A stretch of 63,566 bases of DNA, the filler included, from Folioceros fuciformis (Eukaryota), in assembly GCA_049999805.1 (NCBI GenBank). It is 4 parts of 3 records of this genome, joined end to end, with 100 filler letters (N's around TTAATTAATTAA, not from the genome) between each part and the next. Parts side by side here need not be neighbours in the genome. Positions count along the whole stretch, not along the records: positions 24,101 to 44,289 come from JBNGIO010006337.1; 3 more parts are not named here. The stretch is one strand, 5' to 3'. Below the pieces are notes generated by a model. The model did not search any database. It saw only the letters and a list, made by a program, of their open reading frames with translations, and was not told the DNA's origin. Positions 1 through 63,566 of the stretch are shown one piece after another (positions within the stretch are counted from its first letter, which is position 1; each line of letters opens with the position of its first letter). The translations under genes were made by a program, and so were the position numbers.

Positions 1-53
1 AGGCTGCGTGGCTCGCGCATTTGGAGCTCAAGTTTGTGCTGCGAGCTCACAGG

Positions 54-3000
54 ATGGAGTTGTTGCGAACGCTCGGCCGGACCTTCGGAGCTGCGGCGAC
101 TGAGAACGGAACGCCGGCCCTGAATATTGCAGCGTGAGCATTCTGTGCCTTTCTCTGTTCATCTTTCGTTAGGTCCAGCTGCGCAGTGGCTTTTTGGCGT
201 TGGGATTTGGGGGGAGTTTCTTTGCCGGGTTCGCCATACGAAATTGTGGTGTGAAGCGGTTTAAGTGACGGAATCCGCGGTTATGGTTTAGACTTGTGAA
301 ATTTTGGGTAGGAACCTGGTGAATACCTTTCGTCCCCCAACTTGTCATGCGGACGCCCTTCAGGCTCTGTATCTTCATAGGTCCAGTGACTGGAATCCGT
401 CCATCCCTGCAGTACTTCTCTCACGACTGCCTCAGGTCCAGATAGCCCGACGTTTGTCGATGCACGGATTCTCTGTCCCACCTCAGTTTCGCAGTGATTG
501 AATACAGTCTCCGACTTGTCGCCGCTAGAGTGTGGTGCGCTGTTTTTTTTTTCCCTCCTTCTTGCCACCTCCTTATGGTGCATTCGAGGTTCAGAACTAC
601 GTCTTTTCCATACTTCGGTTTGAGATACTGAAACTTGCAGCAGCAACAGTGTCAGGAATAGGGTGGTTCCCAGCTGCAGAGTCGTTGACGTTATGCCATC
701 ATCCCGGTAAGAGAGAGATGCAAGTGTGAACATCATGGCAGTAGGAGCGTTCGTTGAGTTGTTCGAGTTTGACTGACTGACTGGGTGACATTGTCTGAGC
801 AGAAAGGAGGCGCTGCAGATCGTGGATGATCTGCTGGAGAAGATAGAATCGAGAGCACAGTGCCGTTTGGCTACTGCTGATGCAGCTTTGCATCCTCTGG
901 TGCTACGGCTTGCTAATCGTTACGGCCTATCTCCGGCCGAGGCAGATCTCTTTCAGCTTCTGTTTGTGCGAGGAGCTTCGAAGGCCGCCTCTGTGCGGGC
1001 AGTTCTAGGTTCTGCTCTATTTGAGGTTTCTTCCATGAATGTTTTTTATCATTCACTGATTATGTTGTGATTGGCCCACTGCTCTACAGGATTCAGGCAA
1101 GATGACAAAGAGATGGCTATGGATCTCTGCGGGATGAGTCTTCTTGAAGTGGAGGAGTTTCTGGATGACAAACGTACACATATGGCAGAAGGCATTATAG
1201 TAGGGCAGGTATGGGATCTTGAAACTATGGACCTCATCTGATAGTTAATTATTTTGTTCTCTGTGTCGCATGATTATGCCAAAAGTCTTAGGCTAAGGAT
1301 GGTCGCGTGTGGGTGTTTTAGTGGCTTTTGCTTAATTTTACACTACTTTCTGGGCCACTTGACTGACCTGTTTCCCCCCATCCTTCGTGTCATTGACTTG
1401 ACTAAAAGGTAGTGTATTTGCAGGACGACTACGATGGAAAGACAATTCGCATGACCAACGAAGCTGTTTCTGTACTGCTATTGAGGCCGTTGAAAACTGA
1501 GCAACGTTTGAAGTTGAGCAAGACCGAGTTGCTGAATGTCATGGAGGCTTCAAAGGTAAATGGGTCACCGTCTCTGGAAAGCATTTATGTCATTCACTTC
1601 ATACGATCCCAGCTACACCTTTAAATTGATTGCTCGTTGAAATGTGGGTGCCATGATTTGCTGACTGAAATTCAACTGGTGGTGTCTGAAGGCTGAGAGT
1701 CACACAGAGGCAGTAATGGCTACAGATGTGGATGCTTTTGCACTCGTCAGTAGCTCCGTGGACGACAAAGGCCCTTTTTGTTCTGCCACAGCGCTGCTAA
1801 AGGAGTTGACGGAAAAGAGTGGACTTGGTCAAGACAGAAAACGGAAGTTCACTGATTTGGAGCATGATGCGCTTCCGGATGATGTCTCAGCCCAGGTTGG
1901 ACAGTTGGACCAGTTGGTTCAGGCAGACTTGGCGCCACTACGAAAACGGAATACACTTTCTGGAGATGCTGGTAGCACGGAGGCCGAGACAGCAACAGTT
2001 ACAGACGTAACTGCAAATGGGGCTGACGTGACAATTAACATTGGAACATGTCCTGCTGCAGCAGTCCCTTCAGAGGAGGACACAAAGCCGTTAAAGGGTG
2101 AACTGGGCCCTTACAAATCCAGTCTAGAATATTTGGATGATGCATTCCAAGTGCTGGCACTTATGCTTCGCATTGCAAAAGCTCGTCACAAGGAGGATAT
2201 GAAGGAAGCTTTCAACGATGAAAGGCCATGGTACGATGTGTATCGCTCTACCAAGGTGAGAACTCATGGATGGTCTACTCGGCCCAGCAGTTAGTACACT
2301 TTGGATCGAGTGATCTTTTTGTTCAGCTGTCATCGGCACTGGATTTGAACTTCATAGACTTGAGCCATCACACACGAAGATGACCATCACAACTAATGCA
2401 CCTCCAGCATTTCCCAAACAGCTCCCTTGCACAATTTCTCCGTAACTTGTTCCTGACATTTGTTTCCTGAGAACTTAGAACAGGTCGCTGCAGGTCATGG
2501 TACTGTAAAGTAGTGGCGAAGTCCCTGTTTTTCTGATTCGAAATGGAACTTCCCTTGTCTAGACGTCAAGCATCAGGGAACTGCGAGCAAAGCTTCGTTT
2601 TACTCAGAATCGACTTCAGGAACGGATGAAAATCACAGAGGACGCAATAAAGGAGGGTTCCTTGCAACTTCCGCGTCTCGAGGTACTTAGCATTTGTCTC
2701 TTGCTTGCTTCATGGCCTTTTGCGGTAGTGGTGAAGCCTGGTGCAATTAGTAGCACGGAACCATGGATTCCGCTCGCCCCTGGCAGGTCTCAGAAATTGA
2801 ACAATTGCTGGACTTTTTTCTCATGGTGATGTCTTCTGCTGAATCAGGCTCTAGCACGGAAACTGGCTCTTGATGAGTTTGAGAAAGGAGTGGTAGTCAT
2901 GCTCACAGGTCAACTCTTATCTGTCTACACTTAATGCGTCTCTGGAAGTGTCCACCCAATGCAATTGGTGCTTAACAAGCTTTTGTGTTGCAGCCATCTC

Positions 3001-6000
3001 AATATCACCTGTTGTGAAAAGCATATTTGAAGCAGAAAACGGCGATGGTAGCTACCGCCGAAGTAGTGAAGCAGTGCAGGTATTGTTACAACCCTGCAGC
3101 TTCACTATTTGGCATAATCTGGTAAATCATCCTAACCCTTGGGGGGTTATGCTATTATGTCATCGCAGGTGAAGGATGTGTTGACTGTTTACTTTGATTC
3201 CTTCAAGGAACAGGTAATGGCCAGACTTTCATCTGTCTCCATAGTGCCTGTTTGCATGTAGTCCAATCCAGCAAGCATGATGTCTTATTACGCAGTATTT
3301 GGATGACTTGGGCAGGTTCTAGCACGAACTTATTTTTATAAGTCCAGCAGGCTGGTTGCCAGAGGTCTTATCAAGATGAGGACAACCCCGTATACCAGGG
3401 GAGGTGGAGACTTGATGGACCAGCAAGTAGAGCTTGATCGACGCATGCTTGATTGGATTGTGGGCTTGGATACAGAAATGAATGAGCTCGTTGAAGGCAG
3501 TCATCTCTACATGCCAAAGGTCAGTGCCAAAGTTCAGATCAGTTGGTCTCATTCTCATTATGAAATTTTAAACATCCAAGTCCTGATGTCCTTGGGAACT
3601 TCCACAGATAGATATGACGCAGGTTGTTCTTCCAGCAGAACAAAAGGATATGTTGTTAAAAACAGTAGACAATTTTGCTAAATTCAGACAGTATCGGAAA
3701 CGTGCTGGCCTTGAGGATGTTATTAGTTATGGGGCTGGGCTAGTTATTCTACTTTGTGGCGCTTCAGGCACGGGCAAGACGATGACAGTGAACGCTGTTG
3801 CCCACCATCTTGGTCAGCATCTCAGGCCTTGAGCTCAAGCAGCTTTAGATCTCTTTGATCTAGACAACTAATGATGAATGGCATCACTTTTGAGCAGGCA
3901 AGAGGGTGCTCCTCGTGGACTTCCACTCCCTGCACACTGCTTCTGGAGGAAGTAGCAGAGATGACCACTCAGCAGATTTGCGTGGTTTGTTTCGAGACGC
4001 AGATATGAATGATGCGGTCATATTCTTTGATGAATGTGAGGCTATTTTTGCTCAGGTGACATTTGATATTCCGGTGCAACATTGGTTTGATTAGGTAGAG
4101 AAGTAGGCTGTGCCCGAACGTGCACATCTAGTCTAAAGTATTAATTTAAGCTTGTCAGATCTTGTGTAGCTGGCTCAACCTTCTGACCTGTGATTGCTAC
4201 GTAGAGGGAGCGCGGTGGAGATCGACTCCTCAATGCTCTTCTGACTGAGATGGAACGTCACGAGGGCATTATCATGCTGGCTACTAACCGGCCTTTAGAT
4301 TTGGATGAAGCAATGCATCGCCGAATAACGTCCGTGGCCCCACCAGTCGTTATTTATCATTTGGTTGCGCCGCTAGTCTTTGCCATACATTTAACTAAAT
4401 AGTTCAAGTTGTGGGTGATTATACTGCAGTTGCGTGAGTGAGTTCCATTCTCCCGATCACACTCAACGACGGGAAATCTGGAAGCTTTCATCCGAGCGCC
4501 TCCCTGTTGAGGATAGTATTGACTGGGAAAAAATAGCCTTGAGGTAATTATTTTTCGTTACGTGCTTGGGATCATTTAGCCGGCGAATTCAGGATATGTT
4601 CGTCAGCCACTACAGAACCGTAGAGGTTCCTCCTGGGAATTCTTGGTTAATGAATCGCGACTTCAGATATTGTTTGCATTTGTCATGTCTGATGGCTCTG
4701 TTGTCTGTCTTGCTTTAGGTACGAGTTGACTGGTGGCTACATCAAAAATGCTCTTGTTAGCGCCCTTCTCCTGGCTATTTCTCGAGATAGTGTGAACCCA
4801 GTGGTAACTGAGGAAGACATCATCACAGGCTGTCGTCTGCAAATGCGTGGTAGCCTGCAGGTGTGCTCTATGTGCTTTGTGGTGGAAGTTGTGGCCCGAG
4901 CCCGTGGATATGTTTTACTGGGCTCAAAAGTGCTTGTTGCTGCTTTTCAGATGAAGTCCTTCACTCACAGGGTGGTCCCAAAGACGGGTATGGAGGAACT
5001 TATATTGGGGAATGTGATGCGTGAGCGGATAGAATCTATCATTAACTTTGAAAAGGCTAGGGCCGTGCTGTTGGGGCAGTGGGGTTTCCAGCAGGAGCGG
5101 TTGGGCACAGCTTGTTTATTTTGGGGTCCCCACGGCACTGGGAAATCTTCAGCTGCCGAGGTAAGTGTTTTACAAAATGTGTAGCAGCAAACTGCTTTTA
5201 GTTGTTTCCCTCCCAAGGCATGCGAAATCCTCTAAGCAAATGACCTGCACGACTAAGCTTGACCACTGTGGATGCAGGCCATCGGATTTGAGCTTGGCCG
5301 GCCTTTGAAGGTGATCATCTCAATTTGTGTTGCAGCTGCCAGGTACTGGAAATTATGAATAGCAATGTTTCCTGAGCTGGAACCGTACTGCTTCTTTCAG
5401 GTGATAAACTGTGCCCAGCTGATATCAAGGGAAAGCAGCTCGAAAACAGGCGCCAACATTAGCGCTGCATTTAAAGACACCCGATTGATGGATGCCGTCC
5501 TTGTACTTGAAGACTTTCAGGTTTGATAGTCAAAGCCATCCTCATCGTCGACTTTCTTTGAGGTGCTGTGTCTGAAGGAAGTTTTATCACACTCAACAGG
5601 GCTCGCTGTATGAATGCGCTTAAGTTGTCATGGTGTTTGCAGATATTCCGATCTGATGAGGAAGGAGGTATGAGTGGTGTAAGCAATGTTTCTCAGTGGT
5701 CACCTGTGGCAATTGGACTTCTGCTGCATGAACTAGAGCGCTTTCCAGGAATCTGTATCCTCATAGCGAATATTGTACAGGTAGCTATTCAATCAAGCAT
5801 CTGGCAGCCTCTAGTCTGGGTGAGGGCAACAAGATTGATAAGTAGAAACATGCGTGTGCAGGGAAGCATCATCCACAGATTAGATCCTGAATTGACTTCC
5901 AGACTCAAGTTTCTTTTGGAGTTTAGGATGCCGGATTCAGCTGTGCGTTCAAGAATGTGGAGGAAATTGCTTCCCACTAAGGTTGTCCCAATCTCTCCCA

Positions 6001-6496
6001 TTCTTAGTTCTTCATGTTTCATGGTACTATCTCCAGGCTTAGCTGTGCTCCGGACTCCTCTGGTGGGTTGGTCAGCTAGAATATCCAGAGTCGTTTTTGA
6101 TTCTAGCTGGATATTCTATGTTGATATCCAGCTAGAATATCAGATGTGAAATCAATTTGTACTGGCCATGCTTGTACAGGCACCTCTGGATGTCAACATT
6201 CAGTTCGAGGAACTGGGCCGACGATTTGACTTCACTAGTGGCACCATCAGTAGTGCCATAGTGAGAGCTGCAGCCAAGGTGAATCTGTTTACAAGTCCTA
6301 TTGCCAAGGTGGCCTCTGTGATGCACGCTGGAGAAATTGTTGTCTAAGTCTGTTGTGACATGTTTGACTGTAGGCTGCTCTCCGCGTAGGAGATGCGCGA
6401 GTTATTACTCAAAAGGATCTTATGGAAGCCGCAGAGTCGGAACGGGCGCATCTGAGAGATGAAGTGCATGAGATCATGTCTAGGGCTTATGTTTGA
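54..6496 (+). CDS. Multi-exon (~24 exons) tandem AAA+ ATPase with two N-terminal winged-helix-like repeats
   Basis: Exons join in phase through GT-AG introns from ATG 54 (MELLRTLGRT...) to TGA 6494-6496 (...EIMSRAYV*). AAA1: Walker A GASGTGKT (~3758), Walker B IFFDECE (~4020), TNRPLDLDEAMHRRI, lid ELTGGYIKNA. AAA2: GPHGTGKS (~5124), degenerate Walker B VLVLEDF, lid DFTSGTISSA. Start exon less certain than the core. Confidence 0.88.
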
Positions 6497-7790
6497 CACG
6501 TATTATGTCGACGATCGGAAGCTGGGCATTGATGTTCCCGTCTTCGGTGGTGCTAAGGAAGAATTGAAGTCTTAAGCAGCACTTTGGAGGTTGTGGGTCC
6601 AATGATGGTGTAGACACCCACAGCGGTGTGGCATTCTTTGCCAAGTGGGCACGCGAAAGCACAGGAAGTGTTTGCTGTGCAGTAATAGCACGCCATGTTT
6701 TGCCATGAGGTTCTCCCGTTCATCTAATGGGCTCGGAATTCGGTTTGGTTGGAGAGTTCATTGCATCCCATTCTCATGTTTGCGACTCCGACTGGACTGT
6801 TGGTTTTGTCACCAGCGCCAAATCGTGTTCAGGGGAGTCGAGAAGGCCCTATGACCCTGTCGTAATCCATGGGCGATAAATGGCCACAGTGGGCACCTCA
6901 TTTCTTTCACGACTCGTTAGTGCAGGCCGACTTCCATGGCACTAATAGGCGACGCGTGCGATGGTTCAGCCTTGCCACCAATTGAGTGGCACAAGGGAGA
7001 ATACATAATACGTAAGACATGTCGTGGCTCCAAGGCCTCAAGAAGCTTTCCCTTGCCGGTATAATGTGCACGTTTGACGTTAGAGATGTTGGACGCGCGA
7101 TTAGAAGACAAAAGGTGGAGTGTGGGTTGTCATGCAATGCAAGGTCAAGTGAAAATTGTCATCCAAGTTGGAAGTGGGGATGTCAAGTAAGGTGGAGTGT
7201 GCGTAACGCACACGTCCAGTGTGAAATGTGATGTAAGATGATGAAAATCTTCTATTTGATTTCTTGTGTTTCATTTGAGACATTAGGTGTTTGGGTTTCA
7301 AAACGTTCTCGGCTCTCAAAGGGATTCATAAGTGGAATTAAGTAGGTAGTTTGGTTGTAATACTAATCAGTTCCACTTTCCTTTCTTCCCTCAATCACTT
7401 GGTGCCGAAGTAAGTACATAGTGCGAGAAAGGACATGTACTAAACAATCCTAATTATAAGCTGCTGCCTGTGCCACCAATAGGCATAGGCAGCCTTGTTT
7501 GGTGCAGAGTCTGTAAACCCTTACAACAAGGGACAAGCATGTGCAGTGGCGCAAAAGTGACTTTGCGGCTTTAGTTGTGCAGCACGGAGGAAGTCACGGA
7601 CATGAGACAAGTATGTGCAATAGTACCATTGAACCAAGCATGTGCAATGGTCCTATTGAACCAGTTGACAGGTGAAAGTGCAATAATCACTCAATCTGGT
7701 GTGCACCGTGGGGTGAGCATATGCAATGAAAGTGTTTAAGTACATTTCTAAGGAGCAGGAGTGCAATGAACATGTGCAAGTACATTTGTG

Positions 7791-7860
7791 AGGAGCAAGA
7801 GCACGTGAGTAGGATGAGCTTGTGTAAGGAGCAAGAGCACGCGAGTAGGATGTGTTTGTG
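7791..7860. repeat. Imperfect tandem duplication, 36-bp unit x2
   Basis: AGGAGCAAGAGCACGYGAGTAGGATG at 7791 and 7827. Confidence 0.8.
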
Positions 7861-7998
7861 CAATGGGCGTGTGCAAGTAGTGCATGAGGTGAGTGGGACA
7901 ACCATGTGCAATGGATTGTGAAAGTATCACATATAGTGGGGGGTAGCTGGCAACACCTTGACTTCACCTAGTGTGATATAGATACGGAGAGGTTTGTG

Positions 7999-8143
7999 TA
8001 CACCAAGGACATGGACTCCCGACTAAGACCAGCTTCTTTTAATAGAGATGCAAGATTCAAGATGCCTATGGGTTACACCAAGGACATGGACTCCTGGACT
8101 AAGATCAGTTCCTTCTAATGTAGATGCAAGCCAGATGCCTATG
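7999..8143. repeat. Imperfect tandem duplication, ~75-bp unit x2, in probable TE debris
   Basis: CACCAAGGACATGGACTCC...GATGCCTATGG starts at 8001 and 8076. Confidence 0.8.
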
Positions 8144-9663
8144 GCCCTATGGGTTTCTCATACACAGTTATGTATCCCTAAATGACTCATAAAAGGTCAT
8201 TGAGCTACCCAACAAAATGGGTATTAAGCTACCCAACAAAGGTAAGGGTGTAAGATTATAGTTTATTATGATAGGAGCTAAGCTAGTGATGGATAGGATA
8301 CATAAGTGTTGAGCTCCTGTAATTGAATAATGTTGAGTTTTTTAGAATATGAGTTGAGCACTTAATGAGAAACTCAAAGACAAGCTTCTTTGACAATATT
8401 AGTTAACCCTAAGACGTGTTATCCCTAAGTTGTGATCGGTTAGCCTTGAGATATGAGTGTCACCGAGCGCTAAGGGATATAAATCCGACTAAAAGGTGCA
8501 TATGAAAGCTTCAAAAAAATGATAAGATTTACACTATTTTTAACAATAATACCATTTAAAGGTTTATGATGTGAGATATATATAATTATATTTTTTAAAT
8601 AATTAAAATCAATTGCTATAATGACACTCCGCACGCCTATGTAAAAGGCTATGCAAAGATAGTTAATAATATCTGCTTATAAAGCCATCGTGTGCCGCTA
8701 AAAGGACAGGGATTTTTGAGCTGATTACGAATTCCTTGGGTGCAAAACAATGTCATTGCTTGGCACAACCTGCTATGGACGTGGAGAGATATCCATGTCA
8801 CAAGCTGCATTGATATTGGCCGAGAGCACTAGCTTGAATTTGGAAGAGGGGGCGTATGATTGACTCCGTTGCAGTCCTTCGTATGAACAGGACATGAATT
8901 TAGGAACGGTGGCTGTCCAGTACATGTACACATAGGCACGACTATCGGAAGAGGACCCGATGATCGAGGGCGTCACGCCACACAACCTAGGTTACACAAG
9001 ATTGTGCGAAGACGGTATTAGGCTTCGAATCCGGGAATGAATTCCTAAGCAGTGAATCCAGGTCTCTACATGAAAAAAATGTGAACATACTCGCGGAGAA
9101 GCTCGGGCGGCTCTCCAGAGCATTGCAGGCAATCCAAAGCCACTAGTACGATTTCTAGCATGAGAGCGACTGATGAATTCGTTATATATGCTGCCAGGAA
9201 GGATTGCAAATCCGGAGCTGTTGGGCACAATTTGGGAGAACGTGGGACAGGAATTCGAAGACGGGTGAGGGGCTGACGGTAGATATCATACATACAGCAT
9301 GCCGATTTTGCACTCTTCAGCCTTCACTTTCGCGTAAGTGGATGATAGCATTGCCAGCTTCGCTTGCCCACGATTCAAATCTATAATCCGACTCTGGAGT
9401 CATGAAACATGACATGCCCGTGAGTTCAAGCTACGTGTGTGAGTTGGGAAGAAAGAACGATCTTGATTCCAAAACAACATTTCTGTTCCACACGTACACG
9501 CTTTATTTGAAACATCCAGATGCATGCATGCATGCATCTGCAGCAAGGACTGCTAGCCTAGTATGATCATGCCTGGTTACATGTTCACCCCCTAAACATG
9601 AAAACGCAGGCAGCCATATGCATCCAAGGCCACCTCACGATCACGGTTTACAAGGCTACATGC

Positions 9664-10396
9664 CTAAAAAACATCAATGTTGAGCTGCTTCCACGGGCCG
9701 ATGTAGTTCTACGCCTTCACGACTCCCTAGGGACTCGGGCGGAAGTAGGCATAGACAATAGGATTTGACAAGAGTGCGTAGGATTGGTGGTTCTGAGAGA
9801 CACGAGTGCTCAACTGGGGCACCGGACAAAATTGAGCTCCGGGATCGCTAGGATCTTGGGTGACGGAAACCGAGCTGAAGCCGCCCCGGCAGTCTCCAAA
9901 GGCATCGCCACCTGTGGCGTCCAGCAGAATGTAGTTCTCCGGGCACTGAGTCGACTGGATGTTGTAACTGAAGGGCTGGCCCTGGATGGCAGTAAACTGG
10001 AACCTGCATTGCTCGGGATTGGGTGACAGGTTTTGCTCCAGTAGTTTCACTGTCCGATTCACAATCCAAAGCCACGTAGAATCCGGGGAACGCCAATGAC
10101 GCTATGAATACGTCAGCGGCCGGTAAGTCGTCTGGGTCGATTTTCGCGTGTCTGCAAAGTATGTTTCAGGATAGTAAGGAACGGCCAAGTGAGCATTGCA
10201 AGGCCAGACACGTGAAAATAGCAGGAAATTTGCAGATGCAGTCGACATGTGGGTAGCCCTTGAAACTGATAAAGCAAATCCTTCAATTTACTCCATGTGC
10301 AGAAAGATCAAAACCCGACTGTCACTCACAGGACATGGAAGGACTGAAGAACGAGCAGCAGCACAAGCACAGGGCCGCTGGCGCCTGTGCTGCCAT
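9664..10396 (-). pseudogene. Pseudogene of a secreted small beta-trefoil (fascin/AbfB-like) protein
   Basis: TATAAAA at 10449-10443, ATG 10396, intron 10329-10152 (GTGAGT...TTGCAG). Restored protein: signal ...PVLVLLLVLQSFHVLHA, then FIASLAFPGFYVALD / YNIQSTQCPENYILLD / AQFCPVPQL...*GVVKA*NYIGPWKQLNIDVF*. Needs two frameshifts (exon 1 and ~10062) and has two in-frame TAGs. Confidence 0.6.
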
Positions 10397-11621
10397 TGCT
10401 GTTGCTGTTTGAAAGCTCAAGAATGTACGAGAGGTTCCAGCATTTTATACAGTCTCAGCAGGGCCAGGAATGATGCTCCTCGATGCGCTCTGTTGGATTG
10501 GATGCCATCGCTGGTCAGGCATGCAAACCAACGAAGGGATGCTGCCGGCTCGGGCTGGCTTACTTACAGTCTTCTGAATAACGCGGTGTATGTAAAACCA
10601 CCAATATGGACAAGGTTTAGCTCACGAGCTCTAGGCAGATTAGTGCTCAGCCCCAAAACACGTCTCGAGTGAAATGAAGGAGAAACTCTGAACTCCTAAA
10701 AGTTCCTGCCACCACGAGCGTCCTTTGTGGTCGGTAATACAGCCACTTGCAAGACCTTTATGTGGGAACATCCGCTGAGCATTTCTCCGTACTATCCGAC
10801 ATAGGGAACCTTACCCTGCATAGGCTGCATCCGCTCACCCCAATTGTACAGTGTCCCGGTAAACGTCCAACAACGTCGAGGGCATACACATACAAGCCAT
10901 CCATTCCATGATAATGATGTATTCACAGAAAGCTTGGGAGTATGGTGACCGCACAGCACTCGGTACTGCAGCAGGAGTTTGACGCAGATACTTGTACGCA
11001 AACAAGAGACACTGATATGGTACATATTTGAATTGCTTCTGAATCACAGAATGTGGGGGATGGCATGGCGTACAGCCAACTGAGCAGCATCACCACAATC
11101 TCATCCCTGGTCTGCAGACTCTGCAGTCTTGTGGGCCGAGTCTGGTGGTGCCCAATGAGACGCAAGAGTTCTTTGATGCCCTGAGCACACGTTATGGAAT
11201 CGAGCCCCACCACCGATCGTAGCTAGCACTCCTCGTGCATGGTAGACCTCTGGCCGCGGTCCCATGCAGGGAAGGGAAGGCCAATGTGATGTGTGCGGAG
11301 GACAGCGCCCGTGCACTGTGCAGCATGATGCTGCAGCGTCTTGCACTTTTGACACTTGTCGAAAGTGGAGCACCGTGAATTTGGCATTTGTTCCCTCCAT
11401 CCGGTAGTGGATGTAGAGATAAAGGGGATCGTGCCACACGATGGCTTGACGTCACATGTCTATGTACCAGTGTCCGTCCATTGGTCGTACTACATACAGT
11501 ATATACATATATTCAAAAGCGTGCGTGCCTTATTTTTGACCTGTAGGACAAAAAAAACAAAAATCAAAAAAGTAATCACAGCTATTTCTTAAACTTCGAA
11601 TTTTTCCCAAAGCACTACTCC

Positions 11622-12240
11622 AGTAATGGCATAAGTGAAATAAGGTGAAAGTTAAAAGTAGAAAGGTGAAAGCTAAATCTAAAGCTGTCTTGATGAAGAA
11701 GCAAGTATGCTTCTTACTGCCTTTGGAAACAAAATGTGTGTTCCAGGCAAAACCTCCTAAGAAGGATGGAGTTGTAATGACCACTAGTATTCTAGGATGA
11801 GTGGTGTGTATCATTCCCAGTTTTAGCAGTGGCTTAGCTGTGGAGTATAAATAGACCAGTGTTAGGGTCTTAAGGATACGGTGATACACTGATACAAAAA
11901 GAGGCAGACAGTGAGAAGTCTAGCCTGGAGGCATAGCTGTGGAGGGCTTGAAGAGCAAGCTTGTCAGATAGAGTCGAGGGCAGTAGCCAGTGGGGCGTAG
12001 ATCGCCAGACTCTTTGTAAGTATCTGGAATAAAGAGCAGCACCTAGAGGAGGTGGTCTGCGAGTCGTCAGTGGACGGCGGGCTACTTGGAGCCTAGTGCT
12101 GAGTCGTGTGAGAGGGAGTGACCTAGTGCTGAGTCGTGTGAGAGGGAGTGAGTGAATTGCAAGTGGAGCGCTGCGGAGTGTTTAGACGAGATTCGAGGCC
12201 GTTGCTTCCTTTTACGCTGCGTAAGGAAGGGGGCGTTACT
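11622..12240 (+). mobile_element. Solo LTR-like insertion (619 bp) with AGT...ACT termini and flanking direct repeat
   Basis: Starts AGTAATGGC, ends GGCGTTACT; ACTCC at 11617-11621 and 12241-12245; internal TATAAATA (~11846), AATAAA (~12028) and a 30-bp tandem duplication (~12092-12151). Confidence 0.7.
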
Positions 12241-12883
12241 ACTCCAGCTCCATAGTGCAGGCGGGACGTGAGACTATGAGAGCAGGAGCTTTTCATCTAA
12301 TTTAGGCGCTTCGTCGTATCATCATTCTCGACTCCTGGCCAATCGCCGTTCTCAAAGGTAACGGGGCGAAGGCAATTCCCATGCCGAAATGCCACAGGGA
12401 GTAGAACTGTGAAAGCGCCTGTTCCTTCGAGAGGCGTGGGCTCCATTTTCCCGCCTTCAGTCATTTAAAATTCTGGTCTGGACGAGTCTTTCTATGATGG
12501 GCCTGCAGTGGAAGGTGATAGGACGCTGTTGTTCGATTTGGCTATTGGGGAGGGGACCTGTTTCGCTAGCGTAACTTATGGGTGTCTTCAAGGATCGGTG
12601 CCTGGAACGTCATGGGTTTCGGACCGCACCTCAGTAGCTCAAATAGCTGGAATTGGCGCTTTGTGATGGCCAAACTCCGGGTGGAAGTCTCTGGCACTCT
12701 GCAGGCTATTGNNNNNNNNNNGATGGCCAAACTCCGGGTGGAAGTCTCTGGCACTCTGCAGGCTATTGAGGCTCCTTTTCGTTGCGGCAGTACTTGTATT
12801 TCCACTCTGTACGCGGAGATTTTGGTGGGTTTTGAACATTTTGAAAGCTGCGCCGTAAGGAGTTGACGAGGAGGCTCTCTACA

Positions 12884-15294
12884 ATGGGTGCTGAGAAATT
12901 TCTTGAAAATCAGGCGAAATTGCAGTCCTGCCAGGCAAGTCAGAGCTTCTCGCCTTCCGTTTGTGTGACCTCCTTCCAGAGGTGGTCTGATGTGCAAGAA
13001 GTTGGGCTTCGTGAAGCTCCAAGCCTCTTTAGGGAACTGTTGAACGAGATTATTGAGCAGGGGACTGGGAACGGGACGGGCTGCGGGGATGCGATCAGCA
13101 TTCCCGAAATCTCGCCCCTCGCTATCGAGGACGGCGAAGTCAAGGCTTCCCACACGGTCACCGTCATTGGCAGTGTGCGAGTGGGCAAGTCAAGCATGTT
13201 GAATTCCTTGTTGGGAGTGTTTGGGTTCCGTTCTGCGAACAGGGAAATCGTGTATCCGGATTCGGACCTGTTGCCCACCCAGCGGGAAGACCAGTGCGGG
13301 TTGCCGTTTCCTCTCAGATTGGAATATGGCTCTAATTACCAACTGGAGATGGATGTCTGGGAAATGGACGGGCTAGAAAGGATCATGGCAGAGGTGGCTG
13401 GCCATCAGGATGATGAATTTTGGGATGACATCGATTTTCAGCCGCCTGAGGATGGGTCTTTTATGAAGTTTGTCTGTGATTATGGAAAGATGGTGGACGG
13501 GAAGTACGTTGTGCAGTCATCATCTGTAGAGCACGTTCTGCAATCTCTGGAAAGAAGGTGGGTACCGCCTGCTAGTCTCTCCACAGTTGAACAGTACCAG
13601 CAAATGCATGAGCATCTTAAAGGTCTAGTGCAGCAAGCTTGGTTTGGCTACAAACTGATTACGTTGAGGTGTCCCTCGGAGTTGCTGCAGCGCATGAAGC
13701 TAGAGGGCAAGCCCACGGGGATCGTTGACCTCCCAGGAGTTCATGTGGCTGATGATAATAACAGTTTTATCGAGCATATGGTACATCGACATGTAAGGGA
13801 AGCAGATGTCATTATCCTTCTAACGGGCCAGCGGAATCTCAAGCAGGACGTTTTGGAAATTCTTCGCCAGTCGGTGTTTGAACGACTGCTGGATTGCAAC
13901 AATTCTCACTACCCTGCTGTTGCTGTTTCAAACTCTGGGGACCTTCGCGGGCTCAAGGTGGAAGAGATGGGAAAATGGAACGAGATTACTCTGGCAGGTG
14001 AGATGGGCTGGAATGAGCCGCTTCAGAAATTTGCTAAAGAAGTCTTTGGAGATCGGAAGCACAGGTCAATCACAGACCTAAAACCGCAGCTCTTTCCAAA
14101 CGACTTGATCAGCTTTGTCAGTAAGTTGACTGCGATGTCCAAGAAACTGGTGTCCGACCATGGACAACATGGCTATGGGCGTGACAACGCTTTGACAGCT
14201 AGTACATATCCAGGGGTCTCCACGCTCGTTGGTTATTTTATGTGGCTGCCCCAGGAGAAGATATTATCTCAACTCAGGAGTCTTCTAGACTGGGCTAAAT
14301 CCATTGCTGGGATGGTAGACAGCCTCTGGCAAGTGCCCGAGGATGCTCTCAACCTTTTAATTCCTCCAGAAAGTTCGAGGGAGGCAAAGAAATTGAGGGA
14401 CGAAGAGTTTGCCAAAACTGTGGATGCAAGACTTACTATGACCTTTCTGAAGACGATGTTTGCCTTTGAAAATGCTGACACTGAAAAGGTAGAAACAATC
14501 TTCAGCAAAGAGTGGATAAAGTTGGAAGGAGACCTCCAGAAAGGGAAGGAGGACATTTCAGAATTATTGATCGTTGCTCTACGTCGATGTGGCTTGCAAT
14601 GGGACACTGAGGTGGGGCAACCAGCGTTCAAAAGATTCTTAGTTGCAGCCCAGAATTTGGCTAAGGAACTCGTGGGGACGTGGGTTGACAATGCCTTCAT
14701 AACATCAAGGAGATCCAAGTTCAAGTCTAACTCAGAAGATTCCATGTCACTAGCCCACAAGACAATAAGAAAGAACGCGGAGGACGCAGTTGCAGAGAAC
14801 ATCAATGACTCGCGTTTTATGTACACATTTACTCGGGCCTTTCAGCAACAAGTAAGGAACCTTGCGGGTGGACAGGGCCGGAAGAACCTCCGCAAAAGTG
14901 GAAATGCGGAAGTGCAGAGAGTTTTTTTTAGTAAAAAAGTATGGCTTGCACTGCTTCTTGGTACCTTGCGCCCATTTGTAGAGAGTAGGTGGTATCCATT
15001 CTTGAAGATTGTATTTCCTCATCCCTTGCTGTGGCCATGATCTGAAACTAGGTGGTGCTTGATAAACAAATGCAGTCCCACATGCAGCTGCAGTCGATTC
15101 CTGTTAAGAAGCTACTGACGCTTCTGAAGACAGAAATAGCGAAAAGCTTTCGCACGTATATGGAGAACTTTGTGCAGGTGCAGAAATTACTGCAGCGTGT
15201 TTTAGACAATCCTGGCAGTGTATCGGCGGTAGGAAGTCGAGTTGCAGGGTTCAGGAAAGATATCGGCCAATTTGTTAGTAGTTTGCAGAGGTAA
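12884..15294 (+). CDS. Dynamin-like large GTPase (SLIP-GC / bacterial-dynamin-like type) with long helical C-terminus
   Basis: Uninterrupted ORF of >700 codons: G1 GSVRVGKSSMLNSLLG, LLPT, G3 IVDLPG then ADVIILLT, G4-like SNSGD. A probable intron 14939-15051 (GTATGG...ACTAG) joins the 15052-15294 ORF in frame. True 5' end uncertain. Confidence 0.75.
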
Positions 15295-15862
15295 AGCTTT
15301 GGACTTATCACTTGGATTATGCTATAACTGTTAATGTACAATTCATATCCATGTTTTGAAATGTCTCTGCTCCATAGGTACATTGCTAATCACTGTAAGA
15401 GGCGGGACAGATTTGGCGAGCAAGAGCTAGACAGAATCATTCAATCTCGTTGTGGAAATGCACAGAAACGTCGAAAGCAACAACCATAAACATGAGTAAC
15501 TGCGTCCATACTAGGCCGGGCTGCCAGCGTGTTCAACTGCAACTGCAACTACAAGGGCTATTGTACAGTTCGAGCACCCTCTAAGGCTCGGGACATACAA
15601 GCAGGCGAGTACGACCAAAGCCCAAAACAGTCTCTTCGAGAATCACTGAACACCGAACACCATAGAATTGTAGCTGTGCAGTAACATTGTAATCGTACTG
15701 TCGGAAAGAACATCGCGTGAAGACCCGCAAATAGGGCAGGCGCCTTTTCGCAAGGCAGAAGTTCTGCCGAACACGCGGACAAGAACGTGCCAGAATTGTA
15801 GCGTTACTTCATATTCTGGGAAAACAGAAAAGAGAGCTTTCTGCATCCTGCAGCACTGGAGC

Positions 15863-17122
15863 TCAACTGTCCGAGTGGAACTTGGGAGGCTCCGACACAT
15901 CGTAGCCAAGCTTGGAATTGGCCTGGATGATATGGTGAACGTGATGGTAGTGGTGGAATTCGTGCTGGTGACGGTAGTGGTGTTGGTGGTGGTAGTGCTG
16001 GTGCTGGTGGTGGTGATAAAAGTCGTCGGAGTCGCCACCTTGATCATGATGGTGACTCTGGACCTCGTCGCTATGGTGAGACACGCTGGTGGGCTTGTGC
16101 GCCAGCATGAGGAGCGCCCGGGACAATTTCCTCAAGGACCAGTGGTGCTTGCCATGCCCATGACCGTGCCCATGACCATGCCCATGATCGTGCCCATGAT
16201 CGTGCCCATGATCGTGCCCATGACCGTGCCCGTATCCCTGTCCGTGTCCGTGTCCGTGTCCTTGGCGATGGTGGTGATCTGGATCCTTGTGGTAGTAACC
16301 GGAAGCTCCTTGACGGTCTTCCTCCCAGTCGCCGTGCTGCGAGTAATACCCACCATGCTCCTCGTCCAATTGGCCGTAGTGATACTTCTCCTCCGATTCA
16401 TGGCTGTGGCAGTTGCACCCCGGCAAATGCCCGTCCAAGTGTCGATCGTGGCTGTGAGGCGGGTGGTGCAGCCTCACGTCGGATCTGCAGAGCGGTCGAT
16501 GACCCCGCGGCATAATCTTCAGCATCTTCCCCAGCTTCTGCGATTTCTTCGTACTGTGCGGCTCGTGCGCTCCGTGGTTGGTTCCAGAAGACTTGGTGAA
16601 GGCATGGTCCAGCTGCCTGGAGAGCGCAAAGAGCTCGTAGGAGTCGAACAGGGAGCTCCCACAGTCCCACCCCGGCTCCGCGTGATGGTGCTCGTGCTCC
16701 TGTTCATGCCCATTTGCAGTCTCAAGCCCGTACTCCTCCCGGTCCTGCTCAGACAGGTGCTGGTCGTTCTGGTCATGCATTTGCTCCTGATGTTGCTGGT
16801 ACTCCTGGTGTTGCTGGTATTCCTGGTGCTGCTGTTCTTCCTGGAGTAGCTGATCTTCCTGGTGTTGGTGGTGGTAGTGGTGGTAGAGATGCTCCTTTTC
16901 CGTCCGGACTTCCACGATCCTTCCCTGCTCCTTCATAGCCTCCACCTTGAACCGGCTGGCCCTGCGCACCGCGCTGTTCAGCGTCCGGCCCGCCATTCCC
17001 GCTGTGCCGGTAGTCCCCTTCCCGTGCTGGTACCAAGCCCAGGCAGCTGCCTTGCACCGACCCTCATCGTCCGCTGCCACTGTCCTTCCCTTCCCTTCCA
17101 TCCCCCACACCTCCAAACGCAT
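15863..17122 (-). CDS. Intronless His-rich plant protein of unknown function
   Basis: 419-aa ORF with motifs of uncharacterised land-plant proteins (KAAAWAWYQHG, SRFKVEA, WDCGSSLFDSYEL) separated by His/Gln/Glu tracts and (GH)n/(GHDH)n repeats. Start may be the second Met (MEGKG). Confidence 0.8.
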   Translation of the reverse strand: MRLEVWGMEGKGRTVAADDEGRCKAAAWAWYQHGKGTTGTAGMAGRTLNSAVRRASRFKVEAMKEQGRIVEVRTEKEHLYHHYHHQHQEDQLLQEEQQHQEYQQHQEYQQHQEQMHDQNDQHLSEQDREEYGLETANGHEQEHEHHHAEPGWDCGSSLFDSYELFALSRQLDHAFTKSSGTNHGAHEPHSTKKSQKLGKMLKIMPRGHRPLCRSDVRLHHPPHSHDRHLDGHLPGCNCHSHESEEKYHYGQLDEEHGGYYSQHGDWEEDRQGASGYYHKDPDHHHRQGHGHGHGQGYGHGHGHDHGHDHGHDHGHGHGHGHGHGKHHWSLRKLSRALLMLAHKPTSVSHHSDEVQSHHHDQGGDSDDFYHHHQHQHYHHQHHYRHQHEFHHYHHVHHIIQANSKLGYDVSEPPKFHSDS

Positions 17123-18991
17123 ACCCGCCGCACAGGCTAGGCGGAGCCTAGCTCAAGTCACAAGCACAAGAGAAAGCACGCCCGTCCAGGAACTCTCGGC
17201 GACAGAATTGCGCTTCCCACCTCCGCCACCATCCTCCTCTTCCTCATCGCACCACCCAACACAGCTCGCCGCTCATTCCTAAGACCTGACTGCTCCAGCA
17301 TCCAAGGCTCAGCTTCACTGCCCTCTGAAATATCAGCAGCTGCGAAGTGGGGTCCCGGAGAGGAAGAGGGCCTAGCTGCAGGCAACTGCAGGAGGAGCTG
17401 ACAGACAAATGATAGGCAGGCACAGCGAGGAGAGGCTGGAGCACGGGAAATGCATAAGGCAGGCCAGAGCGGCCAGAGAGAGATGGTGGGCAGGGGGAGG
17501 GGCAGGGAAGAGAAATTGCAGTGGCACGACAGAGGCAACACGAGTACAATCAGCACAACATGTAGCCCGGCCGCACTTGAGTGCTGCAGGCCGGCACCCG
17601 TCCCAAGTTGCAACAGCGATCGATCTTGACCCCAGCAAGGCCAAGGCCAATGCCGAGAGAGGCACAGAGGAGAGAGGACCCACGGGAGCCACAAACCAAC
17701 ACTAGGCCAGCATGCAGCTGCCTTTCAACCAACTCTGAGTCCGGTGAAATGGGAACGCCCTCTGAATGTTTGTACGTTACGTCTTCACACCATTTTACAA
17801 GGAGGAGACCGGACTCTCACTGCGCGCCACCGAGACACGCACACATACGGCTCTGTCGAACACCGCTTCCCTTTGGCATTGATCCCTTCCCCCCGACCTT
17901 CTGCGATCTCACTTGACAATGACAAAGTCACATCGACCAATAAATTTTCAACATTATCGATTGCTGCACTCAACAGGCTACTAGACACCGGCTATTGTTG
18001 GATGTCCGGATCGCTTGTCGTAGACGGAGGTAAAAACAGAAAAACTGCAACGAAGGTCCCGGAGTGGAAAATCTGGTGCCTTACACGGCCCTGTCTGTGC
18101 GTTACGGGCCCCGTTGCCCAGCCAACATCCAGGTCCGGGTCGCCCGGACCCACCATCCCCCGTGCAGACCACCTGTGGCTGAGGAAGCTGCTATACGGCG
18201 GGCCCGCCACCCCCATTTACAGGACTCAGAGGATAAACTTGTTAATGCAGCATGTTCCAACGTCTTGTTAGCTGGCGACCGGGCTTGTGACTTATGGCTG
18301 CACCGAGTGTGATTAAGGGGGTAGGTGAGGTACAAGAGCCCCCGCCTCCTCCTCAGGACAACTTTTTGATTAGCGACACGTGAAGCGGTGAAGCCGTGAA
18401 TCCGTGAAGCCCAGTTTTGTCAGGCCCCGGGAAATGGATAATCCAGCCGCAATGCGTATTTGATGTGCCACAGGGTGAAAAGACAGGAGGTCAGATTCCG
18501 AGCTTGACATTTGGGGAAGTGGGCATTCGGGGGAATTGAGCATTCGGGATTGGTCGTTGGGTTGCCTGTCCAGCGTCCAATGTCGGGCAGTGCATGCTGC
18601 TTGAATCGTGACGGGCAGCGGAGGAAGCGGGCGGGTCACAGACGTGCAAGTTGCAACGGCTCGACCGGATTGGGCCGGAATCGCATGAGCTGCGCTGCTT
18701 CCAGCAAAAGATCTTCTGCGTGGCTTCTGTGGTGGAGAAAAGCTTTCTGTTTTTGCACATCGATCTTCCCTGTCAGCCTTGCCCCATATCTTATTATCTT
18801 TTATGTATTTTACTTGATTATAAAGAGACAGAAGAAGAGGAGGAAGAACCAAAGGTGCACTTGTGTTTAAGAATGACTTGCTTCTGGCTATTGATCCAAC
18901 TTTTATAAGATAATACGCGCTGCAGTCGTTGTCTCTACGCCCGGGGCTTGTTCATCGTGCACGTCATTGTGCCAAGTTGTAGCCCGACTGA

Positions 18992-19772
18992 GGCCCTACT
19001 CACATCGCGTGAGGCCTCCGTCCGTCCGCAGCCCGCCGGACGGAGCTGTAGGGCACCATACGGGCCCGCTAAAAATGGGAGATTCGTTATATGTAGGAAT
19101 GGTATTTATGGCTCCAGTTAAGAAGGACCGTTATTCTATCCGGAGCAAGCTCCAAGTAGCTCGCGTTTGCTCTTCTCTTCTCTTCCTCCACTCTTCAACC
19201 TCGTCTCGCTTTTCATGCAGACCTCGTCAGAAGTGTTTGGCACTGGGACTTCCCTTCTTTCATGCTGCGACTTTCCTTCTTCTCACAATGGGACTTCCCT
19301 TCTTTTTCTCGTCTACACGTGAGTCTTGTGTCTGAGTTTATATATATATGATTATATTGATTATCTTATTTTCAGTTATCAATCATATGTTCTAAATTTT
19401 TAGTTATGGATCCTATGTTGTACTTCATGCTTCAAGTTATGTTCCAAAGGTCACATTCACATTCTTTATACTTAGAGAATGTACACTATATGGGAACCGA
19501 TGACACTGTGATGCATGTATTGTTCATACTGCTTTTGTCAGCTTCAGTTGGTGCTCTTGTGGAGACTTTGCTCTCACAAAAAAGTCGTATTTGGTGGAAA
19601 GCTCCATCTTCTACAAGGTTATAGGAAGAGCTACACATGCAAGCTTGGCATTTGGAAGGTCATGAGAGACGAGATGAACATTGGTGTAGAGAATACCGAA
19701 TGTTCTATCCAACTTTCATGGTTTTCGTTCAACAACTGCATCCTTTCCTAGTATGAACCTCACCAAGAACGT
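18992..19772 (+). mobile_element. PIF/Harbinger transposon 5' remnant (transposase N-terminus, pseudogenised)
   Basis: Frame from 19406 read through a TAG: SRIWWKAPSSTRL*EELHMQAW...DEHWCREYRMFYPTFMVFVQQLHPFL, resembling the Harbinger nuclease 'FRMSxxTFxxLxxxL' segment. Cut by an LTR at 19773. Left end (GGCCCTACTCACA) is tentative. Confidence 0.55.
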
Positions 19773-20154
19773 TGTGGGGTTAAAATATGGTACCCGGGGG
19801 TACCACGAGGTCCACACAAGCCCTCTATGTCGTTATAGCTATGTGATTCGATCCCAAGGGAATGATTTGTGTTAAACTACACAGGTTAGCTTCTAAAGTC
19901 AATTAACACCTAAAGCTCGACTGACTCACACACACACGTCCAGTGCTCGGACCTTACCAAGCCCCCTTACTTTTCCCACCAGACGACTCCTCGACCACCC
20001 GGTCGCCCTAGGGACTACCTTCCCCTAAACTACCCTTGGTTGCCCTTCACCCCCGGGCTACTCTCCGTTCCCCAATGGACTACTACCGTCACTTTTCGGG
20101 CTACCCCCGTTGCCTTTCGGGCGACAGTCGCCTAACGACCTACTGCTCGTGGGT

Positions 20155-20189
<35 letters not shown>

Positions 20190-21374
20190 CCCTTTCTCTA
20201 GGATTTTCTCTCCCACCGGGTCGTTCCTACCCGGCTGATTACCTCCTGCCCGCGCATCCCCTTTGGCGCTTCCCTTCCTTGGTTCACCACAAACCGCCTC
20301 ACTCATCTCAGAAACAAGCGCACGCACACATGAACAGCAGCAATCTGTTAGACTCCTTCCACCCGCGTGGTCTCACACCTTAGATACACCCCCTGCGGTC
20401 TCCATTCCGCTTCTTCACAGCCTCTCCAGTCTCATCGCGACCAGTCACTCGTACACACCACATCTCGTTGCACTCCATACATATTACCCACCTCGCCTTC
20501 GGGGTCTCCCTGGCTTTGTTCTCTCTTACCCCACTCACCAGTTCTTTGTAAACATTCCGCCCATCTCCACAGTCGTCGAACCACTTCCACTCCGCTTCAC
20601 TCCCTACTCCACTCCTTCTGACTCCCTTTTCGCATTCGCCCTTCTCCATTGCTCGGCCACTCGCTCCTCCTCCTTCTCACACACGCGCACGCCCGCGCTC
20701 TTTTTTCTCCGGTTCTTCAGTCCTCTTTCTCAGCGATGCCCCTCCTAGGCTCCTATTAACGTTGAGGAATGGTGAGGTACCGGAGCTAAGGGAAGAGGAG
20801 TCCCTTCCACTCCACACTCACGGATTCGGCTCCGACACCCGCACCACCCCACGTGACCACTTCAAGGATTGCTGGGGAGCTCCTCTCCCACTCGGCGAGG
20901 CTCCTCCTCCCGATTCGTCCCTGAACCTGATCACGGAGCGCCCACCACCTACACCCGCACCCCAGGTTGNNNNNNNNNNNNNNNNNNNNNNNNNNNNNNN
21001 NNNNNNNNNNNNNNNNNNNNNNNNNNNNNNNNNNNNNNNNNNNNNNNNNNNNNNNNNNNNNNNNNNNNNGGACCTGATCACGGAGTGCCCACCACCTACA
21101 CCCGCACCCCAGGTTGCTACGTGCGCTCGCTTGCCTGGACCTCCTGTCCAGCAACGGCCATCGCTAGGTCCCTGCAAGGTCGACTGCTCGGCTGGTGCTT
21201 GCTGATTTCTTGGGCCTTCAAACCGGCCTCTTGCACACGGTGATGGCGGTTTTTCCGCCATAAAGTCTGTCAGGCAGGGGAGCTGCGCTCTTAAATTCTA
21301 AGCGACTTAGGTCCAAATAAAGCCTAAAAAAAACCTATTCTAGCCTGCATTTACTATCGCCGTTTCCCACGCCG

Positions 21375-21824
21375 CTAGCGGCTTCCTCCTGGCCTTCGCG
21401 TGTCACCCCTTGTTGTTCCTCCTCTCGCTCTTCTGCCCCATCGTTGGTCCGACAGATCCTCCCAAAGGATCTCCACATCACTGCTGCTGCTGCTGGACCT
21501 GGCTGGCGGCGCAGGTGGGTCTCGCCGTTGTGGTCCACCACTCCTCCTCCTTCTCTGGTTGCTGAGGACAGCCACAGGCTCCCGTTCTACCCAACGCTGG
21601 GCCTCCTCTTCCGTCAGTTCCTCCAGAACTGCCTTTGCATAACAGTGGGGCAGCCCCGTCACCCACCATCCGTAGTGGTAGAGTCCCAGGCGCGTCCTCA
21701 GTTGTAGAACGTAGCCCCGCGTCCCTCTTGTGCCCATACGTACATACAGAAACAGCTTCAGAACTCTGGCCCCTTCTACATACAGGCCTGGCACATAGGA
21801 GGCCTCCTCCTCATACTGCAACAC
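21375..21824 (-). CDS. Small retrotransposon accessory ORF, unknown function
   Basis: 149-codon ORF with a globular-looking N-half and Arg/Ser-rich tail, just downstream of the coiled-coil ORF. Confidence 0.35.
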   Translation of the reverse strand: MLQYEEEASYVPGLYVEGARVLKLFLYVRMGTRGTRGYVLQLRTRLGLYHYGWWVTGLPHCYAKAVLEELTEEEAQRWVEREPVAVLSNQRRRRSGGPQRRDPPAPPARSSSSSSDVEILWEDLSDQRWGRRARGGTTRGDTRRPGGSR

Positions 21825-21887
21825 AATCCGACCTTCTGTCGTAACAGAGGTGCTTACCCCGTCCTTCCTTGGGCTACCTCGGGTTGC

Positions 21888-22853
21888 CTACTCCCCCTCC
21901 TGCTGGGGTACATGAAGGTTCTCTACCTGCCCAGCTGTTGCCTCCTTCGGCTCTATCCTCCTGGTACAGGTCACCCTCCTGGGTCGCCTAGGGGCAGGCG
22001 CCCCTACTGCTTCCTCCTTCGTTTCTAGGGTTGGTTCTTCAGCTATCCTGGGCCTTGCTGGGCCACCGGTAGCCCCGTCGGCTACCCGACTACTGGTAGT
22101 CCCCTCGACTACCGTTCCCCTGGTTCGGCTACTGGTAGCCCCTTCTGCTACCAGGGTCGCCGATTGACTCGGACGCCCAGCCTTGCTCTTCCCCTTCACT
22201 CTCTCTCTGGCCTCATCCCGCTCCCGCTTGTATCTGTCAGCCAACTTCTGAGCCTGCTCCACGGCGGCTATCTCCATCTCCTGTGCCCTAGCCATTTCTT
22301 GTTGCATCTCCAGGTTAGTCTCGTGAGCCTCCCTCACCTGAGCTAGCAGGGTCCCCTGTTGCTCTTTCAGCGCCTGCACTTCAGCCCTCGCCTCACGGGC
22401 CTCTTCCTTGGCTTGAGCCTTCTCCCTATCCAGGACCCGCTGCTTCTCCTCCAGCAGTTGCCGCGCCATCTCCGACTCTGCCAGTTGCCTCTTTGCTTCA
22501 GCCTCTCGCTCACGAGCCTTCTCCTCCTTTCTCCAAGCCTCGGCCTCTCGCTCCGCTTGTACACTTAACCAGGTCAGGGCCCTAGCAACCTGATCCAGGA
22601 GGTCTGCTTGGGCCTGCACCATCGCAGCAGTCAGCCCGGGTAGGTCCACCTCCTGCACCCCTTCGGTGCCCATTCCTCTCGCCGTGATTTGTCTGCCCAA
22701 GAATTCTCGCAGCTTGTCTAAGTCCCCCACCTGCAACTTGTCTCTCTGAGGCCTGCACCTGAAAATGTCCTTCCACCTTGAGGAACCCTCTTGTGCTGAA
22801 ACATGCCCTAACTTATCCACCTGTTTGGAGGAAACTGTGTCGGCTGCCATCAC
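21888..22853 (-). CDS. Retrotransposon accessory coiled-coil ORF
   Basis: 321-codon E/A/R/Q-rich heptad ORF; possibly a frameshifted continuation of the 23160-23990 ORF. Confidence 0.5.
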   Translation of the reverse strand: MMAADTVSSKQVDKLGHVSAQEGSSRWKDIFRCRPQRDKLQVGDLDKLREFLGRQITARGMGTEGVQEVDLPGLTAAMVQAQADLLDQVARALTWLSVQAEREAEAWRKEEKAREREAEAKRQLAESEMARQLLEEKQRVLDREKAQAKEEAREARAEVQALKEQQGTLLAQVREAHETNLEMQQEMARAQEMEIAAVEQAQKLADRYKRERDEARERVKGKSKAGRPSQSATLVAEGATSSRTRGTVVEGTTSSRVADGATGGPARPRIAEEPTLETKEEAVGAPAPRRPRRVTCTRRIEPKEATAGQVENLHVPQQEGE

Positions 22854-23159
22854 CTGATCCGGTGGCTCCTCGAGTCTTGTCCCACCCTTGCTCCTCCAAC
22901 CTTCGGTCCTTAATTCCCTGGACAGCTGGTTCTCGTTCTGCCTCCTGCTAACCTGTGTGCTCCAGGGCTGTCCTCCCTTCCTCTTGATTAGCCCCCATGC
23001 TCACACTTTGTCCACTGATCCTTTTCCTCCTGGCAAGAGCCTTCGTTTGTGGCGCCATCCTCTTCCGGGGCTTGACTGGGGTTTCTTCCTGCGAGCTATT
23101 CCCACCGTCAGCTTCCCAACTGCTGGAGGCAGCCCTTGCTAGCTCAGCGGGCTTCCACT

Positions 23160-23990
23160 TCACATCACGAACTGGCTTCCACAGGTGCAGCGAGGCCAGC
23201 CTTTCTTGTACACGTGGATTAGAAATGGGGAAATCATAGAAGGTTCAGGGGTGGGTCGGATCAAGTTCTGCCTCTCCTCATCCATCCGGGTGTATAAAAT
23301 CCTTCCCCAGTCGATCCTGGTGCCCTTCACTACTTCATGCACAAACAGGAGCATCTGATCGGACAGATAATCCTGTTTGCGTACCTGGAACAAGCTCAGG
23401 AACCACCTGGCCAATCCCAACAGCTGGGGACTTGCCATGTCGCGCACCAGCCACTCGTTCGCTTCCTTTCTCGTGCCTGCCTTGAGCAGCGTTTCCGCAG
23501 CTCCCGTTCCGCCACGCCTCTTCAGGGACTCCAGCACCAGTCCCCCTTCCTCCTGTCGGTCGCGCCCGTAGACCCTCCTGATCAACTCCAGGTTCCATTC
23601 GTGGGGTCTGCCTCTGATCCCCTCCTCGTGTATAGGCTCTATCAACCTCAGGGCGCACTCTCTGACCAGCTGGGGTGCTGCATGGTTCCAATTCTGGGTC
23701 ATAAAAGTCAGACCCAACTCTGCCACCAATTTTCCTGCCCTGACCCTCCAGTGCTCCATATTGGGCCACAGAAGCAGGTCGATTTGGGGGACAAGAAGTC
23801 CCCCCTCCTGTCTAGAGGCTGTTGCTCTAGGGATCAGTTCAAGCCGCGACCTCATCCTGCCTGTCCTCCTCCCCTCACGCTCGGGCTCGGAACTCTTCTG
23901 TCCTAGTCGCACTCTGGCTCTTCCTCTGTTCGCCCAGCTCTCTCCACCACTCGCGCCTTGGAGGTCTTCCACTCCCCTGTGCCTGCTCAA
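23160..23990 (-). CDS. Retrotransposon accessory ORF (plant transposon protein-like)
   Basis: 276-codon ORF; motifs TRIDWGRILY and SPFLIHVY resemble accessory ORFs of plant Gypsy elements. 5' end at the contig edge. Confidence 0.5.
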   Translation of the reverse strand: MSRHRGVEDLQGASGGESWANRGRARVRLGQKSSEPEREGRRTGRMRSRLELIPRATASRQEGGLLVPQIDLLLWPNMEHWRVRAGKLVAELGLTFMTQNWNHAAPQLVRECALRLIEPIHEEGIRGRPHEWNLELIRRVYGRDRQEEGGLVLESLKRRGGTGAAETLLKAGTRKEANEWLVRDMASPQLLGLARWFLSLFQVRKQDYLSDQMLLFVHEVVKGTRIDWGRILYTRMDEERQNLIRPTPEPSMISPFLIHVYKKGWPRCTCGSQFVM

Positions 23991-24000
23991 CCCTTACGCC

Positions 24001-24100
24001 NNNNNNNNNNNNNNNNNNNNNNNNNNNNNNNNNNNNNNNNNNNNTTAATTAATTAANNNNNNNNNNNNNNNNNNNNNNNNNNNNNNNNNNNNNNNNNNNN
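24001..24100. other. Artificial contig-join spacer
   Basis: 44 N + TTAATTAATTAA (stops in all six frames, 24045-24056) + 44 N. Confidence 0.97.
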
Positions 24101-25244
24101 TCCTGCAATAATAGCAGGATCCTTTCACTGTACGGCTAGTACTGTCCTTCTTTCTTTCGTCCGTTGACTTGGACTTGTACTCTTCCTTAGGCTTGGACTT
24201 CGCTTTTGCTTTGCCTTTCATGGAGAAGAGAATTGTGTCGTTAGTCTTCGCTTGCTTGGGTGAAATCTCAAACTCCTCCTGCAAAAGCAACCCAACCACC
24301 TCATCCAAGGACGGTGGGTTGTCGCTGATGTCCTGAAAGCCGACACAAAGGGCTTCTAAGTTGATGGTAAGCTACTCAACAGGTGTACGAGGATCCTTTC
24401 GTCAGTTGGTTTGATGTCCATTGCCTTCATTTGGTCCACCAAGGTCTTCGACTTCTGGACATGTCGTTGAATGGTGTTGCCTTTGGCCATCTTGAAGTTC
24501 GCAGGTTCTAGCTCCAACAGCATCGCACTCACCCTACTTCTCTTTTTGTATGTGTTGCAGAGGGTGATCCAAGCTTCTCTCGACGTTGCACACTCGCTCA
24601 ACTGAGAGAGAATGTCGTCTAAGACATTCAACAGGATTTTTGCCAACGCTCATCCATCCTTGTCAAGGTCTATTTCTGTGGGTATATCATCAAGGGCCTT
24701 ATCGATGAATTTCCACACTCCTTTCTCAATGAGAAGCATCTTCATCTTCAACTTCCACAATGTGAAGTTCTTGCCTTCGAACTTCTCCACCACATGAGTT
24801 TCGAGAAAACGTGTCTCCATGCTCGTGTCCTTCGCGGCCAAACAAGATCACGTCCTTGCACCGATAACTATCACCAAGCTCCTCTAACTTGCACAAGCTC
24901 TTACAGACACATAATCTGCGTAGCCCAGTACACAATGCAAAGGAAGCAGAGATAGTCCTACACAAGTCAGTGCCAAGTACTCTACGCATCTGCTGAGTTA
25001 AGGGACTTGGGATTTAGAACATGAGCCCTGATACCATGTTAGAAAAATGATGAATCCCAAGATAAGCCTCAACTCAATACAACTAGATTGATAGTCCTTG
25101 CGTACATATTTAGCCTTCAAGTATGACTATAACTCGATAAAGGGTAAACATTACCTCGATCGTGGTTCTATTGTATATACCTTGGGGTATAATCTCTAGA
25201 CTTTAATGTAGATATGTCGCACAAAACCCCATAGGTTTCTAACA
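24101..25244 (-). mobile_element. Ty1/Copia retrotransposon 5' end (LTR, PBS, decayed gag)
   Basis: 208-bp LTR 25244-25037 with TGTTAGAAA...TTTCTAACA ends; tRNA-iMet PBS TGGTATCAGGGCTC (25036-25023); gag VEKFEGKNFTLWKLKMKMLL, UBN2-type LLSSLP and zinc-knuckle start CYYC, with frameshifts and stops. Confidence 0.92.
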
Positions 25245-25377
25245 CCAATTGCCATGCCCTGCCTTCCAACTATACCTTCCTCGAAGAATCCCGCTAGAAG
25301 CAGGCAAAAGCAGAAGCACGCAATATCCTCCTCCAAAAGCACGCAATATCCTCCTCCAGACTGCACTTGCCCACCAT
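25245..25377 (-). pseudogene. Disrupted secreted-peptide precursor, paralogue 1
   Basis: Removing a 23-bp tandem duplication (25314-25358) restores MVGKCSLEEDIACFCFCLLLAGFFEEGIVGRQGMAI, homologous to the N-terminus at 34194. Cut by the Copia LTR at 25244. Shares the upstream CATCCYAGTTTYGGAG motif. Confidence 0.7.
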
Positions 25378-26329
25378 GGAGTTGCGACCACTCCAAAACT
25401 AGGATGTTTCGCAAGCTTGTTAAAATTAGAAAACAGCCACTTCCTTCTCCCTGGCGAGTGTCCCGAAATATGATATGAGGCCCTGGGTGCTTGCACCTAC
25501 CATGCCAATTCGATTGTTGTTAGTGTGTGTTCAAGGCTAATGGGATCCGACTGTGGACGCTTGCTGCTTGGAACTACTGTGGACTTTTTGGCCACAAGAA
25601 TGATGAGGCTTGGCAGTCATTGACTCATGATATCAAAGGAAATGAGGAGTCAACCTCAGGCAGCGTCTAGTGCTCATGCTCCAGCGAAGGAATCGAAGGC
25701 CACGTCCCATGCACGGGTTTTGGCCCTTCATATCAACAGTCAACAACATTCCTAGACTTCAACAAAAGCCCGATACATGTGGACGGCGCAAGTTGCACCC
25801 CATTGTACCGAATTGAATTCTCCATGCCAATTGATCACGCCGCCGCAGGCAGAGAACCCATTCCGGCCTAAACGCTGTCCTTCCTGGTATCAAAAAGGAC
25901 GGGTAACTTAGTGTCGTCTCTTCAACGTCAACAAGTGGTATCCTTACGTGATAAACGTCCCGTTGAAATTGCCCGCTTAACATTAAGAAATTGATTTTGA
26001 TACGACAGTTCTTTCCACCAAGCCGCACTTCATGGACATCAATTGAAATGCTATTGTTGTGGTGGGCTTGAAGTATCGCAGCCTGCATGTGTCAGAGTAA
26101 AAGAGAGCCTGCGACATGGAGAACGCGGTTTCGTCCCGTGGATGAACCTACCACACCCGAGAACCCCGTTTTGTAGCTATGTTAAGACATGTGGGCAGAG
26201 CTGTCGACTTTTTGTCATTTTGTGGATGCAGCCCCCAATGGGATTCATGGACGCAGTAGGCCGAAGGCCTAAGGCAGCAGTTAGCTGTTTTAGAATTTAT
26301 ACAACACATCTACCTTAGGACTTATTAAG

Positions 26330-29300
26330 ATGCCTTAAACAATTAGGGATAGGGTTCATTGAAGGCTATCTATATGAAGAAGAAGAATATTATCTAAGTC
26401 CACTAAGGATGGATTTTTGTCATGGGACTGAATTGTCAAACATTGAAAAGAAAAGAAACACTTAACAGCTATTCTGAGCGTAATGCATGATCCGTGAGGT
26501 TGAACTGTTGCATATGTCATGCTCTCATCTCCCACATTTGTTTCAAACAAACTCCTGGCAATAATAGGATCCAAAAAACAAAAGAATCCCCTACGTGAAA
26601 ATTTCGCCGCCACAAATAAACATGCAAAATTCTGTCGAATATCCTTATATATGGGACAAAGAACACAAAGGGTTCTTCCGTCTCAACATCCCTGTTGCAA
26701 AATCTGCAAATTCGAGACTTCTTTGGGGGCTTTGGGCGAAGCCATCTATCCGTCTCAACCCTGAGACGATGAGAGCCAACCCGAAAATGACCCATGATCA
26801 TCATGAGGTTAAAAGACACATGGTGCGAAGATAAACAGGAAGGCATGGTTTCCCGGACTTGGAGAGGACACAAAAACATTGTTTGTACGTTTCGAGCGTA
26901 GTAGGTAAAGGGGACAAAGGCAACCAAGTGTATGACAGATAGGTAGTTCGTAGCTCATGGCGAATGGACTTATTGGGGGGGGGTGGAGGGAAGAGGGGGT
27001 GGGCTGGGAGACTCTTGGGACAAAAACCAAGTTTTTGGAGCCAAGAGCAGGATTGAGCATACCAACAAGTTTGGTATCCTGAGAGAGCTAGTTTTCGGGA
27101 GGACTGAAAGGCAAGGAGAAGGTACGAGGGAGAAGAGGTGGGGTTCTCAAACTGGGCATCCTCTAAAGAATAGAGGAGGTATAGGAAGTTGGTTAGGCGG
27201 AACAAACCCTCAAGTTCAAGCGGGAAGGTAGCAAACTTAGCAAGAAGGATGGCCAAGGGGATAGACCTCTTACATGCAATGTGGGGCCGAAGAAAGGATG
27301 TCTGGACTTCCTCCACTTTTGACCAATCATTGAGTGAGAGATAGGGTCCCCAAAACTCCGCTGCATACATTGTTGAAGGAACCACAACTGTGTTAAATAA
27401 CCATTGTTGGGTGGGGATGTCCTTAATGTACATCTGAGAGCATTGTCTCCGCACCCCACATGCCAATGCCACACCCTTCAGAATACGAGCTGAGGTAGAG
27501 AGCTTCCATTGGAGTGTTGGACCATACATAGCGCCACCCAAGTAGACATAAGATCGCACAACCTCCACTAGCTGGCCATTATAGAAGAACTTGAGATTGT
27601 GGTTGATTGGATCCCGCTGATTGAAGAACATTGGTCTTCTTGAGGTTCACTTCCAAATCTCTAGCCTCACAAAAGCATGACAATACCTCTAGTTGCTTTT
27701 GGAGGCCCTCTTGGGAATGAGACAAGAGGGCAATGTCATTTGCATATAGGACAATAGCAATGTATACCAAGGAGAGTAGGCAACCTAGATCCCTAGACTC
27801 TGCAATCCAAGACTCTAATTCATCAATGTAGAGCCCAAATAAGTTAGGAGAAGATGGATCCCCCTGTTGCACTCCCATATTACATAGGAAGTCCAAAAGA
27901 TGAAAGGCAGCATAAGGAGTACAGATTTTGGCCTTAACCTTCTCATATAGAATCCCAATAGCATGTAAAAGATGAGCATGCATCCTCAAGCTCTCGAGGC
28001 GGGCAAAGAGCTTCTCCCAAGAGATAGAGTCAAAGGCGCGCTTGAAGTCAACAAAGCACACATAAACATGTCTATTAACCTTTCGTCTGCTCTTGGCCTC
28101 CTGAATAATAGCAATGAGAGTAAATAGATGGTCCTGTGTATTCCGCTGCGGACGAAAGCCAGCCTAGGCCCTTGCTCTGATGCCAGCATTCTTGGCCCAA
28201 GACGTGGTGAGGATTTCCAAGCACAAGCTAAAAATCTTGGCAAAAATGGACTCCACCATAATATACCGATAGTTGTGGGTCACCTGCCTTGAAGATAGAG
28301 TGGATGTCATTCCAACACCATGCTTTGGGGAATCCATGTACCAGCGCCTCATTAAATAGGGCAGCTAAGGGAGGGACAATAATATTAGGGGATGCATACG
28401 TAAGGAGTTCCCTTGGGATATCTGCAGGGTTAGAGGCTCTCCCAGATCTAAGATTATTGATGGCAGCTAAGACGAGGTCAGGAGTGAAAAGCTTGACCCA
28501 AGGGTCTTGAATCCTAAAAGGAAGGGGAGCAAACTCTCGCAAGAAGAGGGCTTGTACATGATTGATGAGCTTAGGGGACCCTTGTAGTTGGATGGTTTGA
28601 TGAGACTGGAACTGTTTTCAAAAAGTAGCACCCCCAAGAGATTCCTTGAGGAGCTTCAAGAGGCGATCGCGTTGGGAGGAAAAGAAGGCAGACTTTTTGA
28701 TAGCAATAAGGGCTTTATAAGGTTTGACAATTTCCTTGTAGAGTGGGGAGTCGTGGGACTTGGATGGGAAATTGAGGGATCGGAAGTATTTGTGAGTGTG
28801 AAAGCGAAGGCGCTTGCACTCATCATCAAACCAGGGGTGTCGAGGAGCAGCGTTAGATAGCTTGACAGCATGTTAAGGCTTTGGGGGGAAGATCTGGTTT
28901 GTAGCATGGAGCATGGCAGAAGTGAAAGCATTGGCTTGTTGGGGGAACAGAAGGCTAGGAGGGATGGTGGTAATTGACTTTTTCAAAAAGGAGGAGTATT
29001 GGGGAGCTAGGCCATGGTGAAGAGAAGAACGAATTCTAGAAGACTTATGGGATTGAAGCATAGGGTCAAGTTTATCAAAAAGGATATGCCAAGAAAGGAA
29101 GGCATGATTAGACTCAAAAGGCTGGACGTCAGAAATAAAGAATTGACGAACAGAAGAAACAAAGGAGGGTTGCCTAATGACATAGTCAAGGACAGCAGGA
29201 AGTTGACCTGAAGGTGCACAGTGCATAATTCTCTCACTCCCGTGCCTTTGAGGAAGGCCATTGTAGATGAGTAGGCCATGTGACTCCACAAGGTTGAGAA

Positions 29301-30260
29301 GCGCCCTGCCAACGATATTGATTTGGTGTGGATCCTCTGTCCTTCTTTGGAAGCCAAGATCAACTAGATCAAGTGGGAATGTTTGTTATTGATCATTTGG
29401 TGCATAAATAGGGGACTGCTCAGATGAAGTCCACGCATTGAAATCTCCAACCAAAAAGATATCACCTAAAGGCATAAAATGAATCAAGTCATCAGAGAGG
29501 TATTGAAATGTCATAAGAAGCTGGCCTCTAATATAAGGAGAACCTTGAGGTGGAAAATAACAGCAAGCAATGAATAGATGACGGTTAGAAGGAAGAATCG
29601 TTGCAAAAACCTTGATCCACAAAACTCTCGCAAAGGAGTCTTTCTTTGCCACAGTCACAAAACCTGCAGCTTTAGGCCTGTTGGATGAAACATATTCCCT
29701 AAATAAAGAAGAAGAAAGGAAATTGGGAAAAGTGGGAAGGTGTCTAGCCTAGTGCTCATGAGTCTCCATGAGGAAGATCAAGTTGTGGCCCGCTGTAAGG
29801 TGGAGCATCACACTTGGTTGTGCCCATAAAGATCCGTTACAGTTCCAGGATGCCATCCGCAGGATACACCTAGATTGGGCCTTGCGGGCTGCAAGTTCTC
29901 ATAGGGGCTTAGGTCCTTCTTGAACTTGATCATCCACCTTAATGATCAAGCAATCCCCATGAAGGACAAGCCTCCCTGAAGGTAGGCATTTGAGCTTGCT
30001 TGGTCTTCACTTGCAACTTGGTTAAATCATCAATAATAATAATAATATTTTGGCCCCGAAAGTTAGTACGAGCTTTTAACACCTGAAGCCTATCTTGAGC
30101 AGAGTGAAAACGAATTAGAAAAACCAAGCGGCGGTCTGGATCCTTCCCAACCAACCAAGCATTTTGAAAAGAAACCCCAGGGACATGAAGCTTTGTGGCA
30201 AGGAAGTCAGATACAACCTGTCGTAGATTTCATGAACCTTGCAAACCTATTATCTAAAGG
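26330..30260 (-). mobile_element. Decayed LINE (non-LTR retrotransposon): ORF1 end, APE endonuclease, RT, C-terminal Cys motif
   Basis: Fragments IASWNCNG, LVGDFNA, CFVDFKRAFDSI, GVQQGDPSSPNLF, LYANDIAL, RVGSHRLRVET...CRFC; many stops and frameshifts; ends approximate. Confidence 0.92.
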
Positions 30261-31323
30261 AGCGCCTCAAGTTGCATTGACTCTATCAAAAGGTTACTTT
30301 ATGGATGCGTACCCTACCCTATAGTTGGCTACAGTATGGACGCGTAGACTACCTTACAGTTGCAATGAGAACGGCACTTGGGATTTTGCCGGTGCCCCCG
30401 TTTAGGATTTTCTTGGTGCGAGGTGTGCGTCCGTCAATGTGTGGCATACGAAGCGTGGTGTGGCAGACGAAGCGTGGTCTGTTGAATGTGAGCCCTTTGG
30501 GGATTATGATAAGCTGCAGGTTCTGAAACGAGCCGCTTGGCTATGAAGAGGAATAATGCTCCGCCTGCAGGGCCGTAACAGAATTGAATGCTTCACATCA
30601 GCAATGTGGAGTTCGTCTTTTGGAGTTTTGATCAGCTGAGTGCCGAACCGTTGCAGGAGGCCAGTGCTGTTCAAGCTTCACACGTCCCCGACCTGAATGA
30701 CATGTAAAGCAGGTAATGAGGATTCCGTCTTGTGCGATAATGCACGTCTCTGGGTTGCGATGTAAGTGTGACAGCCTTTGGAATCCGGACGGCGTCTTGG
30801 TACACACATTGGAAGATATTTCAGGGTCTGACGATTCTGGTTCACATCAGAACACTGACCTGATCAGGTGCACAATGTCTGCATCTTTGGCCTACTCTCC
30901 TACTCCCAATCCAATTCAATCTATTCGTGATCTCACGCCGAACACCTACTACTTCGTTGCTGACAAAGAATGTGTCACCTACAAAAGAATGGCATTGCAT
31001 GCATATGCAGTGTAGGCCGTGTCGATTTATTCGGAATCATGAGAAGATGCGACTAAGGGTAAAGCTGCGCATGTCCCAGCAATGTCATGGTCGTATTGCA
31101 GCAACAGACGCGTGGGAGCTTGGGAGCTGATCGTTAGTCTGGCCAGCGCTGCCGACCTGCACACTCCATTCGCGACGTCGTGGACGCAGTGGGTGCCTGC
31201 ATATGACAATTAATTGGACGCTGACATGCCACAGGCATGCATGTCCGCATCTGCAGTTGGCAAATGCAGTGTACAACGTTGGAGAAATGGGATGCTCAGG
31301 CATCCGATGGCTGCAGATGATCA

Positions 31324-31656
31324 TCAGGTCAGGGACCTTGGCAAGTCCAGGGCACGGTAGCTTGGCGGCAAGGACTCGGGATGGTGGGTGGAGGCGGTGA
31401 CGGAGTTCGAGGCTTCTCGAAGTAGCGGGCAGGCTGCTTCCCGTACGAGTCCGTCTACGAGCAGCGCCCTGATGTTGCTCCACCGAATGGCGTGAGGTGC
31501 ATCGGGTATGACATCAGGCCCTTTCCACTTCGTCAAGGACACACTGGCGTTCCTCCCTGGACCTGCCGTGCCTCTCCCGGCGATCCCCTGCTGCCAAAAC
31601 CCCGCCAGCAGCAGGCAGAGCAGAAGCGCGCATGCTTTCCTGCTCTTGCTCGTCAT
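31324..31656 (-). pseudogene. Secreted-peptide precursor, paralogue 2 (frameshifted near 31440)
   Basis: Signal MTSKSRKACALLLCLLLAGFWQQGIAGR. The alternative frame gives KQPARYFEKPRTPSPPPPTIPSPCRQATVPWTCQGP* (stop 31331-31329), matching paralogue 3. Could be an assembly indel. Confidence 0.7.
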
Positions 31657-31937
31657 CGTCTTCGAAGTGTACAAACGACAATCTGCACCACTCCGAAACT
31701 AGGATGGTTTGCAAGCCGGTGAAACTGTCCCGTTGAGCTGGTACACTGCCACTTCTTCCCAGCGTCCCGAGGGAGAAGCACTAAGGCTGTTGGCAGTTGC
31801 GTTGTCGATCCGAATGTTGTGTGTGTGGAAGTGGTATTGGATCCCGGCGGACGCTTGCAAGCTTGCTTTCTTACCATGTGGAACAATGCACAGCTGTTGG
31901 TGATGAGACTGGGCCGGGGGATCCGAATTACTCATTT

Positions 31938-32509
31938 TGTAGGAACCCGAGGGGCCAGTCTCAGCAGCGTCTAATGGTCGCCTTGAACTAGGCGAGTCAA
32001 CCTGCGTATGACGAAGGCCGGTCAGGTCCGGTCAAGAGGTCCTTGCCCTCGACGCGGTTGGGTCAGGTCGACAACCTGTTTCAATCCGCCAACTTCTCCT
32101 TACAAACAGAAGGGTTTAGAAGGCCTTCAGGACCATCTGCCCCTCGGCGAAAATTCGTATCTGGACTTAATTCTCCTCTGGCCAGGAAAGCAAAGTGACC
32201 TGGGCCTGCTGACCCTGGGGTGCAGTAAGAGACTTCAGTTTAGGAACAGGTGGGACAAACCATATGCAAGTGACAAGGGGGACTAAACCCCTTCCCTCGA
32301 TGTGCCACAAAGAGACCAACTGTCACGACTTCCTCGAGGTCCGACCTAGAGGAGAGCCTTGTACAATTCGTCCTCCACGACAACCAACCCCGTCGACATG
32401 TCACGGACCCAGCCCACTTGTACTACTATATTTATTATACGTGTCGTGCCGCCAGGGGTTACATACGACTCTCGTCCTTCACACACGCGAATGCTGTACG
32501 AACTTACCA
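31938..32509 (-). mobile_element. Probable solo LTR related to the 19773-19959 LTR
   Basis: Minus strand begins TGGTAAGTTCG...GCGTGTGTG (cf. TGGTAAGGTCCG...ACGTGTGTG) and ends TTCCTACA. No clean target-site duplication seen. Confidence 0.45.
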
Positions 32510-33744
32510 TGAACTGTCTCTGTAGTGATTAGGATAATTTTCAGTGTCTAATATTGTTGACGTGTATGATGATGCAATCAGTGTCACTGTTTTACAACTG
32601 CACCTCAGGCTGGATGAAGTGCTAATAGGAAACCAAATTAAAAGTAAGGACGGCATTGGTTTCGCATAGCACCACTTGTCATGGCAGTGCTCATTCCGGG
32701 CTCATTCGTCCTCCGACAGGCACCTTGCGGGAATTGACGCCCGATCCTTCGAACGTTGCACCAGTCCTGCTTCCATGGAGACTCAAACGTATGCATGGTC
32801 GCTGGGGAGTTTCCCCACACCAGTCGGCGTATTCAGAGCAGGTACTGTGCTGAGTGACCAATACACCGTGGGCATTTTTGGAAGGAGATTAGCAGCTACA
32901 AGTTGAAAGGGAATTAGAACCGGCGCCTAGCCTGCAGGGGCGTATCACAGCTGAATGCTGAAAAGATCATGCAAAATTAGGCCAGCCCTGTAGAGCAGCC
33001 GAGGGGAATTCGAAGCCGGTGAACCCCCAAATTGCAAGGAGGCTGTTGAAGCGCTCACGCCATCTAGCCAACTGTCAGTCTGCTGTCGGAATGGCGACAG
33101 GTGATAACCGTGGTGTGGATTTTATATCCCTGGGATGGGATGACATTGTGTGATCGGAGGGATTGTTGCACACTGAAAATGTTACAGGAAGGCAATAGTA
33201 TGCACATGGATTGGAAATATATTATCTGGACGCGCGGCGTTGGTGGTGTACACTGAAAGATTTTCGCCGCTCGGTTTGGAGATGGTGCTACAGGTTCATA
33301 ACATGAGGACCATTGTGCCCTGGTAGCAAGCTAAGTGCACAATGTGTGGACTCGGCAAAGAATGATCCTACTCTTACGCTGACCGTGACAATGTGTCACC
33401 TACAAAAGAATGCATGCATGCATGGGTGCAACTGGGTACTGAACTCAACAATCTTGGGCGGTAGCGCTAGCACTTGCAGCCGGGTTGTCCACACAAGAGC
33501 TCGCAATTGTTGCAATGCCCAAGATTGATGCGCCATGCATGTATGTGAGGCAGGTCGGAGACGACGATTCAAAGATGGACGGACGCTGTTGCTGCAACGA
33601 TATTGCATATATGGCCGCACTGCAGGAGACGAGTGGGAGATCCTAATCGGGAGCTGACCACACCACTGTTCCCCATTGCTGCGTCAAGCTACCCTGACGC
33701 TCATCACCTGCATGCAGCGGCACACGGATCATGGATGCAAATGA

Positions 33745-34194
33745 TCAGCAAGTCCCGGGAGTGGTAGTCGGGATGCAGGTAGCCGGGCGGCTGGGAGGAG
33801 GTGGCGGCGGAGTGACAGTCTTCTTTGAGTATCGGGCAGGCTGCGTGGCTGCTCCCCCGTTGCGTCCGTGGACGTTCACCACCAGCTGCGCGACGTTGGT
33901 CCAGGGCATGGAAGGGGGCACCTCGGGTCGTTTCCACGTCCTTACGGAAATCAGATTAGACACGTCTGGGACGACCGAGTCGGGGCCCCTGGTCGGCGTC
34001 CGTGGTTGAGCGGCATGACGTGGGTCCCCGACCGGAGCCACGACCGAGGGCTGGGGCTGCGGATCCTTCGCTGTAGCAGCCAGCATATGCATGCCCCGCC
34101 TTGCAGCCATCCCCTGGTCGCAGAAGGCCGCCAGGAGCAGGCAGAGCAGAAGTGTACGGACGCAATTATTTCGTCCACTGCACTTGCCCGCCAT
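33745..34194 (-). CDS. Secreted-peptide precursor, paralogue 3 (intact, 149 aa), Pro-rich two-Cys C-terminal peptide
   Basis: Signal MAGKCSGRNNCVRTLLLCLLLAAFCDQGMAAR; C-terminus QPARYSKKTVTPPPPPPSRPATCIPTTTPGTC*; supported by homology with the two neighbouring copies. Confidence 0.78.
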   Translation of the reverse strand: MAGKCSGRNNCVRTLLLCLLLAAFCDQGMAARRGMHMLAATAKDPQPQPSVVAPVGDPRHAAQPRTPTRGPDSVVPDVSNLISVRTWKRPEVPPSMPWTNVAQLVVNVHGRNGGAATQPARYSKKTVTPPPPPPSRPATCIPTTTPGTC

Positions 34195-36807
34195 GGTTTC
34201 AGATTCGTAAATCCCGGAATTCCGCCGACTCCGAAACTGGGATGTTGATCTGCAATTAAGCACGGTTGCAGAAGAAAAGGACAGGAAGGCTACAGCAATT
34301 CCTGCTAGCCTCCTTGGTTAGGACCTACCGAGTCCTCGAGATATCCCACCAGTCCAATGCAGCGCGGTGGCAGCTACGGTGTGAAATCGGTTGCAGGTTG
34401 TGTGTTGCGTGCAGGTCGTGCACGTCGAATTCCAACCCGAATTCCGGATACCACTACTCCCCGACTCCCGCTCCGTTGCTGGCTGTGTGGCAGGCTGCTT
34501 GGACGCTGCTTTGCAGTAGTGTGCACGCAGGCGGTTGAGAATGGAGGAATGCCCCTGGCATGCCCCGTTATAAAGGCCAGCACAAAGTCAGATCCAAGAG
34601 CGTCTTAGCCCAGCGAACATGACGAGTGAGGTAGACGAAGTGCGCGGTCCCGGGCAGGTCGTAGTCCGGTCCGGTCAGGAGGCTCCCCCGTTGCCTGGCA
34701 TCCGCGTCAGAGTCCAGTCCGTAGACAAACTACGGCCACCCAGTGGTTTAAGTAGAGTACTCCCTAAGCTACGCCATGGCATGCCATGGTCCCCGCGACT
34801 TCCTTGCTACTCACGTCCATTATCTTAGTATGGTTGCATGATGCATGCTGGTACATGGTGGGCAGGTAATATGTCAAAATGAGCTCCGCAGACTGCATAT
34901 GGCATCGGTGTGCGACGTCCTTAGGCCCAGGACTTGAGCGCGGAGCAGACAGGACACTGGACGACAGCAGCACCTGCGGGCGACTTGGACGTGCCACGCT
35001 GATTCCCCGTTCGGACACCCGAGGTGGTCCGGTCCAGCTCCCTCTCGGGTTCCGCCTCCGGCTCCCTCTCCAGCTCCAGCTCGGGCTGACTCGTCGCAAT
35101 GCCCGCAGAAGCGACGCGGAAGGAACCCTAAGGAAGCTCACACCGGGATTCTGCTCTTCCCGTGTTCAACAGGTCAAAGGCCTGCGGCAGCCCCTAGTCC
35201 CAGAGTCCCATCCCAGCCCGGCCTATGCCTTGCTTGGCACCGTATGCAGTCCGTGTGTGTATGTTTGTCCGTGTACATATAGTATCGAGTGCGGTGACGT
35301 TGTCTCTAAGTATATGTACAAATGGACCGTGGTTTGTTGGTTCGAGGCAGGGCGGGAGGAATCTGGTGGGAAAATGGGGAAAGCGAGTGCGAGGGTCAAC
35401 TGGCGGTTTCACGTTCACCAGGCCCCGGCTGGAGTGTGGGGGGCCGGTGGCAGGCCTGGCCAAGCATGGCCAGGCCAGGCCAGGGCCCCTGCCCCCATGG
35501 CCCCCCTGGTCATGAGCAAGCAAGCGGTGTGACCGGGCCGTGGAGTGGCGTTGACTGGGCGAAAGGCGATTTGTAAAATGCCAATTGCGAATCGCCAATG
35601 ATGACTTATGCTGCATGCGGAGGAGGGGCAGCCAGCCATGGCCCACGAGGCAGCAACATCATCATCGTCATCATCATCATCGGCATGCACGGTGCACAGT
35701 GGCCAGGAGTCTATAGAACAGAGGCCAAAGGAAGAAGCAACATCGCCCCGTGGCCCACACACATCAATCATCATGCACCATGGCATGCCTGCCTGTTGAA
35801 TATCGTTATGGCCGTCGACATATGTGGGACATGTACTGTATCCAGTGTATGTCTTGCATTGTATTGTATTGTATTATAGTTAGAATATGTGTAAGGATGA
35901 GGGAGGGGAGGGGCCCGCCGCCTGGACAGAACTGGGCCCAGGTCGCCAGGCCTGGAGCGCGCGCCATGGGCGGGGCACAATGGCATGGCTTGCGGGACCG
36001 GGCCCAGACGAGGACGGGGATGCGTGTTGCTGGGGAGTCGAGACGAGACAAAAACGAGACGAGTTGAGTCGAGACGCCACTATACGAGACGAGGCCACGA
36101 GAAGAGAAGAAAAAAGAAGAGAAACCAGGCAAGGCAAGCCAAGCCAAGCCAAGCCAAGCCCAGGGAAAGGAAGGAGCGGCAGGCGGCACGGGAGCGGAGG
36201 GCAGCGCAACGGAGTGGAACGGAAGCATCGACCTGCTTCCACCACTTCTTCCAAATTTATAAACAAGTTGATGAAGGTGGAGCGTGATGAAGAGAGGGCG
36301 CGATCGCGCATTAAGTCAGCCCCAGCCTCAGCCACGTTTGAGCACGTTGCCGCCCGATGCTTGCTGCCACAGGTAGCGATGTCAGCAGCCGCACTGAGGC
36401 TCGCCTGCGCTCTCTCCAAATCTCCGCCGCTCCCACCACCTCTGAGTTCTGCACCAACAAGCCCCTCACCTGTAGAGCAACGTCTCTGTGAGCTGCCTCC
36501 CCTGTACCCCACGCACCCTCGCCTCCTCGCTGCTCTGCCCTCTTAGTACCACTCACATTGTGCTGTGCTGTGCTGTGTCTCCCTCTGCCCCCGCATCCCC
36601 GCATCGCTGTCACTGTCTCTCCAGGAGCCTTTGTCTCTGTCTCTGCTGATGTGCGTGTGAGTGAGTGTGGGTGTGCGAGTGTGTGTGTTTTGTAAGCGCG
36701 GCGATCTTGCCTTGCTGGGTGTGGCCCTGATGCTGTGCACTGTCTAAGCCACACTGTCCTCCCCGCTTGCACCAGCTGCACTACTAGTGTGTCAGGTCTC
36801 AAGTGTG

Positions 36808-37281
36808 ATGGCAGCCCTCGTTCGTCTCCTCCTCCTCCTGGTGCTAGCACCAGCGGCGTGGCTGCTTGCGGGGCCGGCCATGCTGCCTGCTGCGGCGGGG
36901 AGGCCCGGGCCCAAGCTGCTGGTGGAGGTGGCAGCTGGCGATGGGGCGAGAGATGCCCCTGTGGTTGTGGGAGAGCGGGATCCTGTGCCGGTGAAGCAGA
37001 CCGGGGGGTACACGCTGTCCAGGGCCCCGCGCCTTCCCCCGTCCGGACCCTCGCCTATCCACAACGATGTTGGGCCGGCCGGGTTTGTGGTGCGCCGGAT
37101 CACAGCTCAGATCACTGCCGACGGCGCCGGTTTGGAGGTCAGCAGGGTACCGGTGGAGGGGAATGGAGCCAGGACCGAGACGGCGGCGGCCGATCACAAG
37201 GATCACGGCCTACCTTCGTCCCAAAGCCAGATACCAAGCAACCTGGATCGCCAGCAACAGGACGCTCGCAATAGCATATAG
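36808..37281 (+). CDS. IDA/IDL-like (CLE-resembling) signalling-peptide precursor, 157 aa
   Basis: Signal MAALVRLLLLLVLAPAAWLLAG...AAAGRP; motif GYTLSRAPRLPPSGPSPIHNDVG aligns without gaps to the IDA extended PIP motif (FGYLPKGVPIPPSAPSKRHN). Dodecapeptide at 37030-37065. Confidence 0.78.
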   Translation: MAALVRLLLLLVLAPAAWLLAGPAMLPAAAGRPGPKLLVEVAAGDGARDAPVVVGERDPVPVKQTGGYTLSRAPRLPPSGPSPIHNDVGPAGFVVRRITAQITADGAGLEVSRVPVEGNGARTETAAADHKDHGLPSSQSQIPSNLDRQQQDARNSI

Positions 37282-39486
37282 GCTCCAGGATTGTAGACGT
37301 AGACGTGGTGTCACACATGGCTAGCGCAGGTGGATGCAACTGCAAACTGCCTTTGCATCTGCAGCTGGCCCTGCTTTCACATTATTTCCTCCCTCAGTCA
37401 AACATTGCTCACGCCGGGGCTAGCTCAGCACTGGCACTGAGCTTTGGATGGTGGAAGCAGGCGCAGGGGCAGGTGCACAGACACATGCAGCTGCAAGACT
37501 TCATGCAATTCCTTCCCGGAATTCGGTTGCCAAGGTGGTCGGGAGATTGCAATTGGATTTACCAACCTGCGCAATCTCCCGAATTGTCTGTACAGTTGGA
37601 CACACAGGCTAGGCTACAATTATTATAGCGGTTGGAGCAAATTGGCTGCGCACAACGACGCCTTAGATTGTCAGGAGAGCCCAAGCCATACTAGCAGCTG
37701 CAGGCCATTTCCTCTCAATTTACCTTGTACAGTACACAAGGCTCAGGCAACCCCTGGCATGCGCATCCGCCCTGAATCATTGGTAGAGCTATTGGAAACC
37801 CAGAAAAGCCAAAAAAGACAAGTTAGTCTTCACGATTTTGCCGTATGTCGTATGTATTGATTGAGGCTAAAGGACTCCAGTTCCAGCTAGCAGTTTTAAG
37901 ACTATAGAGAGACCTTTGATTGACTTTGTTATGTGATCATGACTTGTCTCAACGTCATGACAAGCCAGTGACTTGTTGGCTGGCAGGCTAGCTAGGTGAC
38001 TAGCCGGCCAGCCACATTCTCAGTATATCAGTGCAATAAAAAGTGTGGTTGGAGGCCCCGCCATGTGTGTGTCCCTTCCCTGCCCCCTCAACCTTACATG
38101 TCACACCACCGATATCGGTTGTGGAAGATCAGACCTATGGAAAGCACGAAATTGTCGAAGGCATGAGACTGCGCACCAGGAACATCTGTAGACTACTACC
38201 TCCAGGCTTCTTACTGTAGTTGGAAATTCATTCCAGGTATATATCTTCCTTCATTTCATTCCCCTCATCACAAAACACACTCTCATTGGCAGTGGCAATG
38301 ATACGTGCAGTGCAATGCAAGCGATGGCGGAGTATTTTATTGGGTGACATGCAGTGCAGGACAATTGTTTAGCTATAAATGGTTTAATATATTCGCACGC
38401 GCAAATGGCTCCTTTCACCATGCTGTTTTATTCTCATCAGCAGGTGCCACCTGTTGGTATCAATCCCAACAGTCACAGTGCGTGCGATGTATCTCATCTC
38501 CAACTTGTCACCACTGTCAAATAGTTGCTGATACAGTAACAGTGTGATTGTGTGCCTGTCTGGACAGTAGCATGTGTGTGTTCTGAAAGTTGTAACGCCG
38601 CAACGGGACCTGGACCGGGACCGGCCGGCCCGGAAGCAGGTCCACAGTCACACTCTTCAGCACTGTAGGTATGTATGTTTGTAGCACTGGAAGTGCGGCA
38701 GTCACTGCAGACTGCAGACCTGCACTCTACAGTCGCCAGACGCAGCCGGTGGAGCACAGACAGCGGCGTTGCAGTTGCAGGCCTACATTACTATTGTGGG
38801 CACTTCAGGCCCGCTCTATACTATTGCAGGCCTTGTACAAAACAGTAAAGGCCATGTCAGGCCTGGCCCGGCCACTCCAGGCCGGCCAGCCGCTGCGAGC
38901 CTCGGGAATGCCGACCGGCAGCTCCAATATCGCCTGGCCCTGCTCTCCGCTGACGGATTCATAAATGACGAATTTATTTCTTTCAACACGGACTCGGATC
39001 AGCATTCACTCCTCCCCCATCCCCGCGTTCGATGTGCGATGCTTACGCGGCTCGAGTGCACAAATGATGAGGGAGCATGTACTGCACGTATGCACACATC
39101 TATGTCCAAGCTACGCCGGCTTGCCGCCGGAGCTTGAGCATCGAGATTTGCTTCCGGTCAGAATTCCCGGCAGGAATAATCGCCCGCCATTAACGACAAC
39201 GAACCTCCTGCGGTCACGTGACTGGCTCGTCAAATTCAAAAGTTCTATCCGATACCGATCATCGACCCATCGTCCCAAGATCCGATTCCGACTGCCATCT
39301 CCACCGGCCTGGTAAGCGGGCGGGGATTAGCGAAAGGTGGCAACACGTTTAGCTCGCTGTGGGTGGAGATGGAATCCCGAGCCCCCGGCCCGCAGGCTGC
39401 ACGCTCCACAAAGCAACGCACCGCATGCAGCGCATCAAAAGGCCCAGCCAAAGTATGGGCGCGGCATATGTTGGGAGGTGAACCTC

Positions 39487-39543
39487 CCAGGCCCAGGCAG
39501 CCAGGCAGCCAGGCAACCAGGCAACCAGGCAGCCAGGCAACCC
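39487..39543. repeat. 8-bp tandem repeat (CCAGGCAR)n
   Basis: About seven consecutive CCAGGCAG/CCAGGCAA units. Confidence 0.85.
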
Positions 39544-40329
39544 GGTCGGCAGGCTTGTGAGAGCCGCGGCCCACAACTGCGGCCACCGTTGCAGCGCCGT
39601 GGTCACCGTACCAGTATTTTACGCTGGGCGATAGCGAATTGGCGGTGGGCATTCAGCAGAGGCAGCCGATGCTGCTGCTGATGCCGCTGCTGATGCCGCT
39701 CCTGCTTCTGCTGCGACTCGAAGATCCACGGCGGGCTCTCGAGGTCATCCCTCATCTCAGATGGCAGGAAGTTGAAGAGGTTATTAAACTCGCTGAGTGC
39801 GGAGCAGATTTTAATGCAGCACATGGGGCGCCCACAACAGCCTGCCGTTTCATCCGTCGGTGACAGCAAACAAACAAGGCGTTGGCAGGCCTTACGCGTG
39901 CGAGCCTCGCCACATGCCATGACGAACATCATGCCGGTGCACGTCGCAACCAACCCAGAGTCGCTTTGCAACTTCCTGGGATTTTGTAATGTGCCTCCGC
40001 TGCCATTGGCAACAGGATTCTCACCCCAACACATATTCGGTGGAGGCTGGAGCCCTTCATTCCTCCTTGCCTTCAGGGCCACGTCCGCCGCAGGCTATGG
40101 ATAAGGAGTCCAAGGCCAATTGTACTTGCCTTGCCTTGGCTTCACCCCGTCAACCCATCTGGGGGCATGCCAATTGCCGCGCCCCGCGCATCGATCTTCC
40201 TCTCCAGTCAGTCTCTCAAATTCACTACCTCGGCGTCCTCGGGGTGCAGACTACCTGTAGACCAGTCCATATGCTACCCATAACCAACATATGTATGGTT
40301 CTAGCATGGCATCCCAAACGAATGTTGTG

Positions 40330-42980
40330 ATTTCTCGAGTGAATAAAACTCTTTCAGTAGGTGATCAAAATAATTTCAATATCTTCTTTTTTATTGAATC
40401 GAGCAAACAGTAACTTTCTTCCGAACTCTTTATCGTCCAGCGTTTCATGGATCAAAATGTTCACTCCGCCTACAAACTTACCTCCTCTTATCATGCTATA
40501 TTTGCATCCCACTTAGATATAACCAACTTATTATGGCATTTCAAATCATAATAGAAACATATCAATTTTCAATGTGACTAGCTTATTTTGGTATTCATCT
40601 TTTTCTCCTTTCTCATTATTTAAATATATATTATTTAGTTATAAAATTAAAATATTTAAGTCATAAATTTTTACATTTAAAGACTTAATATATTTTTATT
40701 TAATAAAATTATAATCACTAATCAAGTTATAATTTTTGTCAAAAATAATTGTACAATTTGATCTTTAATTTTCTTTCTTAATGCTACTATCCTATCTACT
40801 AATAGGATGGAGTAAGAATATACTTAATGCTCTTGATCCGTAAACAATGCTAGAATGATATGGGTACAGTGTGTAATTGAAGCAATGCCTAAGTCAAATA
40901 TCATGCTAAACACACTAAAGGTTTGATTATGAGTTCCAAGTTTAAATCGTGATAAAAAAAATAAGGACTAGTAAAATTGACAGCATATTCATATTACAAA
41001 GCTGCCTAAAAAGATTAAAAATAGTAAAAAGAATCTTCAAGAATAATAGTAAAAACATATTTATACATAGAAAAATAAATAAAATAAAGCTGCAAAAGGT
41101 TTTAGGCAATGACATACATAAGTATACACTATCGCCTAAAAATTAGAAATTTTTTAAAAACATATTTTTTTAAAACTATATGTTTTGACCTTAGTGCGCA
41201 CCAATAAGTTGTTCTAAAGCCTCTTAAACATTGGATGAGAAAAACATGGTTAAGTAAGCTTTAGAACTAGAATTATTAACTAGCCACTCAGATGTTTGTG
41301 AAGGTATTTAAGGTCATTAAGGTCATTTATATTACTCATACACTTAGAAAGAATCTTGTTGTTAGAAATCAAAAGAAGAACATTTATGTAATTGACGTCC
41401 TATGTCCATCAAATAATCTTGGAGTACAATTCATCATACCAAGCAAGTCTTCTCACATCTATAGGTGCCCTATCAAGGTAATCACATTCTTATTGTACTT
41501 CTCACAGCATACACAATTGATATAGGCCACATTATATTAGGTGATGTATGAGGTCTAACTCTTTAAAGCACTAAGCTTCACGGTTCAGATAAGCCTCCAA
41601 ATAGGCTTATTACTTAAACATGTGCTTATAAGCCTATCAAATAGGCTTATTGGCTAATTACTAAGAATACAAAACAAAGAGCAGAACTAAGTATAATCCT
41701 AATCATGTGAACGAGATGGAAGGTGAAGTGACTAGAAGTCTTCATGGGAAGGCGTGGGAGGAAGGTGAAGTGACTAGAAGTCTTCATGGGAAGGCGTGGG
41801 AGCATGTTGTAGATGCATTTTAAGAAACGTTGCTATGACAACTCAATGAAATGAGGTTCAAATACAAGGAGCAATTTATGATAGAGATGGCCTTCAAAAA
41901 GATTAGTACGAACCTTGCAAGTAAGGCATTGATGTATTATTGGGAGATCATGGATGAAATCTTGGAAGAAGTAGAGAATTTTACTCAAAAGTTGGAATAA
42001 GGCAAATGACAAGAAAGTCAACATGAGAAATGTTAGCACATGAGAAGAGAAGATGTTTGTCAATGACTTATTTAATATAGTACTACACAAGAAATGATCC
42101 ACACGGAAACCGTGCAAGAATCTAGGGGAGGGGGTAAAATTTGTGATGTATTTGATAAATTCAAATGCTTAGGCAATTGGTGGTGCACACCAAGGTGAAG
42201 ATGATGAGGGAAGTTGCAGACCATGACAAATTCGGAACAAGGTCCAAGTTGTGATCCAAATTCAAAGTGGAGTCCAAGTCCATGTTCCAAACTCATTGCG
42301 GCACCATCATCGGGCATAAACAAGTTACCAATATTAATGGGACTTTGTCATAACTAAGAAAGTCTGCTAGAGTGCTGCATCTGTGTGAACTTGTTGTGCA
42401 GATTGATAGCGTATGAGTTGACAACTCATGGCAAATAAGAGGGTAGTGAAGATAAATCCATTGCGTTTTGACTAAAGAGGCAGCTAATAGATGAAAAGTT
42501 CTCAGAAAAGGACGGTTAGAGAGCACAGTTATTTTGGTAGTTAACTTTGTAAACAATTTATACCAGTTAAGAATGCTCACCCAGGTAGTTGGCAACGAAA
42601 TGTTGCTAGTATATAGGGGTCTGGAAAGAATGAATGAGCATTCTTTTGATAGTTCACTTAGAAAGCTGAGAGATAATAGACAATTGGTGGATCTTGGCAT
42701 CACTTTTTGATCATTGGGCTTGTAGCGAATTGAACAATTGAATCAAAACCTCTGTGTTACGAATTTGCATACACACTTATCATTGCATGTGGGAAGGGTA
42801 CAATGATGTGATATGAAGGATAGTCGGATTGACAACACGAAACTTGTCACTATCAAAATGATGCTCTTCTTGGAACATGGCACCTTTAGGTTGAGTCTTA
42901 GCAAATAAATATACAGATCCAAGATGCAAGTACAGGTTAGAGTGATAAGTTGTGTTTGGGTCAAAGAGCGACAGGTGCTA
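40330..42980. other. AT-rich, gene-free stretch, probably old transposon debris
   Basis: Sharp GC drop, stop-riddled frames, exact 42-bp tandem duplication at 41719-41802; no family assignable. Confidence 0.45.
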
Positions 42981-43090
42981 CAATGTTCAGTCCCCCGGGC
43001 TTGGAGGGGGCCTCAGCCCTGCTAAAATAGTGGAGTCAGGCGCAATATCGGCTGGAAAGTCCACTGCCTGGAATACGGTGGCTACCTATG

Positions 43091-43228
43091 CCTTGACCAC
43101 AGACAAACAAAGGAGCATGAAGGTGGTGGAGGTAGCCACCTTGACCACAGACAAATAGAGGAGCATGGAGGTGGTGGAGGTAGCCACCTTGACCACAGAC
43201 AAACAGAGGAGCATGGAGGTGGCGGTGG
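43091..43228. repeat. 48-bp tandem repeat x~3
   Basis: CCTTGACCACAGACAAA.A.AGGAGCATG.AGGTGG at 43091, 43139, 43187. Confidence 0.9.
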
Positions 43229-43329
43229 GGAAGAGGACTCGTGTTTCGGAAGATTTGGCAGCAGGACTTAAACGCCAGGATCAGATTGCCTTGGCTAAAA
43301 CAAAGAAGTGTAGGGTTATTAAAGCCCAA

Positions 43330-44289
43330 TGTGCCTAGACTAATGTGTTTAGTCTAAGATTAGTATCTAGTTAAGTACCATTAGTCTAGATTAGCTTAAG
43401 CTAATCTGTAGAAAGCTTCTTGCGTAGCTTCCTGTGCGCTTCTTGTGAAGCTTCCTAGGGAGCTCTTCTAGAGGGTATAAATACCCCCTTGAGCTCCCTT
43501 TCTAGGGTGACTCTATTGTGAGAGTGTGACCTCTCTTTCTTCTCCTCCTTGCCTCCTCCTCTCCTCTCCTTCACCATGTAGCTCCTAGAGCGTTCCTTTA
43601 GGAAGGTGTTGAATAAAGTCGTTCAACGCATGGCCTTGGATATCACCTCCCCGGAAGGGAAAAAGATTAAGGTGCTGGAAGTGTCCAAGAGTGGAAATAG
43701 GTTTCGTGGGAAGGCCTCTACTGGCGTGGGGAACGATCCTATGGCATTGCGCGGTCAACACAGATATGGAGTGGAAACGGGGTCTGGAATGGAGGGAACA
43801 GGTTCGACGTGTCTCGGAAAAGCCTTGGTGAATTGTGCCAGCCCCACAAAACGGGCTAGCCCCACCATGAGAGATAACGCGGTGTACGTTTCCAAGGAGG
43901 ACTTATTCTCCTCTCCCTGTGCTGAGGACGATGAGGATACCGATACTGTCTGGCATGAAGTGCAAGCCGTCTTCTCCGGGGAGGAAGGCAGTACCTCCCC
44001 GTTAAATTCCTTGGAAAAGGCCCCGATGCAGGTTAAGGAGGCACAGGATGAGCATCCTCCTCCAGGATAGGAGGTATCCTTTTTGTTGAGTGGCCATGAG
44101 ATCAGGAAGGTGAAAGGTACAACAAGGAGGAAAGGCAAACAATTTGAGATTAACCTAATGGTTACAAGAAAGGTTCAGGACCTTTCTTCTTTTCTGGTTA
44201 TGACAAGAGGCGGGGGGGAGCGGTTACCCCTTATCATTATACTGCACCAGTTGCATACAGGGCAGGAAAGGATATTTGAATTCTTGTCA
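43330..44289 (+). mobile_element. Possible retroelement 5' region (promoter-like segment and low-complexity ORF)
   Basis: 11-bp inverted repeat 43335-43389, GGGTATAAATACCC (~43473), pyrimidine tract, then ORF 43606-44070. No diagnostic domain. Confidence 0.3.
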
Positions 44290-44389
44290 NNNNNNNNNNN
44301 NNNNNNNNNNNNNNNNNNNNNNNNNNNNNNNNNTTAATTAATTAANNNNNNNNNNNNNNNNNNNNNNNNNNNNNNNNNNNNNNNNNNNN
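44290..44389. other. Artificial contig-join spacer
   Basis: 44 N + TTAATTAATTAA (44334-44345) + 44 N. Confidence 0.97.
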
Positions 44390-44483
44390 GCCCAGCTAGG
44401 AGGCGGTGGGAGAGTTAGCAAGATCTAGGATAAGCAGCAAATGAACCTGCCAGATACATAAAGGCATCACACACAGCCCAGAG

Positions 44484-44570
44484 ATGGTCGCCTACAAAGG
44501 GGCTTTTATGCCGTCGCTGCCGCCTGTGCAGCAGCAGCAGCAGCAGCAGCAGCAGTATTTCTACTACCAG

Positions 44571-44605
<35 letters not shown>

Positions 44606-47600
44606 CCAGCAGCAGCAGCACCAGCAGTGCTCGGGGGCGGCTGATCGAGCCGGGGACTCGGCTCTGCGGGCCGGCCCGTCCAGCAATGGCCAGGCCGTGG
44701 CGCAAGAGGATGTGGCCGTCGACCTCTCCGAAGTCTACTTCTTGGTTATGCATTTTCTGTCCAATGGCCCCTGCCAGAAGGCCTTCGCCGTGCTGTGGAA
44801 CGAGTTGCTGCAACACAAGCTCCTGCCTCGCCGATACCATGCGCTTTATTCTAAGCTCGGGGGATCCGTCACCCAGGATGAAAACGACGACGGCATGTCA
44901 TATCCGCTTAATTACTCGGCCCTGGCGCAGAGGTTTGTACGGCTCTTTGCCCGCGTCGGATTGGGCGACTTAGATCCGCTCCGGGGCCGGCCCTGACACT
45001 GTGCATCCGTGCTTGCTGTTTTTTTACATCATCAGTTTAGTAGTCCGCCATGCGTCCAGTCCGTTCTGCTGTCCTCCGTCTAAACCTACGCTGTTGTGGA
45101 ACCTTTGCAGAAACCCCCACATCGACAAAGATCACCTTGTTAAGCTGCTGCAGCAACTGCTGGTCAATAATGCCAGAACAGCCGTGGGTTTGGAGCAGTC
45201 TCCATCGAGGATTCCCCTTGCTGCTAATGTTCCCACCTTGATCGGCTCCGGTTCGTTCTCGCTTCTTGATTGTAAGTCACGCTTCCCACCTCTGGATATG
45301 GATTGGATGCCGTAAAACGAGTCTTCAGTTTTGGGGCTTTAGGGCTTGATGCTACAGCTTGTGTACGCCTTTCATTCTCTCTCTCGCTTGATGGGAGGAT
45401 AGCTATTGTTTGTGTGTCCTGTACTTTTCTGTCTCGTTGACAAATTTTTTTTTTTTTTTTTTTCCCTTCGGGTTTTGGGGGGTGGTGTTGTTTCCCCGTA
45501 TCCATTCGTCCTGCACAGCGGAACGGAGCAAGCTCCCTGTTCGGGCACCCAGATGGATGACTCAGTCCCAATGGCCCCGCACAAACTGCAATCAAGTGCA
45601 TGGCTTGATGCTCAGGGAGATCAGCGGTGGATTTTCTGGGAGCCGCCGGTCCCCGTCATCCACGAACTACACGTTGCTGGACCCTCCCATGTTGATAAAC
45701 AGAATTACAGCACAGAAGACTCTTAGAGGGCATCGTAATGCGGTTTACTGTGGTACGTTTCTTCTTCATTTCTGATTAATGACGTGTGTCGTCACCTCTG
45801 GTACATAGCGGCTTTGATAGGGACTGCACGTTGCTTAACACTGCTTTGTCTGATAACTCTACGTTTGGTTGTCTGCCGTTTCAGCCATCTTCGATAGGAA
45901 AGGACAACTAGTGATAACTGGATCGGACGATCGTCTTGTGAAAATATGGTCGGCAGTTTCTGGCCTTTGCCTGCGAGGTTGCCGGGGCCATGAGGTACCC
46001 CTCGCGGGACATGCGTCCTTTTGCTCGCTGCGAAGTTAAGTATTGGCATTGTATTTGGCTGCTGGTAGGGCATTGCTCATACCTGTTTTTCACTGTTGAC
46101 AGGGTGACATCACTGACCTTGCTGTGAGTTGCTGCAACACGAAAGTGGCATCAGGCTCAAATGACTGCACAATACGAGTGGTAGGGCATCTTTGTTTTCA
46201 CGCTAGGTAGTTTCACCCCCAGAAGAAGATGCCTGACTGTGTGGAAGCAGCTGAATGTTTTCGGCAGCCACAAAGCTCATGTGCCCGCTTGACTCATGGT
46301 TTGCCGTGGCTTTTTACTCAACAGTGGCGTCTCCCGGATGGATACCCCGTTTGTGTGCTTCGCGGTCATCAGAAGCCTGTGACACAGATTCAATTCAGCC
46401 CACAGCAAAAGAACCATCTGCTCTCGTCAGTGTTCTCCGATACTCTTCAGTCCCTCAGTCTTCATGCCCAATTCATGATTGTGTTGGAGGAAAGATGTGC
46501 CAGGATCCAACTTTGCATGAAACTTGCTCGCCAGGTCATCTGAGGAGGGAACCTGTCGTATTTGGAATGTGGCTACAACGGTTTCGCGCCAGTATGTCCC
46601 TCGTCCTGACAAAGATGCCGGTATGTCCAGCCCAAAGGGTCAATGCTAATTGCCCGGCCATTTGTTATTTCTGCTTATCATTGTGCAACGCGTGACAAGC
46701 AACCGCTTTTCAGGTGTGAAGATGATTAGCACACCCCCTGCCGGTGCTCCGGTCTCAAACCAAATTGTGTGCTGTGCCTTCAACGGAGATGGAACACTTT
46801 TTGTCACTGGAGGCTCTGATAAGTGTGCAAGGGTGAGTATATCACAGCTCCAGTACGCGATTGTTGTGGTTCGGTGGTGTTTCTGCAGTCCCTTGACCTA
46901 TTAGGGTTGGATTGAGACTGATATCCTCGAGGGTTTTTTGCAGGTATGGGAAGCACCAACGGTGGCCTTTTTCCAGGCAGACAACAGCGTGTTCCATGAG
47001 CTGGACAGGCTTGACGGTCATGCGAACGAAGTGAACTATGTGCAGTTCAGGTGAGGGATCTGGGTATGGCAGCTCATGCCTTTTTGAATGATGTTGCGAC
47101 TTTTGTAGTGGCATCAATTCAGCAGGCTTTCCTGAGGCTGCGATTGACTCTGTTTATCTGTTGCAATTATGAAGCGGGTGTGCTGCTGTTGGAAAGACGC
47201 TCACAGCCATCAATTTGAAGGACGTCAAAGGAGTACAGGATTGCTGGTTTGCTGCCATATCTCTTGACCGTCCATTCAGAATTCCGCTTGTAAACCTTTT
47301 TGTGGCAAGGAGGCTAACATGATTGCATTTGGCCTTTGTAAAGGTTTACTGATGCCATAGTTACATGCTCACGAGATGGTAGTGCAATAATCTGGACTCC
47401 TCGTCGTCGTAGGCAAGTGGTGAGTGTGTATGTGTTGCATTTTTGTCGTGAGGGAGACATTTGTCATACAAGTTCAGAGGATTGTTCTGCATTTATATAA
47501 TGATATATGTTATCATCCCTGCAGATGAAAGATAAGAAAAAGCCCAGGGAAAGAAAGGATGTGAAGCTTTGGAAGAAGACTTATCATTTGAGAGTTCCAA

Positions 47601-50600
47601 ATCCTCCACTGCCTCCTCAACCCTCTAGGGGTGGAGGTGCTCGCCAGAGGGTGTCAACCTCTCGTGGAGTGAACATGATTGTATGGAGCCTTGATAACCG
47701 CTTTGTGCTTGCACTTATGGGTAACAGACTGTCCCTCTGCTGTTTGAGCTTCTGGGCAGAACTGGCCTGTGGTTTGTGGGAGTCTGATCAGTGCTTATTT
47801 GGTTTGCAGACTGCAGGATTTGTGTTTGGAATCCTGTGAATGGCACACTTGTGCACTGCTTGACAGGCCACACAAAAGCGGTGGGTGGGCCTATCACTAA
47901 CAGGGATGGTTGTCTTTAGGTCGATGTTGTGGAATGCATGCAGCGTTGATCAAACTTGTTTGTGAATCTGTACAGACTTTTGTGTTGGATGTTCATCCTT
48001 TTGATCCAAGGATAGCGATGAGCGCTGGATATGATGGCCGCGTAATAATTTGGGATGTAAGTGGCTCTAGTAAACTGTGCTATCTAGACAAAAAGAAACA
48101 TGCACTGAATCAAAGTACATCAGGCTACAGTCATTCAGGACACGAGTTACCAAATTGGTCAACTTTTTTGTATGGACGTAGTGACTCACTGGTCCATAGA
48201 CAAAATGATAGTGTAGTTTGACTCAGCGAACTCTTCCGCCTTTTAGTTTCTCCTAGATTGAATCGTCTTTTTTTCTTTTCTGTTGTAATTTGGGCTGGAT
48301 TGTTCCTCACACGTGCTTTGAATTCGATACTCAGATCTGGAAAGGTTCTTCCATCACACAATTTGAGACTGGAGACTATGAACTGGTTGATGGCAATTTC
48401 TCTCCGTGAGTGTCCCAAGTGGGTTATTTGAAACATGGGACATCGAGTATGGCAACTGAGAGTCTTCAGTTAAGTAACTGGTATCGGATTGTTGCCGCAG
48501 AGATGGGACGTCCCTAGTGGTCTCGGACGAAGTTGGGCAGATGCATCTTTTTGCAATCGGTGATGAGGAAACCACTTGGAAAGATGGAAAATATGATCAG
48601 GTTGGCCTTTTATAATTTGTGCGACCATCTTCAGATTCGTGTTTGGAAGTTCTAACCATATGTTACTCGGTATGGGCTACCACAGTTCTTTCTTGGCGAT
48701 TTTCGACCTCTCATGAGGGATAGCTACGGCAATGTTTTGGACCAGGTGGCTGAATGCCGTACTCTGAACCTTTTGTCTGGTAGTTTTAAATTCTGGAATG
48801 AAGAATGAGAATGAATGTTGCTTGGTTCCAAGTCTCTTTCTTTTTCTTTGGACAGGAGACACAGCTGCCACCGGAGGAGCGAAATATTCAAGATCTTCTT
48901 TGTGATGCAAGTAGGTGTTCGCATTTAGCGCTCCCTTCCCAGTTGATTCTCAGAGAAGTCTTACGAGTATATCTGAGTATATCTCTGCTGCAGGTATGAT
49001 ACCATATCCTGATCCCTATCAGACTCTGTATCAACAGCGACGACTTGGGGCCATAGGCATGGTTTGGGAGCCCCCTGCAGTAATGTTAGCAGTCGGGATG
49101 ACAGATGATGGCGTCATTGCTGGGGAAGGAATTGCAGTACAACCTCCGCGGAGGGCGAGTAGGGTAGCAGATCCTCCGGTTTTCATTGATGATGTTGTAG
49201 ACTGGGAACCAGAAGCAGCTGCGAGCAGTGAGGATGGATCTGACTACAGTGTAAGCGATGAAAGAGAGAGTCAGGACGATGCAGAAAGTCTCAGAAGCTT
49301 GGACAATGAAGAGGATGCAGGAGATACTGAAGATGAGGTTCAGCTCAGGCGCTCAAGGAGAAACAAGAGAAAGGCAGAGGTGCTATTTCAACAATCTTCT
49401 TGGCGCAAGAATATGGAAAGTGTGTTGGATTTACGCGGATGATCAAGTGCTGATTCCCTGCTGCATTGTTGCAGGATACTGTTTGTACTTCTGTCAGACG
49501 GAAGCTGAGGAGGAAAAGTCGTAATAAAGTGGTGGAATTTCCATATGAGAAACATTATGAAAGGCGTTCTGGACAAGGAAGACAGTCAAGATCCACAGTT
49601 GCAGGAACCTCTTCGGCTGGTGCAACTAGACAGGATGCACCTCGATCAAAGAGAAAGGCTGCAAAACGTGCACTTCGTCTCTTCAAGAACATATCAGACG
49701 ATGATGATGATAATAGTAACGATGATGATAACGAGAACGCTGTTGAGAATGATGACGAGGAGAACGAGAACGAGAATGAAGAGGACGATGCCAATGACAA
49801 TGAGCCAGTGTCCGTAGCTGGAGATGGGGTGGATCACTCAACAAGGAATCTCAGGAGTGCACAGAAAGTGGATGAATTGCAGGGAGAGTTTGCCACCCGG
49901 CTTCTACGCAACAAAGGAAAACAGAAGGAGGAGGAATCTGATGCACAGGAGGAGAGTGAGGGGCAGGACCTGGTTCTGAGACAAAACATGTCAGAATTTG
50001 GCGAATTCTGTAGAGTCACGAAACCCAGATCCCACAGAAGGAGGCTGGTGCTAAAACTTAAACCGAAGTCAGCAGGTTCCGGTCAAGAAGCAGTGAAGAT
50101 GGGCCATGATGGTGAAGCCGGGTTGAAGGAGGAAGCTGCTCTTGCAGACACATGGGGGCAACCTTCCACCCAAGCATCATCTACAATGCCAAAGCTCATT
50201 TTCAAGCATCCAAGATCCAGCGGTGACTTCAAGGAAGCACTTCATGATGCTTTGTTGACTGCCGATTTGAACGAAAATGCACCTACCCTTAACAGTACAG
50301 ATGTATGTGATATGGATGAAGCTAATGCTGGTCTGGCGTTAGATGAGAAAAGGAAGTTTGAGTGGAAAAAGGGTCAGGCTGCCAAGCGGGTTCGACTAGG
50401 TTCATCTTCTGGGGAGGCAGATGCTGCTAGCATGGCAGACGAATTGGCAGCATGGAGCGATCAGAGGCAAGCTGGCAATGCCAGTGCATGGAATGGTGTT
50501 GCTGTCAATGCGAATGACGTACAAGATGATGCTCACAACGCAAGCTATATCAGCAGATCACCTTCTAACTCAGATGGCCCCAGAGGACCGGCAGCCACTC

Positions 50601-53173
50601 GTCTCAGACGGCAGAACGGAGCAGTTTCAATGAACTTGCGGCGACGTGCAAGAAATTTGTTGCTTCCAGAAAGTGAGGACGAATCTCAGGGGGCAAATGT
50701 GGCTACAAAATCTTATGTTGATGGAGGTGCGGGTGATCAAGCTACGAGTGGTGGCTCACTTCATGCAAATGGTGTCGTTCGGGATCATGAGGTTGGAAAT
50801 CACAGCTCTGGGTACAAGAGTAGCTCTCATCCCAGGCATTCTCCAAATCATGAACCTGAATCTGGATCGTCTGCGTCAGATGTGGGGAAGAACTCTAAGC
50901 TGATAAATGGCACTGGTGTTTTACGTGGACCGTTAATACGTGGACCGTTAAGGTCCGTCTCACAGAGAAATCATGTGGGTGCTCAGGTTACAGACTCCGA
51001 TAGTGGTCAACAATCTCGGGGTGCGAATGGCCATACCAATGAGGTTGAATCCGGTGCTGAGGCCTGTGAATCAACATACAACTCAGCGAATGGTGAAGAT
51101 GAGGAAGAGGACAGCCCGGTGAAATCATCGAGGAGAGTTGAGGTCGATGAAGAGCATAGTGGTGACGAAGGTGAGGGGGAACAGCAGGCACGAGAGGAAG
51201 ATGATGATGAAGCTGAGGGTGAGTGTGATGACGAGGACAATGAGAATGACAGTGAATATAGATGTGAGACTTCAGGCCATGTCAATGAAGAGAATTTTGG
51301 TTCTGCCAGCGAGGCAATGGGAGCAAGTGCCTCGGCGAGTGAGGATAATGTAGCTTCCGCAAGTGAAGATAATGGGTACTCTGACCCAGATTTTCCTGGA
51401 GCAGGCCGTCAACATCTTAAGTTGGGAAGGGCCACTACTAGAAATGGATCGAGTAGGCAAAATGGAAAGCGTAGGAAACAGAGATCTGAGGGGTTTGCTG
51501 CTGTGACGAATCACACAGAAGCAGAGAACAAGGTGCGGACGAGGAGAATGACTATGTTGTTGTCGAGAAGTCAGCATGCAGCGAGGGCATCGGTGAGGAT
51601 CTCTGATAATCAAAATGAGCAGAAGAGGCGAGGAAGGGGGGAGCAGAGACAGAAAATGAAGGGCACGAACAGGGACTCGTCACTGCCCCATGTAGATACA
51701 GAACCTATTGTACAAAATGTAGGAGAGGTTACCAGGGTAGGTAGGAGGACTTCTGCTCGCACGAGGCATGCTGCTGGTCAGTATCTCAATGGTAGACAAG
51801 ATGTTGTCCATGTACCTGAGCAGCATGGTCGGGGTGTGAGGAAAATGCGGAAACGGGAGGATGCCTGGTTGCTATCTACCAAAGAAGAAGGAAGTCGCTA
51901 TGTACCTCAGTTCAATGATGAGGTGGTGTATTTTCGGCAGGTAAACTTGTCTGTTGTATTGATGTGTTCCCTATTTTTTCCTGCGTTGTTTCACCTGCAA
52001 TCCATCCTCCCAGTATCTTAGCATGTGTTGTAAACGTGCTCTTTGTTGCTGCCTCTGGTCCAGGGACATGAAGCATTTCTCAACAGCTGTAAGGATGAAT
52101 TCTTTAGAAGAGCTGACAGGCCTTGGCTATCATGTGGGGGATTGTTCAATGCCGTGGAGCTCTGTCGAATTGTGGGACTGGACTATACTTTGCATCCTGA
52201 TATGGAGGAAACTCACTGTCGAATAGTAATGAAGATAATTGACCCGACGTCTCATGTTCACGGGAATACTTTCCAGGTTATATTGCCAGATCCAGACATG
52301 AAAAACTTCCCAGATTTCATTGTCGAGAATCATCGGTATGAGGCGTCTATGATGATTCCATGGGCAACAAGGGATCATTGCCAGGTCTGGTGGGCGAACC
52401 CGGGTGAAAGGGGAACCGGGGGATGGTGGAAAGGCAGGATCACAAGAATAAAGCCCAGGTCTCCTGATTTTCCTGATAGCCCCTGGGAAAGGTACGAGGT
52501 GCAATACAGGCCCGTTGGTAAGCCGGAAGACGTTACACATCACAGTCCATGGGAGTTGTTTGAATCAAGTCAGAAAGCTGATGGTGGTCCTCCGCCTCAG
52601 TTAGACGGGCCCCGGCCTCGTCTACATCCCATGATCAGAGAGCAACTCATCGACGCGTTTCAAACCTTTGATTACGATGATGAGGTTAGTTGTTCTCGCT
52701 TGTGCGTTTTGCCGCTAACTGTACTTCGAGGGTATGGTTGTGTGGGCAACATCGAAATTAAAAGCTAGCTATTGGGCAGGATGAATACGGCCTTCAAGAA
52801 GCGGAGGGTATAATTCTGCAGCCGTCCTTTGTGAACAAGTAAGCGTTCAGAAACTTGCAACGCTCATGGGTGGCTTCCCTCACTGGTGCAGTGATTGCGT
52901 TGTAATTGGACTTGGATGCTTTTCTGATTCTCCGAATGTGGCTGCGCGTGCCTTGTGTTCCACAGAACTGCGCTGCCTCTGTCAATTGGTGTGGTGAGGG
53001 CAAGATTGAGAGATGATTATTATCATGGTTTGGAGCAGTTCAAACACGATCTGGAAACGTACATCAGTAACGCCGTGACGTATGTTGGAGAAGCTAGCAG
53101 CATACCGGAGAAGTTGAAGAGACTACGAAAGTATGTCAATAAAGCTATCAACAAAGTTGGGAATCGGAGCTGA
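44484..53173 (+). CDS. WD40-repeat and bromodomain protein (PHIP/BRWD family), multi-exon
   Basis: LSEVYFLVMHFLSNGPCQKA...LLPRRY N-terminus; WD40 exons (LRGHRNAVYC, ITGSDDRLVKIW, DVHPFDPRIAMSAGYDG); long acidic linker; RYVPQFNDEVVYFRQGHE and DSPWERYEVQY domain; C-terminal bromodomain-like ARLRDDYYHGLEQFKHDL; N-terminal poly-Q. Confidence 0.93.
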
Positions 53174-53404
53174 CACTCGCCTGAGATTGTAAAATAAGCT
53201 TTTGCTCAGAAATGCAAGTGTCCGTGGACAGGATAGTTCTTCACAGGCCTTTAGAGACCGGATTAATCCAACTGCCCGCAGGACATAATATTATGCTGTG
53301 CTACTCGCCAGTCAGTAGAAGTGCTCGAATGTTTGATGCGTACGCTGAAAATGATTCTAAGAGACCGAGGCGGAAGGAGATGACGACACTTACAAAGCAA
53401 CAGG

Positions 53405-54308
53405 TCAACCATAGCAACGAATAGTATCATTACACCCCTTTTCGGCCGACTGCTTGAATCCAAAGCGGCCACCCTTGGACAAGTACTGCTGATGATACTC
53501 CTCTGCTCGATAGAATTTTTTGGCTGGAAGAATTTCGGTGACAATTTTCCTGTTCAGAGATTTCTGATGCTTGTCGAGCGATGTTTTGGCAGCTTGCTCT
53601 TGCTCAGGACAGTAGACATAGATTCCCGACCTATACTGCGTGCCCACATCCCCGCCCTGCACGCATATAACCCTAGCGCCATGAGATAACAGCATTGTGA
53701 ACGCCTAATCCGTGCATTTGAACTCAACAATCTAATTCCATTCAAGTACGGAGCAAACACAGCACCTGTCGATTGAGCGTCGTGGGGTCATGCCGAGCCC
53801 AAAAAACATCAAGTAGATTGTCATAGCTGACAGCCTTCGGATCGAACTGCACGCGCACAACCTCCGAGTGGCCAGTAGTCCCCTCGCACACGTCTCCATA
53901 GGTAGGGTTGTGCAATTTACCTTGGGTGTATCCAACTTCAGTCTTGCTCACTCCCGGCACCCGCTGGAACGCAAGCTCCACACCCCAGAAACAGCCAGCG
54001 CCGAAGCATGCGAACTGCTGCCCTGGAGCCGGAACATCGTCGTCGGGGCCCTGCGCAAGGTTGGCACTGGCAGAATCTGCCTCCTTCGACACTGCCCGAG
54101 TCCCAAATGCACCAAAGTTGAACCAACCACGCTTGTTCTCCATCGCCCAAACGCGCAGGCTCGCTGTCCGAGGAATCCTCGCTGACGTCCCGCCAGTATT
54201 CAAGTGCACAGATCTAAATCCCAAAAACTGCGACGACAACGCCTGGCGCGTGCTGCCGTACGCTCTGCAAGGGCAACAAGCAGCTCCTACCAGCGCCTGC
54301 ATCGACAT
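53405..54308 (-). CDS. msrA: Peptide methionine sulfoxide reductase A, probably plastid-targeted
   Basis: [10 protein letters not shown] active site, [34 protein letters not shown]-terminal IRCYG. Exons 54308-53766 and 53656-53405. Ser/Arg/Ala-rich transit-peptide-like N-terminus. Confidence 0.97.
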
Positions 54309-54807
54309 TGCAAGAGACCACCTGCCTTGCCTTCAACGCGAAATGGGCTTGAGTTTCGCACCACACCTTGACGAGCCAGCAGGATGGCTGATTTAGACTC
54401 CCTCATGCTTACAGCTGAGTGAAAGGAATCCGGAAACCCTGTACAGGTGGACTCTTTCCCACCATGCACGTCGGGCCACGGTGGACCAGTCCCGTTGCAC
54501 GGGTCCCCGTTCATACTGTATGGTTCTTGGCTTCATTTGCAATGCCCCTGATGACCCTCGGATCCTGGATCATGCCAAGAATCAGCCAAGTCTCTTCCAT
54601 TCCCGCTTGTTTGAGAACACACAACACAAAGTTGGAGAACTTCCAACACGGTACTGTACCTGAAGGTGAGTCCGCTTAACGTACAGATTGCTGTATCAAG
54701 ACGCATGTCCACATTGTGCCATAGAAGCATCTTTCACCTAGCTAAACTAAGCAACGTCTTCTCCAATAAAGACGCAACATTATGTGAAAAATCAAGCACC
54801 ACGGGAG

Positions 54808-55392
54808 CTATGTAGTCATCTTCATCAACGTGTGCAGGTGCTCTCTTCTTTTATGCCACTCACGATCGAAAGCATCAGAGTCATTGTCCTTTCTTCTGCA
54901 AGGAGTACTTCTGTTCAGGCTTTCGTCCCTTTCAGGGAGCCAACAGAGGGAGGATGAGTGTTTCACTTGTACAGCGCCTACGAAAACAAACAAGCACATC
55001 CATAAGTTGCGATGCATCTCCCTTCACAAGTCTAGAGACGAGAGGCTGAGCATTCCGGCCAGCGTTGATCTGTGGACTGATCGGACGTAATTAAAAGCGA
55101 CTTCAGTTCACGATGGCAATCGAGGATCTGTTACGAGGAGAGCACACACATTCATCAAGCATCAGCTACAACTGAACAAACCTTTTTCGCATCGCACATT
55201 GTACATGCTCTTTTCCCTCTCCCAAAGATCTCTCTCCTTGTCGATGGCATTGCTAGCGTGCTTGATGTACAATTTCACAAGATCAGCACTGGCCTTCTCC
55301 TTCCTCACCTGACTGAGTTGATACAAGGCATCTTTCCTTTCCACTTCTGCAGCAATCAAGCGCTGTCTAACCAGGTGCAGCTCCTTGTCCAT
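54808..55392 (-). CDS. Putative small coiled-coil protein, spliced; 3' exon structure uncertain
   Basis: ATG 55392 opens MDKELHLVRQRLIAAEVERKDALYQLSQVRKEK...CEK ending at AAG|GTTTGT; a downstream frame ends DREWHKRREHLHTLMKMTT*. Confidence 0.4.
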
Positions 55393-55814
55393 CGCAAGTG
55401 ATGATCCCAGGCAGTGACCCACGGCATTTCTCGCGTAACCGGTTCTCCTCCCTTACAACCGCTGCCGTTTAAGCTCCCCGTCGCCGTTTCTACCAGGAAC
55501 GACATTAGGTTTCCTACCCAGGGCCGCTCCTATCCGTTGGGGTTCCGGGTAATGAGACTACTCAGACTTCTTCCCGCCCTTCTAACGCTCCTCCCACTTC
55601 AGTAGCAGCCGCGGCGGCGGGAACGTCGGGAGGCTGCCGGTGCCATTACCTTGTCAGCTGCAGCTCTAGCTCCCGTTCCGATATCTTGACTCAGATCGTG
55701 TTCATCTGCGATTCCCTGCAGTTATGCATTGGTGTCTCATCGTGCTGTGAAGTGTCGAGCTTCGGAAGGGCAACCCTTTTCACTTGAAGTCCCTGTGCTT
55801 GCGCAGCCAGCATC

Positions 55815-58800
55815 ATGGCTTCGGTGAGTTCTCATGGCCATGCATTTTGGGTTTTCTCTGTATGTCCCCAGCTGCCGGTTCTTTGCGTAGATTCGTGGAA
55901 ACTGCTTTGGGGAGCTTTAGTTGAAAGCTATCTTGTCTCCGCATGCAGGTTGTCTGTCTTGATCTGACAGACAAGAAGTAGTTGTAGACGAGCTTTGGCT
56001 GATTGCTAATTGATTGCTGACAAATCCATGCATTTTGCGATCTCAGTTGGAGGGGTTATTCAAGTCCGATGCAACTGAAGAGAAGGGGGAACGCGCCAGA
56101 ATGGTACAGAGCATGCATGAGTTATCACTGGATGTGTAATTAACGGCTTTGGTTCTGACATGGCTCCGTACTCCGTGCCTACGTTCATCGTTGTGTTGGG
56201 GGCATCAATTTCTCTTTCTTGTTAGTTGTATCCTATCTTGATCTGATAACCTTGAGAATATTAAAGGATTAAGACGGTGCCGTCTGTTTCTCCTGAATTG
56301 TTTATTGTAATGCAGGCATCCTTCATAGGTGCCATGGCGATTGCTGACTTAGTGAAGAGCACGTTAGGTCCCAAAGGAATGGTGAGGTTTCATCCGATGA
56401 AGCAACCTTCATTCCTAATCCATGCGTTTCTTGCATCCTGTAATTGGAAGTTGGTCCTGTTGCATTGTTGAAATGCTTGTGCTGTATCGTGTCGCAGGAC
56501 AAAATTTTGCAATCAACTGGGAGGGGTCAGACTGTGACTGTCACAAATGATGGAGCTACCATCCTGAAATCTCTCCATGTGGACAACCCAGCTGCGAAAG
56601 TTCTGATTGGTGAATCTACAATCCCTTCCAAACCCCATATCTCCTAGCTTGATGACCAATAGGTGCTCAAAACTTCCTGCATAGTGTGATAGAGCTGTTG
56701 TGCCTTCCTGAGGAATTCGCTTGCTTGTTTAGCCAGCTTGGAATGGCCCTGAGTGGCCAATTCTGAACTGGTAAGCTGCACCGCTTTACAGTACTTCTAT
56801 TTTGAGGTGTTGTTAGTTCCCGGCCTTGTTCATATACTTGAGAGCTGTCGTGGCACAGATATCTCCAAAGTGCAAGATGATGAAGTTGGAGATGGGACAA
56901 CATCTGTCGTTGTACTTGCTGGAGAACTGTTGCGAGAGGCAGAAAAGCTGGTCGCTCTTAAGATCCACCCCATGACAATCATTGCAGGTAAGGGGTTTCT
57001 TCTCTTTTACCATCTTGGAAACATTCCACAGATTATCTCATGCAATTGTGCTCTCATTCTCTTTTGTTGGTAACACGTGCATTTGCAGGGTATAGAATGG
57101 CTGCAGATACTGCCCGAGCTGCTTTAGAGAAAGTAGTTCGGAATAATCAAGCAGATCCACGTATGTGGTACTCTTGATTTATCCTGCTTCGCACATCATG
57201 TCAATGTCTTCTTAATTGTTGCATGTGTTTCCTTCACTCTGGTGCTCACACTGTTAACTATTTTTTTTGCAGAGAAGTTTCGCAGTGACCTTGTCAACAT
57301 TGCCATGACAACTCTGAGCTCTAAGATTCTGTCTCAGGACAAGGTCCATTTTGCGAACCTGGCAGTGAATGCTGTCCTTCGTCTGAAGGTATGTTTGTAT
57401 CGTAAGTGTCATGACCTAGTATGCTGGGCAAGGCTAATGCTGGTTGTGATAGCAGGGCAGTTCGAACCTTGAGGCTATACAGATTGTGAAGAAGGCTGGT
57501 GGCTCTCTGAAAGACTCATTTTTGGATGAGGGGTAAGTGTCTTCTTTAAGACCTTGGTTGCTTCACCTTATGTCCTATCTCTTGTGCTGATGTTTGATTT
57601 GGATAGCAGTTGCTCGTGTGGCCAGTTGGGCAATTTATGAAGGGGCTCTTTCTTGACTGGTTGAAGGCATCTATGATTTTCTCGTGGTTAGTTGAAACTG
57701 GGGTGTACATCTCTTGGATATTTCTGAGGCTGCATGTCGTTTTGATACAGATTCATTCTCGACAAGAAGATAGGTGTTGGTCAACCAAAGCGCATTGAGA
57801 ATGCTAGCATCTTGGTAGCAAATACTGCTATGGATACAGACAAGATAAAGATTTATGGTGCTAGAGTTAGAGTGGATGCTATGTCAAAGGTGGCCGAAAT
57901 TGAATCTGCAGAGAAGGCAAAGATGAAGGAAAAGGTGCAGAAGATTATAGGTCATGGGATCAACTGCTTTGTGAATCGGCAGCTTATCTATAACTACCCT
58001 GAAGAGCTCTTTGCAGATGCAGGCGTTATGGCTATTGAACATGCAGACTTTGATGGCATTGAGCGTCTAGCATTGGTCACAGGTGGTGAAATTGCCTCCA
58101 CATTTGATAACCCTGAGTCGGTAAAGTTGGGCCACTGCAAGCTGATTGAAGAGATAATGATTGGTGAAGATAGATTGATCCATTTTTCAGGAGTGGAATT
58201 GGGCCAAGCTTGTACAATTGTCTTGAGGGGAGCAAGGTACCAACACCAACCTTGTCCCTTTCTTACGCCCTATGCTTTCAGCTGCGTTGGCTGATTATCA
58301 GCAGGTGGCATGTCTGACCAGTGTTCCACTTTGTGCAGCTCTCATGTGTTGGATGAGGCTGAGAGATCCCTCCATGATGCGCTGTGTGTACTGAGCCAAA
58401 CAGTCCAGGACAGCCGCGTTGTCTGGGGAGGTGGTTGGCCTGAAATCTTGATGTCGAGACATGTTGATGACCTTGCGAGGAAGACCCCAGGAAAGAAGTC
58501 AATTGCTATTGAACATTTTGCAACAGCCCTACGTGCTATTCCCACGACCATCGCAGATAATGCGGGCCTGGATAGTGCAGATTTGATTTCCCAGCTCAGA
58601 GCAGCTCATACTGATGACAGAACAAATGCAGGGATCGATGTGATAACAGGACAGGTAGAGTCTTGCTACTACACCCTCCTCTTTTACAGTATATAGTCCT
58701 ACATTCTTGCTCACGAACCCTCCGGTTGCAGGTTGGTGACATGGAGAAGCTGGGAATCTATGAATCATTCAAGGTGAAGCAAGCCATACTGCTGTCTGCA

Positions 58801-58878
58801 ACTGAAGCCGCTGAGATGATTTTGCGGGTGGATGAGATCATCAAATGTGCCCCTAGGCAAAGAGAAGACCGGATGTGA
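55815..58878 (+). CDS. CCT2: T-complex protein 1 subunit beta (CCT-beta), multi-exon
   Basis: [80 protein letters not shown], ending [17 protein letters not shown]. Confidence 0.97.
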
Positions 58879-59567
58879 GTGGAGTCCTCGTCCTCACCCA
58901 CGCAAGTTTTGCATCCTTTGCGCAGATAAGAAGTTATTGTAGCTGGGCTGGGACCGTCGCGGCAAGGATCCGAACCTCAGCCGGAAGGGATGAGATGCAC
59001 CAGATATTTTCTATGGTTCTTTGGACAGACTCTACCCAGGCCTAGAGTTATCGAATGCGGCCTGGAGGGTTCGTGACACCTGTGTTCAGGGCTGCGTGTG
59101 TTGTAATTCGTGAGATCAAGTGCCGTAAACTGAAAACAATTTTGGAACCTCCCGCGAACGTTCCTGCATTCCGGCCAGCTGGTAGATTGACCAATTGCCA
59201 GAGCCTTGAACGCCATGGCGTGCTGCGTGCGCATTTTACCGGATTGGGTTGGGTCGTGGAAATTGCACTCTCGGCTTACGAGGTTGAGACGCCTTTGCTA
59301 CGATTCCATTGACTGGATGGGACGAGTGAATAACGGGCTGCATTGTGCGATTGGATGAAGGAAACTGGCTACAAAATTGACCTCGGGGGCACACCCGAGG
59401 ACGAAGGTGGCGCTGGAAGGAAGTAGCTCAGCGCGGATGAAATTCACCTAAGCACTCGTACATACAACTGCGGCCTGAAGTTCTGGACTCATAATGGAAT
59501 TCCTAAAACAGGGATTGATTGATAAACTAGAAGCCCAGCATCTGCCATCTGCCCAGCCCAAGGATCA

Positions 59568-61406
59568 CTAGCCTTGCGAGCCCGGAGGCTGCCGATCCTC
59601 GAAATTCCAAAGGGAAAAGCCGGATTGAGAGTCTCTTGGTGACGGGCCGTCAGTGTGGCCCATGATGGAGCTGGGACTCCATAGCCCCATCTGCGAGACG
59701 TGGTCCCATTGCCAATCCGAGACCTGCTGCTGGTGCTGCTGCTGCTGCTGCTGCTGATCGGACATGCTGTCAGTCTGCTCTGACTGCTCCAGCAAAGCCA
59801 TGGCCATGGACCGGTGTATGGCTGTGTACTGCTGCTGCTGCTCATCTTGCTGCTCCTGCTGACTAGCTTGGAACAAGGAAGAGCCCTGTAGAGGGAATTG
59901 AACGTTCCCGGAGTCAAACTGTCCCTGGCCTTGTACAAAATGTTCATGTTGCTGCTGATGCTGCTGCTGTTGACCTTGCTGCTCCAACTGAAAGTGAGCA
60001 GGAAACTGCTGCTGAGTAAAATGGAGCTGACCTAGCCTGTAATCGGACATGTGCTGTTGTTGCAGTTGCTGCTGCTGCTGCTGTTGGGTACCCGGGAAAT
60101 GTAGCTGTCTTGACGTGAAATCAGGGTGCCCACGAGAAAGATGCTGGGATAAGTGGTACTGTTGCGGCTGCTGCTCACTGGATGAGAACGTCCTTGTCGC
60201 CGGCTCCAAAATTGACTGCAGTTCCCCCTGATCTACAGGGCCAAAACCAATATTATAGTGTTGAAATTGAGCATACCTCGGCTCCGAGAAGTGGGACTGC
60301 GCTGCAGCGAATTGAACCTTGTCCACCGCCCCTGAAGACAGGGATCGATGATACATGGCTTCCGAAAAGTGCACTCCTTCCACTCCAGCTGACAGAGATG
60401 TGTGGTGCAAGCCTTCGGAAAACCGCAGCCCCTGGGCTGTTGGTCCCCCAGGTCTCTGGTGATAAGCTTCTGGAATGCTGGTAAGTCCTCCCGACGTGCT
60501 GGCCAGCATTCCCCCGGATGTGCTCACCATGGGAGGCGAGTTCACCTTGTTCCGAGCCTCCTTGGACACCTCCGATCCCGCCCCTCCGCTGCCCTCCATC
60601 TGCAGCGACGCAGCTCCACTGAGTGTGGACGAATCAGAGCTCGACTCCCTCCACTTTGGCTTCGACGGACCGGCCTGGCTCAAGGAAGTGGACTCACTGC
60701 TGCCCTCCTGCTTCACATTCCGCCATTGAGCCTGATGCTGGTGTAAGGCGGAACTGGCCAGAGTGGAAGAAGCTTGACTCGCTCCCGACATGCCATACAT
60801 GCCTCCGTGAAGGGCCATGCTGATGGGAGGAGAGGAAGTGACCTGGCCGTACTNNNNNNNNNNNNNNNNNNNNNNNNNNNNNNNNNNNNNNNNNNNNNNN
60901 NNNNNNNNNNNNNNNNNNNNNNNNNNNNNNNNNNNNNNNNNNNNNNNNNNNNNGCTTGGGCCTGGTGTGCTTGCTGAGCTTGGGACTTGCTGTGCGCTTG
61001 GGCCTGGTGTGCTTGCTGAGCTTGGGACTTGCTGTGCGCTTGGGCCTGCAGCCGTTGCCCTCCAATCATCTGAGCAACGGCAGAGTTCTGAGCCACCATC
61101 AAGTGCGGATTCGCAGGCAAGCTGCTAGCAGAATGTTGCGGGGGAGAAGTGTGCTGCTTCCCAGACACAGCAGAAGGCGCAGCAGCAGGCTGAGGATCCC
61201 TAGAGGCATTGGCGAGGTTGGACCAGGCAGGGTGCTGAAGCATCTGAGAAGTAGCCTCCCCGCTGGGAACACCGGGCCGCACCGCCCATTTGTCCGCTAA
61301 GGACTGGCCACCGAAGTCGCCGACGCTGGGCTTCTTGGCCACCACCGCCGTCGCCGCCACGGAGGCGTGAGATAACTGCAGTGGCCGGCCCGACGAAGCC
61401 GACGCA
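59568..61406 (-). CDS. Gln/Ser-rich low-complexity protein, 5'-truncated (C-terminal part of a possible transcriptional regulator)
   Basis: Long open frames on both sides of an internal 100-N gap (60854-60953); poly-Q tracts; 42-bp repeats encoding QAQAHSKSQAQQAH; no folded domain visible. Confidence 0.7.
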
Positions 61407-61506
61407 NNNNNNNNNNNNNNNNNNNNNNNNNNNNNNNNNNNNNNNNNNNNTTAATTAATTAANNNNNNNNNNNNNNNNNNNNNNNNNNNNNNNNNNNNNN
61501 NNNNNN
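61407..61506. other. Artificial contig-join spacer
   Basis: 44 N + TTAATTAATTAA (61451-61462) + 44 N. Confidence 0.97.
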
Positions 61507-63566
61507 GGACCAGTTAGAGAAAACTTACAAAATTCAGAACATGATGACTCTATGTGCAGTAAGGCAGGAGTTCTACTCTCTGAAGATGAAGGAGGGAGAC
61601 AAAGTGGCCTCCCACGTCTGCAAGTTTAGGCACCTACGTGCTCAACTTACAGCTATGACAGGAGAGAAGATGTCGGAAGTGGACGCTATCGCCTAGCTCC
61701 TGACCAGTCTCCCTGCCTCCTACCAGACCTTTGTGACAAGTCAAAACGGTCCCATACGTGCTGCAGCTGCTGCCTCTAGCCAGACAGTGACCATCACCCT
61801 CGAGGAGGTGATCGGTGCGCTGTTCCAGGAGGAGCAGAGTCGCACTTTCTCCTCAGCTGCAAAGAACAGAGGGGAGAAAGCGTTAGTTACCAACTTCCGC
61901 AAAGGAAAGTCAAGGTTCCGAGGAGGAACAACCCAAGGACAGAGGGGAGAACCCTCCAATGCTGCCAAGCGACCTAGCAGTTGCAACTGGTGTGGCCTCC
62001 CTGGCCACTGGGCAAGAGAATGCCGTAAACGCAAGGCAGGTGAGCCCCAACGCCAACCAAAGGCTACAGCAAACATAGCAGTGAAGCAGAATAAATCAGA
62101 CTCCAAGGCCCCTGTGAAGATACTTACAGTATGTTTGTTCAGCACTCGGAGTGATGACACTTGCTGGTACCTCGATTCAGGGGCCACCACCCACATATGC
62201 AAGAAAAGGGAACTCTTCAAAACCCTAGACCTGACACAAATAGGCGGTCAGGTATTTCTTGCGGATGAACAAAGTAAGTCAAGCCTGCCTATTCAGGGCA
62301 GAGGCACTTGTGTCTTCACACTGCGTGATGGCACAGAGTTAACCTTAGAAGATGTCATCTACGTCCCAAGCATAGCTAAAAACCTCATGTCTATGAGCCA
62401 GATTATGAGTCAACGCATTTTCTACATGCATGCAGACTCTGACCATTGCTGCTTCTACAGGCAGTCATCGCCTCACAGATGTGCTTTTGAGTGTCTGCCC
62501 GAAAGCAACCTGTACAGACTTAACATAACCTGTACAGGGCCTGAACAGTCGCATGAAACTCACTCAACCTCATCTTCTAACCTAAGTCAGGGGCAACAGG
62601 CCTTGCTTTGCAAAGCATGCCCGTTTGGGGCATGTCAACAGGTCTAAGTTGATGGACATGTCAGCCCTAGGGTGCCATCGTGAGCCTCTACCAAAATGTT
62701 TTAAACACTTACCTGTGTGTGAATCTTGTATACTAGCTAAGCAAAAGGAGTTACCCTTCCCTAAATCACCTGCACAGAGGGCCACAAGAGTTCTTGAGCT
62801 AGTCCATGCTAATATATCAGGCAAAGTCCACGAACCTTCTTTAGGAGGTGCCCGCTATTTTTTCACTATCACCGATGACTATAGTGGCTACACATGGACA
62901 TTTCCAATGGAGCTTAAAAGTGACACTTACGAGCTCTTCAAAGACTGGCTTACCATGGCTCAGCGGCAGTCTAGGCAGCTCTTGAAGACTCTGAGGACAG
63001 ATAACGGCACTGAATTTGTCAATTCCTCTTTCCAGGACCTGCTGCAGACACATGGAATTATACACCAGCTGACTGTACCCTACACACCCCAACAGAACGG
63101 CAGGGCAGAACGCAAAAATCAGACTCTGCTATCGATGACAAGAAGTATGTTACTATGGGCAGGTTTACCTCAGGGCTATTGGGCGGAGGCTATAGTGACA
63201 GCCACGTACGTCCTCAACCGTATCCTCACCAGCACTGTTCCAAACAAAACCCCATTTGAGGTATTCTGGAACAAGAAGCCTAGCCTCCTCCACCTCCGGG
63301 TCTTCGGATCCCGTGCATATGCCTATATACCTAAGGAGAAAAGGCACAAGTTAGACAGCCGCGCTGAGGCTCTTATCCTGGTCGGCTACAGTGAACACTC
63401 TAAGGCTTACAAGCTGTATAACTCAGATACTGACACTATTGTTCTTGCTAGGAGCGTCACCTTCGTTGAACTCCACAGCCCTGCCTCCGAAGATAGTCCG
63501 TCAGAGGACCCTACATCACCCTCTCCGGCTGATCACCCTGCCATTTTCCCCCTTGATGATGATGAG
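61507..63566 (+). mobile_element. Ty1/Copia gag-pol, inactivated, partial
   Basis: UBN2 gag (stop at 61694-61696), zinc knuckle CNWCGLPGHWAREC, protease WYLDSGATTH, HARLGH after a frameshift at ~62611, integrase LRTDNGTEF / PQQNGRAERKN, HLRVFGSRAY. Confidence 0.95.

Follow-up and report, generated by a model that had tools for sequence, protein, structure and literature searches.

Does a short interval of the hornwort Folioceros fuciformis genome (assembly GCA_049999805.1), in which an IDA-like precursor lies beside three small secreted-protein genes, preserve an old linkage between two kinds of peptide ligand, or has it simply brought together neighbours of different origin? The first-pass annotation favoured the former, describing the three minus-strand genes as CTNIP/SCREW-like paralogues and suggesting that the cluster could record an ancestral peptide locus or an undescribed ligand system. 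The window analysed here, 63,566 nt including filler, joins four parts of three genomic records, and the features in Table 1 lie on the part taken from JBNGIO010006337.1 (window positions 24,101 to 44,289). The four start codons are as claimed: three are on the minus strand, at 25377, 31656 and 34194, and the fourth, at 36808, is on the plus strand. The reading that we consider most probable, at roughly 0.7, is that of two unrelated neighbours, namely a hornwort IDA orthologue (gene D) and the remains of an old orphan tandem array (copies A, B and C).

Table 1 Features of the locus, with positions counted along the window.
Feature	Position	Strand	Description
Gene D, hornwort IDA orthologue (assigned from sequence)	36808..37281	+	Precursor ORF of 157 aa; N-terminal segment hydrophobic and signal-like
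Predicted mature 12-mer RLPPSGPSPIHN	37030..37065	+	Residues 75-86 of gene D
Gene C, sole intact copy of the orphan family	33745..34194	-	149 aa
Middle block of C, WKRPEVPPSMPWTNVAQLVV	33877..33936	-	In frame with B; loosely recalls the IDA/CTNIP core
Conserved ~35-nt island	33390..33423	-	Twin at 30969-31004; blastn B/C collinear block 3, E = 8e-7
Copy B	31324..31656	-	110-aa ORF; homologous signal peptide; middle block 31456-31527
Copy A, 5' remnant	25294..25377	-	ATG and signal-peptide-like start; stop after 27 codons
Copia-type element truncating copy A	24356..25244	-	gag at 24356-24820
Remnant of a non-LTR retrotransposon, lying between A and B	26801..29385	-	RVT_1 domain

An IDA orthologue in Folioceros

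Gene D is, as judged from its sequence, an orthologue of the IDA gene already described for Anthoceros, and is not new. Its N terminus, MAALVRLLLLLVLAPAAWLLAGPAML, is charged and then hydrophobic, which is the layout expected of a secretion signal, and its predicted 12-mer has the central Pro, the Ser-Gly/Ala-Pro-Ser core and, at the C terminus, the His-Asn of IDA/IDL peptides. Across all six frames of the window, a loose IDA/CLE-type pattern matches here and nowhere else, with 0.005 matches expected (mean over 200 local-composition shuffles). The Anthoceros gene is named 'Anag IDA' and 'Anpu IDA' in the consulted part of Furumizu et al. 2021 (Plant Cell, PMC8462819), where the sheet 'Suppl. 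for Fig. 8' gives the sequences used for comparison (AagrOXF_evm.model.utg000103l.110.1 for A. agrestis and Apun_evm.model.utg000023l.712.1 for A. punctatus). Identity of gene D to these precursors is ~87-89%, counted by hand over residues 1-101 and not computed by a tool (~90/101 identical positions for A. agrestis and ~88/101 for A. punctatus). The signal peptides match, as does the 14-residue stretch DVGPAGF[VM]VRRITA that follows His-Asn, whereas gene D is variable at residues 42-50 and its tail has diverged beyond RRITA. This near-identity identifies the window as hornwort DNA and the gene as one already described, while the differences point to a related but distinct hornwort of Anthoceros type. 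The IDA-like precursor that had been proposed at 36808 is borne out by both its motif and its published relatives.

The assignment to IDA draws on the published hornwort precursors together with the 12-mer of the liverwort orthologue. The Anthoceros peptide, RKPPSGPSPIHN, agrees with that of gene D at 11 of its 12 positions, the exception being position 2, which is Leu in gene D and Lys in both published species (PMC8462819, consulted in part). MpIDA1 of Marchantia polymorpha (Mp7g02930), EVPPQGPSPIHN, matches at 9/12 positions, with PP-x-GPSPIHN as the common core. In Marchantia and Selaginella no residue follows His-Asn in the ORF, whereas gene D continues for 71 residues, an extension that is common to both published hornwort orthologues, so that a C-terminal cut would be needed. 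By our own count from Table 1 of PMC8462819, the 12-mer is equally close to CLV3 and to Arabidopsis IDA (7/12 identical residues in each case), and what supports the IDA label is therefore the published assignment together with the residues at positions 3 and 8. In the CLE 12-mer pattern of the same table, position 3 is Val and position 8 is Asp or Asn; gene D has Pro3 and Ser8, which are the IDA states, and does not fit the CLE pattern.

Pfam assigned no family to gene D, and a homologue search of the protein collections returned 901 word-sharing candidates, none of them at E <= 10. As this blank was obtained despite the published orthologues, small ORFs of hornworts, IDA included, are evidently missing from the protein collections.

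By analogy with Arabidopsis IDA, the precursor would be secreted and trimmed to a 12-mer whose last two residues are His-Asn and whose central Pro is probably hydroxylated, and the peptide may then be perceived by a hornwort HSL-clade LRR-XI receptor kinase together with a SERK co-receptor. Gene D adds one more hornwort orthologue; the presence of IDA in bryophytes was published in 2021, so little changes.

A probable decaying trio of small secreted-protein genes

Copies A, B and C are probably a decaying trio of small secreted-protein genes that is unrelated to gene D. The proposal of three homologous signal-peptide genes stood as regards homology, which is evident from the shared blocks, but not as regards three equivalent genes, as only C is intact. 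The copies have a 5' leader and a signal-peptide block in common, and the ATG and hydrophobic core are kept in 3/3. Between B and C, blastn detects three collinear blocks, comprising the island listed in Table 1 and two others at E = 8e-7, one at 34106-34152/31580-31626 (83%) and one at 33748-33844/31341-31437 (71%); between A and B the 5' leader is matched (25387-25424/31687-31724, 84%). The island and its twin are 94% identical over 36 aligned columns, contain CATGCATG and lie ~320 nt 3' of the stop codons of C and B, respectively, and the exact 22-mer occurs only at these two sites, against 0 expected. Across the remainder of the ~2.5-kb unit, blastn of B against C gives no match at E <= 1e-3, which suggests an old duplication in which these blocks seem to have been retained. 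At the protein level, BLASTP of B against C gives E = 0.002 with the middle block matched. Six short strings from B and C that were sought in the supplement of Furumizu et al. 2021 do not occur there.

The blocks differ in how their substitutions are distributed. In the signal-peptide block, 6/8 differences between B and C fall at the third codon position (our own binomial estimate, ~0.02), whereas in the C-terminal block, read in the frame of C, they are spread 11/8/9 over the three positions and purifying selection on the Cys tail is not evident. The signal-peptide and C-terminal blocks are 143 nt apart in B and 262 nt apart in C. These distances differ by 119 nt, which is not divisible by three, so that the ATG frame of B reads the C-terminal block (31341-31437) differently from C and the Cys pair is lost from the product of B. 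When the window is searched with C by tblastn, the tail is recovered at 31341-31436 (56% over 32 aa, E = 3e-8), but the signal peptide of B is read in another frame.

Gene C thus remains the only copy in which a single frame covers both the signal peptide and the tail with its two Cys. A signal-peptide-like N terminus is followed by a disordered, Pro-rich body and by a tail, ...TPPPPPPSRPATCIPTTTPGTC, with Cys140 and Cys149. In a single-sequence AlphaFold2 model (mean pLDDT 57.4) only residues 8-30 and 98-112 are helical, and the protein is predicted to be disordered apart from the signal helix. The body contains TPPPPPPS, and PSPPPPT occurs in the shifted frame of B. Such Pro runs are typically targets of prolyl hydroxylation. 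The resemblance to hydroxyproline-rich secreted peptides and extensin-like motifs is compositional, however, as C has one short run and neither repeats nor a Pfam match. Our best guess is that C would be secreted as a peptide or protein rich in hydroxyproline, and that Cys140 and Cys149 would close a short disulfide loop at its C terminus.

Searches for relatives of this family came back essentially blank. Pfam gave no family for B or C, and a phmmer search with C of 1.84 billion representatives yielded two matches at E <= 0.001, both of which were rejected as relatives, being repetitive and unrelated proteins of 1019-1027 aa. The one match in a PDB sequence search with C (E = 1.1) was judged to be chance; in the ESM Atlas the best score for whole C, 0.82, is within the range that shuffled sequences reach, and residues 80-149 gave no usable match. 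None of four exact sequences (C, B, D and a 718-aa neighbouring ORF) is present in the protein collection and, since that collection lacks hornwort IDA, the blank results for C say little about hornworts. Rfam gave no match over the window at gathering thresholds. GC content by codon position does not clearly separate C from neighbouring chance ORFs; the stretch is GC-rich and long chance ORFs are common in it, as exemplified by stop-to-stop frames of 220 aa and 247 aa at 34870-37054.

Comparison with CTNIP/SCREW peptides

The CTNIP/SCREW-like label that had been given to the trio is not supported. In the part consulted of Rhodes et al. 2022 (Supplementary file 10, PMC9191895), the family core is ...PVPPSG-xNG-C-T-N-I-P-G...P-C. 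CTNIP4 depends on Cys58 and Cys68 for both binding and activity according to the consulted sections of PMC13585564, where CTNIP and IDA peptides are also said to have N-terminal and core regions in common; Pro62 is reported to be highly conserved. Like CTNIP4/SCREW2 and its family, the orphan genes are small secreted tandem precursors (149 aa in C and 110 aa in B, both below 150 aa and with hydrophobic N termini) in which a Pro-Pro-Ser stretch accompanies a T/S-N-I/V triplet. The core region of C reads VPPSMPWTNVA, in which VPPS is followed by W-T-N-V, and that of B reads VIPDAPHAIRWSNIR, with W-S-N-I, a pattern that recalls the CTNIP core; C also has a pair of Cys, 9 residues apart, at its C terminus.

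The positions that define the family argue against membership. At the place of the required first Cys, both B and C have Trp, with no second Cys within 11 residues, and the sole Cys pair of C lies ~40 residues downstream of the CTNIP position and is out of frame in B. Pro62 is replaced by Ala in C and by Arg in B, the spacing departs from that of the CTNIP core by -2 in C and by +2 in B, and VPPS has become VIPD in B. Neither B nor C is matched by a CTNIP-core pattern, C[TSG][NYW][IVT]P, whereas a generic 'PP...C(7-10)C' pattern has 24 matches in the six frames of the window. No CTNIP was among the matches to C in the exhaustive phmmer search, a weak test in that short peptides are hard to detect; many CTNIPs are, moreover, reported to be unannotated. 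The portions of the literature consulted contain no report of CTNIP/SCREW outside the angiosperms, and the sections consulted of PMC8462819 report the HSL3 subclade for angiosperms and three HSL-clade genes, undifferentiated in Anthoceros, for A. agrestis. With no similarity detectable, present sequence comparisons do not demonstrate that the orphan family belongs to CTNIP/SCREW. The suggested ancestral peptide locus has as its sole basis a loose VPPS...TN[VI] resemblance that is not retained in paralogue B.

Origin of the cluster

The start codons of C and D are 2.6 kb apart in divergent orientation, so a divergent fourth precursor near the trio is real; what did not hold is the linkage of both peptide types, the neighbour of gene D being one intact orphan secreted-protein gene. 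We propose that A, B and C represent an old tandem array, lying upstream of D and divergent from it, that would have encoded a lineage-restricted, small, secreted, disordered and proline-rich protein. The array would since have decayed, leaving C intact, B frame-shifted in its tail and A truncated by a Copia insertion and altered by a 23-nt duplication.

It could instead be argued that the three copies are non-coding, as duplicated non-coding or transposon-derived remnants that are open by chance in GC-rich DNA. The lack of homologues in Pfam, PDB, the ESM Atlas and phmmer is consistent with this, as are the tail block without third-position excess, the frame-shifted and broken states of B and A and the chance ORFs of more than 200 codons that lie nearby. 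We nevertheless regard it as unlikely, given that a start codon and hydrophobic signal-like core persist in every copy, that the signal-peptide block has its third-position bias, that the leader directly 5' of the ATG is conserved and that Pfam detects no transposon domain within the unit.

Small secreted-peptide genes commonly expand in tandem, and C and D are adjacent; a further idea is that B and C are highly diverged tandem derivatives of the IDA gene, a hornwort-specific IDA/CLE-type offshoot that has shed the His-Asn end. PPSMP in C stands at the place of PPSGP in D, and tblastn without composition correction aligns residues 15-97 of C with 9-81 of D at 32.5% identity. The E value of that alignment is, however, 0.09 within the 63-kb search, composition-adjusted BLASTP of C against D gives E = 0.5, blastn shows no DNA similarity between the two loci, and PPSxP, which is absent from B, would arise by chance about once in 20 at the proline content of C (a rough estimate). 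We consider such a derivation improbable. Slightly further down the scale is a variant in which B and C would form a hornwort-specific, disulfide-tailed IDA/CTNIP-type offshoot, born in tandem beside IDA and serving as the ligand of one Anthoceros HSL-clade receptor; were this long shot true, the angiosperm split between linear and cyclic ligands (IDA versus CTNIP) would have an independent or older bryophyte counterpart. Least credible of all, in view of the substituted Cys and Pro positions, is the reading in which the trio is truly homologous to CTNIP/SCREW and forms part of an ancient IDA and CTNIP ligand cluster predating the seed plants.

On present evidence, the orphan family is an annotation candidate, with one intact lineage-restricted gene and two decayed copies, and not evidence of an ancestral IDA and CTNIP locus. 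It would matter only if it proved to be expressed, to be kept in further hornworts and to bind an HSL-clade receptor, in which case it would bear on the diversification of LRR-XI ligands before the seed plants.

Transposable elements around copy A

The 23-nt tandem duplication in copy A occupies 25313-25358, with units starting at 25358 and 25335, and A ceases to resemble B and C near 25245, at the start of the Copia-type element. The gag region of this element is matched by PF14223 (E = 8e-10) and PF13961 (E = 2e-6). A putative LTR start, TGTTAG, at 25244 and a primer-binding-site-like sequence, TGGTATCAGGGC, at 25025-25036 were placed by eye and give the element's presumptive limits; blastn found no second LTR. 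The non-LTR remnant between A and B has its RVT_1 domain (PF00078, E = 4e-21) at 27579-28163.

A hornwort IDA gene

The IDA-like gene proposed in the first-pass annotation (gene D) is real, carrying a motif unique in the window within a precursor near-identical to published Anthoceros IDA. A loose IDA/CLE-type pattern matches once across the six frames of the window, against a mean of 0.005 matches in the shuffled window (n=200, local composition retained). The predicted mature peptide, a 12-mer, agrees at 11/12 residues with that of Anthoceros IDA, RKPPSGPSPIHN (Furumizu et al. 2021, PMC8462819), at 9/12 with the reported C-terminal end of MpIDA1 from Marchantia, EVPPQGPSPIHN, and at 7/12 with Arabidopsis IDA, given as PIPPSAPSKRHN. 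The score against CLV3 is likewise 7/12, equal to that of Arabidopsis IDA; what places the gene in IDA is Pro3 and Ser8, together with the classification already published.

Compared with the hornwort IDA sequences in the sheet 'Suppl. for Fig. 8' of the supplement to Furumizu et al. 2021, gene D is near-identical to those of Anthoceros agrestis (90/101 positions over residues 1-101, counted by hand) and A. punctatus (88/101, likewise) and an exact match to neither, with the differences concentrated at residues 42-50. This comparison places the window in the hornworts, as sequence from a relative of these two. Conservation with these sequences also covers DVGPAGFVVRRITA, the 14 residues that follow the His-Asn, beyond which the 71-residue tail of gene D is unconserved. 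Whereas the Marchantia and Selaginella ORFs, as published, end at the His-Asn, that of hornwort gene D runs on into this tail, and hornwort IDA precursors therefore require an additional C-terminal cut. The IDA-like gene is thus correct, yet already in print for Anthoceros, where IDA is described as found using the query PIPxSxPSKRHN (Furumizu et al. 2021).

Downstream of the gene D stop, a frame at 37441-37700 (+) reads ...GREIAIGFTNLRNLPNC...RLGYNYYSGWSKLAAHN; it resembles exon 2 of the published A. punctatus IDA model and is unlike the single-exon A. agrestis model. Either this is a conserved 3' UTR or the exon of the A. punctatus model is doubtful.

One intact orphan gene and two decayed copies

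Of the three paralogues proposed beside gene D, all minus-strand genes for small secreted proteins, copy C stands as an intact orphan gene, while copy B is a frame-shifted copy and copy A a remnant. A blastn search of 24001-38500 against the whole window (E <= 1e-3) returned three B/C blocks and one A/B block (Table) and no similarity beyond them. Since the remainder of the ~2.5-kb repeat unit has no match at this threshold, the B/C duplication appears to be old and the shared islands to have been retained. An ATG and hydrophobic core are present in all three copies, with LLLCLLLA in B and C. Third codon positions take 6 of the 8 differences in the B/C signal-peptide block (~0.02 by our own binomial estimate), which is some evidence that this frame was translated. 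A middle block is also common, in the same frame, to C (WKRPEVPPSMPWTNVAQLVV) and B (WKGPDVIPDAPHAIRWSNIRALLV; BLASTP E = 0.002).

The interval from the signal-peptide block to the C-terminal block is 143 nt in B versus 262 nt in C, a 119-nt difference that shifts the frame of B. The ORF of B itself, of 110 aa, ends in an unrelated tail containing one Cys; to read the tail homologous to that of C, QPARYFEKPRTPSPPPPTIPSPCRQATVPWTCQGP, a different frame is needed, which has a stop just upstream. A 17-nt surplus past this tail restores the frame, so that the second TGA of B aligns with the stop of C. Differences in the tail block fall 11/8/9 by codon position in the frame of C, and as the count gave no third-position excess in any frame, constraint on the Cys tail is unsupported.

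In copy A, 23 nt are duplicated in tandem (units at 25358 and 25335), which leads to a stop after 27 codons, and the resemblance of this copy to B and C is lost near 25245. At this break lies a sequence starting TGTTAG, followed by the primer-binding-site-like TGGTATCAGGGC (25025-25036) and a Copia gag. The LTR limits, which we read by eye, are putative, and a second LTR for this element was not found. Much of the A-B gap is occupied by a non-LTR retrotransposon.

The ~35-nt island 3' of the B and C stops, much better conserved than the coding blocks, holds CATGCATG, then TTCTTTTGTAGGTGACACAT; an element of the 3' UTR, a regulatory element and a splice acceptor are all candidate roles for it.

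Relation to CTNIP/SCREW and to IDA

The likeness to CTNIP/SCREW that had been noticed probably stems from VPPS...WTNV of copy C and WSNI of copy B. The CTNIP core is given as ...SLQ[KR]G-PVPPSG-xNG-C-T-N-I-P-G...P-C (Rhodes et al. 2022, Supplementary file 10, PMC9191895), Ser53 and Pro62 are reported to be highly conserved, and the Cys58-Cys68 disulfide of CTNIP4 is described as needed for binding and activity (PMC13585564). In contrast to CTNIPs, C and B have Trp in place of the first core Cys and lack, after it, the second Cys that closes the loop. In place of Pro62, C has Ala and B has Arg; B reads VIPD instead of VPPS, and the spacing is off by -2 for C and by +2 for B. A search with the CTNIP-core pattern matched neither B nor C. 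A CTNIP-like identity of the three copies fails on those defining features that can be tested. The C-terminal Cys pair of C is unspecific as a signal, as a generic pattern of PP followed by two Cys 8-11 apart has 24 matches in the six frames of the window. CTNIPs are reported from Amborella through eudicots and monocots, and the literature searched yielded no report of CTNIP/SCREW outside angiosperms.

Searches of Pfam, PDB and Atlas returned nothing for copy C, and phmmer against 1.84 billion representatives gave two matches at E <= 0.001, the protein collections searched being without hornwort IDA and the four looked-up window ORFs. These two phmmer matches are a repeat protein of bacterial type and an artefact of repeats.

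Descent of the orphan family from IDA is also unsupported, as BLASTP of copy C against gene D is non-significant (E = 0.5). That the family is a hornwort-specific ligand related to IDA/CTNIP we regard as very improbable. The AlphaFold2 model of copy C alone (mean pLDDT 57.4; only a signal helix at 8-30 and a weak helix at 98-112) would fit a disordered secreted precursor and proves nothing. By GC at each codon position, copy C is inseparable from the chance ORFs of the GC-rich 34.8-37.1 kb, where many are long. Frames of ~220 codons on both strands at 34870-36546, and one of 247 codons, stop to stop, antisense to the 5' half of gene D (36311-37054, -), illustrate how easily long ORFs arise there.

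Other contents of the window

Table. Features located in the window
Feature	Position	Strand	Remarks
Copia gag	24356-24820		
A/B leader immediately 5' of ATG	25387-25424 / 31687-31724	-	84% (blastn)
Non-LTR reverse transcriptase	27579-28163		
B/C island ~320 nt 3' of both stops	30969-31004 / 33390-33423	-	94% (blastn)
B/C C-terminal block	31341-31437 / 33748-33844	-	71% (blastn)
B/C signal-peptide block	31580-31626 / 34106-34152	-	83% (blastn)
Copy C	33745-34194	-	Intact, 149 aa, C-terminal end ...QPARYSKKTVTPPPPPPSRPATCIPTTTPGTC
Gene D	36808-37281	+	157-aa ORF; charged-then-hydrophobic N-terminal segment
Gene D 12-mer, RLPPSGPSPIHN	37030-37065	+	Residues 75-86
BRWD-type protein exon(s)	44445-52768		
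Methionine sulfoxide reductase exon(s)	53745-54332	-	
TCP-1/cpn60 chaperonin exon(s)	57746-58696		
Copia retrotransposon	61697-63566		

The 63.6-kb window is nuclear DNA of the plant; Rfam at gathering thresholds gave no match across it. One 731-codon open frame at 12845-15040 (+), with weak matches to Dynamin_N (E = 2e-7) and GTPase (E = 1e-5), is probably a single-exon GTPase gene. A 429-codon open frame at 15863-17152 (-), rich in His, Gln and Gly-His repeats (HGHGHG..., QQHQEYQQHQ...), has no Pfam match. The N runs at ~12.8, 20.9, 24.0 and 60.9 kb have identical sequence on either flank, one 15-residue translation being found on both sides of that at ~12.8 kb, and look like scaffold gaps joining overlapping contig ends.
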